Shown here one piece after another: positions 1-64,000 of a stretch of 64,000 nucleotides of DNA. This DNA is from an uncultured Clostridia bacterium. GTDB taxonomy: Bacteria; Bacillota; Clostridia; TANB77; CAG-508. Made by a program: the position numbers and the translations under genes. How positions within the stretch are numbered: the stretch's first letter is position 1; the number at the start of each line of letters is the position of its first letter. The stretch spans positions 735 through 64,734 of the forward strand of contig CALXMM010000005.1 of NCBI GenBank assembly GCA_944389475.1, in the 5' to 3' direction. Below the pieces are notes generated by a model. The model made no database searches. It was given only the letters and a program-made list of their open reading frames with translations, and had not been told where the DNA came from.

Positions 1-1
1 A

Positions 2-2254
2 CATGAAAAAAATTATTTGAAAGAAACGATAGATATTATAAAACAACAAATGAAAGTCTCAGAATCAACAATCAAAAAATTATATGATGGAACAAATTCA
101 AAAGAACCTTACGTAGTAGAGCATTTGGCAAAAATTTATACAAAGAAATTAAAAGATTTAACAAGATCTATAGATTCACCATATTTTGCAAGAATTGATT
201 TTCAGGAGGAAGGAAAAGAAGATAAAGCATTTTATATTGGAAAATGCTCTGTTTTTAATGATAATAAAGATTTGCAAGTGATTGACTGGAGGGCACCAGT
301 AGCAAGTTTATATTATGATGGGAGATTAGGAAATGTATCATATAAAGCTCCTAGTGGTGAAGTGCAAGGTAAATTGGGTTTAAAAAGAATTTATGAAATA
401 GAAAAAGGTGAATTAAAATCTTTTTCTGATGTAGATATTACAACAAACGATGAACTATTAAAACCATATTTATCTGCTTCTTCAGATAAAAGACTAAAAA
501 ATATTATTTCTACAATTCAGGCAGAACAAAATCGTATAATTAGAGCTGATTTAAAGAAACCTATAATAGTACAAGGAGTTGCGGGAAGTGGTAAAACCAC
601 AGTAGCATTACATAGAATTGCATATTTAGCCTATACTTATGAAAAAGAATTAAAACCAGAAGACTTTCTTATTATTGCTCCTAATAAATTCTTTTTAGAT
701 TATATCTCTGGAAGTTTGCCAGACTTAGGGGTAGATGATGTTTCGCAATTAACTTTTGAGGATTTTGCTAAAGAGATACTAGGGAAAGGAATAAAAATAG
801 AAAATGCTAACTCTAAACTTGCAGATATTGTTAATAACGGAAAAAACATAGATGATATTGTACAAAGAACTTCAAAATTTAAATCATCTTTAAAATATAA
901 AGAATTATTAGATTCATATTTAGAGGAAACCAATTTAGGATTTTTACCAGAAGAAGATTTAAGAATAGGAGATATAGTTATTTTATCAAAAGAAAAGTTA
1001 AAAGAAGGATTTAAAGAACATAATAAACAATTTCATAGAGAAGAAACTACTATTGATTATAGATTTAAAACTTATTTAATGAAATTAGGAAATTTTATTG
1101 AAAATAATCAAGGAATGATAGAGGGATTAATCAGGGGAAAAATACGATTAGAAATTGAAAATATGGATAAAAATTTATCAGATGAACAAAGAAAAAGGAA
1201 AAAACTAGAAATTTATGATAAATATGGTCCTTTGTTTAAAAAATTAGAAAAAGGTGGTAAGAAGTTACTTGCATCATATTCAAAAAAAGCTGGTAAGAAA
1301 TCTGCATTAGAAATATATAAGGAATTTGTTGGACAATTAGAAAAACAAAGCAATGGAACGATTTCGCAAGAAATAGTAATACAAATACAACAAAAATTAT
1401 TAGCAAATCCACGTAGTAAAGAAGTAGAGTATGAAGATTTAGCGCCACTTATGTATATTCAACACAAAATAAAAGGTTCAAAAATTGCTAAAAGTGCTAA
1501 GCATATTGTTATTGATGAGGCACAAGACTATAGCGAATTTCAATTTGCAACATTAAAAGATATCCTACAAAATGAAAGCATGACAATATTGGGCGATGTA
1601 GCACAAGGAATCTATTCTTATAGAGGAACAAATGATTGGAATAAAGTAAATGATGACATTTTTGATGGAAAAGCCGAAATTTTACAGTTAGGGAAAAGTT
1701 ATCGTACAACTATGGGAATTATGGAAAAAGGAAATGATGTAATTGATAAAATAAGAGATAGAATAAATGTTAAATTAGGAGAGCCTGTAATAAGAAAAGG
1801 AGAGCCAGTAACTATTGAAAAACATAGTGACAAAGAACTAGTGGACACAATAACTAATAGAACAAACGAACTTTTAGAGTCTAATAAAAAAAATATTGCT
1901 ATCATAACAAAAACTTTACCAGAAGCTACAAAGTTATATAAAAAATTACAAAAAAATAAATTGACAGTAAATCTTATTTCTGATAAAGCAACAGAATATA
2001 AAGGTGGAATAAGTGTTATACCATCTTATTTATCAAAGGGATTAGAATTTGATTCTGTCATATTATCAGATGCTAGTAAAGAAGAATATGGAAATAATGA
2101 ATTAGATGCTAAGTTATTATATGTTGCTATTACTAGGGCAATGCATACTTTGGATATATATTATACTAGGGAAAGATCAGAATTGTTAAGGGAAAGAAAA
2201 AGAGAGAATAGAGATAATAAAAATATTATAGAGCTAGAAGGAGAAGAAAGGTAA
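2..2254 (+). CDS. helD: HelD-type UvrD-family helicase (RNA polymerase-associated), 5' end truncated by the window edge
   Basis: The frame is open from nt 2, so the TTG at 17 is probably not the true start. It has a HelD-like N-terminal region (SPYFARIDF, VIDWRAPVASLYY), a Walker A motif (GVAGSGKTT), and IVIDEAQDY and KGLEFD helicase motifs. Confidence 0.8.
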   Translation, partial: HEKNYLKETIDIIKQQMKVSESTIKKLYDGTNSKEPYVVEHLAKIYTKKLKDLTRSIDSPYFARIDFQEEGKEDKAFYIGKCSVFNDNKDLQVIDWRAPVASLYYDGRLGNVSYKAPSGEVQGKLGLKRIYEIEKGELKSFSDVDITTNDELLKPYLSASSDKRLKNIISTIQAEQNRIIRADLKKPIIVQGVAGSGKTTVALHRIAYLAYTYEKELKPEDFLIIAPNKFFLDYISGSLPDLGVDDVSQLTFEDFAKEILGKGIKIENANSKLADIVNNGKNIDDIVQRTSKFKSSLKYKELLDSYLEETNLGFLPEEDLRIGDIVILSKEKLKEGFKEHNKQFHREETTIDYRFKTYLMKLGNFIENNQGMIEGLIRGKIRLEIENMDKNLSDEQRKRKKLEIYDKYGPLFKKLEKGGKKLLASYSKKAGKKSALEIYKEFVGQLEKQSNGTISQEIVIQIQQKLLANPRSKEVEYEDLAPLMYIQHKIKGSKIAKSAKHIVIDEAQDYSEFQFATLKDILQNESMTILGDVAQGIYSYRGTNDWNKVNDDIFDGKAEILQLGKSYRTTMGIMEKGNDVIDKIRDRINVKLGEPVIRKGEPVTIEKHSDKELVDTITNRTNELLESNKKNIAIITKTLPEATKLYKKLQKNKLTVNLISDKATEYKGGISVIPSYLSKGLEFDSVILSDASKEEYGNNELDAKLLYVAITRAMHTLDIYYTRERSELLRERKRENRDNKNIIELEGEER

Positions 2255-2558
2255 TAGTATTATATAAAAATACACAATTAAATACTTATGTAAGATTTTG
2301 TTTACGATTGAACAATAATATAGTAAATTTTTTTGATAATAAATATGTCAATAAGTTCAAGAAACTATATATTTACCAATTAAAATAGATAATAATAAGA
2401 ACAAAAAAGGTATATGTTTTTAATGTGATATAAAGGGGAAAAATAAAAAAGAAATGATAATGCCAATTATCTCAATTCTTGAAATATTAGTTTACTAAGA
2501 AATAACCCAAAATATAATTAAGTGAAATAGGTTTATACTATCATTTTTGTAATAAAAA

Positions 2559-2587
2559 TTGACATCAAATAAAAAGAGTAATATAAT
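2559..2587 (+). promoter_or_regulatory. Sigma-A-type promoter candidate ahead of the sugar cluster
   Basis: TTGACA (2559-2564), a 17-nt spacer, then TATAAT (2582-2587). This would leave a leader of about 180 nt before the NUDIX gene. Confidence 0.45.
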
Positions 2588-2767
2588 TTGAAAAATAAAA
2601 CAATTTAGTTTAACATAATTTATATGATTAATTGTAACAAGAAAACTAATAAAATATTAAGCAAGAGAAGAAAAGAATACATGACTATTAAAAGTATTAT
2701 TTAGGATTTATCAACATAATTTATAGCTTACAAATAAATTAATTAAAAACTAATGAAGGAGAATGTA

Positions 2768-3271
2768 ATGGAAAAAGTAAATATTTATAATAGAAATAGA
2801 GAGATCACTAATAAAATAAAAGAAAGAAATAATTTAGATGAAGGTGAATATAGAATTTCTGCTCATATATGGATTGTGGATTCAAAAAATAGATTATTGA
2901 TACAAAAAAGAACAGCAAATTCAAAAAAATTTCCAAACATGTGGTCTCAAACTGCTGGTGGGGTTATAGCAGGAGAAAATAGTAAAGAAGCTGTAAAACG
3001 TGAATCTAAGGAAGAATTAAATTTAGAAGTAAAAGATAATGAAATATATTATATAGGTAGTTATGTAAGAAAGAAAGATATTGTTGATGTTTGGCTTGTA
3101 AAAAAAGAAATAGAAATAGGTAACTTAAAACTTCAAGAAGATGAAGTGGCTGATGTTAAATGTGTAACATTTCATGAATTTGAAAAGATGATAAAGAGTG
3201 GAATAGTTGTTCCTTCAATTAATCCATCTTATATGCTAATTAAGAATTATTTTTATAATTTTAATGGGTGA
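2768..3271 (+). CDS. NUDIX hydrolase
   Basis: Nudix box GGVIAGENSKEAVKRESKEELNL. AAGGAG sits upstream of the ATG at 2768, which is preferred over the ORF-track ATG at 2753. Confidence 0.8.
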   Translation: MEKVNIYNRNREITNKIKERNNLDEGEYRISAHIWIVDSKNRLLIQKRTANSKKFPNMWSQTAGGVIAGENSKEAVKRESKEELNLEVKDNEIYYIGSYVRKKDIVDVWLVKKEIEIGNLKLQEDEVADVKCVTFHEFEKMIKSGIVVPSINPSYMLIKNYFYNFNG

Positions 3272-4725
3272 TAAAAATGGATAATAAATTTTTCGAGATA
3301 GAGGAAAAAGAAAGGCTATTTGAAAGAAAAATAGATGATTTTTATTATTGGCAAGCTCTAAGAAGACAGATTATTTTTGATATTACATTAACAAAAAATA
3401 ATGCTTCATTAAAAAAATGGAAAGATAAATTTTCTTTAGAATCAAGGTTAATTAATTTTAAATATTTATCACGTTATATAATAAAAAAGGAAAAAGATAT
3501 TGATATATTGCTAGTTGCTGATCCAAGAAGAATATTAAATAAAGATAAAAAATACGAAAATATTTTTATAGATAATATAAATATTTTTTTATCTAAATAT
3601 TATAAAACTCTGATAATAGAAGAACCATCTTATATGGCATGGATGTATGCTCAACCACCACATCTTGTCCCAACAATGTCAAAAAACATTAAATATACAG
3701 ATTTAATAGACTTAAAATGTCCAATTTATAGGATATTTTTAAAACTTTTCAAGAGAAAAGTTTATAAACAATTTTTAGATGAAATTGATTATATTATAAA
3801 AATTTTTGATAGAGAATATAATATAGATTTAACTTTTAGAAAAGAAATATATTTATATTCATTAGAAATATATTATTTGATGAGGAAATCATATGAAAAA
3901 GTTATTAATAAGATTAATCCTAAAATAGTATTATTTAATTATAAGCCTACAGAAGTTAAAGCATTAATAAATTTAATATGCAAAAAGGGAAAAATACCAA
4001 CGGTAAATTTGCAACATGGCGTGATTTCTAAGGATTTATCAGTCGAAATGCAGACTAACAGGGAAAAACTTGATACATTTCCTGACTATTTATTTGCATT
4101 TGGAGAAATATTATCACAGTGCCCTAGTAAAATATATAATGAAAACAATATAAAATATATTGGGCATCCATATTTAGAAAACAAATTAAAAACTAAGATT
4201 GAAAAACCGAATTTCATGAAAGAAGGATATAAGTATATTTTAATTGTTTCGCAGGAAGTAATAGGAAAAGAATTTTCTAAATTTACAAGTATTCTAGCAG
4301 ATAAATTAAAAAACAAGAAAGAATATAAAATAATATTTAAATATCATCCAGCAGAATTTAATAGAGATTATAAAAATTTGAAAAAAAGTAATATAATAGA
4401 AATTAAAAGTTTAAAATATGATATTTATTCTATACAAAAGTATTCATATATTCAAGTTGGTTCTTATAGTACAGGTTTGTATGAAGGGATTATATTTGAT
4501 TTGCCAACTGTAGTAATAGATGGATTGTATGGATCAGATAATACTATAGAAACTTTAAGATTTATGAAAGAAGGTTTTTATGTAATAAAAAATGCAGATG
4601 AGTTGGTTGATCTAATTAGATTTAAAAAAATTAAAAAACCTGATAATGATGATATACAGAGAATTTGGAAAAAAGATAGTTATAATAATTTATTGAAAGA
4701 AATAAGGAAAATACTTAGATATTGA
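3268..4725 (+). CDS. Uncharacterised 485-aa protein, possibly a GT-B-like surface-carbohydrate or nonulosonate transferase family protein
   Basis: A long ORF whose start overlaps the NUDIX stop by 4 nt (translational coupling). The function is suggested only by its position in a NeuB/NeuA-type cluster and by a Rossmann-like C-terminal half (ILIVSQE..KYHPAE..VGSYSTGLYEG). Confidence 0.35.
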   Translation: MIKMDNKFFEIEEKERLFERKIDDFYYWQALRRQIIFDITLTKNNASLKKWKDKFSLESRLINFKYLSRYIIKKEKDIDILLVADPRRILNKDKKYENIFIDNINIFLSKYYKTLIIEEPSYMAWMYAQPPHLVPTMSKNIKYTDLIDLKCPIYRIFLKLFKRKVYKQFLDEIDYIIKIFDREYNIDLTFRKEIYLYSLEIYYLMRKSYEKVINKINPKIVLFNYKPTEVKALINLICKKGKIPTVNLQHGVISKDLSVEMQTNREKLDTFPDYLFAFGEILSQCPSKIYNENNIKYIGHPYLENKLKTKIEKPNFMKEGYKYILIVSQEVIGKEFSKFTSILADKLKNKKEYKIIFKYHPAEFNRDYKNLKKSNIIEIKSLKYDIYSIQKYSYIQVGSYSTGLYEGIIFDLPTVVIDGLYGSDNTIETLRFMKEGFYVIKNADELVDLIRFKKIKKPDNDDIQRIWKKDSYNNLLKEIRKILRY

Positions 4726-4794
4726 CAAAATAAGATTGAAATGGTATTATTTTACTGTAAATTGCAGCTTTTTTATATAGAAAGGACTATTTCT

Positions 4795-5235
4795 ATGAAG
4801 TGCATAGGAATTATCTGGAATTCAGCTTTTCCGTATAGAAAGGAAATGACAGAAATAATTTCTAAATATGCAATATCTATTGGTAGGCAATTTGAAATTA
4901 ATTTAGACAATCAATATAATGACTTTGTAAGGGAAATCTATAATGGTGAAGATATAGAAAATTGGAAAATAGAATCCAAAATTTCACATATGGAAAATAA
5001 TCCAAACAAAGAAGTATATATTGTTTTTTTCGAAATTGATTCAAAAGCTCAGCGATATCATACTAAGAAGAAAAAAATTGTCTATGCTAAATTGCAAGAT
5101 TTAAAAGACTTGTTAAGAAATTCCTATAAGGAAAAAGTAGATAATTATTTTTTTGATATTATTTTTCATTGCACTGAAACAAATAGTGAATTTGATAAGT
5201 GTAATGAGGTTATAAAAAAATATATATCTAATTAG
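4795..5235 (+). CDS. Hypothetical protein (146 aa from the internal ATG)
   Basis: An ORF inside the sugar cluster. GAAAGGA lies upstream of the ATG at 4795. No motif was recognised. Confidence 0.45.
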   Translation: MKCIGIIWNSAFPYRKEMTEIISKYAISIGRQFEINLDNQYNDFVREIYNGEDIENWKIESKISHMENNPNKEVYIVFFEIDSKAQRYHTKKKKIVYAKLQDLKDLLRNSYKEKVDNYFFDIIFHCTETNSEFDKCNEVIKKYISN

Positions 5236-5319
5236 TATGAAATTTGAACTAGCCCAAGAGAATAGTAAATATTGATTAATATTTGCTATTCTCTTAAATA
5301 TTATATAAGAGGTGAAAAA

Positions 5320-6183
5320 ATGAAAAAATGTAATTTGATATTAGAAATGTGTTGTAATCATCAAGGTAATTTAGAAAATGCAAAAAGAATGATATATGTT
5401 GCTAAATATTTTTGTGATGCAAAAATTGTTAAGTTTCAAAAGAGAGATATTCAAACATGGGCAGAAAGGAAACCGGAAGTATACAATAATCCACATCCAG
5501 TGAAAGAAAATTCCTTTGGAAAAACATATAAAGAGCATAGAGAGTTTTTAGAGTTTTCAGTAAATCAACATAAAGAATTAAAGGAATTATGTGATAGCTT
5601 AAATATGATATATTCTTGTTCGGTATTTGATATAATTTCTGCAAAACAAATAATTAGTTTAAATCCTAAAATTTTAAAAATACCATCTGGTTGTAATCAA
5701 AACTTTGAATTACTAAAATATTTGTGCGAAAATTATGGTGGAGAGATACATGTATCTTTAGGAATGACAAGCTATGATGATGTACAAAAAATTTTTGAGA
5801 TTTTCAAAGAGCATGGTAGAAACAAGGATTTGGTATTGTATACTTGTACATCAGCTTACCCTGTAAAACCAGAAGATATAAATTTGCTAGAAATAAGGAG
5901 ATTACATAAAAAGTATTCTTCAGAAATAAAGGGAATAGGATTTTCAGGACATCATAGTGGAATAAATGTAGATAGTGTAGCATATAGTCTAGGAGCAAAT
6001 TATATAGAGAGACATTTTACTTTGGATAGGAATCAAAAAGGTACTGACCATAAAGTAGCATTAATACCAGAAGATGCTAAAAAATTAATAGAAAATTTAG
6101 ATGAAATATATAAAGCTTATAATTATAGAAATAAAGATATTTTAGATGTAGAAAAAGATAATAAGGAGAAGTTAAAATGGTAA
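5320..6183 (+). CDS. NeuB-family nonulosonate (N-acetylneuraminate/pseudaminate-type) synthase, short form without a C-terminal SAF domain
   Basis: NeuB-like N-terminus MKKCNLILEMCCNHQGNLENAKRMI, followed by GFSGHHSG and YIERHFTLDR..GTDH. AGAGGTGA lies upstream of the ATG at 5320. The ORF ends soon after the TIM-barrel part. Confidence 0.75.
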   Translation: MKKCNLILEMCCNHQGNLENAKRMIYVAKYFCDAKIVKFQKRDIQTWAERKPEVYNNPHPVKENSFGKTYKEHREFLEFSVNQHKELKELCDSLNMIYSCSVFDIISAKQIISLNPKILKIPSGCNQNFELLKYLCENYGGEIHVSLGMTSYDDVQKIFEIFKEHGRNKDLVLYTCTSAYPVKPEDINLLEIRRLHKKYSSEIKGIGFSGHHSGINVDSVAYSLGANYIERHFTLDRNQKGTDHKVALIPEDAKKLIENLDEIYKAYNYRNKDILDVEKDNKEKLKW

Positions 6184-6887
6184 AAAATAAATATGTTGTG
6201 ATGATTCCGGCAAGAGGAGGTAGCAAGTCTATTAAACTAAAAAATATAAGGGAGATTGCAGGGCAACCGTTAATTTATTGGTCTTTAGATGCAGCTGTTA
6301 ATTGTGAGAGAGTAGAAAAAGTTTATGTGAGTACTGATTCGGAAATTATAAGGAATGTTGTAGAAAAATATGATAAAAAAAATAAAGAAAAAATTGTAGT
6401 AGTTGAAAGGAGTAAGGAAGCAGCTACTGATACTGCTACAACTGAAGATGTTGAATTTGATTTTTGCAATAGAATAAAAAATTTTGAAAATCTAATTTTA
6501 ATACAGGCCACGAATCCTATGATAACTACAAAAGACATAGATGGATGTATAGATGAATTTCCTAAATATGATAGCGTAGTTTCTACGGTTGTTCAAAAAA
6601 GATTTTACTGGGAAAAACAAAAAGATGGTAGTATAAAAGAAATAAAGCATGATATAAAAAAAAGACCTAGAAGACAAGAATGGGATGGAGTATTAGCAGA
6701 AAATGGATCAATCTATATAATTTCTCGTGAAAATTTATATAAAGGAAAGTGCAGGTTATTTGGAAAGATAGGAACTTATATTATGCCAGATGATTCATAT
6801 TATGAAATTGATGAGGAAACAGACTGGGAAATAATAGAAAAATTATTAATAGAAAGAAATAATAAAATAAAAAGCGAAAGAATGTAA
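6177..6887 (+). CDS. Acylneuraminate (CMP-nonulosonate) cytidylyltransferase family protein
   Basis: N-terminal MIPARGGSKSIKLKNI motif typical of the CMP-NeuAc/CMP-KDO synthetase family. It overlaps the synthase stop. Confidence 0.8.
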   Translation: MVKNKYVVMIPARGGSKSIKLKNIREIAGQPLIYWSLDAAVNCERVEKVYVSTDSEIIRNVVEKYDKKNKEKIVVVERSKEAATDTATTEDVEFDFCNRIKNFENLILIQATNPMITTKDIDGCIDEFPKYDSVVSTVVQKRFYWEKQKDGSIKEIKHDIKKRPRRQEWDGVLAENGSIYIISRENLYKGKCRLFGKIGTYIMPDDSYYEIDEETDWEIIEKLLIERNNKIKSERM

Positions 6888-7162
6888 AAAAAATTAAAGA
6901 GAAAATGTCAAAACTTTAATAGCTGGAAAGAATATTTTAATATAATAAAATTAAAAAAGTTGAAAATAAGTATTCTATTTTTGTGAATTAATAAAAATGA
7001 AAATATTGAATAAAATATTTATAACTTATATACATATCATATGTAAAATTAAATTTGTGACAATATGGAAACACTATATAAAGAAAGAATTTCAGACATG
7101 AGATGTTTAGAAATAAGTAAAAAAACTAATATTTTATGTAGAGAATAAAGAGTTGATATAAA

Positions 7163-7690
7163 ATGAAAGAAAAAAATAAGGCATTAGTGGAATTGTCTAA
7201 TATTCCAAATGTAAAAATATATTTTAATACAAAATGGTTCCTAAAACATTCTATGGGAGAAAATATGAATATAGCAGATATAATGATTAGAATTTTAGCT
7301 ATAGAAAATTATTATGGAAAAAATGACTTTGGATTTAAATTATATAATAAAATGCAAAATATTAGAGTAAGTTCAAATCCATTAATACCGCAAATTAGAG
7401 CAAATAATGAAGAAAGATTTAGAAAAATTATAAAAAGTTTTGAAAAAAATAATTTTATAGAAGATTATCCTATTATTATAAATGAGGATTTCAAATTATT
7501 TAATGGAACACATAGACTGGCTTGTTCGTTATTTTTTGATATAAAGCAAATTCCAGTCAAATTTGAAGAAAGAACTATTGAGAAACATCCAGATTATTCT
7601 TTAGAATGGTTTGAAAAGGTAGGTCTAGGAAACTACATACCTATTATAAAAAAGAAATATAAAGAAATAATAGGGGGAGAATATGAATAA
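7163..7690 (+). CDS. Hypothetical protein, possibly ParB/sulfiredoxin-like fold
   Basis: The FNGTHRLACS motif resembles the DGxHR motif of ParB-like nuclease domains. This is the only support. Confidence 0.3.
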   Translation: MKEKNKALVELSNIPNVKIYFNTKWFLKHSMGENMNIADIMIRILAIENYYGKNDFGFKLYNKMQNIRVSSNPLIPQIRANNEERFRKIIKSFEKNNFIEDYPIIINEDFKLFNGTHRLACSLFFDIKQIPVKFEERTIEKHPDYSLEWFEKVGLGNYIPIIKKKYKEIIGGEYE

Positions 7691-8714
7691 AGATATAGAA
7701 GAGAGAATAAATAAAATAACAAATAACAAAGATGAAAAGATATATCCAAGTATACCTAGAAATATGTTAATTGAATGTTCTAATATATGTAATTTGTCAT
7801 GTATATTTTGTGCTAATAGAAAAATGACACGCCCAAAAGGGAAGATTTCTCTAGATTTTGTAAAAAGAATTTTAAATGAAGCATTTGAATTAGGGGTAAA
7901 AGAAGTTGGATATTACACTACGGGAGAACCATTAATAAATGAAGAACTAGAAAAATACATATATATTGCTAAAAATAAGGGATATGAGTATATATATATT
8001 ACTACTAATGGAATATTAGCCAATATTGAAAGAATAAAAAAGTTAGTAAAAGAGGGATTGAATAGCATAAAGTTTTCTATTAATGCAATAAATGAGAAAG
8101 ATTATATATTAATACATGGCAAAAACATGTATAATCTTGTAATGAATAATTTAAAGGAAGTTTATAAATGGAGAAATGATAATAATATCAATTTAAAAAT
8201 TTATGTTTCATATATATCAACTAAGTATACAGAATATGATATAGAGACAATAGAAAATAACTTTAAAGAATTTTGTGATAAGGTTTTAATAACAAATGTT
8301 AGAAATCAATCAGGATTAGTTCCAGAAATAGTAGGAAACCTAGAAAATAAAAATGAAAGTAATAAAATAAAAGGAAAGAGAAATTTACCTTGTTATTATC
8401 CTTTTAATACGATTTGTATTACTTTAGAAGGATATATCACAGCATGTTGTACTGATTTTCAAAACTATTTGGCATATGCTAATCTAAATAAGATGTCGTT
8501 AAAAGAAGCGTGGTATTCAAGTATTATAACAGATTTAAGAAAACAGCATATTTCTGGAAAATTAAAAAATAATTTGTGCTATAATTGTATATATAATAGC
8601 TTAAAAGTACCTGAGCCACTTAAAGATGATTTAGCAACTAAATTTAATGAACAATTGTTGCTAGATAATAAATATATGAAGTCTCAATTAAAAAAATATT
8701 GTCAAAAATATTAA
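7683..8714 (+). CDS. Radical SAM enzyme with C-terminal SPASM-like Cys cluster
   Basis: CxxxCxxC motif (CSNICNLSCIFCAN) and C-terminal Cys motifs (CYYPF..ACCTDF..CYNC). It overlaps the upstream ORF by 8 nt. Confidence 0.85.
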   Translation: MNKDIEERINKITNNKDEKIYPSIPRNMLIECSNICNLSCIFCANRKMTRPKGKISLDFVKRILNEAFELGVKEVGYYTTGEPLINEELEKYIYIAKNKGYEYIYITTNGILANIERIKKLVKEGLNSIKFSINAINEKDYILIHGKNMYNLVMNNLKEVYKWRNDNNINLKIYVSYISTKYTEYDIETIENNFKEFCDKVLITNVRNQSGLVPEIVGNLENKNESNKIKGKRNLPCYYPFNTICITLEGYITACCTDFQNYLAYANLNKMSLKEAWYSSIITDLRKQHISGKLKNNLCYNCIYNSLKVPEPLKDDLATKFNEQLLLDNKYMKSQLKKYCQKY

Positions 8715-8949
8715 TTTTATACAGTAATAAAACTGGTGGTTATGATTATGAATGAAAATATCAAAGTTAATATATTTGATGTTACAGTAATTTTTACAAT
8801 TATACAAAAAACAAACTTAACATGAATAAGTTTTATAAAAAGAGTAAAAAAATAATAATTGGAATAATAACTAATTTTACAATAAGAAAAAAGTAGTGGA
8901 GACTATGTATATGCACTTGCCAGATTTACTAAGACTGATCTTTTAATTA

Positions 8950-8990
8950 GGGGCTGATAGTTACGAATATGTATCTGTCAGCTCCTTTAT
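8950..8990 (+). terminator. Rho-independent terminator candidate
   Basis: Hairpin GGGGCTGATAG / CTGTCAGCTCC with two G-U pairs that work only in the + sense, followed by TTTATT. Confidence 0.5.
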
Positions 8991-9047
8991 TGTAAAACTA
9001 TAAAATCCAAAAATTGGAAAAATCTACAGAAAAAAATTATTGTAAAC

Positions 9048-9077
9048 TTGACTTATGTGTAAGTAAGAATATATAAT
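9048..9077 (+). promoter_or_regulatory. Sigma-A-type promoter candidate for gatCAB
   Basis: TTGACT (9048-9053), an 18-nt spacer, then TATAAT (9072-9077). Confidence 0.5.
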
Positions 9078-9109
9078 AATGAGCAGATGAAACGCAAGGA
9101 GATGAGTTT

Positions 9110-9406
9110 ATGAGCGAAAAGAAAGTAAGTAAAGAAGATTTATTACATATTGCAAAACTAGCAGACCTAAATATTAAAGAGGAAGAAACAGATAAATATT
9201 TAGAAAATTTACAAGAGATTTTAAATTTTGCAGATGTAATAAATAATGCAGATGTAAGTAATTTAGATATTACTATAGGAGCCTATGAAAATACAAATGT
9301 ATTTAGAAAAGATGAAGTAAAAGAATTTGGAGATTTGAATGCATTATTACAAAATGCACCGGAAAAAGAACAAAATATGTTTAAAATACCAAAAGTTATT
9401 AATTAA
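9110..9406 (+). CDS. gatC: Asp/Glu-tRNA amidotransferase subunit C
   Basis: A 98-aa protein with a typical GatC sequence (VSKEDLLHIAKLADLNI..) directly upstream of gatA and gatB. Confidence 0.93.
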   Translation: MSEKKVSKEDLLHIAKLADLNIKEEETDKYLENLQEILNFADVINNADVSNLDITIGAYENTNVFRKDEVKEFGDLNALLQNAPEKEQNMFKIPKVIN

Positions 9407-9482
9407 CTAGCAAAGATAATGTGTAGTACTCTATAAAAAAGAAGATAAGGCGTTATCAAAAAAGGCAGAAGGAGGCAAGATA

Positions 9483-10952
9483 ATGGATATTACTGAATTA
9501 ACAGTGCACGAGCTTAAAGAAAAATTAGCAAAAAAAGAATTAACAAGTTATGAAATTACAAAAGCATATTCAGATAGAATAAAAGAAAAAGAACCAGATG
9601 TACAAGCTTTTGTTACAACATTGGATGATGATGCTGTAGAAAAAGCAAAAGAAATGGATAAAAAAATTGAGAATGGAGAAGTAGAATCAAAATTGGCAGG
9701 TATTCCCATAGGAATAAAAGATAATATCTGTACAAAAGGGATAAAAACAACTTGTTCATCTAGAATGTTAGAGAACTTCATCTCACCATATGATGCAACA
9801 GTTATGGAGAAAATAAATAATGAAGGACTTATAAATTTAGGAAAATTAAATATGGATGAATTTGCAATGGGTGGTTCTACAGAACATTCATATTTCCACG
9901 TTACAAGAAATCCTTGGAATTTAAATAAAGTACCAGGAGGTTCTTCTGGAGGTTCTGCTGCAGCAGTAGCAGCAGGTATGGTTCCATGGGCACTAGGTAC
10001 GGATACAGGAGGATCTATAAGAGAACCTGCAGCATTTTGTGGTGTTGTTGGTTTAAAACCTACATATGGATTGGTTTCTAGATATGGTATTGTTGCTTTC
10101 GCATCTTCATTGGATCAAGTTGGACCAATAACAAAGGATGTAAGAGACTGTGCAATGCTTTTAAATATAATTGCAGGACACGATAAAATGGATACTACAT
10201 CTGTAGATAGACCAAAGGTAGACTATACTAAAGCTTTAAAAAATGATGTAAAAGGATTAAAGATTGCTGTTCCAAAAGAATTCTTTGGAGAAGGAATAAA
10301 TGAAGAAGTAAAAGCAAAATTAGAAGAAGCTATGGAAACATATAAGGAATTAGGAGCAGAAGTAACAGAAGTATCCTTAGATATTGCTGAATATGCATTA
10401 GCTACATATTATATAATTGCCTGTGCTGAAGCTAGTTCTAATTTAGGAAGATTTGATGGAGTTAGATATGGTCATAGAGCAAAAGAATATAGTAATTTAA
10501 AGGAATTATATAGAAATTCTAGAACAGAAGGTTTTGGAGAAGAGGTAAAGAGAAGAATAATATTAGGAACATATGTATTAAGTTCTGGATATTATGATGC
10601 TTATTATAAAAAAGCACAACAAGTTCGTACATTAGTAATGAATGAATTTAAGAAAATCTTTGATGAATATGATGTTATTTTAACACCAACATCACCAACA
10701 GTTGCTTTTGATATTGGTTCAAAGATAAATGACCCACTTGCAATGTATTTAGCTGATATTTGTACAGTATCTGTAAATATTGCAGGACTTCCAGGAATTT
10801 CTATTCCTTGTGGTGTTGATAGTACTGGAATGCCAGTTGGAATGCAATTAATAGGAAATAGATTTGCAGAAGAAACATTACTAAATACTGCATATACATT
10901 TGAACAAAAAATAAAATTTAGTGAGAAATATAAACCAGAATTCAAGAAATAG
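9483..10952 (+). CDS. gatA: Asp/Glu-tRNA amidotransferase subunit A (amidase family)
   Basis: Amidase signature [23 protein letters not shown], with GatA-like length and context. Confidence 0.95.
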
Positions 10953-10967
10953 TAAGGAGGAAAAATA

Positions 10968-12410
10968 ATGGTAAGAGATGGTTATGAAGCAGTAATAGGT
11001 CTAGAAGTTCATGCTGAACTTTCTACAAAAACAAAAATCTTTTGTTCATGCCCTACAACTTTTGGTGCTGAGCCAAATACACATACATGTCCAATTTGTA
11101 TGGGAATGCCAGGAACACTTCCTGTACTAAATGAAAAGGTAGTAGAATATGCAGTAAAAGCAGGACTTGCAACAAATTGTGAAATAGAAAGAAATAGTAA
11201 AAATGATAGAAAAAATTATTTCTATCCTGATTTACCAAAAGCTTATCAAATTTCTCAATATGATAAACCTTTATGCAAACATGGATATGTAGAAATAGAA
11301 GATGATGATGGAAATAAAAAGAAGGTTAGACTTTTAAGAATACATATAGAAGAGGATGCAGGTAAATTGAATCATGATGAATTTGCCGGTGGTTCATTAG
11401 TAGATTTAAACAGAGCTGGAGTTCCATTAATAGAGATGGTATCTGAGCCAGATTTACGTTCTAGTGGTGAAGTTGATAGATATTTAAAGAAATTAAAATC
11501 AATATTACAATATATAGAAGTTTCAGACTGTAAGATGGAAGAGGGTTCATTAAGAGCAGATGTAAACGTTTCTGTAAGAAAAGTTGGAGATCCAAAACTT
11601 GGAACAAGAACAGAAATGAAAAATATGAACTCATTTAAATCAATTACAAGAGCCATTGATTATGAAATTACAAGACAAATTGATGTGCTAGAAGATGGTG
11701 GAACAATAGAGCAAGAATCTTTAAGATGGGATGAAGTATCTGGAAAGACATTTCCTATGAGAGATAAGGAAGATGCAGATGATTATAGATATTTCCCAGA
11801 CCCAGATTTAGTAGCTATTAAACTATCTGATGAATATATAGAAAATATTAGAAAGAATTTACCAGAACTTCCAGAAAGCAGAAAGGAAAGATATATTAAT
11901 GAATATCATCTTTCAGAAAAAGATGCTCATATTTTAACAAGCTCTAAATATTTATCTGATTTATTCGAAGAGGCAAGCGAAGTTTGTGGAAATAGAAAAG
12001 CAGTTAATAACTGGATAATTTCTGATATTTCTAGAATCTTAAATGAAAAAGAAATGGAACCAGAGCATATTCCATTTACAGCAGAGCATTTAGGACATTT
12101 AGTTCAATTAATAGATAAGGGAACAATAAGTTCAAGCATTGGTAAAAAGGTAATAGAGGAATTATTCGAAAATCCAAAAGAACCAGAAGAAATAATAAAA
12201 GAAAAAGGATGGATTCAAATTTCTGATGAAGGTGCAATAAAAGAAGTTGTACTAAAAGTTCTAGAAGAAAATCCAAATTCTGTAGCAGATTATAAAGCAG
12301 GAAAGGAAAGAGCAATAGGTTTCTTAGTTGGACAAGCTATGAAAGCAACAAAAGGAAAAGCAAATCCACAAATGCTAAATAAAATGCTAAAAGAAGAATT
12401 GAGCAAATAA
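10968..12410 (+). CDS. gatB: Asp/Glu-tRNA amidotransferase subunit B
   Basis: GatB N-terminus YEAVIGLEVHAELSTKTKIFCSC, and a C-terminal YqeY-like tail. Confidence 0.95.
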   Translation: MVRDGYEAVIGLEVHAELSTKTKIFCSCPTTFGAEPNTHTCPICMGMPGTLPVLNEKVVEYAVKAGLATNCEIERNSKNDRKNYFYPDLPKAYQISQYDKPLCKHGYVEIEDDDGNKKKVRLLRIHIEEDAGKLNHDEFAGGSLVDLNRAGVPLIEMVSEPDLRSSGEVDRYLKKLKSILQYIEVSDCKMEEGSLRADVNVSVRKVGDPKLGTRTEMKNMNSFKSITRAIDYEITRQIDVLEDGGTIEQESLRWDEVSGKTFPMRDKEDADDYRYFPDPDLVAIKLSDEYIENIRKNLPELPESRKERYINEYHLSEKDAHILTSSKYLSDLFEEASEVCGNRKAVNNWIISDISRILNEKEMEPEHIPFTAEHLGHLVQLIDKGTISSSIGKKVIEELFENPKEPEEIIKEKGWIQISDEGAIKEVVLKVLEENPNSVADYKAGKERAIGFLVGQAMKATKGKANPQMLNKMLKEELSK

Positions 12411-12476
12411 GAAATTTGATTTGCTATATCTAAAAAAATTAGTTTGCAATTAGCAGGAACATAAGTAATAAAACTT

Positions 12477-12506
12477 AAGGCGATATGTATTTACATACCG
12501 CCTTTT
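12477..12506. terminator. Terminator hairpin between convergent genes
   Basis: AAGGCGATATGTA / ACATACCGCCTT hairpin followed by a T-run, between gatB (+) and the small membrane ORF (-). Confidence 0.5.
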
Positions 12507-12510
12507 AAAT

Positions 12511-12735
12511 TTATTGTATATCTTCTTTTATTTTAGTAAATGCATAGCCTCCAAATAGGAAACAAAAGAAATATGTAGTTCCCGCCTGAAACAATAGTAC
12601 ACCAATACTGTATATAAGAGGGTGTAAATAAAAATAATTACAATATATTAAAGTTAAAATTGATGCTAATAAAATAAAAGAAGAAAATACAAGTCCATAA
12701 TTCATAACTTTTTTAACTGAATTATCTAATTTCAT
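12511..12735 (-). CDS. Small membrane protein (74 aa, two predicted TM helices)
   Basis: A hydrophobic ORF with no overlap with other genes. Confidence 0.45.
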   Translation of the reverse strand: MKLDNSVKKVMNYGLVFSSFILLASILTLIYCNYFYLHPLIYSIGVLLFQAGTTYFFCFLFGGYAFTKIKEDIQ

Positions 12736-12909
12736 AATACATCACCTTCAATAATAAAAGGATAACATAAAGTAGACATAAAAACAAATGAAATGTTTAC
12801 CAATGAACTTTAGGGACGGACCTTAAAGTTCAAAATTTATGTCAACACCTAAAATCATCTATTTACTTTTGTCGAAAAATGATATATTATAGAAAATGGA
12901 GGGATACAT

Positions 12910-13164
12910 ATGGAATATAGATATAAACCTGAAGGAGTTTGTTCAAAAGAAATGATTTTTGATATAGAAGATGGAATTATTAAATCATTAAAAATAGTAG
13001 GAGGATGTCCAGGAAATACTCAAGGAGTTTCTAGACTTGTAGAAGGAATGAAGATAGAAGATGTTATAAAAACATTAAAAGGAATACAATGTGGTAATAA
13101 AGGGACATCATGTCCTGACCAATTATCTATAGCGTTGGAGAAATATCTTAAAGAAATTGCATAA
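12910..13164 (+). CDS. TSCPD-domain small protein
   Basis: GTSCPDQL motif and the GGCPGNTQG pattern of the short TSCPD family. GGAGGG RBS upstream. Confidence 0.75.
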   Translation: MEYRYKPEGVCSKEMIFDIEDGIIKSLKIVGGCPGNTQGVSRLVEGMKIEDVIKTLKGIQCGNKGTSCPDQLSIALEKYLKEIA

Positions 13165-13253
13165 TTTAATATTTAGAAAATTAGATTCTTCTAGTTATTA
13201 GGAGAATTTTTATTTATTATATTAATTAAAACCAAAGCATGATTTAATTTTGG

Positions 13254-13289
13254 CAAAAAAAGAAGACTTCTATTAAAAATAGAGTCTTC
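13254..13289 (-). terminator. rpsT terminator candidate
   Basis: GAAGACTTCTATT / AATAGAGTCTTC hairpin with an A-run on the + strand, which is a T-run on the - strand. Confidence 0.5.
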
Positions 13290-13328
13290 AAATAAAAACT
13301 ATGCATAATTTTTATTATAGTTATGTAA

Positions 13329-13595
13329 CTAAGCTTTTGCTGCATTTAATTTTTTAGCTAATTGAGATTTTTTTCTAGCTGCTGTATTTTTTACAATAAC
13401 ACCTTTAGCGCAAGCTTGGTCTATTTTCTTTGTTGCGAAAGACATTAATTTTGTAGCTTCTTCCATATTTTTAGAATCTATAGCAGCTTCTGCTTTTTTT
13501 ATAGCTGTTTTGTATCCAGATTTTATACTATTATTTCTCATAGTTTTTTTCTTGATAACATCAACTCTTTTTTTAGCTGATTTAATATTTGGCAT
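13329..13595 (-). CDS. rpsT: 30S ribosomal protein S20
   Basis: MPNIKSAKKRV.. N-terminus and a basic 88-aa sequence typical of S20. Confidence 0.95.
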   Translation of the reverse strand: MPNIKSAKKRVDVIKKKTMRNNSIKSGYKTAIKKAEAAIDSKNMEEATKLMSFATKKIDQACAKGVIVKNTAARKKSQLAKKLNAAKA

Positions 13596-13909
13596 TCAAA
13601 AACACCTCCTTGTAAATTAATGAATTTATTAATAAAGTAGAAGAGTATCAACTCTTTACTTTAATGTACGCATTGAATATTTTACCATGAAATACTAAAT
13701 TTAGCAAGTATTTTATCAATATTTGCCCAAAAAGTCATAAATTTATTGGTTATTTATCTTTTGTTGAGGCAAATTAGAGCTAATTGACTTCAATTGACTT
13801 TAAGTATAAGATATAAAAAATAGATATACAAAAGGTAGTGTAAAGTAATCTATGAAAAAATAGAATATGAAAACATTAGCAAAAAAGTACAAAAGAGAAG
13901 GGGATTATT

Positions 13910-15259
13910 ATGAATAAAAAAAGTATAAATCGTTATATTGCAATATTGAATGTTTTTACAATAATAGCATTATTAATCTTAAATTTTTCAATTGATTCTA
14001 TATTATCCACTATGATGGTAAGTAGCGAAAGTACTACAGCTAAATGTATGTATAATAATGGATTAATTGATTTTTTTGTTAATAATGTTCAAATAATAAT
14101 GATTGTAGTATATGCGGGAGTAGGAATAATTAATATTATTTCTTCTATACAGAATAGAAAAAACAAAAAAATATTCTTTTGGCAATTAGTTTTTGGAATA
14201 TGCGAAATTGTTACTGGTTTGTCAATAAGTGTATTCATGAATAATGAAGACATTATTGACTGGATAAATAAAATTTTATTTGGAATAGTTCCAATAATAT
14301 TAGCAATAATTAATATAGTTTTAATAAAAAGAAACAAACCTAGATTGGTGCAAGTTATATCATATGTTGTTGTAATTATTCTTTCAATTCTTATTTTCTT
14401 AGATATTATTGGAGAACATTGGGATATAATTGCAATAATAATGCAGTTCATATATATACATTCTCAAGAAAAAAATATTGATGAATCCCGTGCAAAAAAA
14501 ATTGTTAATATAATTTTATATTATGTATTGCAAACGATATTGGTTATAGGATTTTTGGTGATAACACTTATTTCATTAATAGTAACAAAAGTAAATGATA
14601 CAAAATGGAATAATCAATTATCTGAATTATTTACTAATTTTACTACATTACCTGAGGCAACAAACGAAGAATTATATATTCCAGTAGAAAATAATTATAA
14701 ATATGGATTTATTAATCAAAATGGAGAAGAAAAAATATCTTGTCAATATGATAGAGTATCTTTCTTTTTTGAAATTGAATTTAATAATTCTAAATATTAT
14801 GTAGCACTTGCTAAAAAAGATAACAAGTATTATCTAATTTCTAAAAGTAATGATAGCATACCAATTGAGAATTATTTAAATGATAAATTGCAAATAATGT
14901 ATAACTGGATAGAAACTAATTTTACTAAAGGTTTCAATGAAGAAGAAAACGATAGGCTCGCTTATTTGTCTTCTTATGAGAATCTTTTTGCTTCATTTAC
15001 TAAGGTAGGAGGAATCGCACTATCTAGACAATCATTGGATACTATAAAGGAACAAAATAGTATAACTTTAACAAATAATAACGATACATATTATTTTAGT
15101 AGCAATAACTATTCTATGAATATAGAACCAAGAGATGATAATTATAATAAAATGGTTTTATTGGATAAAGATTTAAATATTATTTCAAAAGAATATGACA
15201 AGATAATTACAACTACACAAGTAGATATATCTGCTCCATTTAGTTCTTATAAAGACTAA
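13910..15259 (+). CDS. Polytopic membrane protein with a C-terminal WG/KWG-like repeat region
   Basis: About 7 hydrophobic helices in the first 230 aa, then a YKYGFINQNGEEKISCQYD-type repeat. Confidence 0.5.
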   Translation: MNKKSINRYIAILNVFTIIALLILNFSIDSILSTMMVSSESTTAKCMYNNGLIDFFVNNVQIIMIVVYAGVGIINIISSIQNRKNKKIFFWQLVFGICEIVTGLSISVFMNNEDIIDWINKILFGIVPIILAIINIVLIKRNKPRLVQVISYVVVIILSILIFLDIIGEHWDIIAIIMQFIYIHSQEKNIDESRAKKIVNIILYYVLQTILVIGFLVITLISLIVTKVNDTKWNNQLSELFTNFTTLPEATNEELYIPVENNYKYGFINQNGEEKISCQYDRVSFFFEIEFNNSKYYVALAKKDNKYYLISKSNDSIPIENYLNDKLQIMYNWIETNFTKGFNEEENDRLAYLSSYENLFASFTKVGGIALSRQSLDTIKEQNSITLTNNNDTYYFSSNNYSMNIEPRDDNYNKMVLLDKDLNIISKEYDKIITTTQVDISAPFSSYKD

Positions 15260-15338
15260 ACAAGCCCATCTATTTATTGATGAAACCCTAGAAAAAATAA
15301 GAAATCCTTAAGCATTAAACTTAAGGATTTCTAAAATT

Positions 15339-16724
15339 TTAATTATTTCCAAAGATAATTTCTATATTTTTTATTTTATCAAGAGATAAAGTGTTATCAA
15401 AATCAATTGTTAATACTGTTTGACCAACATTATTTTTACTAGTTGTAACTCCAGGTTCGTAGTAATAATAGTAATTTAAATTTTTATTCTCTGGAATTTG
15501 TATATTATCATCATATCTATTTAAACGTATAGTATAATCAGGTACATTTAAAGAAGTATTATCATTTAAAACTATTTCTAAACTAGTAGATGTAACTTTA
15601 TATGAGAATATCATAGAAATATTGCTTGTGTTATCAACAACTGGTACGAAATTCTTAGTTGTATCATCATATACTAATAAAAGTCGTAAATCACTAATAT
15701 ATTTTGGTACAGAAGATGAGATTGTTAAATTATTATCCAAAACAAAGTTTGTAGAATCCGGTGTTACATTTTCGGATTTTGTATTCTTTATGAGGTCAGT
15801 TCTTTTATTACCAAATAAAACAATCTTTTCATTTTTTTCTTCTTTTACAGTTGTATTAGCATATTTTTCTATATTGATTGTAACTATACTATTTTCATAA
15901 GTATAATTGAATTTATAGTAATCCCATTTTAAATTATCTTCTATAGTGCTTTTGAAATTAGCATCTTTATTAGAAATGCTAATAGATTGACCATCAAAAG
16001 AATAATTTACAACTACATTTTCACTTCTTAAACTGGCTATATTAATTATATATTCAACATCATATTTATCTATAAATCCTTTATTAGTCATTTTTTGAGC
16101 ATAATTACTTAAATATTCTAAGTTTGGAGTTTTAGTTGTATTACTTGTATGATTTGAAATATAAGTATTTATATATGTTGTTCCAACTAATAATGTTGGA
16201 ATATTAATTGCATAAATTATTATTGCAAAAATAATTAATAAAATAGTTCTTTTTATTTTGCTTTTCTTATTTAAATTATTATTTAAAAGTACAGATCCTA
16301 TCAAAATTAAAGGAATTATAATTGTACCTAAAATATAAATAGTAATTAAAAATAGATTATTTAAAGATGCTGACAAAACAAAGTTAAAAACAATACAAAT
16401 AGCAATTAAAATAGCTAAAATAATTAATAAAATAATAGGTCTTAATAATTTTTTATTGCTAAAATCCAATATTATTAATTTTATATATCTCGTTAAAATA
16501 TAACATGCTACAAAAAATAGTATTAATAGTGATAATGGATATAATAATATTGCAACAATTGATTGTAGACTAGTAAATCCAGTAAATAATACTATTAAAG
16601 GAGTAGAAAAAATAGAGAAGACCACATGTTTATAGAATAGTACTCCTAAAATAATACATGACAAAATATAAATTATTGGTGTTAGATGTTTCTTAAAAAA
16701 ATTTTTAATCGCCAAAAGCTTCAC
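15339..16724 (-). CDS. Membrane protein of unknown function (461 aa)
   Basis: A long ORF with a multi-TM N-terminal half and an extracellular-looking Asn/Thr-rich C-terminal half. Confidence 0.5.
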   Translation of the reverse strand: MKLLAIKNFFKKHLTPIIYILSCIILGVLFYKHVVFSIFSTPLIVLFTGFTSLQSIVAILLYPLSLLILFFVACYILTRYIKLIILDFSNKKLLRPIILLIILAILIAICIVFNFVLSASLNNLFLITIYILGTIIIPLILIGSVLLNNNLNKKSKIKRTILLIIFAIIIYAINIPTLLVGTTYINTYISNHTSNTTKTPNLEYLSNYAQKMTNKGFIDKYDVEYIINIASLRSENVVVNYSFDGQSISISNKDANFKSTIEDNLKWDYYKFNYTYENSIVTINIEKYANTTVKEEKNEKIVLFGNKRTDLIKNTKSENVTPDSTNFVLDNNLTISSSVPKYISDLRLLLVYDDTTKNFVPVVDNTSNISMIFSYKVTSTSLEIVLNDNTSLNVPDYTIRLNRYDDNIQIPENKNLNYYYYYEPGVTTSKNNVGQTVLTIDFDNTLSLDKIKNIEIIFGNN

Positions 16725-17955
16725 CTCCTATAACTTTACCTAATTTATTATCTATGTAAACAGTTACTCCATTTCCTATTTCATCTTCTCGAGAGAAACA
16801 GTATGCTGTTACTTCATTTGGTAAAACAGAATCAGTTTCGTTAGATTTTCTGGTAAAAAAGTTGTTAGGATGAACATTTTGAATTTTGCAAGTTTGCGAA
16901 TTTTTATCATAGCTACCAGCAATACGAGAAGCTTCATCAAATGCAGTATTAGCAATTTCTTTAGCTTGGTCTTCGGTTATCGAACTGGATGAATTAGTAT
17001 ATTCGTTAGAAAAAGAGTCAAAATCTTTTACAAAAATGTTTTCATCCAAATTATCTACTTGTTCATCATAAGTTCTTCTAGATTCATCTAAACTTGCTTG
17101 TTGGTCAACTGTAGATAAATCAGTATTATATATACAATCTGTATTTACTATTTTGCTTACAACTAATAAATGAGCAATATATTGGGCACCATAAGAATTA
17201 GGAACATCTTCATATGTATACCTTATATTTCCAACACTTACTTTAACAGTAATTTTAGGAACCATTGATGCTGTTAAGATTACGTCATAATCATTAAAGA
17301 TATCTTCGGTAATTTGGTCATCAAAAGCTAAATGACACATTTCTTGATATCTCTCATAGGTTTTCATATCTTGTATTTTTACTTGATAAATTTTATAATT
17401 AATATTTTTAAATTGTTGGGTATATTTATAATCTAAAATAAATTGATTTTTAGATATATATTCTTTATAATCTAAAGAATAGGACTTTTGCCCAACTGTT
17501 AGTTTTTTATCTAATTCTTTTTTTATTTTGTTTACATTTTTTAAATCTGTAGAACATATTTTTCCACCTGTATCTGATAGTTTAACCATTTCATCTTTTA
17601 ATGTATTACCAAAAGGAATGATATAGTTTTTACTTGCAGTTTCATAGTCAAATTCTAGGAATGTTTCATTATGGATATTATCGATAGTGTCTTGCGATAC
17701 AACATCTCCATCATTTGTATAGTTCTTTAATGTATTGCCAACTAAATTAATTAACTCATTATATTCATTAGATTTTTTTAAAAACTCATAATATTGATTA
17801 TTTGAATTTTTATAAACAATTCTATCTGGAAGAATAATTTCATCACCCAAAATTACTTCTGTTTTATTGTTCATAACATAGGGAACTAGAAATAAAGCAA
17901 CAATTAAAATAATAGCTATTATAATTAATAGCAAAACAATAAATACTTTTTTCAT
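16705..17955 (-). CDS. Secreted or membrane-anchored protein of unknown function (416 aa)
   Basis: N-terminal signal/anchor MKKVFIVLLLIIIAIILIVALFLV. It overlaps the downstream ORF by 20 nt, consistent with an operon. Confidence 0.5.
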   Translation of the reverse strand: MKKVFIVLLLIIIAIILIVALFLVPYVMNNKTEVILGDEIILPDRIVYKNSNNQYYEFLKKSNEYNELINLVGNTLKNYTNDGDVVSQDTIDNIHNETFLEFDYETASKNYIIPFGNTLKDEMVKLSDTGGKICSTDLKNVNKIKKELDKKLTVGQKSYSLDYKEYISKNQFILDYKYTQQFKNINYKIYQVKIQDMKTYERYQEMCHLAFDDQITEDIFNDYDVILTASMVPKITVKVSVGNIRYTYEDVPNSYGAQYIAHLLVVSKIVNTDCIYNTDLSTVDQQASLDESRRTYDEQVDNLDENIFVKDFDSFSNEYTNSSSSITEDQAKEIANTAFDEASRIAGSYDKNSQTCKIQNVHPNNFFTRKSNETDSVLPNEVTAYCFSREDEIGNGVTVYIDNKLGKVIGGEAFGD

Positions 17956-18160
17956 AACATCACCTTTATATACTTTTAATTAATAAAATTATTTTCAATA
18001 ATTATACATTATATGAGTTGTATATACAATGAAAAACCGACTTTTTAAAGCAATTTTATTGTATTATAAAAAATCTTGTGTTATAGTTAAAAAGAATGGA
18101 GATAGTATAAAATAAACTGAAAAACATTATTTCGAAAATGAAAATATAGGAGGTCTTTAA

Positions 18161-18607
18161 ATGATAGCAATAGGTGCTGATCATGGAGGATATAGATTAA
18201 AGGAAGAGATAAAAAAATACTTTGATGAAAATAATATAGAATATAAAGATTATGGAACATATTCAGAAGAAAGAACAGATTATCCAATTTATGCAAAAAA
18301 AGTTGCAGAAGCAATGGTTAATGGAACTGCAGACAAAGGAATATTAATTTGCAGATCCGGATATGGAATGACTGTAGTAGCTAATAAATTTAAAGGAGTA
18401 AGAGCTGCAAGTGTAACAAGTGTACAATATGCAAAAGCAGCAAAGGCAGATGATGACATAAATTTAATAACTTTATCAGGTGATAATACAAAAATAGAAG
18501 ATGCAATAAATATGATAAATGCATGGATTCAAACCGAATTTAAAGGTGGAAGATATAAAGAAAGGTTGGACATGCTAGAAAAAATTGAAAATGAAAATAT
18601 GAAATAA
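18161..18607 (+). CDS. rpiB: Ribose-5-phosphate isomerase B
   Basis: IAIGADHGGYRLKEEI and ILICRSGYGMTVVANK motifs of the RpiB/LacAB family. Confidence 0.9.
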   Translation: MIAIGADHGGYRLKEEIKKYFDENNIEYKDYGTYSEERTDYPIYAKKVAEAMVNGTADKGILICRSGYGMTVVANKFKGVRAASVTSVQYAKAAKADDDINLITLSGDNTKIEDAINMINAWIQTEFKGGRYKERLDMLEKIENENMK

Positions 18608-18619
18608 AGAGGTGTAAAT

Positions 18620-19867
18620 ATGTGGGGAGATATAGCAATAGCCTTTTTATTGGCTTTTATAACTGCATTTATGATGACACCATATTCTATAAAAATAGCT
18701 AAAAAAGTAGGAGCAGTTGATGTACCAAAAGACAATAGAAGAATGCATCATAAGTCAATACCAAGACTGGGTGGAGTTGCAGTAATTGCAGGTTTTGTTG
18801 TTTCATTTATATATTTAATTATTACATTATCAATAGAAGACCCATCAAAACTAAATTTATTTGGTGTAGAGCAGTATGGAAAGAAAATACTTGGTTTCTT
18901 TGTAGGTGTAATTATATTAGGAATTACATGTTTTATAGATGATGTAAAAACAATAAATCCATTAGCAAAATTATTTGGACAAGTATTGGCTGCATTAGCA
19001 GTTGTACTTTCTGGGATTAGAATAATAGAAGTAGTGCCACTATTTCAATCTGCAACACTTAACGAAGCAACTTCTATAGTCTTAACAATTATTTGGATAA
19101 TAGTAATTACTAATTCTATAAATTTAATGGATGGATTGGATGGACTATCCTCAGGAATTACAATGATTTCTTGCATATCATTGTTAATAATATTCTCACT
19201 TAATAATTCACCATTAATTGCAATTATAATGATTACAGCTTTAGCTGGAGCATTATGTGGATTCCTACCATTTAATTTTAATCCAGCCAAAACATTTATA
19301 GGTGATACCGGTTCTAATTTTTTAGGATTTACATTGTCAGTGGTTTCAATTTTGGGAGTTGCTAAAACATATACAGCGGTGGTTATTATTTTACCAGTTA
19401 TAGTTCTTGGACTTCCAATATTTGATACAGTGTGTGCAATATTAAGAAGATTGCATAAAGGAAAATCTCTTAAAGCAATATTCCAAGCAGATAAAGGACA
19501 TTTACATCACAGATTAGTTAGAAAAGGGTTTTCACAAAAACAAGCGGTATATATTTTGTATGGCATAAGTGCTTCATTTGGAATGTTTGCAGTTATATTA
19601 TTCGAAAGTGGAATAATGAAAGCAATTTCTTTTGCACTCATGGTAATTGCAGTAATTGCCTTAGGATATAGAAGTTTTTCTAGTTTAAGAGGTGAAGAAG
19701 GAACTATGTATGAATGCTCAAATTGTAAATATATTTATAATCCAAAAGTTGGAAATGAAACAGCCGGAATAGACCCAAACACAGAATTTTATGATTTGCC
19801 AGAGGATTGGAAATGTCCCGTTTGCGGAGAAAGAAAAGATATGTTTACACCATATGAAGAAAAATAA
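18620..19867 (+). CDS. MraY/WecA/TagO-family polyprenyl-phosphate GlcNAc-1-phosphate transferase fused in frame to a C-terminal rubredoxin domain
   Basis: A multi-TM body with NSINLMDGLDGL and GDTGSNFLGF motifs. Residues from 363 onward (nt 19706-19867) read MYECSNCKYIYNP..WKCPVCGERKDMF, a complete rubredoxin with CxxC and CPxCG. No stop codon separates the two parts. Confidence 0.85.
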   Translation: MWGDIAIAFLLAFITAFMMTPYSIKIAKKVGAVDVPKDNRRMHHKSIPRLGGVAVIAGFVVSFIYLIITLSIEDPSKLNLFGVEQYGKKILGFFVGVIILGITCFIDDVKTINPLAKLFGQVLAALAVVLSGIRIIEVVPLFQSATLNEATSIVLTIIWIIVITNSINLMDGLDGLSSGITMISCISLLIIFSLNNSPLIAIIMITALAGALCGFLPFNFNPAKTFIGDTGSNFLGFTLSVVSILGVAKTYTAVVIILPVIVLGLPIFDTVCAILRRLHKGKSLKAIFQADKGHLHHRLVRKGFSQKQAVYILYGISASFGMFAVILFESGIMKAISFALMVIAVIALGYRSFSSLRGEEGTMYECSNCKYIYNPKVGNETAGIDPNTEFYDLPEDWKCPVCGERKDMFTPYEEK

Positions 19868-19961
19868 AATATTATATTGCTAAAATAAAATAATAATAAT
19901 ATAATTAGGAAAAGCAAATTACCTAAATAAGGTAGATAAAAAAATTAAAGAGGTGATAAAT

Positions 19962-20117
19962 ATGTACGTTTGTTTAGCTTGTGGATATGTATATGATCCA
20001 GAAAAAGGAGATCCGGATGCAGGAATAGCTCCAGGAACAGCTTTCGAAGATATTCCAGATGATTGGGTATGCCCAATTTGTGGAGTTGGAAAAGACATGT
20101 TCCAAAAACAAGATTAA
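19962..20117 (+). CDS. Rubredoxin (51 aa, below the ORF-track cutoff)
   Basis: Translation is [62 protein letters not shown] lies upstream. CxxCG and CPxCG motifs are present. Confidence 0.9.
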
Positions 20118-20182
20118 TTAGTAATATGTAAATCAAATCTATGATGTGGTTTTAGTGTAAAATTTAAATTAAACTAAAGAAG

Positions 20183-20219
20183 TAATCTGTTGAGAGCATT
20201 AGTTATCAACAGATTATTT
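20183..20219 (+). terminator. Terminator candidate after rubredoxin
   Basis: TAATCTGTTGA / TCAACAGATTA hairpin followed by TTTA. Confidence 0.5.
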
Positions 20220-20282
20220 ATATGTAAAATAAATAAAACAGGGATTTTAAGGATTGTTTATAAATCCCTATAAGGAGATAGT

Positions 20283-21164
20283 ATGGAAAAGGATAATATA
20301 GAAAAATTTTTAGCATATAATGGAAGAATAGCTATAACTTGTGCAAATACTTCTTATTTAGTAGAAGAAGCCAGAAAGGTTCACGATTTAAGTCCTGTTG
20401 CAACAGCAGCATTGGGAAGATTACTAACAATGGGAGTAATAATGGCAAGTGATTTAAAATCAGAAAAAGATAATATTACTCTACAAATAAAAGGCGGAGG
20501 ACCAATAGGCAAAATGGTCGCTGTTGTAAACAAAAATTTGCAAATTAAAGGAACAGTAGATAATCCACAAGTAGATGCACCATTAAATGAATTTGGAAAA
20601 TTAGATGTTGGTGGTGTAGTTGGACAAAATGGATATTTGAATGTAATTAAAGACATTGGTTTAAAAGAGCCATATATTGGAGTTGTCCCAATTTCATCTG
20701 GAGAAATTGCAGAAGATTTTGCAAGATATTTTACAGAATCAGAGCAAGTAAGGTCAGCTGTTGCTTTAGGAGTATTGGTTGATAAAAATGGTGTTAAAGA
20801 TGCTGGTGGCTATTTGTTAACAGCTATGCCTGATGCAACAGAAGAAGATATTACAAAAATAGAAAAAAGCATATTTGCAGCAGGAGCAATGTCAAAAATG
20901 TTAGAAGATAATTTATCACTTTTTGATATTGCAAAAAAAGTTACTGGAGATAAACAGGTAAAAGTAATTGAAAAGGATATGCATCCAGAATATAAATGCG
21001 ATTGTAGTAAAGAGAAGATTGAAAGAGCATTAAAAGCATTGGACAAAAATGAATTAAACAAAATTATAGAAGAAGATGGAAAAGCAGAGATAATTTGCCA
21101 TTTTTGTAATAAAAAATATCAATTTTCTAAAGAAGAATTATTAGATTTAGTAAATAAAAAATAA
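20283..21164 (+). CDS. hslO: Redox-regulated chaperone Hsp33
   Basis: Hsp33 length and sequence, with the C-terminal zinc switch CDCSKEK...CHFCNKKY. Confidence 0.9.
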   Translation: MEKDNIEKFLAYNGRIAITCANTSYLVEEARKVHDLSPVATAALGRLLTMGVIMASDLKSEKDNITLQIKGGGPIGKMVAVVNKNLQIKGTVDNPQVDAPLNEFGKLDVGGVVGQNGYLNVIKDIGLKEPYIGVVPISSGEIAEDFARYFTESEQVRSAVALGVLVDKNGVKDAGGYLLTAMPDATEEDITKIEKSIFAAGAMSKMLEDNLSLFDIAKKVTGDKQVKVIEKDMHPEYKCDCSKEKIERALKALDKNELNKIIEEDGKAEIICHFCNKKYQFSKEELLDLVNKK

Positions 21165-21196
21165 TATTATGGATATAATATTAATAGGTGATTATT

Positions 21197-21442
21197 ATGA
21201 AGATATCTTATATTAAGTCAATTCATGATAATAGTAGTTTTAATTTCTTTAAAAATATTGGAATGAAAGGTGTAGAGTTAAAAGACCTAGAAAATGTGGA
21301 TAAGGTTTTAAATAGTTTAATAGATCAAAATTATACAACATTTTTTATAACAAATGAAGTTGCTGGTTATTCACAAGATCTATTTAAAAAATATTATAAT
21401 TCTAAGGATATTAATATAATAATCGCCAAAACAAAACATTAG
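21197..21442 (+). CDS. Small protein, weakly V-type ATPase subunit F-like
   Basis: An 81-aa ORF with an RBS before the ATG at 21197. The pattern MKISYI..FFKNIGMKGVEL..FFITNEVA resembles the ATP_synt_F family. No other V-ATPase genes are nearby. Confidence 0.3.
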   Translation: MKISYIKSIHDNSSFNFFKNIGMKGVELKDLENVDKVLNSLIDQNYTTFFITNEVAGYSQDLFKKYYNSKDINIIIAKTKH

Positions 21443-21510
21443 TTATGTAACTAAAATATTAAAAGTGAATATACTATTAAAAAAAGCATATACTGTGATT
21501 ATGGAGGGAT

Positions 21511-22056
21511 ATGATGTCTTTTGATAATTACATATATGCTAATTTTAATTTAGAATTAAATAAAATTATAAAAAAAGTAAATGAAAAGAAGTATTCAAAT
21601 CTAATATTTATTTGTATTGGAACAAATAAAATAGTTGGAGATAGTTTGGGACCGATAGTTGGAGAAATTTTAAAACAAAACTTAAAAAAGAAAAATGTAT
21701 CCATTATAGGAGATTTAAAGGAAAATGTAAATATAAAAAATATTTCTAAATATATTAAATATATAGAAAACAATTATACAAAGCCATATATTATAAGTAT
21801 AGACTCCGCATTATCAAAGACAATTGCCCCAGAAAATGTATTTATTATAAAAAAGGGGCTAATACCGGGAAGCGCCTTAAAGAAAGAATCAAAAGAAATA
21901 GGAAATATTTCTATAAAAGGAATTGTTGGAAGATATGATAAAAATTCATTAAAAAATTTTTATAACTTAAAAACTGTGGATTATAAATTAATACTGCGAT
22001 TTTCAAAAAATATTTCAAAAATTATATTAAAAAGTATAAAATTTCTAAATTTGTAA
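21511..22056 (+). CDS. yyaC: Spore protease YyaC-family protein
   Basis: FICIGTNKIVGDSLGPIVGE motif characteristic of YyaC/GPR-like proteases. Confidence 0.7.
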   Translation: MMSFDNYIYANFNLELNKIIKKVNEKKYSNLIFICIGTNKIVGDSLGPIVGEILKQNLKKKNVSIIGDLKENVNIKNISKYIKYIENNYTKPYIISIDSALSKTIAPENVFIIKKGLIPGSALKKESKEIGNISIKGIVGRYDKNSLKNFYNLKTVDYKLILRFSKNISKIILKSIKFLNL

Positions 22057-22092
22057 AAAATTTATATAAATACAAATTTAGAGGTGATACAT

Positions 22093-22431
22093 ATGGATAT
22101 GAAAAATATGGTTGTAATAAGAAATTTACCTTCGAATATTGTTGAGGAAGCCTGGGTTGTTATTAAACCGGAGGTGAAAAATAAAGAAAAAGAGCTTATT
22201 AAAAGAATGAAAAATAATAATTTTAGTAGCAAAGCAAAAACAAGTTATGTGTTAGAAGAGGCACAAACTGTAATTGCAGATTATTTAAAAAATATAAATA
22301 GTTATAAAGATAAGAAAAAATATAATGATATTATAAAAAAATATAATAAGCAAAAGAAAGTAAGTCTTATATTATTTGGAGTATTAATGATAATGCTAAT
22401 ATTTCTTATTGGAGATAAATTATTTCTTTAA
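22093..22431 (+). CDS. Hypothetical protein with a C-terminal TM anchor
   Basis: AGAGGTGA RBS before the ATG at 22093. The sequence is Lys-rich with a C-terminal hydrophobic helix. Confidence 0.45.
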   Translation: MDMKNMVVIRNLPSNIVEEAWVVIKPEVKNKEKELIKRMKNNNFSSKAKTSYVLEEAQTVIADYLKNINSYKDKKKYNDIIKKYNKQKKVSLILFGVLMIMLIFLIGDKLFL

Positions 22432-22496
22432 ACATAAATACCAAACCTTATGAATATATTGTATAAATGTATTACTAAGGAAGAGGTGTTTTTTTT

Positions 22497-23354
22497 ATGG
22501 AAAGAGTATTATCAACAGAAGAAAGAATTAGAAGAGCAGAAGAAGTATATAGAAATAAAAATAATATTAAACAAGAACATCCAAGGCATATAGCAAGTAA
22601 AAGTAAAAATAGAATATTAAAAAAGATGATAATTCAAATTATTGTTTGTTTAAGCATATATTCTATATTTTATTTTTTTGAACATTCAGATGATTTATTC
22701 TCAAAAGATATGCTTAATAAAACAAATGAAATTATGGGATATGATATAAACTTTGATGAATTGTATAATAATTTTATGAATTGGCTACATTCTATGAATT
22801 TATTTACAAATGATGTGGTAAATGAAGTTACTAATAATACTACAAATGAAATACTAAATGAGATTAATGCAAATGAAGTTTTAAATGAAAGTATCGGTGG
22901 AGCGGTAGAAGAAGAGACACCAACGAATTTATCACAAATGGAAATTGATGCAAATGATATAAAGAGTAAGTACAATTTAATAAAACCGCTTACAGGAACG
23001 ATTACATCAAGATTTGGACATAGGGAACCGACAACAGCCACAGTTCCTAAAAATCATACGGGAATAGATATTGCTGCAAATACAGGTACTGTAATATATG
23101 CTGCATTGGATGGAGTAGTTAAAATTGCTTCAAGTGAAGGGGATTATGGTAATCACTTAAGGATTGAAAAAGATGATGTAGCAATTTATTATGCTCATTG
23201 TAATAAATTATATGTTAAAGAAGGAGATTATGTAACTCAAAACCAACCAATTGCAGAAGTGGGAGCCACAGGAAATGTAACTGGTCCACATTTACATTTC
23301 GAAATAAGAAAAGATGACAGATATGTAGACCCTGATATGATTTTAAATTTCTAG
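22497..23354 (+). CDS. M23/LytM-domain membrane protein in the SpoIVFA position
   Basis: A TM helix after the basic N-terminus and a C-terminal M23 domain with HTGIDI and HLHFEI. It lies directly upstream of a SpoIVFB-type M50 protease. Confidence 0.7.
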   Translation: MERVLSTEERIRRAEEVYRNKNNIKQEHPRHIASKSKNRILKKMIIQIIVCLSIYSIFYFFEHSDDLFSKDMLNKTNEIMGYDINFDELYNNFMNWLHSMNLFTNDVVNEVTNNTTNEILNEINANEVLNESIGGAVEEETPTNLSQMEIDANDIKSKYNLIKPLTGTITSRFGHREPTTATVPKNHTGIDIAANTGTVIYAALDGVVKIASSEGDYGNHLRIEKDDVAIYYAHCNKLYVKEGDYVTQNQPIAEVGATGNVTGPHLHFEIRKDDRYVDPDMILNF

Positions 23355-23371
23355 GCTAGAAAGAGTGTAAA

Positions 23372-24028
23372 ATGGAATTTAAAATAGATATAAAAATATT
23401 TTTAATTGCACTAGTATTTTTACTGGTTAATCAAATTGATATGTATATATTATTTATGCTATTTGCAATTATACATGAATGTTTTCATCTCTTAGCAGGG
23501 ATAATTTTAGGATACAAAGTAAAAAGTATGCAGATTATGCCATTTGGATTATCAATTTGCTTTAAAGAAAAAGAAGAGGAATATAATACCAAGGTTAGAA
23601 AATCAAATATTAATAATTTAAAGAAAATAATTATATTAATGGCAGGACCATTTTCAAATATAGTTATTGCTTTTATTTTTTTGAGCTTAAATATAATAGA
23701 ACCTGTTTATATAAATATATTGATTGCAATTTTTAATTTATTACCAATATTTCCATTGGATGGAGGTCAAATATTAAATAGGGTATTAAGAATTATATAT
23801 GGAAATTTTGAGGCTTATAGAATAAGTAACTATATTAATAATATAATAATGTGCATTATTACAGCATTGGCGAGTATAGGAATATTATATTTTAAGAATA
23901 TAGCAATTCTTTTTATTGTTATTTTTATGTGGTATTTAACAATAAAGGAAAATAAAAAATATAGGGAAATAAGAAAATATTTTAAATATTTTCACAAACT
24001 GGACAAAAAAAGTAATTATAATATATAA
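23372..24028 (+). CDS. spoIVFB: Site-2 (M50) intramembrane metalloprotease, SpoIVFB-type
   Basis: HECFHLLAG (HExxH) and NLLPIFPLDGG motifs in a polytopic protein. Confidence 0.75.
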   Translation: MEFKIDIKIFLIALVFLLVNQIDMYILFMLFAIIHECFHLLAGIILGYKVKSMQIMPFGLSICFKEKEEEYNTKVRKSNINNLKKIIILMAGPFSNIVIAFIFLSLNIIEPVYINILIAIFNLLPIFPLDGGQILNRVLRIIYGNFEAYRISNYINNIIMCIITALASIGILYFKNIAILFIVIFMWYLTIKENKKYREIRKYFKYFHKLDKKSNYNI

Positions 24029-24054
24029 TGATTATGTAAAAGGAGCGAAGAATT

Positions 24055-24735
24055 ATGGTTAGTGAAAATATTTTGATAGTAGATGATGAATCACGAATGA
24101 GAAAATTAATTAAAGATTTTTTGGCTCAAAAAGGATATGGTATTTTAGAAGCTGGAGATGGAGAAGAAGCCCTAGAAGTTTTTGAAGAAAATCAAAATAA
24201 AATAAATTTAATATTATTAGATGTAATGATGCCTAAATTAGATGGTTGGTCTGTTTTAAGACAAATAAGACAGAAATCTCAAGTGCCTATAATAATGCTA
24301 ACTGCAAGAGGAGAGGAACAGGATGAATTGTTTGGATTTGAATTGGGAGTGGATGAATATATATCTAAACCATTTAGTCCAAAGATATTGGTTGCAAGAG
24401 TTGAAGCAATTTTGAAGAGAACTAGAAAAGATACTGACAAAGTTAAGGATTATGGAGGTATCACAATAGATCCTGAAGGAAGAACTGTAAAGGTTGATGG
24501 TAAACAAATAGATTTAAGTTTAAGAGAGTATGAACTATTAAAATATTTAGTAGATAATGAAAACATTGCTTTATCAAGAGATAAAATATTAAATAATGTA
24601 TGGAATTATGATTATTATGGGGATTCAAGAACCATAGATAGCCACATAAAAAAGATTAGACATAAATTGGGTAAAAAAGGAAAATATATAGAAACAATGC
24701 GTGGCGTTGGATATAAATTTGAGGTAAAAGATTGA
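24055..24735 (+). CDS. OmpR-family response regulator
   Basis: Receiver domain (ILIVDDE..LLDVMMPKLDG) plus a winged-helix output domain (RTIDSHIKKIRHKL..RGVGYKF). Confidence 0.9.
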   Translation: MVSENILIVDDESRMRKLIKDFLAQKGYGILEAGDGEEALEVFEENQNKINLILLDVMMPKLDGWSVLRQIRQKSQVPIIMLTARGEEQDELFGFELGVDEYISKPFSPKILVARVEAILKRTRKDTDKVKDYGGITIDPEGRTVKVDGKQIDLSLREYELLKYLVDNENIALSRDKILNNVWNYDYYGDSRTIDSHIKKIRHKLGKKGKYIETMRGVGYKFEVKD

Positions 24736-26234
24736 AAAAGTTAAAGAAAAGATATAATTCTATACGTTATAAACTATTTGGAACACTTGCTGTTGCGGTA
24801 ATAATAATAATTTTATTTTTAATTATATTAAATAATATAGTTTTAGAATCCTTTTATTTATATACGAAGCAGGGGGCTTTAATAGATATATTTAACGAAG
24901 TAAATAAAGCATATAATACTAATCAATCAGAAAAATTTATTACTAATTTATTATCTGGTTATGCTGCAAAAAGTAATTATGATATTATATTAGAAACACA
25001 GGATGGAATAAATTTATATACATCAAACGAAAACTTTATTCAGACAATAGATGAAATAAATGATATGAGGATTGAAAATAAAAAAAATATAATTTATGCT
25101 AATAAAAATATGAACATAAAAAAAGTTAAAGACCCTAAAGATAATAATACATATATACTATTATCAGGATATTTAGATAATAACTATAATTTATATATAA
25201 GAATGCCAATTTCATCAATTCAAGAAAGTGTAAGGATATCAAATACATTTTTATATTTAATAGGTGCAATTACTTTGGTAATTGCTGGAATATTAATTAC
25301 ATTTATATCTAAAAGATTTACAGAACCAATAGAGGAATTGAATGATATAGCAGAAAAAATGTCAAAACTAGATTTTAGTAAAAAATTTCATCCAAAAGAT
25401 GTTGATGATGAAATAAATACATTGGGAAAAAGTATTAATATTATGTCAGATAAACTAGAGGCAACAATAGAGCAATTAAGAAATTCTAACATAGAACTAG
25501 AAAAGGACATAGAAGAAAAATCACAGATAGAACAAATGAGAACACAATTTATCTCAGATGTTTCACATGAGCTTAAAACTCCAATTGCTTTAATACAGGG
25601 ATATGCAGAAGGATTAGTAGAAAATGTTAATACGGATGATGAAAACAGACAATTTTATGCAAATGTAATTTTGGATGAAGCAAATAAAATGGACAAATTA
25701 GTAAAACAATTATTAGAACTTATGAAACTTGAATATGGAAAAAGAGAATTTCAAAATGAAAACTTTAATATTGTTGAATTAATACAAGAAGTTATTAGAA
25801 AATCCAAAGTAATGCTTGAAGAAAATCATATTGAGGTTAGAAAAGATATGCCGGAAGAAGTTATGGTATATGCTGATGAATTCTATATTGAACAGGTTGT
25901 AACTAATTATTTTACAAATGCAATAAAACATGCAAAAGAAGTCTTTAATGAAAAATATATTCAAATAAAAATAGAAACAAAGACTAAGAATAATAAAGTT
26001 AGAATATATGTATTTAATACAGGAGACAATATAGCCGAAGAGAATTTACAAAGAATTTGGAGACGTTTTTATAAAGTTGATGCATCAAGAAATAGAGCTG
26101 ATGGAGGAACTGGAATTGGATTAGCATTAGTAAAAGCAATAATGAATAATTATAATAATGATTATGGTGTAGAAAATAAAGATACTGGTGTAGAATTTTA
26201 TTTTGACCTTGATAAAGAGCAGAAAGAAGAATAA
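24732..26234 (+). CDS. Sensor histidine kinase (two TM, HAMP, HisKA, HATPase_c)
   Basis: H-box FISDVSHELKTP, N-box NAIKH, and G-box GGTGIGLALV. It overlaps the regulator stop. Confidence 0.9.
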   Translation: MKKLKKRYNSIRYKLFGTLAVAVIIIILFLIILNNIVLESFYLYTKQGALIDIFNEVNKAYNTNQSEKFITNLLSGYAAKSNYDIILETQDGINLYTSNENFIQTIDEINDMRIENKKNIIYANKNMNIKKVKDPKDNNTYILLSGYLDNNYNLYIRMPISSIQESVRISNTFLYLIGAITLVIAGILITFISKRFTEPIEELNDIAEKMSKLDFSKKFHPKDVDDEINTLGKSINIMSDKLEATIEQLRNSNIELEKDIEEKSQIEQMRTQFISDVSHELKTPIALIQGYAEGLVENVNTDDENRQFYANVILDEANKMDKLVKQLLELMKLEYGKREFQNENFNIVELIQEVIRKSKVMLEENHIEVRKDMPEEVMVYADEFYIEQVVTNYFTNAIKHAKEVFNEKYIQIKIETKTKNNKVRIYVFNTGDNIAEENLQRIWRRFYKVDASRNRADGGTGIGLALVKAIMNNYNNDYGVENKDTGVEFYFDLDKEQKEE

Positions 26235-26266
26235 TTTTTTATGGTTTTTAAAAAAGAATAATAGAT

Positions 26267-26290
26267 AAAGCCCCTAGTAATAGGGGCTTT
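26267..26290 (+). terminator. Terminator after the two-component operon
   Basis: AAAGCCCCTA / TAGGGGCTTT hairpin followed by ATTCT. Confidence 0.55.
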
Positions 26291-26467
26291 ATTCTGCCCA
26301 AAAGGTGTATTTTGTCGAATATTGTCTTACGAAAAAGCTTTACAAAATACAAAGAATAATGTAATATAATGGAAATTGCAATTTTATTAAGAAACTCAAT
26401 ATAAATCCACCAAAGTAAAATTATATATTTTGTGGGTGGTTTAATTTCAAAAAAATTATTTCAATAG

Positions 26468-27082
26468 GTGGTGATAGTTATATGTAACTATAGTCATAAA
26501 AATATTATTTTATTATCTTTAATAATTTCATTGATTGTTTTTATTTTTTTAAATCAAATATTTTTTAAAAATCAAAGTCAAATTTTTGACAATTCTTTAG
26601 AAAAAATTATCCCGGATAATGTACAAGTAGAAATACAAATGCCTAACAATGCTGTTGAGCAAAATTATGTTAATCAAGTTGCTACAGCAAATTTCAATTC
26701 ATCTCTATGGCAAATAGAAATTCCAAAAATAAATTTAGTAGCACCAATAGAAGAAGGCACTACAACCGAAATTATGAATGAATATGTAGGTCATTTTACA
26801 GAAACACCTAAAGATAATGGCAATATAGGTCTTGCAGCTCATAATAGAGGTTATAGGGTAAATTATTTTGAAAAACTAAAATTACTAAAAGAAAATGATT
26901 TAATTATTTATACTTATAAAGGAAAAGTTTCCAAATACAAAGTTAATCAAATTGGAATTATAAAAGATACGGATTGGAGTAAATTAGAAAATACAAAAGA
27001 AAATAAATTAACATTAATAACATGTTTAGAAAATGAGCCGGAATATAGAAGATTTGTGCAGGCTATAAAAATAGAGAATTGA
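26468..27082 (+). CDS. Sortase-family transpeptidase
   Basis: N-terminal TM anchor, catalytic His (LAAHN), TLITC Cys motif and a downstream Arg. The start codon is uncertain (GTG at 26468). Confidence 0.8.
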   Translation: MVIVICNYSHKNIILLSLIISLIVFIFLNQIFFKNQSQIFDNSLEKIIPDNVQVEIQMPNNAVEQNYVNQVATANFNSSLWQIEIPKINLVAPIEEGTTTEIMNEYVGHFTETPKDNGNIGLAAHNRGYRVNYFEKLKLLKENDLIIYTYKGKVSKYKVNQIGIIKDTDWSKLENTKENKLTLITCLENEPEYRRFVQAIKIEN

Positions 27083-27094
27083 AAGGAGACAAAA

Positions 27095-28348
27095 ATGAAA
27101 AATTTAATTATAAAATTTATTGCAGTATTTAGTATTATATTAATTATTCTAAATGCTATATCTATAAAAGCATTTGCAAATATAGACAAAAAGAATTTAT
27201 ATTCTATAGGAGATTGTGGCAGATTACTAAAAAAAGGAGATATTGTTGTAAAAACATATATTGTAGTATATAACGAAAATGGAAAAGAGTATCCAGCATA
27301 TTGTTTGGATAAGGATAAGGCTGGAGTAAGTGATAGTATCAATTATTCTGTAGATTTGGATGGGGTAATTAAAAATGTATATATATGGAAAGCTATAACA
27401 AATGGTTACCCATATAAAACACCGGAAGAAATGGGATGTAATACTATTGGGGAGGCTTTTATGGCAACAAAAATGGCTGTATATTCTGTGCTATATAATT
27501 ATACAATAAATGATTTCTCTCCAATTGGTGAAGCTGGACAGAGGACATGGAATGCTTTAAATAATATACTATTAAAAGTTAATGATGGTAATAATAATCA
27601 AATATCATCAAATTTAAATATAATAGAAGAAACTGAAGAATGGAAAGAAAATAAAGAAATGCAAGGATATATAAGTAAAGATTTTAGTGTTAAATCTGAT
27701 GGACCAATTAATTCATATACTATATCAAAAGAAGGAGGAACAGATGGAGTAATTATAACTAATTTGGACAATGAGATTAAACAAGAATTTAATGCAAATG
27801 AAAAATTTAGAATTACAATACCAATAAGTGAATTAAGTGATGGTGGAAACATGAAATTAAAAGCTGTAGCAAATGTTGAAACTAAGCCAATATTTATTGG
27901 TAGAGCTGCAAATTCTTCTAATCAAGATTATGCCATAACAGGGGTTTCATATGAAAATGGTACTGGAGAAAAAGAAATTTATTATGGAAAAAATGAGACA
28001 AAAATAAAAATAATTAAAAAAGATGAAACAGGAGAAAAAAATTTAGAAGGTGCAATATTTCAATTATTAAATCAAAACAAAGAAATTATTATTTCAGAAA
28101 TTAGAACCAATAAAGATGGAGAGGCAATATTAGAGAATATAATTCCTGGTACATATTATTTAAAAGAAATCCAATCACCTGCGGGTTATATCTTATATGA
28201 TGGACTTATAGAGATAAGACCTGAGTATAATGAGGAATTAACAATAACAATGAAAAATACGAAGGAAGATATACCGGAAATAAATGTTCACACAAATGAA
28301 TTAGGATTTAAGAATGAAGTAAAAAAATTACCAAAAACAGGAATGTAA
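27095..28348 (+). CDS. Surface protein with an N-terminal thioester-type (TQXA-like) domain and a SpaA/Cna-B-type domain. It ends at LPKTGM without a hydrophobic tail.
   Basis: Signal peptide, AYCLDKDKAG and ITNGYPYK motifs, a GAIFQL..NKDGEA..PGTYYLKEIQSPAGY fold signature, and a C-terminal LPKTG followed by Met then stop. Confidence 0.7.
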   Translation: MKNLIIKFIAVFSIILIILNAISIKAFANIDKKNLYSIGDCGRLLKKGDIVVKTYIVVYNENGKEYPAYCLDKDKAGVSDSINYSVDLDGVIKNVYIWKAITNGYPYKTPEEMGCNTIGEAFMATKMAVYSVLYNYTINDFSPIGEAGQRTWNALNNILLKVNDGNNNQISSNLNIIEETEEWKENKEMQGYISKDFSVKSDGPINSYTISKEGGTDGVIITNLDNEIKQEFNANEKFRITIPISELSDGGNMKLKAVANVETKPIFIGRAANSSNQDYAITGVSYENGTGEKEIYYGKNETKIKIIKKDETGEKNLEGAIFQLLNQNKEIIISEIRTNKDGEAILENIIPGTYYLKEIQSPAGYILYDGLIEIRPEYNEELTITMKNTKEDIPEINVHTNELGFKNEVKKLPKTGM

Positions 28349-28459
28349 AATCAAATAGTTGTCGAAATTTCATTGACAGATATTTTTCAAAAATATATAA
28401 TTGTGAAAGAATAAAACCAATGAAAAATGAGAAATATTCAAATAGGAGGAATATTTGTA

Positions 28460-30244
28460 ATGAAATTTCGTGAGAAAAAAGATAATAAAAAATTAAAAAG
28501 AATAAGTTTAATAGTGTTAATAGTAATCGTGATAGTAGCGGTTATAATTGGAATTGTAATTGCTGTAAATAAAAGCAAAGAAAAATATACAGTAGAAAAA
28601 ATAAATAGTTCAGATATAAATTACTATCGAATTATTAGTGATGGAAAATCAGGTGTAATAGACAGAAATGGAAATGTTATTATTAGTCCTGAATATAATA
28701 CTATAAAAATTCCAAATCCTAAAAGACCTATATTTGTTTGCATTTACGACTATGATGCAACAACAGGTGAATATAAAACAAAAGTATTAAATGAGCAAAA
28801 TCAAGAAATATTAACAGATTACCAAGATGTTAACACTATAGAAATAAAAGAAATCGTAAGTAGTATTCCATACGAGAAGACAGTATTACAATATCAAAAA
28901 GATGGTAAATATGGAATAATTGATTTTGATGGAAAAGAGATTACTAAACCAATATATGAGGAAATAAAAAATATGCCATATAGAGAAGGTGAATTGGTTG
29001 TAAAGAAAGATGGTAAATATGGTGTTATTAATATAAATGGTGGAAAATTGTTAGACTATAAATATGATTATATAACAGGAGATAATTACTATAGTACGGA
29101 TAAAGAATATGCTCTTGATGGTTATATTGTAGGAATAAATGATGAAAATGGTAAAATGCAGTATGGATATTTAAATAGTAATAGAGACCAACTTCTAGAC
29201 ACAACATTTGACAAAATATATAGAATGAACAATGTAGAAGATGATGATAATATTTATTTAGTAGTAGAAAAAGAGGGAAAGACTCAATTATATAAAAATG
29301 ATAAGTTATTATTAGATAATGATTATCAATCAATTAATTATAATGAAGATAGTAAATTATTAATACTACAAAAAGATAATAAATATGGAGTGACAGACCT
29401 AAATGGTAAACAAATATTAAATGTAGAATATGACCAAATTCAAATACCGGGTAATTATATAACTGCGACTAAGGAAGGAGTTACAGAAACATATAATTTG
29501 TCAGGAGAAAAGCAAGCTAACCCTCAATATACAAATGTTATAATGACTGATAATGAAAATTATTATATAGCTATAGATTCAAATGATAAATATGGTGTTA
29601 TTTCTAGAGATGGTCAGGGAATAATACCAAACCAATATAATTATATTCAATATTTATATGATAATTACTTTATAGTAGGAGGAGATTCTGGTAAATCTGG
29701 AATAGTTAATGATAAAGGAGAGGAAGTAATTCCTATACAATATGAAGTTATTCAAAAATTAGACAATAGTGATGTTATCCAAGCTGTATATGGAAATATA
29801 TTAGAATTATACAATAAACAAATGTCTAAAATATTAGAAATGGAAAATGGAAAATTAGAAGTTAACGACAATTATATTAAAGTATATTCTGATACTGCGA
29901 CTCAATTTGTAGGAACAGATGGAACATTAAAAACAGATTTTGAAATCTTCCCTAATAATACTCTTTATGCATCTGAAAAAGATGGAAAATGGGGATTTGT
30001 TGATAATAATAATAATGTAAAAATTGATTATCAATATGATAAAGTAACAGAATTAAATGAATTAGGATTTGCAGGAATTAAGAAAGATGGAAAATGGGGA
30101 GTAATAGATAGGGATGGAAATGTTATTATACAGCCTATTTATGAAATCCCAGAACAAAATGGTGAGCCATCTTTTATAGGAAAATATTATAAAGTCATTT
30201 CTGGTTATGAAGAGGAATACTTTACAGATGATATAAATGAATAA
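28460..30244 (+). CDS. Membrane-anchored WG (KWG) repeat protein
   Basis: GGAGGA RBS before the ATG at 28460 and one TM. There are many repeats of the type DGKYGIIDFDGKEITKPIYEEI. Confidence 0.7.
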   Translation: MKFREKKDNKKLKRISLIVLIVIVIVAVIIGIVIAVNKSKEKYTVEKINSSDINYYRIISDGKSGVIDRNGNVIISPEYNTIKIPNPKRPIFVCIYDYDATTGEYKTKVLNEQNQEILTDYQDVNTIEIKEIVSSIPYEKTVLQYQKDGKYGIIDFDGKEITKPIYEEIKNMPYREGELVVKKDGKYGVININGGKLLDYKYDYITGDNYYSTDKEYALDGYIVGINDENGKMQYGYLNSNRDQLLDTTFDKIYRMNNVEDDDNIYLVVEKEGKTQLYKNDKLLLDNDYQSINYNEDSKLLILQKDNKYGVTDLNGKQILNVEYDQIQIPGNYITATKEGVTETYNLSGEKQANPQYTNVIMTDNENYYIAIDSNDKYGVISRDGQGIIPNQYNYIQYLYDNYFIVGGDSGKSGIVNDKGEEVIPIQYEVIQKLDNSDVIQAVYGNILELYNKQMSKILEMENGKLEVNDNYIKVYSDTATQFVGTDGTLKTDFEIFPNNTLYASEKDGKWGFVDNNNNVKIDYQYDKVTELNELGFAGIKKDGKWGVIDRDGNVIIQPIYEIPEQNGEPSFIGKYYKVISGYEEEYFTDDINE

Positions 30245-30255
30245 TTATACAAAAG

Positions 30256-30284
30256 ATAATAGGGCGGAAAAATCGCCCTATTAT
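30256..30284 (+). terminator. Terminator
   Basis: ATAATAGGGCG / CGCCCTATTAT hairpin. Confidence 0.55.
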
Positions 30285-30307
30285 CAATTAGGAAAGGGGT
30301 TTAATAA

Positions 30308-31561
30308 ATGTATCAAGAATTAGGAATATCAAAAAAAGTAGAAGATTTAGCAATAAAAACAGAAAATGAATTAAAGGAAGAGTTTAATAAAGTAGATAAA
30401 ATATGTGAAATGAATAGCTTAAAAGTATTAAAAGCATTTCAAGATAATAATGTTTCAGAAGTACACTTTGGAACAACAACTGGTTATGGATATGATGATA
30501 TTGGGAGAGAAACTATAGAAAAAATCTATTCTCAAATATTTAAATCAGAAGATAGTTTAGTTAGAAATCAATTTATTTCTGGAACACATGCTTTAACAGT
30601 TACATTATTTGGATTATTAAGACCAGGAGATACTTTACTAAGCATTTCAGGAGAACCATATGATACTTTACATGAAGTAATAGGAATAAAAGAGAATGCT
30701 AGTTCATTAAAATCATTTGGAGTAAATTATTCCCAAATAGATTTATTGGATAATGATTTTGATTATGAAAAAATACAAGATACTTTAAGAAATAACAAAA
30801 TAAAAGTTATAGAAATTCAAAGATCAAAGGGATATTCTACAAGAAAGACAATTAGTATAGATAAAGTAGAGAAAGTTATAAAAGCTATAAGAGAAGTAGA
30901 TAAAAATGTAATAATTATGATAGATAATTGTTATTGTGAATTTGTTACAGACAAAGAGCCAATCGAAGTTGGTGCAGATATTGCAGTAGGCTCATTAATA
31001 AAAAATTTAGGAGCTGGTATTGCTACAAACGGTGCATATGTTGTAGGAAGAAAAGACCTAATAAATTTGGTAGCAGAAAGATTAACTTCACCAGGAGAAG
31101 GAAAAGAAGTAGGACCTAGTTTGGGTGCTAATAAACAATTTCTTGAAGGATTATTCTTTGCTCCAAGTGTTGTTGCAAGTAGTTTAAAAACAGCAATTTT
31201 TACAAGTAAAATAATGGAGGAATTAGGTTACAAAACAGAGCCTAGATATGATGAAGATAGGGCTGATATTGTACAAAATATAGAATTTGGAAATGCGGAT
31301 GATTTAGTAAAATATTGTCAAGGAATTCAACAAGGTTCACCAATCGATTCAAATTCAATACCAGAACCTTGGGACATGCCTGGGTATGATGACAAAGTAA
31401 TTATGGCAGCTGGAGCATTTACACAAGGGTCTTCCATAGAATTATCTTGTGATGGACCAATTAGACCTCCATATATAGCTTATCAACAAGGAGCATTAAC
31501 ATATCAATATGGAAAATTAGGCGTTTTAAAGGCAGTGGATAATTTATTAAAAAATAAATAG
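30308..31561 (+). CDS. PLP-dependent YnbB / aluminium-resistance-protein family enzyme (Cys/Met metabolism-like)
   Basis: The sequence pattern is typical of the Met_gamma_lyase/YnbB family (HFGTTTGYGYDDIGRE.., QFISGTHAL, SLIKNLG). Confidence 0.7.
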   Translation: MYQELGISKKVEDLAIKTENELKEEFNKVDKICEMNSLKVLKAFQDNNVSEVHFGTTTGYGYDDIGRETIEKIYSQIFKSEDSLVRNQFISGTHALTVTLFGLLRPGDTLLSISGEPYDTLHEVIGIKENASSLKSFGVNYSQIDLLDNDFDYEKIQDTLRNNKIKVIEIQRSKGYSTRKTISIDKVEKVIKAIREVDKNVIIMIDNCYCEFVTDKEPIEVGADIAVGSLIKNLGAGIATNGAYVVGRKDLINLVAERLTSPGEGKEVGPSLGANKQFLEGLFFAPSVVASSLKTAIFTSKIMEELGYKTEPRYDEDRADIVQNIEFGNADDLVKYCQGIQQGSPIDSNSIPEPWDMPGYDDKVIMAAGAFTQGSSIELSCDGPIRPPYIAYQQGALTYQYGKLGVLKAVDNLLKNK

Positions 31562-31596
31562 TGCTAAAAATGAAAATATAGGAATGATGAAATAAG

Positions 31597-32871
31597 ATGA
31601 AGGTAATAGTAATTGGCGGTGGACCTGCAGGAATGATGGCTGCAATAACTTCTGCAAAACAAGGAAATGAAGTAATATTATTGGAAAAGATGAAAAGTTG
31701 TGGAAGAAAGTTACTTATAACTGGAAAAGGCAGATGCAATATAACTAGTGGTTTACCAATGGATAAATTTATAGAAAACATACCAGAAAATGGAAAATTT
31801 ATGTATAGTGCATTTAAAAATTTTACTAACCAAGATATTATAAAAATGCTTAAAGAAAACAATGTTGAAGTAAAAGAAGAAAGAGGAAATAGAATATTTC
31901 CCGTTTCAGATAAGTCATTGGATGTGCTAAAAGCTTTCGAGAATGAATTAAAAAAATGTAATGTTAAAATTATTTATGAAGCAGAAGTTAAAGAAATTCG
32001 TGCTATAGAAAATGTAGTAAATGAAGTTGTTTTTCTAAATAAAAAAACAGGTAAAGAAGAAGTAATTAGTGCAAAAAAAGTTATATTAGCTACTGGAGGA
32101 AAGAGCTATCCTAACACTGGTTCTACTGGGGATGGTTATAAATTAGCCCAAGAATTAGGACATACGATAACTAAAATATATGGTTCATTAGTTCCATTAA
32201 CTTCTTCAGGAAAAGATTTGGAAATGTGTAAAATGATGCAAGGACTATCTTTAAGAAATATTGGTATGAAGATTGTAGATGTGGAAAAAAATAAAAAAAT
32301 ATATGAAGATTTTGGAGAATTATTATTTACTCATTTTGGAGTGTCAGGCCCAACAATTTTAAGTAGTTCTGCACATATATTAAGATATAAAAATGTAGAG
32401 AATTTATTAAAAGAAAATAAAATCAAATTACAAATAGATTTAAAACCTGCTTTAAGTGAGGAAAAATTAAATTTGAGATTACTTAGAGATTTTGAAAAGT
32501 TTAAGAATAAACAAATTATAAATAGCCTATTTGAATTATTACCAAAGAAAATAATAGAACCAGTAATAATTAAAGCAAATATAAATGAAGAAAAGAGAGT
32601 TAATGAAATTACGAAAAAAGAAAGAGAGAGATTAATAAGTATTATAAAATGTTTTGAAATTACAATTAATGGTTTTAGACCTATAGAAGATGCTATAATT
32701 ACAAGAGGAGGAATTACCACAAAAGAAATAAACCCAAAGACAATGGAGTCAAAGATTATAAAAGGGTTATATTTTGCTGGAGAAATAATAGATGTAGATG
32801 CTTATACAGGAGGATTTAATTTACAAATAGCATATTCAACTGGATATACAGCAGGATTAAATAATGATTAA
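31597..32871 (+). CDS. HI0933/BaiN-family NAD(P)/FAD-dependent oxidoreductase
   Basis: VIVIGGGPAGMMAA dinucleotide fold, GKGRCNIT motif, and C-terminal GLYFAGEIIDVDAYTGGFNLQ. Confidence 0.8.
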   Translation: MKVIVIGGGPAGMMAAITSAKQGNEVILLEKMKSCGRKLLITGKGRCNITSGLPMDKFIENIPENGKFMYSAFKNFTNQDIIKMLKENNVEVKEERGNRIFPVSDKSLDVLKAFENELKKCNVKIIYEAEVKEIRAIENVVNEVVFLNKKTGKEEVISAKKVILATGGKSYPNTGSTGDGYKLAQELGHTITKIYGSLVPLTSSGKDLEMCKMMQGLSLRNIGMKIVDVEKNKKIYEDFGELLFTHFGVSGPTILSSSAHILRYKNVENLLKENKIKLQIDLKPALSEEKLNLRLLRDFEKFKNKQIINSLFELLPKKIIEPVIIKANINEEKRVNEITKKERERLISIIKCFEITINGFRPIEDAIITRGGITTKEINPKTMESKIIKGLYFAGEIIDVDAYTGGFNLQIAYSTGYTAGLNND

Positions 32872-32882
32872 AGGGTGAATAA

Positions 32883-33500
32883 ATGAGAGAATATAATACT
32901 ATAGAAAATGAAGGTTTAAGTGAATTAATAGAGAAAAAATCAAAATTTATTGCATCTGTATACCATATTGAATCAATTAAAGAAGCAGAAGAGAAACTAA
33001 TGCAAGTAAGGAAGAAATATCATGATGCAAGGCATAATTGTTATGCTTATAGAGTACTAGAAAAAAATAATCTTGTAGAAAGAAGTAGTGATGATGGAGA
33101 ACCTTCTGGTACTGCAGGAGCCCCAATGTTAAACATTTTAAAACAAGAAGATTTATGTAATGTTTTAATAGTTGTAACAAGATATTTTGGTGGTATTTTG
33201 CTTGGGACAGGTGGATTGGTTAGAGCATATTCACAATCAACAAAAGAGGTAATAGAAAAAAGCAAGATAGTTTTAAAACAAGAAGGATATGTAGTCGAAA
33301 TAGAAATAGAATATAGGGATTTTGATAGATTAAAATATTTTTGTAAAACAAATGAAATAAAAATAATTAATTCACAGTATTTAGAAAATATTATAGTAGA
33401 AGTGGAAATAAAACAAAATCAAAAATTTTTATTTGATTCTTGTGAAAACTTGAATTTTAATCCAATAAAATGCAATATAATAAAAGAAAAATACATTTAG
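32883..33500 (+). CDS. yigZ: YigZ / IMPACT-family protein
   Basis: KSKFIASVYH..ARHNCYAY..DDGEPSGTAGAPML..VTRYFGGILLGTGGLVRAY. Confidence 0.75.
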   Translation: MREYNTIENEGLSELIEKKSKFIASVYHIESIKEAEEKLMQVRKKYHDARHNCYAYRVLEKNNLVERSSDDGEPSGTAGAPMLNILKQEDLCNVLIVVTRYFGGILLGTGGLVRAYSQSTKEVIEKSKIVLKQEGYVVEIEIEYRDFDRLKYFCKTNEIKIINSQYLENIIVEVEIKQNQKFLFDSCENLNFNPIKCNIIKEKYI

Positions 33501-33628
33501 AATTAAATTATAGTCGAAACTAACAAGTTTGTATGACAATAATATGTGCATATACAAATAATTAGGTGATTTTTTCTTAAAATAACAGAAATACCCTAAA
33601 AGTAACTTGAAAAAATTCCCAAAAAGAC

Positions 33629-33657
33629 TTGCAAAAAATGGAAAAAGGTAATATAAT
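33629..33657 (+). promoter_or_regulatory. Sigma-A-type promoter candidate for spo0A
   Basis: TTGCAA (33629-33634), a 17-nt spacer, then TATAAT (33652-33657). Confidence 0.45.
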
Positions 33658-33703
33658 TTGAATTGTAAAAAATTTACAAATTTTAACAATAGGGGGAAGA
33701 AAA

Positions 33704-34519
33704 TTGAAGGAAAAAATTACTATATTAATTGCTGATGATAATGTCGATTTTACAAGAACATTATCTGCATATTTAGAAAATGTTGAGGATTTTGAAGTTG
33801 TAGGTGTGGCTAAAGATGGAAATGAAGCTTTAGAAATTATTAAAGGAACACATCCAGATGTATTATTATTGGATGTAATAATGCCACATTTGGATGGAAT
33901 TGGAGTTTTGGAAAAATTAAACGAAACAACAATGACCAAAAAGCCAATAAGTATAATGTTATCTGCAGTTGGGCAGGACAAGATTACGCAAAAAGCAATT
34001 GCATTAGGTGCACAATATTATGTGGTAAAACCATTTGAGATTGATGTATTGGTAAAAAGAATAAGAGATATAAAATATTATCAACCTACTCAAAATAATA
34101 ATTTTATAGCAAGAGAAAGTAGGCCACAATACATAGATATATCTCCAGAAGAGAAAAAGGATGAAAGAAATTTAGAAGCTTTGGTAACTAATTTAATTCA
34201 TGAAGTAGGCGTACCAGCACATATAAAAGGATATCAATATTTAAGAGAAGCAATTATGATGGTAGTAAAAGATATAAATGTAATAAATCAAATAACAAAA
34301 CAATTATACCCTGATATAGCCAAGAAATTTCATACAACACCAAGTAGAGTGGAACGTGCAATACGACATGCAATCGAAGTGGCATGGAGTAGAGGAAAAG
34401 CAGATGAAGTAGAAAATATATTTGGATATACTGTATCTGCTACAAAAGGTAAACCAACAAATAGTGAATTCATAGCTATGATAGCAGATAAGTTAAGACT
34501 AGAATTAAAATCAGCTTAG
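33704..34519 (+). CDS. spo0A: Stage 0 sporulation master regulator Spo0A
   Basis: Receiver domain followed by the Spo0A-specific C-terminal domain ([37 protein letters not shown]). TTG start with a GGGGGA RBS. Confidence 0.95.
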
Positions 34520-34527
34520 AATTAAAA

Positions 34528-34565
34528 AATAGTATGTGTAAATTAAAGCACATACTATTTTTTTA
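34528..34565 (+). terminator. spo0A terminator
   Basis: AATAGTATGTG / CACATACTATT hairpin followed by a T-run. Confidence 0.6.
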
Positions 34566-34584
34566 TATAAATACAACAATTAAC

Positions 34585-34613
34585 TTGACATAATTATAGA
34601 TTGATAATATAAT
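34585..34613 (+). promoter_or_regulatory. Sigma-A-type promoter candidate for the EamA-family gene
   Basis: TTGACA (34585-34590), a 17-nt spacer, then TATAAT (34608-34613). Confidence 0.5.
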
Positions 34614-34729
34614 TTTACCGTGCGAAAAAGGGGAGATTAAGTTGAAAAATGGAGTAACTATAAATAGCCCTTAGAAAAAATACATGTTAAGTGCAAGAAA
34701 ATATAAACAAAATTTAAGGAGGAAAAATT

Positions 34730-35638
34730 ATGTGGGTATTATTTGCAACTATAACAGTATTATTGTGGGGTACATCAGAAACAATATTTAAAAAAGTATC
34801 TACCGCAGAAAAACATAGCGTATTAAAATTAATATCATATAATGGAATTATTTTGGGAATATGTGCATTTATATTTATGCTAATAACAAGAACAAAAATG
34901 GATTGGGGCATGATATATACATATTTGCCAGTAGCAATAATATATATAACATCAATGTTTTGTACATATAAAGCAATGACTTTAGTAAAAGTTTCAATTT
35001 TATCACCATTGCAAAATTCTTCATGTGCAATAACAACTTTATTATGTATTTTTATATTAAAACAAGAAGTTGGAATTCCACAAATTGTAGCAATTGCTGT
35101 TATTATAATTTGTATGGTTTTATTATCAATAAATAAAGATGAAGTATTAAGATTGGAATCTGGAGATAAAGAAGCAGATGAAAGAAATGCAAGAAGAGCA
35201 TATTTATTATATTTAAAAGGAATTGCATTTGCATTAGGATATCTATTATTAGATGGTATAGGTTCATTTATGGATGATTATACATTAGAAGGTGATTTAT
35301 CTGCAGAACAAGTAATTATAGCTTATTCATACATCTATTTTGTTGTAGGTGTAATATGTGCAATTATCTTAAAAGTAATAGATAAGGATTACAAACCAAT
35401 TAGGAGATTTAAAGAAAATAAACTTAAACTAATTGGAACATTAGTAGAAACAGCAGGACAATATACATATATTTATGCTTTCGCATTTGGTGATGCAGCA
35501 TTAGCTTCTCCATATATTGCAGCATATAGTATTGTAACAATTATATTATCTAGAATATTCTTAAAAGAGAAATTAAAACCTAGACAATATGCATTAATTG
35601 CATTAATTATAGCTGGCTTAGTTACATTGTCTATTTAA
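34730..35638 (+). CDS. EamA/DMT-superfamily transporter
   Basis: A ten-TM-like profile in two halves. GGAGGA RBS upstream. Confidence 0.7.
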   Translation: MWVLFATITVLLWGTSETIFKKVSTAEKHSVLKLISYNGIILGICAFIFMLITRTKMDWGMIYTYLPVAIIYITSMFCTYKAMTLVKVSILSPLQNSSCAITTLLCIFILKQEVGIPQIVAIAVIIICMVLLSINKDEVLRLESGDKEADERNARRAYLLYLKGIAFALGYLLLDGIGSFMDDYTLEGDLSAEQVIIAYSYIYFVVGVICAIILKVIDKDYKPIRRFKENKLKLIGTLVETAGQYTYIYAFAFGDAALASPYIAAYSIVTIILSRIFLKEKLKPRQYALIALIIAGLVTLSI

Positions 35639-35657
35639 TAAAGGTAATATAAAAGGG

Positions 35658-35691
35658 AAAGCCCTTTCCACATAAATGTGGGAAGGGCTTT
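35658..35691. terminator. Bidirectional terminator hairpin
   Basis: AAAGCCCTTTCCACA / TGTGGGAAGGGCTTT hairpin between the convergent EamA gene (+) and the GC-rich gene (-). Confidence 0.6.
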
Positions 35692-35729
35692 ATGTTTGGG
35701 GTACGAGTAGAATGTACAGTGTACAATAT

Positions 35730-36473
35730 CTACTTCGGAGAAGAGTAGATCGAGATGGATTCAATCATTTCCATTGCTTTCTCGAACTTACTCTTCCGGT
35801 CGGTGTCATCAGGAACGAACATGGAAATCTGAAGCAGAACATTCGCATTGATCTTGACAACCGAGAACCTGTAGTCCGCCAGTCGCTCAGCACTCAGGTA
35901 GTTGAATTTTGTAAAGAAGAACGGTACACGATTATCGTGCGACTCCAGTGCATCCAACTTAAGAGTAAAGGCGATTTGGTCTCCAATTGCTAAAACAGAG
36001 AAGCATTCACGGCTCATTGTCAAGAACTTCTGGATCTTGACAATATTGAGCATTTCTACAACCTGTTCCAGCATAGGAATGGACTTCCTGAGAATGAGAG
36101 CGCAGGTCACATCCTCACTGTTTTCGGTTGAGGTAGTTTCCACTGCCTTAGGCTTGTAGGTGTATTTGTCAACAATGGAAATAACAAGCTCGGAACGAGA
36201 CTTATCATATCCAAAAGACATAATGCACTTCTTGAACAGAGCATTGATTGCCGAAACACTAGTGTTAGGCAACGAGCTTGCATTGAAAGCCACTTCGAAA
36301 ACAGGAATAGAATTCTTGTTTCGACGAACCGAAAGCACAAGCTTTTCATCGTTTGTAACAATGAAACCATAGTGACTCTCAGGATTGGCCAGGGCATTCA
36401 GAGCATTGCAAATTGCTTCAATGACTTTGGTGTCATTTTCCTGAATTTTTGCCCGGAAAGAATTGCTTGTCAT
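35730..36473 (-). CDS. Orphan 247-aa protein of foreign base composition, tentatively PCNA/sliding-clamp-like fold
   Basis: GGAGGT RBS about 9 nt upstream of the ATG. The coding region is far more GC-rich than its flanks: 21 of 40 nt in one sampled stretch, and GC3 is 22 of the first 51 codons. The length, the N-terminal SFRAKIQ + helix (VIEAICNALNAL), an internal FFFTKFNYLSAERL helix and the C-terminal ISIYSSPK resemble the PCNA layout (FEARL.., ALRYLNFFTK, YYLAPK). This rests on by-eye similarity only. Confidence 0.55.
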   Translation of the reverse strand: MTSNSFRAKIQENDTKVIEAICNALNALANPESHYGFIVTNDEKLVLSVRRNKNSIPVFEVAFNASSLPNTSVSAINALFKKCIMSFGYDKSRSELVISIVDKYTYKPKAVETTSTENSEDVTCALILRKSIPMLEQVVEMLNIVKIQKFLTMSRECFSVLAIGDQIAFTLKLDALESHDNRVPFFFTKFNYLSAERLADYRFSVVKINANVLLQISMFVPDDTDRKSKFEKAMEMIESISIYSSPK

Positions 36474-36481
36474 AGATGTTT

Positions 36482-36550
36482 TACCTCCAATTGTTTAATT
36501 TATTTGCTGTTATGACTAAGCTTTTTTTTCTTGAAGTTGTACCTCCAATT
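36482..36550 (-). repeat. Direct repeat of an 11-mer containing the Shine-Dalgarno sequence in the leader of the GC-rich gene
   Basis: On the + strand, TACCTCCAATT occurs at 36482-36492 and 36540-36550, which is AATTGGAGGTA twice on the coding strand. Only the promoter-distal copy is followed by a start codon. Confidence 0.6.
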
Positions 36551-36579
36551 CTTTCAAATGTACCAAATGGTATAACTTA

Positions 36580-36608
36580 ATTATACTACAAAAACTCAAA
36601 AAGGTAAA
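36580..36608 (-). promoter_or_regulatory. Promoter candidate for the GC-rich gene
   Basis: On the minus strand: TTTACC (36608-36603), a 17-nt spacer, then TATAAT (36585-36580). Confidence 0.4.
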
Positions 36609-36779
36609 CATAATTTGTATTTGTAGCCATTATGAGGAATTTGTTAGATATAATTTATGTCATTATGAGAAAAATATTATATATAAATTGTTTATTTAAT
36701 GAACTAAGTTAAAAAATTAAGAAAATCTAAATTGATATACTAATATGTACGTGATATAATTTAAAAAAAATTAGAAAGA

Positions 36780-39116
36780 GTGAAAACAGTGCAAAGATAT
36801 AACCCGGATTTTAAAAAAGGATTAAATTACGAACAAGTAAATGAAAGAAAACAGGAGAAACTAGTTAACTTTGATACAACCGTTAAAACCAAAAGCATAA
36901 AATCTATTATTTTTTCAAATATTTTTACCTTATTTAATATAATGAATTTGGTACTTGCTTTGTTAATTGTTTTAGCAGGTGCATATAAAAATTTATTATT
37001 TATTATAATTGTCATTCTAAATACATTAATTAGTACAATTCAAGAAATTCATTCTAAAAGAACGATAGATAAGCTTTCTTTTTTAGTAGAAACTAAATCT
37101 AAAGTTGTAAGGGAAGGTAAAACAGAAGAAATTAGTAATTATGAATTAGTATTAGATGATGTAATAGAACTAAATGTAGGAAATCAAATTCCTACAGATA
37201 GTATTATTTTAGATGGAGAAATCGAAGTGAATGAAGCTCTTTTAACAGGAGAACCAGATAATATAGAAAAAAGTAAAGGCGATAAATTACTTTCTGGGAG
37301 TTACATAGTAAGTGGAAAATGTTTTGCAAAGGTAGAACACATAGGAAAAGAAAATTATGTAGCTAAAATTTCACAAGAAGCTAAGAAGAAAAGAAAAATA
37401 AACTCAGAAATAATGACATCTTTAAGTAAAATAATTAAATTAATATCTTTCATAATAATTCCAGTAGGAATATTACTATTCTTTAATCAATTAGATTTAG
37501 ATAGCTATGATTGGAAAACAGCAGTAGTTAGTACTGTTGCTGCATTAATCGGTATGATACCGGAGGGGTTAGTATTATTAACAAGTACAGTATTAGCTGT
37601 TAGTGTAACTAGGTTAGCAAGAAAAAAAGTTTTGGTTCAAGAATTATATTGTATAGAAACATTAGCCAGGGTAGATGTCCTTTGTTTGGATAAAACAGGT
37701 ACTATAACGGAAGGAAGAATGAGTGTTGATAAAATTATCCCTGCTAAAAATTATACTGAAGGAGAAGTTAAGGAGATTCTAGGAGTATTAGCTAAATATT
37801 CAGAAGATAGAAATTCTACAATAGATGCAATAAGGGATAAATTTTCAACAAACAAAGAATTAAAGATAAAAACAAGAATGCCTTTTAAATCTTCTAATAA
37901 ATGGTCAGGAATTAGTTTTGAAGATATAACCTATGTATTAGGGGCTCCAGAGATTGTTGGAGAAACAAATGATGAAATAAAAAAATATATATCAGATTAC
38001 AGAGTTGTAGCAATTGGAAAAACTAGTGAAGTTATAAATAAAAAATTACCTAAGAATATAGAAATCATTGGATATGTACTAATATCGGATGTAATTCGTA
38101 AAAATTCTAAGGAAATTCTGGAATATTTTGATAAACAAGGAGTAACTATAAAAATAATTTCTGGGGACAATCCTATAACTGTTTCTAATATAGCTAAGAA
38201 AGCAGGGGTTAGGGATTATAATAATTATGTGGATGCGAGAACTTTAAAGACAGATAAGGAAATAAAAGAAGCAGCAATGAAATATACTGTATTTGGTAGA
38301 GTAACTCCAGAACAGAAAAAGCAAATAATCATTGCACTTAAGGAAAACAAACATACTGTTGCAATGACTGGAGATGGAGTAAATGATGTATTAGCATTAA
38401 AGAATGCAGATTGTAGTATTTCTGTGGCTAATGGAAGTGATGCAGCTAGAAACGTATCACAATTAGTATTAATGGATAATGATTTTAAATCTATGCCAAA
38501 TATTGTAGATGAAGGTAGAAGAACAATAAACAATATTCAAAGGTCAGCTACACTATTTTTAGTAAAAACTATTTATGCCACAATATTAGCTATTTTATTT
38601 GTTTTTGTAAATATGCAATATCCATTTATACCTATTCAGATGACTTTAATAAATTTTGTTGTAACTGGAATTCCATCAGTAGTTTTGGCATTAGAACCAA
38701 ACAAAGATAGAATAAAGGGAAGATTTATAATAAATGTAATAAAAAAAGCATTACCAACTGCATTAACAGTGGTTACTAATATAATAATTATTAGTATAAT
38801 TAGTAGTTTATATAATTTGGATGAAGTAAATTACTCAAGTGTATGTGTTGTGGTAACAGCAATAACTGGATTTATATTGCTATTTAGAATATCTAGACCA
38901 TTTGACTTAAGTAGAACAATTTTATTTGTAAGTGTTGTTTCTATATTTACTATAGGAATTACCTTATTTAGAAATGTATTTAATATTAGACTAGATTTAA
39001 GTAATGTTGTACCAATAATAATTTTAGGAATTACCACAATAGCTGTAGGAGTAATATATAATCTTATTTCTAATAGAATTTTTAAATATGTTGAAAAGAG
39101 GTTAGGAAATGATTAG
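36780..39116 (+). CDS. Cation-translocating P-type ATPase (P2/P3-like)
   Basis: CLDKTGTITEG phosphorylation site, TGEP, MTGDGVNDVLALKNAD, and ten TM-like helices. GTG start, with an alternative GTG at 36789. Confidence 0.9.
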   Translation: MKTVQRYNPDFKKGLNYEQVNERKQEKLVNFDTTVKTKSIKSIIFSNIFTLFNIMNLVLALLIVLAGAYKNLLFIIIVILNTLISTIQEIHSKRTIDKLSFLVETKSKVVREGKTEEISNYELVLDDVIELNVGNQIPTDSIILDGEIEVNEALLTGEPDNIEKSKGDKLLSGSYIVSGKCFAKVEHIGKENYVAKISQEAKKKRKINSEIMTSLSKIIKLISFIIIPVGILLFFNQLDLDSYDWKTAVVSTVAALIGMIPEGLVLLTSTVLAVSVTRLARKKVLVQELYCIETLARVDVLCLDKTGTITEGRMSVDKIIPAKNYTEGEVKEILGVLAKYSEDRNSTIDAIRDKFSTNKELKIKTRMPFKSSNKWSGISFEDITYVLGAPEIVGETNDEIKKYISDYRVVAIGKTSEVINKKLPKNIEIIGYVLISDVIRKNSKEILEYFDKQGVTIKIISGDNPITVSNIAKKAGVRDYNNYVDARTLKTDKEIKEAAMKYTVFGRVTPEQKKQIIIALKENKHTVAMTGDGVNDVLALKNADCSISVANGSDAARNVSQLVLMDNDFKSMPNIVDEGRRTINNIQRSATLFLVKTIYATILAILFVFVNMQYPFIPIQMTLINFVVTGIPSVVLALEPNKDRIKGRFIINVIKKALPTALTVVTNIIIISIISSLYNLDEVNYSSVCVVVTAITGFILLFRISRPFDLSRTILFVSVVSIFTIGITLFRNVFNIRLDLSNVVPIIILGITTIAVGVIYNLISNRIFKYVEKRLGND

Positions 39117-39630
39117 TAAAGAAGATGTTATAGCAAATGCAAATGATAAAGAATTTGTATTAAAAGCAATAGAAGAAACACCTACTTTAATAGAATTTGC
39201 AAGTGATGAGTTAAGAAATAACAAAGAAGTAATGCTAGAAGCTATAAAAAGAAATGGAGAAGTCCTAGAATTTGCTAGCGATAGATTAAAAGGGGACAAA
39301 GAAGTTGTACTTACTGCAGTAAAAGAAGTTGGTTGGGTAGTTTGCTATGCATCAGAAAAATTAAAAGTAGATAAAGAAATAATTTTAGAGGGATGCAAAA
39401 TAGATGGACAAGTATTATATTTTGCAAGTAAGGAATTAAGAGATGACAAAGAAGTTGTGCTAGCAGCTGTAAATAATAAAGGGATAATAGTGAAATATGC
39501 CAGTGAAAGATTATTAAGAGACAACGATATTATAAAGGCTGCAATAACACAAAATAAAAAAGCTGCTATGTTTATACCTTTGGAGTGTAGAGAAAGAGAA
39601 GAGATAAAGGCTTTACTTGAAACTGAATAA
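39109..39630 (+). CDS. DUF4116-type repeat protein
   Basis: Five to six tandem repeats of about 30 aa of the type FASDELRNNKEVMLEAIKRNG. Confidence 0.65.
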   Translation: MISKEDVIANANDKEFVLKAIEETPTLIEFASDELRNNKEVMLEAIKRNGEVLEFASDRLKGDKEVVLTAVKEVGWVVCYASEKLKVDKEIILEGCKIDGQVLYFASKELRDDKEVVLAAVNNKGIIVKYASERLLRDNDIIKAAITQNKKAAMFIPLECREREEIKALLETE

Positions 39631-39731
39631 GAAAAATATAGCTCACTTTAGTGTATAAAGTGGGCTATATTTATATTGCGCTTTAGCTTGAATAATCTAC
39701 TAGGTCTACCAGTGGTGGGAAAATTAAAAAA

Positions 39732-40193
39732 TCATAATACACATCCTAAAACAAGAATACCTAATGTATCATGATAAATTTTATTAAATTGCTCAATAGG
39801 AAGAGGATTTTCACCTTTTCCAACTTCTATAGTGAATCCTGGTTTATTAAAATTTTGTATAAACCAATCTCTAAATCCACCAAAAGATGAATTATATGGG
39901 GTAACTTCTAATTCATATCCACTAACATGTGCAAATTCTTTGGCTAATGTTAATGAGTTTTGTGGTAAAAATTCTATATATTTCCAATATATTACTTCTC
40001 CTTGAGAATGAAAACAAAGGCATAATGAGAAATTTTTTAAAAGCGTAAATTTATATAATGATTTAGCTTCGGGTTCGGATAAAGGAGAAGAGCCAGCAAA
40101 ATCTCGTGGTGCAGGATGATTAAAACCAATATTAGATTTGATTTTTTTTCCAAGTTCCCAATTGGCAGGAAATTGAGAGTTTAAATCCACACC
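39732..40193 (-). pseudogene. 3' segment (C-terminal half) of a split M14 gamma-D-glutamyl-diamino-acid-type peptidase gene
   Basis: It reads (G)VDLNSQFPANWE..CFHSQGE..FTIEVG, giving the third Zn ligand His and the catalytic Glu of the M14 family. There is no RBS or ATG of its own. It continues the frame of the 46743..46308 segment once 40194..46311 is removed. Confidence 0.8.
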
Positions 40194-40197
40194 TGTG

Positions 40198-40214
40198 AGT
40201 TTGATTAACTTCCA
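40198..40214. repeat. Left terminal inverted repeat (att arm) of the intervening element
   Basis: AGTTTGATTAACTTCCA, the reverse complement of the right arm apart from one mismatch. Confidence 0.75.
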
Positions 40215-40310
40215 TATATAAAAATTATAATAATAAAATATAAAAATATTTACAGAAACAAGGTGTTTTAAAGCATCTTGTACTTTTTATTTTTATATCT
40301 ATACGATAAA

Positions 40311-40353
40311 TAGGACATACCCTATGCGATTTTTAGGACAGAGGTATGTCCTA
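40311..40353. repeat. Inverted repeat with reiterated TAGGACA motif upstream of the restriction gene
   Basis: TAGGACATACC (40311-40321) and GGTATGTCCTA (40343-40353) form an 11-bp dyad. TAGGACA recurs at 40334-40340, and a GGGACA copy lies just downstream. Confidence 0.5.
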
Positions 40354-40538
40354 AATGGGACAATATAATATTATAAGTATAATAAGATAGATAGATTATT
40401 AATTATATATAAAATATACTAAAAAATGTGAAATTTTTATTGACAAAAGAACAAATGTTTGATATAAATATGAATGATAATTATTTTAGAATAATATTTT
40501 AAAATAATTAAAAATGTGGTAATATATATTTACATTAA

Positions 40539-49089: not shown

Positions 49090-49437
49090 ATGATAGTAAA
49101 AATAGTTATTGGATTTTTATCAGGTATTATAAGTGGATTATTTGCATCTGGAGGAGGATTAATTTTAGTTCCTGTATATGTATATTTATTAAAAATGTCA
49201 GAAGAAAGAGCAAGGGCAACATCAATATTATCCATATTACCAATGGTAATTGTAAGTAGTGTATTTTATTTTAAATTTGATAATATTGATTGGAATTTAG
49301 CTTTTAAATGTGCAATGGGTGGATTAATTGGTGGTGCAATAGGTGCAAAATTATTAAAGAAAATATCGCCAAAAATATTAAAATTGATGTTTATTATATT
49401 TTTAGGATATTCTGCTATCAAATTATTATTTTTTTAA
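49090..49437 (+). CDS. TSUP (TauE/SafE) family transporter, half-size subunit (N-type)
   Basis: A 4-TM profile with the GGG motif (SGLFASGGGLILVP). Confidence 0.65.
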   Translation: MIVKIVIGFLSGIISGLFASGGGLILVPVYVYLLKMSEERARATSILSILPMVIVSSVFYFKFDNIDWNLAFKCAMGGLIGGAIGAKLLKKISPKILKLMFIIFLGYSAIKLLFF

Positions 49438-49445
49438 GGTGAAAT

Positions 49446-49835
49446 ATGATAGAAGTTTTAACAGGTGTTGTTTCAGGCATTGTTAGTGGATTAGGAATGG
49501 GAGGAGGAACAATACTAATCTTAATATTTACAGTTTTTTTAAATGTCGAACAACATATAGCACAAGCTACAAATTTAATATTTTTTATTCCTACTGCAAT
49601 TATAGCAATTTATATTAATAAAAAACAAAAATTATTAGATTTAAAAACGGGAATGATAATTGGAATTTCCGGAATTTTTGGTGCTATAATTGGAGCTTTT
49701 ATTTCGAATAAATTAAATTCAAACAATTTAAAAAGAGTTTTTGGAATTTTTTTGGTAATAATTACTATACATGAAATATATTCTTATGTAAAATTGTATA
49801 TTAGCAAAAAAACTAGAAATAATAATATTAAGTAA
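49446..49835 (+). CDS. TSUP (TauE/SafE) family transporter, half-size subunit (C-type)
   Basis: A 4-TM profile with SGLGMGGGTILI. It starts 8 nt after the preceding half. Confidence 0.65.
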   Translation: MIEVLTGVVSGIVSGLGMGGGTILILIFTVFLNVEQHIAQATNLIFFIPTAIIAIYINKKQKLLDLKTGMIIGISGIFGAIIGAFISNKLNSNNLKRVFGIFLVIITIHEIYSYVKLYISKKTRNNNIK

Positions 49836-49858
49836 AAAAAATCGAAAAGAGGGATATT

Positions 49859-49999
49859 ATGAAATTTATGAAAGGAATGCTTCTTGGAGGTTTGATTTCT
49901 GCAGGTGTTATATATATGTTCACAGAAAAGGAACAGCCTTCTAAGAAGAAAATGATAAAAAAAGGAAAACAATTTGCAAAAAAAATGGGAATGTTATAA
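49859..49999 (+). CDS. Small membrane protein (46 aa, YtxH-like look), below the ORF-track cutoff
   Basis: AGAGGGA RBS. Translation is MKFMKGMLLGGLISAGVIYMFTEKEQPSKKKMIKKGKQFAKKMGML. A terminator overlaps its stop. Confidence 0.5.
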   Translation: MKFMKGMLLGGLISAGVIYMFTEKEQPSKKKMIKKGKQFAKKMGML

Positions 50000-50015
50000 A
50001 ACATTCCCATTTTTT
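49984..50015. terminator. Bidirectional terminator
   Basis: AATGGGAATGTT / AACATTCCCATT hairpin followed by TTTT, between convergent genes. Confidence 0.65.
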
Positions 50016-50036
50016 AAGATATAAAGCAATTAATAA

Positions 50037-50477
50037 TTAATGTTTATCATTATCACATTTATCATCTTTGTCACAGCATACGGGTTTTAAATCTTTACAA
50101 CAATCTAAATCTACACCTTTTAAGCAGTCTCCATCACGAGGTTCTGTTTTTGCACAAATTTTTACATGTTTTACATTATCAACCCATATTTGTATTTCAT
50201 ACATTTTATTATGACATAAAGGTCCAAAAACAAATTCACCATCGCAATCTGTAAAAGTATGAGAAACAGGGCGTTTTTCTTCATGTCCTTTTTCACAAAC
50301 AACTTCAATTAATTTAACAACAGCATTTGCAACAGGCTCTTTATAGCAGTCTTTAACTATACCGAAAATAACATTTCTATTATCTTCTGGCAAAGTTATA
50401 TCTATATCATATTGTTTACCATTTTCGATTACACCTTCTACATCAACTATAGGGCAAATTTTTTTATCATAATCCAT
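50037..50477 (-). CDS. Cys-rich protein with a CarboxypepD_reg/prealbumin-like core
   Basis: The pattern IFGIVKD..PVANAVVKL..TDCDGEFVFGPL..YEIQIW resembles carboxypeptidase regulatory-like domains. The C-terminal 40 aa hold CC and CxxxC clusters. Confidence 0.5.
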   Translation of the reverse strand: MDYDKKICPIVDVEGVIENGKQYDIDITLPEDNRNVIFGIVKDCYKEPVANAVVKLIEVVCEKGHEEKRPVSHTFTDCDGEFVFGPLCHNKMYEIQIWVDNVKHVKICAKTEPRDGDCLKGVDLDCCKDLKPVCCDKDDKCDNDKH

Positions 50478-50615
50478 AATTTTTCATCCTTTCTTTATTA
50501 TTTTATAATATATATTATGTAAATAAGAGAAAAATGTTGAATAATTAGTCCAATATATAAGTATAAAAAAGAAATTTTAAACATATAAATTATAAAAACA
50601 CTAGGAGGATTTATT

Positions 50616-50774
50616 ATGTTTTATGTAATAAATAAAGAAAAAATAATTGCATATGTAGTAACTGTTTTTACTGTAGTAGTATTATATTTTGTGGCTTCTA
50701 CATATGAATATAAAGAGGTAGTACCAACTTCAAACATTGTAATAAATGATGTAGTGGAAAATACAATTAAGTAG
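50616..50774 (+). CDS. Small membrane protein (52 aa), below the ORF-track cutoff
   Basis: Strong GGAGGA RBS 6 nt upstream of the ATG. One TM helix (IIAYVVTVFTVVVLYFVA). Confidence 0.5.
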   Translation: MFYVINKEKIIAYVVTVFTVVVLYFVASTYEYKEVVPTSNIVINDVVENTIK

Positions 50775-50924
50775 TATAAATAAACATAAATATCCAAAAA
50801 TTAACTTTTTATGTAGACAAACCCAAAAAAATGTAGTATAATAGGTATATCGGGACATTTAAGACAAGAAGAAACATAAAAGGGAAACGATAGATAAAAT
50901 ATAATTAGTATAGGAGGAAAAAAA

Positions 50925-51590
50925 TTGAATACAAATTATTTAGAAAATAACCATTTAATTTTGGTTGGAAAGGTTACAAGCGATAAAAAATTTAGTCATG
51001 AAATTTACGGAGAAAGTTTCTACATTTTTAATTTGGAAGTCCCACGTCTAAGTGGTAATTCAGATATTATTCCAATAACAATTTCTGAAAGACTAATATT
51101 AGAGAAAGAATTAGAAATAGGAGATAAAGTAGCAATCGAAGGTCAATTTAGATCATACAACAGCTACGAAAATGAAAAAAACAGATTAATTTTAACAGTA
51201 TTTGCTAAAGACATAAAATATTTATCAGAAGATGATGAAGCAAATTCTAACGAAAAAGTAACAAATGAAGTTACATTAATTGGATTTATTTGTAAAAAGC
51301 CAATTTATCGTCAAACACCATTTGGAAGAGAAATTTCTGATATTTTATTAGCTGTAAATAGAGCATATAATAAGTCAGATTACATACCTGCAATTGCGTG
51401 GGGAAGAAATGCAAGGTTCTGCCAAAATATAGAGGTTGGAACAAAAGTTAAAATAACAGGAAGAGTTCAATCTAGAAATTACGAAAAGAAATTAGCAGAT
51501 GGTAGAACAGAAACAAGAACAGCTTATGAAGTTTCTATTAGTAGTTTAGAAATAGTAAATGAAGAAGAAGAAAATAAAGAGGTTATATAA
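50925..51590 (+). CDS. Tandem OB-fold single-stranded-DNA-binding-family protein
   Basis: The second half matches the SSB OB-fold pattern (VTLIGFICKKPIYRQTPFGREISDILLAVNR..IPAIAWGRNA..GTKVKITGRVQSRNYE). The first half is a diverged copy. TTG start after GGAGGA. Confidence 0.6.
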   Translation: MNTNYLENNHLILVGKVTSDKKFSHEIYGESFYIFNLEVPRLSGNSDIIPITISERLILEKELEIGDKVAIEGQFRSYNSYENEKNRLILTVFAKDIKYLSEDDEANSNEKVTNEVTLIGFICKKPIYRQTPFGREISDILLAVNRAYNKSDYIPAIAWGRNARFCQNIEVGTKVKITGRVQSRNYEKKLADGRTETRTAYEVSISSLEIVNEEEENKEVI

Positions 51591-51661
51591 TATAAATAAA
51601 CCACAAAACCGAAATATTTTATTTCATACAAGTGGGCTATTGTTTGAAAAAACAATAAAAT

Positions 51662-51697
51662 AAAGACTAAAAAGACTATTATTTTTAGTCTTTTTTT
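51662..51697 (+). terminator. Terminator
   Basis: AAAGACTAAAA / TTTTAGTCTTT hairpin followed by a T-run. Confidence 0.6.
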
Positions 51698-51738
51698 GTT
51701 ATAATGGCAATATCTTTAAGCGAAGGAGAACAATTAGA

Positions 51739-53391
51739 ATGAAGAATAAAAATGAAAAGTCAGTAAAAAGAAGAACTTTGGTGTTTAATATATTAGCCAT
51801 TGTGTGTATAATTTTATTTTGTATAGCGATAACACCAGTTACAATGCAAAATGATACATATTATACAGTAAAAGTTGGTGAATCTATAACTCAAAATGGA
51901 GTAGATGGGAAGGACCATTTTTCATGGCATGAAAATTTAGATTATGAATATCCACATTGGTTATATGATGTAATGATGTATTATATATATAATATGGGAG
52001 GATGGACAGGAATATATATATCCACAATCATATTTACCTGTATCTTAGGAATTTTATTGTATTTTACAAATGTAAAAATAACAAAAAATCATATAGTACC
52101 ATTTGTATTAACAGTTGGAGCCATTTATTTAATAAAATCATACATAACTGCTAGAGCACAATTAGTAACATATATTTTATTTGTTTTAGAAGTATTCTTT
52201 ATAGAAAGATTCATACGAAATAGGAAAATAGGATATGCTATAGGACTGCTCTTAATTTGTGTATTAATAGCAAATTTACACGTTGCTGTTTGGCCATTTT
52301 TCTTTGTACTATTTTTGCCATATATTGCAGAATATTTAATATGTTTAATTGTGGATTTAGATTTAATATTAAAAATAAAGAAATTAGTATATAAAATCCA
52401 AAAAAAGATATTGCATAAAAAAGCAGATAAAGTAAAAATAATAGAAGAAAGAATTGAACAGTTAGATACTCAAAGACAAAAAATAAAACAAAAAAGAGAT
52501 GAAAATAGAAAACATCCATATAAAATAAAAATAGAAAGAAATAAAAATATAAAATATTTAATTTTAATTATGCTAATTGCATCATTATTGGGATTATGTA
52601 CTCCATTAGGAACAACACCATATACATACTTAATAGATACAATGCAAGGGGATACAACCGAGAATATTAATGAACATTTACCTTTAACATTAATTAATCA
52701 AAAAGATATATTGGGCTTATTAATTGCTGTAATAGCCTTATTAATGTTAACAGATATAAAAATTAGATTAAGAGATTTATTCATGTTTGGTGGATTAGTA
52801 ATTTTAGCATTAATGTCAAGAAGACATATTTCTTTGCTGGTATTATTAGGAATGCCAATATATTGCAAATTAATAATAGCATTTTTAAGAAAATATAAAT
52901 GTATGGATGATTTGAAAAAATTATTTAAAGAAATGACTGGATTATATGGTATAGCTATTACTTTATGTTTATTTATAATTGTAAGTACAAATATATATAG
53001 ACCAAAACTTGATGATAATTATATTGATGAATCATCATATCCGGTACAAGCTTGTGATTATATTTTAGCTAATTTGGATATAAACAATATGAGGATATAT
53101 AATGAATATAATTATGGAAGTTATATGCTTTATAGAGGAATACCAGTATTTATAGATTCAAGGGCGGATTTATATACTCCAGAGTTCAATCCGGGTTGTA
53201 CAGTTTTTGATGACTTTTTAAATATTTCTAATATTGGAACATATTACGAAAATAAATTTGATGAATATGACATTACACATGTTATTTGCTTTAAAAATGC
53301 AAAATTAAATATGTTTTTATCAAGAAATTATGAATATAAAGAATTATACTCAGATGACCATTTTGTAATATACGAAAGAGATGTAGTTTAG
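51739..53391 (+). CDS. Large polytopic membrane protein, possibly a GT-C-type glycosyltransferase
   Basis: About 12 TM helices, a Lys-rich cytoplasmic loop and a C-terminal soluble domain. The function is inferred from architecture alone. Confidence 0.4.
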   Translation: MKNKNEKSVKRRTLVFNILAIVCIILFCIAITPVTMQNDTYYTVKVGESITQNGVDGKDHFSWHENLDYEYPHWLYDVMMYYIYNMGGWTGIYISTIIFTCILGILLYFTNVKITKNHIVPFVLTVGAIYLIKSYITARAQLVTYILFVLEVFFIERFIRNRKIGYAIGLLLICVLIANLHVAVWPFFFVLFLPYIAEYLICLIVDLDLILKIKKLVYKIQKKILHKKADKVKIIEERIEQLDTQRQKIKQKRDENRKHPYKIKIERNKNIKYLILIMLIASLLGLCTPLGTTPYTYLIDTMQGDTTENINEHLPLTLINQKDILGLLIAVIALLMLTDIKIRLRDLFMFGGLVILALMSRRHISLLVLLGMPIYCKLIIAFLRKYKCMDDLKKLFKEMTGLYGIAITLCLFIIVSTNIYRPKLDDNYIDESSYPVQACDYILANLDINNMRIYNEYNYGSYMLYRGIPVFIDSRADLYTPEFNPGCTVFDDFLNISNIGTYYENKFDEYDITHVICFKNAKLNMFLSRNYEYKELYSDDHFVIYERDVV

Positions 53392-53399
53392 GAGGCTAT

Positions 53400-53972
53400 A
53401 TGGAAGAAAAACAAGAAAATAAGACATTAGCAGAAAAGATAAAGGAAAGAGAAGAAAAAGAAAAATTAGTAAAAAGAAAAGTAATGAAAAAAATTTTTCT
53501 AATTGTACTTATATTTCTAGTAATTGACCAGATAACTAAATTTGCATTTGTAAACAAAGATATTTCTATAATTCCTGGAGTGTTAAAATTCCATACTGTT
53601 CAAAATAGAGGTGGAGCTTTTGGAGTAGCACAAAATAGTACTTTTTCATTTATTGTTGCTAATATAATAGTTTTAGGAATAATAATAAAATTTATAAGTA
53701 TCCAAGCAAATCAAATAGATAAAAAGACAGGATTTGCACTAGCAATGGTTCTTAGTGGAGGATTTGGTAATCTTATAGATAGAATATTTAAAGGGTATGT
53801 AGTGGACTTTATAGATGTATCAGATTTTATAAATTTTCCAAATTTTAATTTTGCAGATATTTTAATAGTTTTAGGTTGGATATTATTAGCACTTTTCTTT
53901 GCTATGTATGCTAATAAGGTTAGAATGGAAAAACTAAAAAAAGTAAAGGATGATAATAGTGGAAAAGTATAA
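53400..53972 (+). CDS. lspA: Lipoprotein signal peptidase II with a charged N-terminal extension
   Basis: Motifs NRGGAFG, GGFGNLIDR, VVDFID and FNFADI. The strong GGAGG RBS is at the upstream ATG (53400). Confidence 0.85.
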   Translation: MEEKQENKTLAEKIKEREEKEKLVKRKVMKKIFLIVLIFLVIDQITKFAFVNKDISIIPGVLKFHTVQNRGGAFGVAQNSTFSFIVANIIVLGIIIKFISIQANQIDKKTGFALAMVLSGGFGNLIDRIFKGYVVDFIDVSDFINFPNFNFADILIVLGWILLALFFAMYANKVRMEKLKKVKDDNSGKV

Positions 53973-54879
53973 AATAGGAGAAGAAAATGTTGATTGCAGA
54001 ATTGACAAGTTGATACCTGTTTTAAATAAAAATATAACTAGAATGTCAGCACAGAAACTTTTAGAAGAAGGTAAGATATTGGTTAATGATAAAAAAGAAA
54101 AGCCATCATATAAAGTTAAAGTTAATGACATTATATCTATAGAAATACCAGAATTAAAAGAAACAGAAATTATTCCAGAGAATATACCACTAGATGTTTT
54201 ATACGAAGATGAATATATAATTGTAGTTAACAAAGCTAAAGGAATGGTAGTACATCCTGCTAATGGTAATTATACAGGAACTTTGGTAAATGCTTTATTA
54301 TATAAATGTAAGGATTCTTTGTCAGGTATTGGAGGCGAAAAAAGACCTGGAATAGTACATAGATTGGATAAAGATACTTCTGGAGTTATTATAGTGGCGA
54401 AATGTAATAAAGCACATATTAATCTTTCAGAGCAAATTAAAGAACACAAAGTTAAAAAAACTTATATAGCATTGGTTAAGGGAATTGTAAAAGATAATGA
54501 AGCAACTATAGATATGCCAATAGGTAGAAGCAAAAAAGATAGAAAGAAAATGGATATAGATAAGAATGGAAAAAATGCAATAACACATTTTAAAGTTTTA
54601 AAAAGATATCAGGGATATACTTTATTAAAAGTAAATATAGAAACAGGAAGAACTCATCAAATTAGAGTACATTTATCCACAATTGGATATCCAATTGTAG
54701 GGGATATGGTTTATTCAAATGGAAAAAATGAATTTAATGTAGAAGGGCAAATGTTACATGCATGGCGTATAGAATTTACACATCCAATAACGGGAAAAGA
54801 AATGGTGATAGAAGCGCCATTGCCACAATATTTTGAAGATATATTGAAACAATTAGAGAATAGAAGAATTAATAACTAA
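53950..54879 (+). CDS. rluD: RluA-family 23S rRNA pseudouridine synthase (RluD-type, with S4 domain)
   Basis: HRLDKDTSGVIIVAK, and GRTHQIRVHLS. Confidence 0.85.
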   Translation: MIIVEKYKIGEENVDCRIDKLIPVLNKNITRMSAQKLLEEGKILVNDKKEKPSYKVKVNDIISIEIPELKETEIIPENIPLDVLYEDEYIIVVNKAKGMVVHPANGNYTGTLVNALLYKCKDSLSGIGGEKRPGIVHRLDKDTSGVIIVAKCNKAHINLSEQIKEHKVKKTYIALVKGIVKDNEATIDMPIGRSKKDRKKMDIDKNGKNAITHFKVLKRYQGYTLLKVNIETGRTHQIRVHLSTIGYPIVGDMVYSNGKNEFNVEGQMLHAWRIEFTHPITGKEMVIEAPLPQYFEDILKQLENRRINN

Positions 54880-55024
54880 AAAAGGTCCAGTACTAGAACA
54901 GTACTGGAGAATCTATATAAATCTTTTTACTCCATTAAAAACAGAATAAAAAGAAAATTAAAAGCTATCTTAATATTATAATATGCAATAAAAAATTAAA
55001 TATACATAAAAAGGTGAAAAAAAT

Positions 55025-55753
55025 ATGGAAGAAAAAAATGAAGTTAGACTTCAAAAATTTTTAGCAGATAATGGAATTGCATCCAGAAGAAAATGTGAGC
55101 AGATAATATTAGAAAATAGGGTAAAAGTAAATGGAAAGTTAATAAATACTTTAGGAACAAAAGTAAATTCAAATAAAGATGTAGTAGAAGTAGATGAAAA
55201 GATTATAGAAAAACAAAATCAAAAAATTTATGTTCTATTAAATAAACCAATCGGATATGTAACAACAGTTAAGGATCAATTTAAACGTGATACAGTTATG
55301 GATTTATTAAAAGATATTAAAACTAGAATTGTTCCAGTAGGAAGATTGGACATGTATACATCTGGAGCACTATTATTATCTAATGATGGTGCATTTGTAA
55401 ACAAGATAACACACCCAAGCCACGAAATTGAAAAGACATATAATGTTACTGTAAGAGGAAAAATTACAAAAGAAGATATGCAAAAATTAGAAAGTGGAGT
55501 GGATATAGGTGATTACATTACAAAACCTGCTAAAACTAAAATATTAAAAATTGATGAAAGTAAAAATATTTCTAGATTTCAAATAATAATACATGAGGGA
55601 AAAAATAGACAAATTAGAAGAATGTGCAAGGCGATTAATAAACCTGTTTTAGCACTTCATAGAGCAGCTATTGGAAATATAAGTGTAAAAAATTTAAAAA
55701 TGGGTCAATATAGATATTTAACTAATAAAGAAATAGAAGATTTAGTAAAATAA
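55025..55753 (+). CDS. RsuA/RluB-family pseudouridine synthase with an S4 domain
   Basis: RLQKFLADNGIASRRKCEQII (S4), GRLDMYTSGALLLSNDG, and GKNRQIRRM. Confidence 0.85.
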   Translation: MEEKNEVRLQKFLADNGIASRRKCEQIILENRVKVNGKLINTLGTKVNSNKDVVEVDEKIIEKQNQKIYVLLNKPIGYVTTVKDQFKRDTVMDLLKDIKTRIVPVGRLDMYTSGALLLSNDGAFVNKITHPSHEIEKTYNVTVRGKITKEDMQKLESGVDIGDYITKPAKTKILKIDESKNISRFQIIIHEGKNRQIRRMCKAINKPVLALHRAAIGNISVKNLKMGQYRYLTNKEIEDLVK

Positions 55754-55820
55754 TATTGATTATATTAAAATAAAACTATATAATATTAAAAGATTATACA
55801 TAAGATAAGGAGAAATAATA

Positions 55821-56306
55821 ATGAGCTACAAAAAATTTATTCCGTTCGATGATTCTTTAAAAGAAAATATGATTGTTCAAGGAAAGGTAAAAAGTATTCA
55901 GCCATATGGAGCTTTTATAGAACTAAAAAATGGGGTAGTAGGTTTGTTACATATAGAAGATATGTCTATCGCTAGAATAAAAAGTCCATATGATAGATTT
56001 TCCATAGGACAAGAAATTAATGTAAAAATAAAAAGTATAGATAAAGAAAATCATAGGATAATGTTTACATATAAAGAATTATTGGGAACATGGGAAGATA
56101 ATGCAAAACTATTTAAGGAAGGAACAAAAGTAAAAGGTATTATTAGAAATACAGAAGCACATAAAAATGGAATATTCATAGAATTAAAGCCAAATTTAGT
56201 AGGAATGGCTGAATATCAAGAAGGCTTAGAATATGGAAAACAAGTAGATGTATTTATTAAAAAAATTATTCCAGAGAAGAAAAAGATTAAATTAATAATA
56301 TGTTAA
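55821..56306 (+). CDS. S1 RNA-binding domain protein (two S1-like repeats)
   Basis: GKVKSIQPYGAFIELKNGVVGLLHISD-type S1 motif. A second repeat is GTKVKGIIRN..GIFIEL. Confidence 0.75.
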   Translation: MSYKKFIPFDDSLKENMIVQGKVKSIQPYGAFIELKNGVVGLLHIEDMSIARIKSPYDRFSIGQEINVKIKSIDKENHRIMFTYKELLGTWEDNAKLFKEGTKVKGIIRNTEAHKNGIFIELKPNLVGMAEYQEGLEYGKQVDVFIKKIIPEKKKIKLIIC

Positions 56307-56321
56307 GGAGGATGCTTAAAA

Positions 56322-57263
56322 ATGGTAGAAGATAGTCAAATAAAAGCAGAAGTATCACCATTTGCAATTAGAGAAGGTGAAATTAAGGTATTTGACGGTA
56401 AAGATGGTTATGTTTCAATGAATCAAATCATAAATAAAATAAATATAGGACATATAACAGATATTCATTTTAAAATATTGGAAATAGTAAATGAGTTCGA
56501 ATTTATAACATCAAGACAAATATATCAATTATTAAAAATAAAAGGAATAGATATAAAATCTCAAGATAAATTGAATAAAAAATTAGAGCAACTTGTAAAA
56601 ACAAAAATTTTAACAAGATATTATTTCCATTCAGAAGATGGAAAGGGAATATATAGAATATATTGTTTGGAAAAAATGGGAAAATATTTATTAAATTCAA
56701 GAGATATTGAATGTAAGTGGCAACCTACAGACAATGTTAAACCTGTAGCATTAATAAAGAAAAGACTTGCTGGTAATCAAACAATACTTGCATATTTAAG
56801 AAAAGTAAAAGCTTTTGACTCATATGTTGTAAAGCCTCAACTTACAGCAAAAACAATAGGAAAAACATTTAAAGCAACTGGTGGAAGTGTTAAATTAACG
56901 AAGAATAATAAATCAATTTCATTTTTATTTGAGGTTGTTAGAAAAGAAGAGGATTGGCAAAATAAATTAGTAGATAAGATGAGATTATATAAAGATTTCT
57001 ATGAAAACTTTGTACCAGGTGATTCTGGTTTTCAAATAATGCCTCAATTAATATTTGTTTGTGAAGATGAAAAACATGCTGCAGAAACATTTAAAGTAAT
57101 AGTAACCAAAAGAGTGGAGATTTCAAAGATAAAATTGTATTTTACAACAGATTTAAGACAAAATAAAGAGTCTCTAGAAGATACTTTAATAGAGTTTAGA
57201 TTAGATGAAAATACAAACAAATATAAAGTAGTGAATGTGGACTTAAAATTATTAGAGGAATAA
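56322..57263 (+). CDS. Replication-relaxation-family-like protein (winged-helix N-terminus)
   Basis: ITDIHFKILEIVNEFEFITSRQIYQLL resembles the N-terminal wHTH of the Replic_Relax family. It is convergent with a coupling-protein-like ATPase. Confidence 0.4.
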   Translation: MVEDSQIKAEVSPFAIREGEIKVFDGKDGYVSMNQIINKINIGHITDIHFKILEIVNEFEFITSRQIYQLLKIKGIDIKSQDKLNKKLEQLVKTKILTRYYFHSEDGKGIYRIYCLEKMGKYLLNSRDIECKWQPTDNVKPVALIKKRLAGNQTILAYLRKVKAFDSYVVKPQLTAKTIGKTFKATGGSVKLTKNNKSISFLFEVVRKEEDWQNKLVDKMRLYKDFYENFVPGDSGFQIMPQLIFVCEDEKHAAETFKVIVTKRVEISKIKLYFTTDLRQNKESLEDTLIEFRLDENTNKYKVVNVDLKLLEE

Positions 57264-57351
57264 AAGCAAACTATCTAGGGATTGAACATAATTTAATAAT
57301 GATTTAACAATGCGAAATTATAAGTACTGTTAAAGAGAAAAAAAGGAAATT

Positions 57352-64000: not shown

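Follow-up and report, generated by a model that had tools for sequence, protein, structure and literature searches.

Why does a membrane enzyme whose reaction is redox-neutral carry a rubredoxin at its C-terminus? The question is raised by a gene in the window analyzed here, a 64,000-nucleotide stretch of a contig from an uncultured Clostridia bacterium. A single uninterrupted ORF on the forward strand (18620-19867, 415 amino acids, Shine-Dalgarno sequence AGAGGTG at 18609-18615) encodes a PNPT-rubredoxin fusion, that is a TagO/WecA-type transferase followed by a rubredoxin domain. The initiating transferase and peptidoglycan synthesis compete for undecaprenyl phosphate, and the regulation of this enzyme in the wall teichoic acid, secondary cell-wall polymer and O-antigen pathways is, to our knowledge, poorly understood.

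The first point to be settled is whether the fusion is real. A preceding sequence-only reading of the locus had described a transferase ORF that runs into a rubredoxin without a stop codon, and this is borne out: the frame is open from 18620 to 19867 and contains both cysteine pairs as described, C366-S-N-C369 and C399-P-V-C402-G. Pfam models place Glycos_transf_4 (PF00953) at residues 91-246 (E 2.9e-37, 128.6 bits against a cut-off of 27) and Rubredoxin (PF00301) at residues 364-409 (E 7.6e-18, 64.7 bits against a cut-off of 23). Both domains are present in all of the 120 best database homologues of the protein (67-92% identity). When orthologues were surveyed for fused versus separate genes, each of the 80 best species-representative genome loci proved to contain one continuous fused ORF of 409-416 amino acids. 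The identical 415-residue protein is found on at least 50 independent contigs; its exact sequence is indexed in 69 assembly-collection blocks, from which 23 contigs were read (JGI, ENA and NCBI, including GCA_949283685.1). The fusion is thus conserved and not due to a missed stop codon. An assembly artefact or a lost stop is ruled out by the recurrence of the same ORF in many independent assemblies together with the fused state of all 80 species loci. The possibility that orthologues contain two adjacent genes is likewise rejected: no split tagO|rd arrangement was found, and the non-fused relatives (loci L085 and L086-L090) do not have a rubredoxin gene beside tagO.

It could also be put forward that the fusion is neutral, be it through a mistake in assembly or sequencing or through a recent, functionless loss of a stop codon, and the occurrence of some close relatives without the rubredoxin domain does imply that the domain is not essential. 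Such an explanation is contradicted not only by the identical ORF recovered from many independent assemblies but also by the presence of the architecture in at least 80 species and by the pattern of selection, as dN/dS (628 pairs) is 0.069 for the rubredoxin, below the 0.106 of the GT4 domain, and 0.326 for the linker. According to these comparisons purifying selection is stronger on the rubredoxin domain than on the transferase. We regard the probability of a neutral or artefactual fusion as negligible and this explanation as effectively refuted by the sequence data.

The fusion is found in more than 80 species of uncultured gut Clostridia. The samples stem from human, chicken, rabbit, goat and mouse. 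NCBI records name these membrane enzymes of 411-415 amino acids just 'rubredoxin', which hides the transferase. At 50% identity the fused family in its entirety is reduced to a handful of clusters, so that a representative library at this level, which fixed the outer boundary of the family and not its internal diversity, shows the fusion only as fragments (P0122 and P0123). A literature search yielded no publication on a PNPT-rubredoxin fusion, in line with the earlier statement that the architecture was not known to be characterized.

The PNPT (GT4) membrane domain comprises residues 1-352 (18620-19675, forward strand) and carries the GT4 catalytic motifs on predicted cytoplasmic loops: D107-D108, N165xxN168xxD171GxD174G and H294-L-H-H297. 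Within a set of 57 sequences, D107-D108-V-K (DDxxK) and N165-S-I-N168-L-M-D171-G-L-D174-G are invariant, as are H294, H296 and H297 of H294-L-H296-H297. In bacterial WecA, the motifs are DDxxD/K/N on cytoplasmic loop 2, NxxNxxDGxDG on loop 3 and an HIHH-type motif on loop 5 for UDP-GlcNAc recognition (PMC5222938). The best-scoring NCBIfam model is TIGR02380 (ECA_wecA) with 114.9 bits; since its equivalog cut-off of 326.05 is not reached, the enzyme is classed as WecA/TagO-like and not as an enterobacterial WecA equivalog. An AlphaFold2 model of the fusion protein is of moderate quality (pLDDT 75.9, pTM 0.70). Foldseek relates it to MraY (5jnq, E 9e-10, TMt 0.73) and DPAGT1 (6bw6, TMq 0.63), and the transferase also matches MraY chains by sequence (E 1e-12). 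The assignment to the WecA/TagO type rests on the invariant motifs, on wecA as the best model and on relatives that are fused to UDP-GlcNAc 2-epimerase or GT1. We infer from sequence that the protein is a UDP-GlcNAc:undecaprenyl-phosphate GlcNAc-1-P transferase, the initiator of the linkage unit of a cell-wall glycopolymer.

Eleven hydrophobic segments in the hydropathy profile, combined with positive-inside analysis, predict an N-out/C-in topology with 11 transmembrane helices. The predicted inside is defined by the K/R-rich loops 22-51 (8 K/R) and 269-311 (10 K/R), which carry catalytic motifs; near the end of the membrane domain the AlphaFold2 model has helices at residues 306-330 and 332-357. 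The number of helices agrees with the 10 to 11 transmembrane domains reported for bacterial WecA (PMC5222938). The rubredoxin domain is accordingly predicted to reside in the cytoplasm, the compartment that the catalytic loops also face. In summary, the fusion enzyme has in common with WecA and TagO (TarO) the GT4 domain, the DDxxK, NxxNxxDGxDG and HLHH (HIHH-type) motifs and, as predicted, 11 transmembrane helices, a cytoplasmic C-terminus and a fold matching MraY and DPAGT1. It differs from them by the C-terminal rubredoxin, for which the literature search yielded no counterpart; we know of none on any characterized WecA or TagO.

The fused rubredoxin domain (residues 363-415, 19706-19867, forward strand; PF00301) would bind its putative metal by Cys366, Cys369, Cys399 and Cys402. 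All 81 sequences compared retain these four cysteines together with Y371, Y373, F390, W397 and F409. The domain matches Clostridium pasteurianum rubredoxin (CpRd) in sequence (E 1e-13) and in predicted fold (rmsd 0.6 Å over 52 residues), and it stays below the cut-off of the NCBIfam rubredoxin model NF045768 (66.3 versus 90 bits). A CxxCG first knuckle and a hydrophobic rim formed by V8, L41 and V44 are what we take to be the canonical features of the C. pasteurianum protein. The canonical knuckle and the V8 and V44 rim residues are absent from the fused domain in the window, where N368 stands for V8, K370 for G10 and E404 for V44. The same is true for most of the clade. Among the 81 fused sequences, position 370 is K in 71, R in 5 and G in 5 cases, position 368 is predominantly E (36), N (17) or Q (16), and position 404 is E in 74 and V in 5; in other words, G10 of CpRd is replaced by K or R in 76/81, V44 by E in 74/81 and V8 by E, N or Q in the main clade. 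The net charge of the fused domain is −3.1 compared with −6.9 for free rubredoxins. The five G/V cases constitute a basal sub-clade whose fused rubredoxin is entirely canonical and shares 83% identity with the free ones. Thus the fused domain and C. pasteurianum Rd/NF045768 share the Cys4 site with its two CxxC knuckles, the aromatic core and the predicted fold, whereas the former is tethered to a membrane enzyme, has a CxxC-K/R knuckle and polar or acidic residues at the V8 and V44 positions, and is less acidic overall. Judged from the alignments, the fused domain of the main clade, a derived subtype, is diverged from canonical electron-carrier rubredoxin at the periphery of the metal site, and it is most likely not a generic electron carrier. 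Only four GT4 positions mark the clade with the derived rubredoxin (E149, V300, Q308 and F320). A search for a docking surface on the GT4 domain by co-evolution was uninformative with these four distinguishing positions, and no clear co-evolving interface emerged.

The two domains are joined by a linker of about ten residues (353-362, 19676-19705, forward strand) that varies in length and sequence and is modelled with pLDDT below 50 at residues 356-360. It contains the Shine-Dalgarno-like motif AGAGGTGA at 19687-19694, indeed located 11 nt before an in-frame ATG at 19706 (M363) as noted earlier. It had been suggested that the rubredoxin might also be produced on its own from this start; the locus would then in effect be an overlapping two-gene arrangement with two products. 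The window does share motif and ATG at this spacing with its nearest relatives, L001-L008 and L010. Across the family, however, methionine is present at the start position in only 23 of 81 orthologues, most others having R, Q, K or S with codons unable to start translation; no other part of the protein is as poorly conserved as the motif-bearing linker (dN/dS 0.33), and the reading frame through it is held by selection across 80 species. An internal translation start as a conserved feature is therefore ruled out, and a second product of this kind is very improbable. The tryptic peptide GEEGTMYECSNCK starts in the linker upstream of M363 and would span R357 to K370 in the read-through protein.

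Which genes accompany the fusion? The gene rpiB for ribose-5-phosphate isomerase B (18161-18607, forward strand, 148 amino acids; PF02502, E 1.5e-47) ends 12 nt before the fusion gene without a terminator-like site in between, and it is found directly upstream in 73 of 78 related loci. Going by this arrangement, the two genes are probably co-transcribed. Downstream lies a free, canonical rubredoxin of 51 residues (19962-20117, forward strand; PF00301, E 3.5e-25; Shine-Dalgarno sequence GAGGTG at 19950-19955). Its existence had been postulated against an ORF list that missed it, and it is genuine, with an ATG at 19962, a stop at 20117, a ribosome-binding site, and Pfam and NCBIfam matches above cut-off (RubredRD, NF045768, 100.3 versus 90 bits). 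Longer minus-strand ORFs that overlap it (19919-20098 and 19945-20136) also exist. A promoter-like TTGCTA-17-TATAAT (19877-19905, forward strand) upstream of this gene is only weakly supported, because the promoter scan of the region returned 25 matches against 27.6 in shuffled sequences. The free rubredoxins adjacent to fusion genes are canonical (92% identical among themselves, 71% to CpRd). Behind the free rubredoxin follow a terminator-like hairpin with a 14-bp stem and an A/U-rich tail (20180-20219, forward strand; −24.8 kcal/mol, z −3.6 versus shuffles) and hslO for the redox-regulated chaperone Hsp33 (20283-21164, forward strand, 293 amino acids). The latter assignment agrees with the earlier one and is backed by PF01430 (E 1e-93), by NF001033 (304.4 versus 244 bits) and by the C-terminal CxC...CxxC zinc-centre motifs, KCDC and CHFC in the translation.

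A tight module of the three neighbouring genes is not supported. The free rubredoxin adjoins the fusion gene in only 24 of 81 loci, and a 6.4-kb island separates the two in strains with an identical fusion protein. The gene hslO is located downstream in 54 of 77 loci with variable spacing, and the insertions exceed 700 nt in 13 of these 54. Together with the hairpin at 20180-20219 this rules out that hslO belongs to the same operon, and from comparison of the loci its linkage reflects synteny at clade level, from which no coupling can be concluded. In some strains, radical SAM genes are inserted directly after the fusion gene. Among the window ORFs scanned, none encodes NROR, rubrerythrin, flavodiiron protein or desulfoferrodoxin. 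Rfam and tRNA scans returned nothing in or near the region; the only hits were three tRNAs at 62.1-62.5 kb.

Relatives without the fusion shed light on the status of the domain. They are 83-87% identical in the GT4 part, have the same era-yqzL-recO synteny upstream and end with ...KLKEEENEEK*, exactly at the linker, where the fused form goes on as ...KLKEEEKGMYKC... Since such close relatives manage without it, the rubredoxin domain has to be considered accessory, and it is not needed for catalysis, because the transferase reaction is redox-neutral. We lean, with some reserve, towards the view that the fused rubredoxin is a metal module by which a redox-neutral enzyme is regulated or a partner docked. 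Within this reading, redox- or metal-responsive regulation is possible and docking independent of redox state somewhat less probable.

It is also conceivable that the domain functions as an Fe(Cys)4 redox carrier for which the transferase mainly provides a membrane anchor, bringing it close to a partner at the membrane, for instance an O2- or ROS-detoxifying reductase, a radical SAM enzyme or a lipid-modifying enzyme. The invariance of the four cysteines and the rubredoxin core would fit such a carrier, as would the canonical fused rubredoxin of the basal sub-clade with its 83% identity to free ones and the radical SAM genes right after the fusion gene in some strains. There is even a natural fusion of a membrane enzyme and a rubredoxin for electron delivery, AlkB-AlkG (PDB 8f6t; PMC10113152), which is among the sequence matches of the protein studied here and in which the rubredoxin likewise forms the C-terminal part of a single chain with an integral membrane enzyme. 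AlkB, however, is a diiron oxygenase in need of electrons, whereas the PNPT reaction takes none, and the window ORFs scanned nearby include no gene for a redox partner. Moreover, the clade to which the window belongs is altered at the metal-site periphery and in its acidic surface while a canonical free copy is kept, and the strict conservation of the GT4 catalytic motifs argues against an enzyme reduced to a mere anchor. We consider a tethered carrier, and with it the proposed partners, improbable.

For the preferred accessory module, LapB (YciM), a regulator of LPS synthesis, provides a likeness. Inhibition of LpxC depends crucially on its C-terminal rubredoxin domain, which binds this enzyme and controls a committed step of envelope-glycolipid synthesis via protein contacts and not by any known electron transfer (PMC11046580). 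As predicted for the fusion, it is a rubredoxin-type Cys4 domain of a membrane-anchored protein on the cytoplasmic face; the likeness is one of fold class. LapB is an adaptor (TPR plus rubredoxin) for a separate enzyme, LpxC, and the protease FtsH, whereas in the present case domain and enzyme form one protein. Other TagO-like PNPTs carry a UDP-GlcNAc 2-epimerase, a GT1, a metallo-beta-lactamase-fold, a CoA_binding_3 or, in P0216, a response-regulator receiver domain. The attachment point after TM11 is the same, but the partners are not metal or redox domains. The receiver domain of P0216 and the LapB rubredoxin serve as precedents for a regulatory module.

In the mechanism that we propose, an 11-helix transferase of the TagO/WecA type with a cytoplasmic C-terminus, the short linker and a Cys4 metal domain of rubredoxin fold would form one polypeptide, whose rubredoxin, situated on the side of the catalytic loops, would regulate the enzyme or dock a partner protein. 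The fused domain presumably binds iron and would have a regulatory or sensing role. Its state (Fe2+/Fe3+, metal loss or cysteine oxidation) is a plausible input that could tie polymer initiation to the redox, oxygen or iron status of the cytoplasm. The coupling of redox or oxygen sensing to envelope synthesis that the sequence-only reading had suggested is thus plausible, with some support from the remodelled surface of the metal site and the accessory status of the domain. The more specific proposal that the domain works as a reversible switch, responding to redox state, oxygen or iron, and gates the committed first step in making the cell-wall glycopolymer is doubtful. As the domain has been lost in close relatives, any regulation must be dispensable.

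If the switch did exist, the protein would, as far as our knowledge and the literature search go, be the first PNPT with a metal-thiolate sensor of its own that directly controls its activity. A housekeeping rubredoxin would then have been duplicated and neofunctionalized to give the fused copy, and in these strict anaerobes an oxidized cytoplasm would throttle both the initiation of the polymer and the consumption of undecaprenyl phosphate from the shared pool. A PNPT with a built-in, conserved metal-thiolate domain offers a tractable handle on the post-translational control of initiation. In abundant uncultured gut Clostridia, a housekeeping electron carrier appears to have been recruited and remodelled as an appendage of an enzyme.

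Four genes lie on the plus strand within 18161-21164. The first, rpiB (18161-18607; PF02502, E 1.5e-47), is followed by an uninterrupted open reading frame of 415 aa (18620-19867), the product of which matches Glycos_transf_4 (PF00953) at residues 91-246 (Pfam, 128.6 bits, cut-off 27) and Rubredoxin (PF00301) at residues 364-409 (Pfam, 64.7 bits, cut-off 23). A separate, canonical rubredoxin of 51 aa (19962-20117; Rubredoxin 88.2 bits; NCBIfam RubredRD 100.3, cut-off 90) is preceded by a good Shine-Dalgarno (SD) sequence, GAGGTG, at 19950-19955, and hslO comes last (20283-21164; PF01430, E 1e-93; NF001033 304 bits, cut-off 244). The sequence-only reading had described the fusion, the free rubredoxin gene with longer antisense ORFs overlapping it, hslO, and an SD-like AGAGGTGA at 19687-19694 ahead of an in-frame ATG at 19706 (M363); every detail was confirmed. 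Divergent from rpiB, two large minus-strand ORFs with overlapping ends (461 and 416 aa, 15339-17955) matched no Pfam family; the 416-aa ORF is kept in close relatives at 44-69% identity. Between hslO and a DUF1256 gene lies an 84-aa ORF (21188-21442), kept in close relatives at 81-89% identity, with a weak match to the V-type ATPase subunit F family (PF01990, E 1.4e-5).

The fusion proved real and is conserved. The absence of a stop codon between the domains, noticed earlier from the sequence, is borne out by the identical ORF on many assembly contigs: an assembly collection lists the exact 415-aa sequence in 69 of its blocks, and it was counted on 50 contigs and read on 23 (JGI, ENA and NCBI assemblies), while a sibling protein of the same 90% cluster occurs on 102 contigs, one of them of 1.73 Mb. 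Fused and separate orthologues were surveyed in the 80 best loci of a species-representative genome collection, and in all 80 a single frame of 409-416 aa begins at the GT4 start, ends at a stop past the rubredoxin and contains CxxC...CxxC. The 120 best homologues, which span 411-417 aa and 67-92% identity, all have both Pfam domains. The 80 loci come from uncultured gut Bacillota whose deposited names are Clostridium sp. CAG:354 or CAG:343, Candidatus Onthocola, Candidatus Merdicola or 'Clostridia bacterium'. For 628 sequence pairs at 80-97% identity, dN/dS amounts to 0.106 in the GT4 domain, 0.326 in the 10-residue linker and 0.069 in the rubredoxin domain, and the four cysteines and an aromatic core (Y371, Y373, F390, W397, F409) are invariant in 81/81 sequences. 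The rubredoxin domain is therefore functional and constrained at least as much as the enzyme, and a neutral artefact is highly improbable. Separate translation of the rubredoxin from M363, for which the SD-like element had seemed to speak, is not supported, as only 23 of 81 sequences have methionine there (otherwise R19, Q19, K13, S5) and no segment evolves faster than the linker; we give hardly any credence to two separate products.

The top NCBIfam model for the transferase, wecA (TIGR02380), scores 114.9 bits, far under the equivalog cut-off of 326, and the protein is thus WecA/TagO-like and not enterobacterial WecA. The motifs defined for bacterial GlcNAc-1-P transferases (PMC5222938) are invariant: DDxxK/N in cytoplasmic loop 2 (D107-D108), NxxNxxDGxDG in loop 3 (N165...D174-G) and an HIHH-type motif in loop 5 (H294-L-H-H297). 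Relatives are fused to UDP-GlcNAc 2-epimerase (P0124 and P0152, at 42-51% identity) or to a GT1 transferase (P0213), and a non-fused orthologue (62% identical, same rpiB-tagO synteny) has a polysaccharide pyruvyl transferase gene close downstream. The epimerase domain is known from the MnaA/WecB enzymes of linkage-unit synthesis. These associations fit the predicted role in cell-wall glycopolymer initiation. Hydropathy yields 11 TM segments. All catalytic motifs are predicted to lie on one side of the membrane together with the two K/R-rich loops (22-51 and 269-311), which places the N-terminus outside and the C-terminal rubredoxin, by prediction, in the cytoplasm. In an AF2 model (pLDDT 75.9, pTM 0.70), loop 5 is followed by two helices (306-330 and 332-357), and confidence is low in the linker at 356-360. 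MraY (E 9e-10) and human DPAGT1 (TMq 0.63) are matched by the membrane part of the model, and C. pasteurianum rubredoxin (CpRd; rmsd 0.6 Å) by its tail. The rubredoxin would sit some 10 residues beyond TM11, on the face of the catalytic loops.

Judged by its sequence, the fused rubredoxin of the window's clade is a derived subtype. Alignment of residues 363-414 with CpRd 3-54 reveals altered surroundings of the metal site throughout this clade (76/81 sequences): V8 of CpRd is replaced by E (36), N (17) or Q (16), G10 by K (71) or R (5) and V44 by E (74), while D14, D19 and P20 have become N, N and E. The potential of the rubredoxin Fe(SCys)4 site and its exposure to solvent are tuned by G10, L41 and V44, and crystal structures of the rubredoxin mutants V44A, V44G and L41A are among the structure-search matches. 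The fused domain is also less acidic (net charge -3.1, compared with -6.9 for free rubredoxins and -7 for CpRd). In contrast, the free rubredoxins beside the fusion gene remain canonical: they share 92% identity among themselves and 71% with CpRd, but just 58% with the derived fused domain.

In a neighbour-joining tree built from the GT4 part, the basal positions are taken by five loci (L017, L056, L063, L068, L070) and the non-fused protein P0121. In these five loci the fused rubredoxin is canonical (CxACGY...GDPD...CPLCGVGK) and shares 83% identity with the free ones. When L056 was used as the query of a second homology search, the basal group proved to be large and to include many proteins of 361-372 aa with PF00953 only, 80-84% identical over the GT4 part. 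Upstream era-yqzL-recO is common to fused L056, L063 and L070 and non-fused L086 and L089; the non-fused protein ends in GYKEFFKLKEEENEEK, and the fused one runs on from exactly there as KLKEEEKGMYKCMACGY. No rubredoxin gene was found beside the non-fused gene at the loci examined. At L056, with era-yqzL-recO and not rpiB upstream, an mreB/mbl gene (6538-7407) follows the fusion gene. The simplest reading is a single fusion of a housekeeping rubredoxin to the TagO C-terminus, followed by loss of the domain in some lineages and by its divergence in the window's clade, where the canonical free copy persisted. The domain is therefore accessory and unneeded for catalysis.

A tight module of fusion gene, free rubredoxin and hslO is not supported: the free rubredoxin is adjacent in 24/81 loci, and an island and a hairpin intervene. 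In strains with an identical fusion protein, 6.4 kb separate the fusion gene from the free rubredoxin (locus L081, 11368-17592; also L082 and L084), corresponding to the spacer at 19868-19961; the island is absent in the window and L083. Its six genes encode HAD+radical SAM (580 aa), SDR, radical SAM, PNP_UDP-like, radical SAM and PfkB kinase proteins. The hairpin (20180-20219, 14-bp stem, z -3.6) lies 3' of the free rubredoxin. Nor is a coupled function of hslO supported: its position downstream in 54/77 loci (within 700 nt in 41 of those 54) is gene order conserved in a single clade, and no hslO was found next to the non-fused relatives examined or at four of the five basal fused loci. Elsewhere, the window encodes Spo0A and other sporulation-type genes (21511-24028 and 33704-34519: DUF1256/YyaC-like protease, M23 peptidase, M50 peptidase, Spo0A), which assigns the host to a low-GC lineage with sporulation genes and suggests a spore-forming one, though the genome appears small (sibling protein on a contig of ~1.7 Mb). 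The genes at 26468-30244 (for a sortase, a pilin of the SpaA type and a WG_beta_rep protein), which come after a two-component system (24055-26234), suggest a sortase-assembled pilus locus. An NgoPII-type restriction endonuclease adjoining a C-5 cytosine methylase, with split recombinase-domain ORFs after them (40539-42405 and 45008-46226), resembles a restriction-modification or mobile-element patch.

The PNPT reaction (UDP-GlcNAc + Und-P → Und-PP-GlcNAc + UMP) is redox-neutral, which leaves no catalytic role for an electron carrier. That the domain acts as a tethered carrier, an arrangement of the AlkB-AlkG type (PDB 8f6t), seems unlikely. We favour, with some reserve, an accessory module that sits on the cytoplasmic face and serves in regulation or docking. 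This reading is supported by the short tether on the catalytic face combined with strong constraint on the metal-binding fold, by the remodelled, less acidic metal-site surface alongside a retained canonical free copy, and by dispensability in close relatives. Within it, a response to redox state or metal is put forward tentatively, with redox state, oxygen or iron availability as candidate inputs; redox-independent docking appears a doubtful possibility. A rubredoxin-like domain also regulates the enzyme PknG. LapB provides a precedent for a regulatory part, as its rubredoxin domain binds LpxC and is crucial for the inhibition of LpxC activity by LapB (PMC11046580). A regulatory module at the same C-terminal position has a precedent in P0216, another PNPT, with a response-regulator receiver.

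The sequences and the Pfam architecture are already in public databases, named 'rubredoxin' by NCBI and after the transferase by JGI; in P0041 (MBS6253028.1 and others, 411 aa) the NCBI name 'rubredoxin' for the whole membrane fusion hides the PNPT. Among the papers searched, none connects WecA, TagO or undecaprenyl-phosphate glycosyltransferases with rubredoxin. TagO-like PNPTs have a general fusion hot spot at their C-terminus, with UDP-GlcNAc 2-epimerase, GT1, metallo-beta-lactamase fold, CoA_binding_3 and response-regulator receiver partners (P0124, P0152, P0213, P0146, P0189, P0216), and the architecture is therefore that of a PNPT bearing an accessory domain at its C-terminus, in this case of the metal-thiolate kind. 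The functional meaning of the fusion is inferential and its hosts are uncultured; the architecture itself is solid, conserved and uncharacterised, and could help to explain the regulation of PNPT activity.

What the first reader, a model, noticed from the sequence alone, without database searches (positions are those of the whole stretch)
35692..36608. A single-gene compositional island encodes an orphan protein with a tentative PCNA/sliding-clamp-like layout
One minus-strand ORF (35730..36473) is far richer in G+C than everything around it. One sampled 40-nt stretch has 21 G+C, and third-codon positions are G/C in 22 of the first 51 codons. In neighbouring genes G/C-ending codons are rare. 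The compositional step coincides almost exactly with the ORF ends. The leader, RBS and promoter-like sequences are host-like and AT-rich, and the 3' end abuts a shared terminator. The higher GC also produces four overlapping shadow ORFs in the track. The protein has no obvious enzymatic motif. Its length (247 aa), two-half organisation and several local strings resemble archaeal/eukaryotic-type PCNA rather than the bacterial beta clamp. These strings are N-terminal SFRAKIQ followed by an amphipathic helix, FFFTKFNYLSAERL, and C-terminal ISIYSSPK (compare YYLAPK). A laterally acquired PCNA-like ring protein standing alone in a Clostridium chromosome would be unusual. It could be a phage or defence-related clamp or decoy, or something entirely different.
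Basis: partly seen in the sequence, partly recalled or inferred. Interest (0 to 1): 0.8.

Follow-up and report, generated by a model that had tools for sequence, protein, structure and literature searches.

The report
Hypervariable GC-rich gene cassette in gut Clostridia
The GC-rich gene is real, but it is not a recent import or a demonstrable PCNA clamp: it is one old allele of a swappable, fast-diverging gene of unknown function, found only in one group of uncultured gut Clostridia and with unusual DNA/RNA-level properties.

Summary
ORF 35730..36473(-) has GC 0.43 and GC3 0.51; the other 49 large ORFs in the window have GC3 0.10-0.21.

- The protein belongs to a tiny unannotated family (about 20 clusters among billions of proteins).
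- Every member lies in the same slot, between EamA and a P-type ATPase, in one clade of AT-rich uncultured gut Clostridia.
- The slot is a recombination hotspot. Flanks are 97-100% identical while the cassette is 40-65% identical, with breakpoints at the gene ends.
- The alleles are old (dS 0.8-2.8) and under purifying selection (dN/dS 0.07-0.28).
- Other genomes carry unrelated GC-richer cargo or a decayed relic in the slot.
- High GC3 persists through near-saturating synonymous divergence. It reflects avoidance of A-ending codons on the coding strand.
- Alleles also carry an excess of short-lived hairpins. One was clearly made by template-switch mutation.

A confident AlphaFold model (pLDDT 87.5) shows two similar α/β halves. 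Its best fold hits are sliding clamps, but at noise-level TM (0.19-0.29). The profile match to PCNA is 0.2% and the helices are not basic.

The most likely role is a conflict-type (defence or immunity) cassette. That is an inference, not a demonstrated function.

The parts
35730..36473 (-). Coding sequence of the 247-aa protein: one allele of a clade-restricted, hypervariable family. GC 0.43, GC3 0.51, A-ending codons avoided.
   Evidence: ORF and composition. dN/dS 0.24 against L001. Homologues. Confident AF2 model.
35639..36705 (.). The variable block (cassette) in the window. It runs from the EamA stop codon to the start of the conserved ATPase promoter region. In relatives, identity collapses over the homologous stretch.
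   Evidence: Identity profiles between loci. Alignment of occupied and relic sites shows conservation resuming at about 36706.
35658..35691 (.). GC-rich hairpin (16-nt arms, 94% complementary, 2-nt loop) between the convergent EamA and target genes; probable bidirectional terminator.
   Evidence: I5; sequence.
36474..36608 (-). AT-rich leader and promoter of the target gene: -35 TTTACC at 36608, -10 TATAAT ending at 36580, GGAGG at 36488-36484. It also contains a 22-nt duplicated RBS-containing segment (36475-36496 and 36533-36554).
   Evidence: D3.
36344..36366 (-). In-frame hairpin inside the CDS (TTTCATTGTT-ACA-AACGATGAAA). The codons F-I-V pair with N-D-E. Unique in the window.
36017..36043 (-). 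Hairpin inside the CDS (TTGTCAAGA...TCTTGACAA) over the conserved VKIxKxLT motif. Unique in the window.
35988..36073 (-). 11-bp helix inside the CDS (CDS nt 401-411 pairing with 476-486). An equivalent helix is present in the L001 and L012 alleles.
34730..35638 (+). EamA-family transporter gene; conserved left anchor of the hotspot (83-100% protein identity across the clade).
36780..39116 (+). P-type ATPase gene; conserved right anchor of the hotspot. Its promoter (-35 at 36732, -10 ending at 36760) lies in the conserved region.

Best explanation
SHOWN. The ORF is a genuine gene for a soluble, cytoplasmic protein of about 250 aa. The protein consists of two similar alpha/beta halves joined by a flexible linker. 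It belongs to a very small, unannotated family found only in one clade of uncultured, very AT-rich (about 26% GC, about 1.7-1.8 Mb) gut Clostridia. There it always sits between EamA and a P-type ATPase, near spo0A. That slot is a recombination hotspot holding exchangeable cassettes. Old allele lineages are shuffled between genomes whose flanks are nearly identical, with breakpoints at the gene ends. A small divergently transcribed companion gene (lost in the window's lineage) is swapped independently. Some genomes carry unrelated GC-richer cargo, and some carry only a decayed relic.

INFERRED. This population-genetic pattern, in a cytoplasmic protein, most likely marks a conflict gene. Candidates are an anti-phage defence component or an immunity-type protein against competitors' toxins, kept diverse by frequency-dependent selection.

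COMPOSITION. The GC-richness is not a fresh import. It is a coding-strand avoidance of the host's A-ending codons that persists through near-saturating synonymous divergence. It is therefore maintained, most probably by selection acting on the mRNA or its translation; the purpose is unknown. The alleles also carry an excess of short-lived local hairpins. These are not conserved structures. At least one was generated by template-switch (quasi-palindrome) mutation, and this process probably contributes both to the hairpins and to the clustered divergence between alleles.
For: Real gene: dN/dS is 0.24 against L001 and 0.07-0.28 across allele pairs. The AF2 model with 25 sequences has pLDDT 87.5 and pTM 0.88. 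There is no TM or signal-like segment.

Restricted family: 3, 12 and 17 clusters were found in three searches of 1.8-5.8 billion proteins, none with a name or Pfam domain. All 40+ loci recovered lie in the same slot in AT-rich genomes.

Hotspot: EamA is 98-100% identical while the target is 35-61% identical. Nucleotide identity falls from 97-100% to 40-65% at the EamA 3' end and recovers at the ATPase. The target and the small gene are swapped independently. Allele dS is 0.8-2.8. The slot holds alternative cargo in L032, L034, L042 and L036. L024 keeps an approximately 155-nt relic that is 88% identical to the L013/L022 alleles and contains stop codons. Split or truncated copies occur in L021, L050 and L059.

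Maintained GC3: all alleles are above their flanks (0.23-0.58 against 0.09-0.13). Between the window and L001, the flanking genes retain only 0.12 (CI 0.07-0.18) of their GC/AT state at synonymous sites. Passive decay would therefore need an ancestral GC3 above 1. A3 is depleted (0.15-0.41 against 0.47-0.61) while T3 is unchanged, and this holds in genes on both DNA strands.

Hairpins: codon-permutation z is -3.6 to -9.9 in 9 alleles against a baseline mean of -0.5 (sd 1.2, min -3.75) in 49 window ORFs; Mann-Whitney p=1.7e-6. Stems of 8-19 bp are present. Pairs are not shared between distant alleles and are not maintained by compensation. A cluster of 7 changes in 9 nt created the perfect 19-bp palindrome in L023. 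Clustered differences fall in exact inverted repeats >=9 nt 22 times against 2 for the control.
Against: No functional evidence exists. There is no match to any PADLOC, PHROG or NCBIfam model for the target, the small gene or the alternative cargo, so 'conflict gene' rests only on population-genetic pattern and context.

The window's own allele is only at the edge of the hairpin baseline: z=-3.9, rank 1 of 50, while three ordinary genes reach -3.4 to -3.75.

Alleles outside the window's lineage have GC3 of 0.23-0.36, close to intergenic GC (0.23-0.28). They could simply lack the host's codon preference. Only the window lineage (0.46-0.58) clearly needs an active force.

The decay argument assumes that the target alleles diverged together with their flanks and share the flanks' mutation process.

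The polarised substitution test (47:47) is biased toward 1:1 when outgroups are distant.

Only one template-switch event is unambiguous, out of roughly 100 non-independent clusters.
Confidence: 0.5

Rival explanations
1. One reading: a laterally acquired PCNA/sliding-clamp-like ring protein (a phage- or defence-related clamp or clamp decoy) standing alone in the chromosome.
For: The model has two similar halves joined by a low-confidence linker, and its helices fall at positions resembling those of PCNA. Sliding clamps (PCNA 3k4x at E=7e-4, beta clamps, 9-1-1, T4 gp45, herpesvirus and poxvirus clamp-like factors) dominate the top Foldseek hits in both libraries.
Against: TM-scores are 0.13-0.29, rmsd 15-18 A and probability <=0.54, so the model does not superpose on a clamp. 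Each half has 6 strands, not the 8-9 of a clamp domain. hhalign against a verified PCNA profile gives probability 0.2%. No clamp Pfam family appears for any of the 25 members at E<=10. The four equivalent helices have a mean net charge of -1.5, against about +5 in PCNA. No clamp loader, polymerase or replication genes are nearby. The gene is not a recent acquisition.
Confidence: 0.08
2. The composition and the hairpins have no function. They are neutral by-products in weakly constrained, frequently recombining DNA: relaxed codon-usage selection, GC-biased gene conversion, and accumulation of template-switch mutations.
For: Recombination is associated with higher GC3 across bacteria (Lassalle et al. 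2015, PMC4450053), and this locus clearly recombines. Non-window alleles have GC3 near intergenic GC. Hairpins are not conserved or compensated. One hairpin is demonstrably mutational in origin. Both strands fold well, so the excess is mostly Watson-Crick palindromes.
Against: gBGC is strand-symmetric, but here A3 is halved while T3 is unchanged, and the depletion follows the coding strand in genes on opposite DNA strands. Leader and promoter DNA inside the block is not clearly GC-enriched, at 0.21-0.28. GC3 of 0.46-0.58 in the window lineage is far above any plausible neutral equilibrium. The sense strand is relatively more stable than the antisense in 7 of 7 alleles.
Confidence: 0.3
3. Repeated import: the alleles live in an unsampled GC-richer reservoir (a mobile element, phage or other lineage) and are repeatedly re-introduced into this slot, so their composition is foreign and young.
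For: Cassette-like replacement with sharp borders. Unrelated GC-richer cargo occupies the same slot. GC3 differs between allele lineages, 0.23-0.36 against 0.46-0.58.
Against: Exhaustive searches of 1.84 billion representatives, a 5.8-billion-cluster index, GTDB genomes and JGI metagenomes found the family only in this slot in AT-rich genomes. There are no integrase, transposase or tRNA genes and no conserved border repeats. Phage-family profiles show no match.
Confidence: 0.12
4. A dual-function locus: the transcript is itself a large structured RNA with a function of its own, and the ORF is secondary.
For: A GC-rich, strongly folding stretch of about 750 nt in an AT-rich genome is what large structured RNAs look like. 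z-scores reach -10 to -13 in some alleles.
Against: No Rfam match even at E<=1. The consensus structure across 8 alleles is only -32 kcal/mol. Distant alleles share no homologous pairs. There is no compensatory maintenance, with 630 pairs kept against 692 expected. Purifying selection on the protein and a confident fold are both clear.
Confidence: 0.05
5. An accessory or regulatory subunit of the neighbouring transporter genes (EamA or the P-type ATPase).
For: Invariable adjacency to both genes in every locus.
Against: The neighbours are 83-100% conserved while this gene is 20-60% identical. It is absent, replaced or decayed in genomes that keep both neighbours. It is convergent with EamA, divergent from the ATPase, and has its own promoter.
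Confidence: 0.04

Closest known systems
PCNA / sliding clamps (DNA-clamp fold: PCNA, beta clamp, 9-1-1, T4 gp45, herpesvirus processivity factors)
   Same: Similar length (about 250 aa). Two similar alpha/beta halves joined by a flexible linker. A beta-alpha-beta-beta-beta unit starts each half. Clamps are the commonest class among the top Foldseek hits.
   Different: No 3-D superposition (TM 0.13-0.29). Six, not 8-9, strands per half, plus an extra C-terminal helix. No sequence-profile similarity (0.2%). Helices are not basic. No replication context. Ring formation is untested.
Variable cargo at conserved chromosomal hotspots (defence hotspots or islands; orphan immunity-gene clusters against polymorphic toxins). 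This comparison rests on my own knowledge of the literature and was not retrieved here.
   Same: Conserved flanking core genes. Sharp identity breakpoints. Unrelated alternative cargo in the same slot. Presence/absence variation and pseudogenes. Old alleles under purifying selection. Atypical composition.
   Different: No recognisable defence, toxin or immunity domain. No mobility genes. The cargo family exists only in this one slot of one clade. The cargo is GC-richer, not AT-richer, than the host.
Quasi-palindrome template-switch mutagenesis (known from E. coli and phage T4 genetics; my own knowledge)
   Same: A tight cluster of 7 substitutions in 9 nt converts an imperfect inverted repeat into a perfect 19-bp palindrome in allele L023, relative to L043 and L049. 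Clusters are enriched in exact inverted repeats.
   Different: Seen here as a recurrent feature of natural alleles of a protein-coding gene. Only one event is unambiguous, and no rate was measured.
GC-biased gene conversion in bacteria (Lassalle et al. 2015, PMC4450053)
   Same: Raised GC3 in a gene with abundant evidence of recombination.
   Different: The shift is strand-asymmetric (A3 lost, T3 kept) and follows the coding direction on both DNA strands. The magnitude in the window lineage (0.51 against 0.10) is very large.
Large structured non-coding RNAs of AT-rich Firmicutes (OLE, GOLLD, ROOL, HEARO, raiA classes in Rfam)
   Same: A GC-rich, strongly folding stretch in an AT-rich genome.
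   Different: No Rfam match. No conserved or covarying structure. The stretch is clearly protein-coding.

Membership tests
PCNA / sliding clamp | Sequence-profile similarity to PCNA_N/PCNA_C, DNA_pol3_beta or Rad1/Rad9/Hus1 families | tested here: not met
   Pfam at E<=10 gives no clamp family for the query or any of the 25 members. hhalign of the family profile against a PCNA profile gives probability 0.2%, E 0.33. The PCNA sequences were verified against PDB. The PDB profile search finds nothing.
PCNA / sliding clamp | DNA-clamp fold: two domains, each made of two beta-alpha-beta-beta-beta units, superposable on known clamps | tested here: inconclusive
   Clamps top the Foldseek lists (3k4x at E=7e-4), but with TM 0.13-0.29, rmsd 15-18 A and probability <=0.54. 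Each half of the model is b-a-b-b-b-a-b-b, with 6 strands.
PCNA / sliding clamp | Basic helices lining the DNA channel | tested here: not met
   Net charge of the four equivalent helices has a family mean of -1.5 (range -3 to +1), against about +5 in human PCNA.
PCNA / sliding clamp | Closed ring oligomer (trimer, or dimer for beta clamps) | not testable with these tools
PCNA / sliding clamp | Genomic or functional association with a clamp loader, polymerase or other DNA-metabolism partners | tested here: not met
   The neighbours are EamA, a P-type ATPase, Spo0A, ABC transporters and NUDIX. No replication genes lie next to the cassette in any locus.
Recently acquired genomic island | Atypical base composition with a sharp boundary | tested here: met
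   GC3 is 0.51 against 0.10-0.21, and the step falls at the ORF ends.
Recently acquired genomic island | Absent from close relatives, or present with the donor's composition decaying toward the host's | tested here: not met
   The gene is present in the same slot across the clade down to 20% identity. Passive decay would require an ancestral GC3 above 1. Polarised changes are balanced at 47:47, though that test is weak.
Recently acquired genomic island | Mobility genes, a tRNA target or conserved flanking repeats | tested here: not met
   No integrase or transposase ORF lies nearby. The nearest tRNAs are at 62158-62463. The only bracketing repeat (D5, 17/20) is not conserved in L001 or L024.
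Recently acquired genomic island | Homologues in a plausible donor lineage | tested here: not met
   The family was found only in this slot of this clade.
Hypervariable hotspot cassette (defence- or immunity-island-like) | Conserved flanks with abrupt loss and recovery of identity at the cassette borders | tested here: met
Hypervariable hotspot cassette (defence- or immunity-island-like) | Unrelated alternative cargo, empty or decayed states at the same site | tested here: met
   Alternative cargo in L032, L034, L042 and L036. A relic in L024. Split or truncated copies in L021, L050 and L059.
Hypervariable hotspot cassette (defence- or immunity-island-like) | Divergent alleles that are old and individually under purifying selection | tested here: met
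   dS is 0.8-2.8 with dN/dS 0.07-0.28, while the flanks are about 99% identical.
Hypervariable hotspot cassette (defence- or immunity-island-like) | Recognisable defence, toxin or immunity domains | tested here: not met
   PADLOC, PHROGs, NCBIfam and Pfam give nothing for the target, the small gene or the cargo. The only hit is DUF7689 in the L042 cargo.
Hypervariable hotspot cassette (defence- or immunity-island-like) | Protective phenotype against phage or competitor toxins | not testable with these tools
   Requires experiments.
Structured non-coding RNA | Conserved secondary structure supported by covariation | tested here: not met
   No Rfam hit. Weak consensus fold. No shared pairs among distant alleles. 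No compensatory maintenance.

The most novel reading that the evidence does not exclude
The locus is a new kind of hypervariable conflict cassette in gut Clostridia in which the nucleic acid itself is part of the design. Coding-strand avoidance of A-ending codons and a constantly renewed load of hairpins would be selected, for example to make the mRNA resistant to an A/U-directed ribonuclease or to gate translation. Inverted-repeat-templated mutation would act as a built-in diversifier of a two-lobed protein with a previously undescribed (at most remotely clamp-like) fold.
Probability: 0.15. Interest if true: 0.85.

Novelty: new variant of a known kind. Interest (0 to 1): 0.6.

Why it matters
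If the reading is right, three things follow.

1. It adds an uncharacterised protein family, with a confident new two-lobed fold, to the catalogue of hypervariable hotspot genes. It comes from an uncultured, host-associated Clostridia lineage about which little is known, and it gives a precise, testable locus for defence or immunity function.

2. It is a clean natural case in which atypical composition is not evidence of recent transfer. High GC3 persists through near-saturating synonymous divergence in a 26%-GC genome, it is strand-asymmetric, and it follows the coding direction. That bears on the long-running question of what forces other than mutation bias set GC3 in bacteria.

3. The excess of short-lived hairpins, with at least one clear template-switch event, suggests that templated mutation contributes to allele diversification in nature.

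Tried and rejected
- Pfam, NCBIfam, PHROGs, PADLOC and PDB sequence searches on the protein, on the family profile, on the companion gene and on the alternative cargo were all negative.
- AlphaFold with only 4 sequences failed (pLDDT 33). I discarded that model.
- Rfam on the region at E<=1 and on the whole window at gathering threshold found only three tRNAs far away.
- Conserved antisense or alternative-frame ORFs: the longest off-frame ORFs differ between alleles and track GC content, so the 'shadow ORFs' are by-products.
- A conserved RNA fold is rejected.
- A rod-like (viroid- or obelisk-like) structure is rejected: median pair span is about 30 nt and only 4-20% of pairs span more than 200 nt.
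- Hairpins as copies of a dispersed repeat are rejected: the arms are unique in the window.
- The D5 direct repeat bracketing the block as an insertion scar is rejected: it is not conserved in L001 or L024.
- The parsimony-polarised GC3 flux test (47:47) is downgraded, because with distant outgroups and fast GC-to-AT mutation it is biased toward 1:1. I replaced it with the flank-calibrated decay argument.
- The internal duplication is not significant by sequence: probability 1.9%.
- The metagenome scan with the full family alignment failed for lack of a conserved stretch. It was repeated with a closer subset.
- Literature searches for DUF7689, for the MAG names, and for comparable GC3 and structure phenomena returned nothing specific.
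Full report
**1. The observation**

The minus-strand ORF 35730..36473 (247 aa) is the compositional outlier of the window.
- GC is 0.429 against 0.264 for the whole window.
- GC1/2/3 are 0.44/0.34/0.51. All 49 other ORFs of >=150 aa have GC3 between 0.10 and 0.21.
- Every one of the 15 GC-richest 744-nt windows overlaps this gene.
- The step coincides with the ORF ends, and the leader is 0.21 GC.
- A promoter-like site (36608-36580), a GGAGG (36488-36484) and a 16-bp GC-rich hairpin between the convergent EamA and target genes (35658-35691) are present.
- The four shadow ORFs and the quoted peptide strings exist.
- Twenty, not 22, of the first 51 codons end in G/C.

**2. It is a real protein gene from a tiny, unannotated family**

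Pfam, NCBIfam, PHROGs, PADLOC and PDB sequence searches gave nothing significant.
- A word-indexed search of 5.8 billion clusters found three relatives, at 96, 67 and 60% identity.
- An exhaustive HMMER profile search of 1.84 billion representatives found 12.
- A second indexed search with a 13-member profile found 17 clusters.
- None of these has a name or a Pfam domain.
- dN/dS is 0.24 against the 60% homologue and 0.07-0.28 over all allele pairs.
- There is no TM or signal-like segment.

**3. Context: one slot, one clade**

Every homologue whose context could be read lies between an EamA transporter gene (convergent) and a P-type ATPase gene, a few kb from spo0A. The surrounding genomes have about 26-28% GC.

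A scan of GTDB species representatives using the EamA neighbour returned 24 species. All are uncultured gut Clostridia MAGs (human, chicken, sheep, mouse and other animals), and some have circular chromosomes of 1.7-1.8 Mb.
- Twelve carry the family.
- Eleven of those also carry a divergently transcribed gene of 140-159 aa with no known domain. The window's lineage lacks it.

In relatives without the family, the position just after EamA holds other things.
- L032, L034, L042 and L036 carry different GC-richer genes of unknown function (GC3 0.35-0.42).
- In other relatives the synteny is different.
- L024 keeps an approximately 155-nt relic that is 88% identical to the L013/L022 alleles and is interrupted by stop codons.
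- Split or truncated copies occur in L021, L050 and L059.

**4. The slot is a recombination hotspot with exchangeable, old alleles**

EamA stays 83-100% identical across the clade while the target ranges from 20 to 96%. Examples are L015/L026 at 100% vs 61%, L017/L030 at 99% vs 35%, and L013/L023 at 98% vs 49%.

Nucleotide identity profiles show 97-100% in the flanks. Identity drops abruptly to 40-65% at the EamA 3' end and recovers at the ATPase gene.

The target and the small gene are replaced independently.
- In L015/L029 the target is about 90% identical and the small gene about 45%.
- In L013/L020 the pattern is reversed.
- In one pair the mosaic extends 1.7 kb into the ATPase gene.

Synonymous divergence between alleles is 0.8-2.8 with low dN/dS. 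The diversity is therefore old and maintained, not a recent burst of positive selection. The only hint of relaxed or positive selection is 10 non-synonymous against 1 synonymous difference between the window and its 96% relative, which is too few to test.

No mobility genes, tRNA target or conserved border repeats were found.

**5. Composition: not a recent import**

All alleles have higher GC3 than their flanks.
- The window's lineage (window, L011, L012, L001) is at 0.46-0.58.
- The other lineages are at 0.23-0.36.
- Flanking genes are at 0.09-0.13.

Between the window and L001, six flanking genes retain only 0.12 (95% CI 0.07-0.18) of their GC/AT state at synonymous third positions. Under the same process, passive decay could leave 0.51-0.58 today only from an ancestral GC3 above 1. 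With a neutral equilibrium of 0.23 instead of 0.11, the requirement is still about 1.0-1.5 (my arithmetic).

A parsimony-polarised count gave 47 GC-to-AT against 47 AT-to-GC changes. I regard this test as weak because distant outgroups bias it toward equality.

The enrichment is specifically a loss of A at third positions.
- A3 is 0.15 in the window allele and 0.15-0.41 across target alleles, the small gene and the alternative cargo. It is 0.47-0.61 in flanking genes.
- T3 is unchanged (0.26-0.40 against 0.29-0.42).
- The depletion holds for genes on opposite DNA strands.

This coding-strand asymmetry argues against a strand-symmetric process such as GC-biased gene conversion (Lassalle et al. 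2015, PMC4450053) as the main cause. Non-coding DNA inside the block is only marginally GC-richer than outside (0.28 against 0.23), and most of that comes from terminator hairpins.

Caveat: alleles outside the window's lineage lie near intergenic GC and might merely lack the host's A-ending codon preference. Only the window's lineage clearly requires an active force.

**6. An excess of short-lived hairpins**

The window CDS folds with z=-6.1 against dinucleotide shuffles.

With 40 shuffles each, nine alleles gave z of -4.0 to -10.8 (dinucleotide shuffles) and -3.6 to -9.9 (synonymous-codon permutations that keep the protein and codon usage).

A length-matched baseline over the other 49 ORFs of the window has mean -0.52, sd 1.22 and minimum -3.75.
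- The window allele is first of 50 at -3.9, with a -29 kcal/mol excess against -18 for the next gene.
- It is nevertheless only at the edge of the baseline.
- The family as a whole is clearly beyond it (Mann-Whitney p=1.7e-6).

The small gene (-2.6 to -5.7) and most alternative cargo (-1.1 to -4.8) lean the same way but overlap with highly expressed controls such as rpsB and tsf.

The structures consist of many local, near-perfect stems of 8-19 bp, with a median span of about 30 nt. They are not rod-like.

They are not a conserved RNA fold.
- The eight-allele consensus is only -32 kcal/mol.
- Homologous pairs are shared only between moderately close alleles (z 5.6 and 6.3) and not between distant lineages.
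- When a paired base changes between alleles, pairing survives no more often than chance: 630 kept against 692 expected.

Both strands fold well (antisense z -2.3 to -9.8), and the sense strand is relatively better in 7 of 7 alleles.

A generative origin is directly visible once. The perfect 19-bp palindrome of L023 differs from L043 and L049 by 7 substitutions within 9 nt, and these make one arm the exact complement of the other. Clustered differences lie within exact inverted repeats >=9 nt 22 times against 2 for a plain-reverse control, and 12 against 0 at >=10 nt. Part of that enrichment is expected simply because hairpins are in excess.

I infer that template-switch mutation contributes to both hairpin content and clustered divergence. 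Whether the hairpin load is also selected remains open.

**7. The protein and the PCNA idea**

With 25 family members, AlphaFold gave a confident model (pLDDT 87.5, pTM 0.88).
- Two halves (residues 1-101 and 121-219) each fold as beta-alpha-beta-beta-beta-alpha-beta-beta.
- A low-confidence linker spans 102-120.
- A C-terminal helix covers 224-240.

Foldseek's best PDB and viral hits are dominated by sliding clamps: PCNA 3k4x at E=7e-4, beta clamps, 9-1-1, gp45, herpesvirus and poxvirus factors, and iridovirus PCNA. However, TM is 0.13-0.29, rmsd 15-18 A and probability <=0.54.

Other tests of the clamp idea are negative.
- No clamp Pfam family appears for any member at E<=10.
- The four equivalent helices carry a mean net charge of -1.5, against about +5 in PCNA.
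- No replication partners are nearby.

N-half against C-half similarity is not significant (1.9%), although the alignment equates the two near-invariant asparagines N26 and N143.

Conserved polar residues (E12, N26, K146, K189, N191) do not form a recognisable catalytic motif.

Conclusion: this is a new two-lobed alpha/beta family. A remote clamp-like topology cannot be excluded, but membership is not supported.

**8. Best explanation and alternatives**

What is shown: a clade- and locus-restricted, hypervariable cassette gene at a recombination hotspot. Its alleles are old and selectively maintained, it is recurrently lost, and it has unusual coding-strand composition and hairpin content.

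What is inferred: a conflict role (anti-phage defence, or immunity to competitors' toxins), because that is what this pattern usually marks in a cytoplasmic protein. No known defence or immunity domain supports it.

The rivals are a PCNA-like clamp, neutral by-products including gBGC, repeated import from an unsampled reservoir, a functional structured RNA, and a transporter accessory. Each is weighed in its own entry above.

**9. Novelty and interest**

The kind of locus (variable cargo in a conserved hotspot) is known. The protein family, its predicted fold, and the combination of maintained, strand-asymmetric GC3 with a renewed hairpin load and a documented template-switch event are not described in anything I could find.

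I rate it a new variant of a known kind, of moderate-to-high interest. The function is unknown and the most striking nucleic-acid signals are weaker in the window's own allele than in its relatives.

Noticed in passing
L013:9411-9848(-), L015:4930-5352(-), L017:9406-9849(-) and 8 other loci; absent from window 36474-36779: A 140-159 aa gene with no known domain lies divergently next to the target in 11 of 12 species that carry the family. It has raised GC3 (0.24-0.35) and is swapped independently of the target. The window's lineage (window, L001) has lost it.
   Followed up: partly
L032:7038-7874 and 7984-8904; L034:7042-7878; L042:7093-7608; L036:7973-8719: Unrelated GC-richer genes of unknown function (GC3 0.35-0.42) sit just after EamA in species that lack the family. 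L032 has two paralogues. The L042 protein matches DUF7689 (26.4 bits, above the cut-off). Most also show excess folding (z -1.8 to -4.8).
   Followed up: partly
L024:6907-7317: The apparently empty slot contains an approximately 155-nt relic of the gene. It is 88% identical to the L013/L022 alleles, on the expected strand, and is interrupted by stop codons (ICNVLNALANPTEKNKFKFSISN*). This is gene loss, not primary absence.
   Followed up: yes
L013:11944-13287(-), L015:7524-8861(-): A 445-447 aa MBL-fold / beta-CASP ribonuclease-like gene (below all NCBIfam cut-offs; Pfam Anti-Pycsar_Apyc1, Lactamase_B, RMMBL) lies between EamA and spo0A in some relatives. It is absent from the window, L001 and L017, so it is a second variable position beside the hotspot.
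   Followed up: partly
window 36475-36496 and 36533-36554; 36628-36693: The target's leader contains a 22-nt direct duplication of the RBS-containing segment (86% identical, 58 nt apart). Upstream of it is a 2 x 33-nt imperfect tandem repeat.
   Followed up: no
window 35730-36473 vs L011:575-1318: The window allele and its 96% relative differ by 10 non-synonymous but only 1 synonymous change (omega about 2.8). This is too few to test, but it is opposite to the purifying pattern of all older comparisons.
   Followed up: partly
L017 vs L030, ATPase gene 5' about 1.7 kb: In this pair the mosaic of low identity (65-88%) extends from the cassette well into the P-type ATPase gene and then returns to about 100%. 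Recombination tracts therefore do not always stop at the cassette border.
   Followed up: no
window 24055-24735(+), 4741-5235(+), 20283-21164(+): Three ordinary AT-rich genes have codon-permutation folding z-scores of -3.4 to -3.75, nearly as low as the target's window allele. Some native mRNAs here are also more structured than their codon usage predicts.
   Followed up: no
window 36344-36366 (CDS nt 108-130): This hairpin is an in-frame codon palindrome. TTC-ATT-GTT (F-I-V) pairs with AAC-GAT-GAA (N-D-E) across an ACA (T) loop, so a hydrophobic beta-strand, a turn and a polar stretch are encoded by complementary codons.
   Followed up: no
window 62158-62463(+): A tRNA-Val(TAC), tRNA-Asp(GTC), tRNA-Phe(GAA) cluster. 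These are the only Rfam or ARAGORN hits in the 64-kb window.
   Followed up: no
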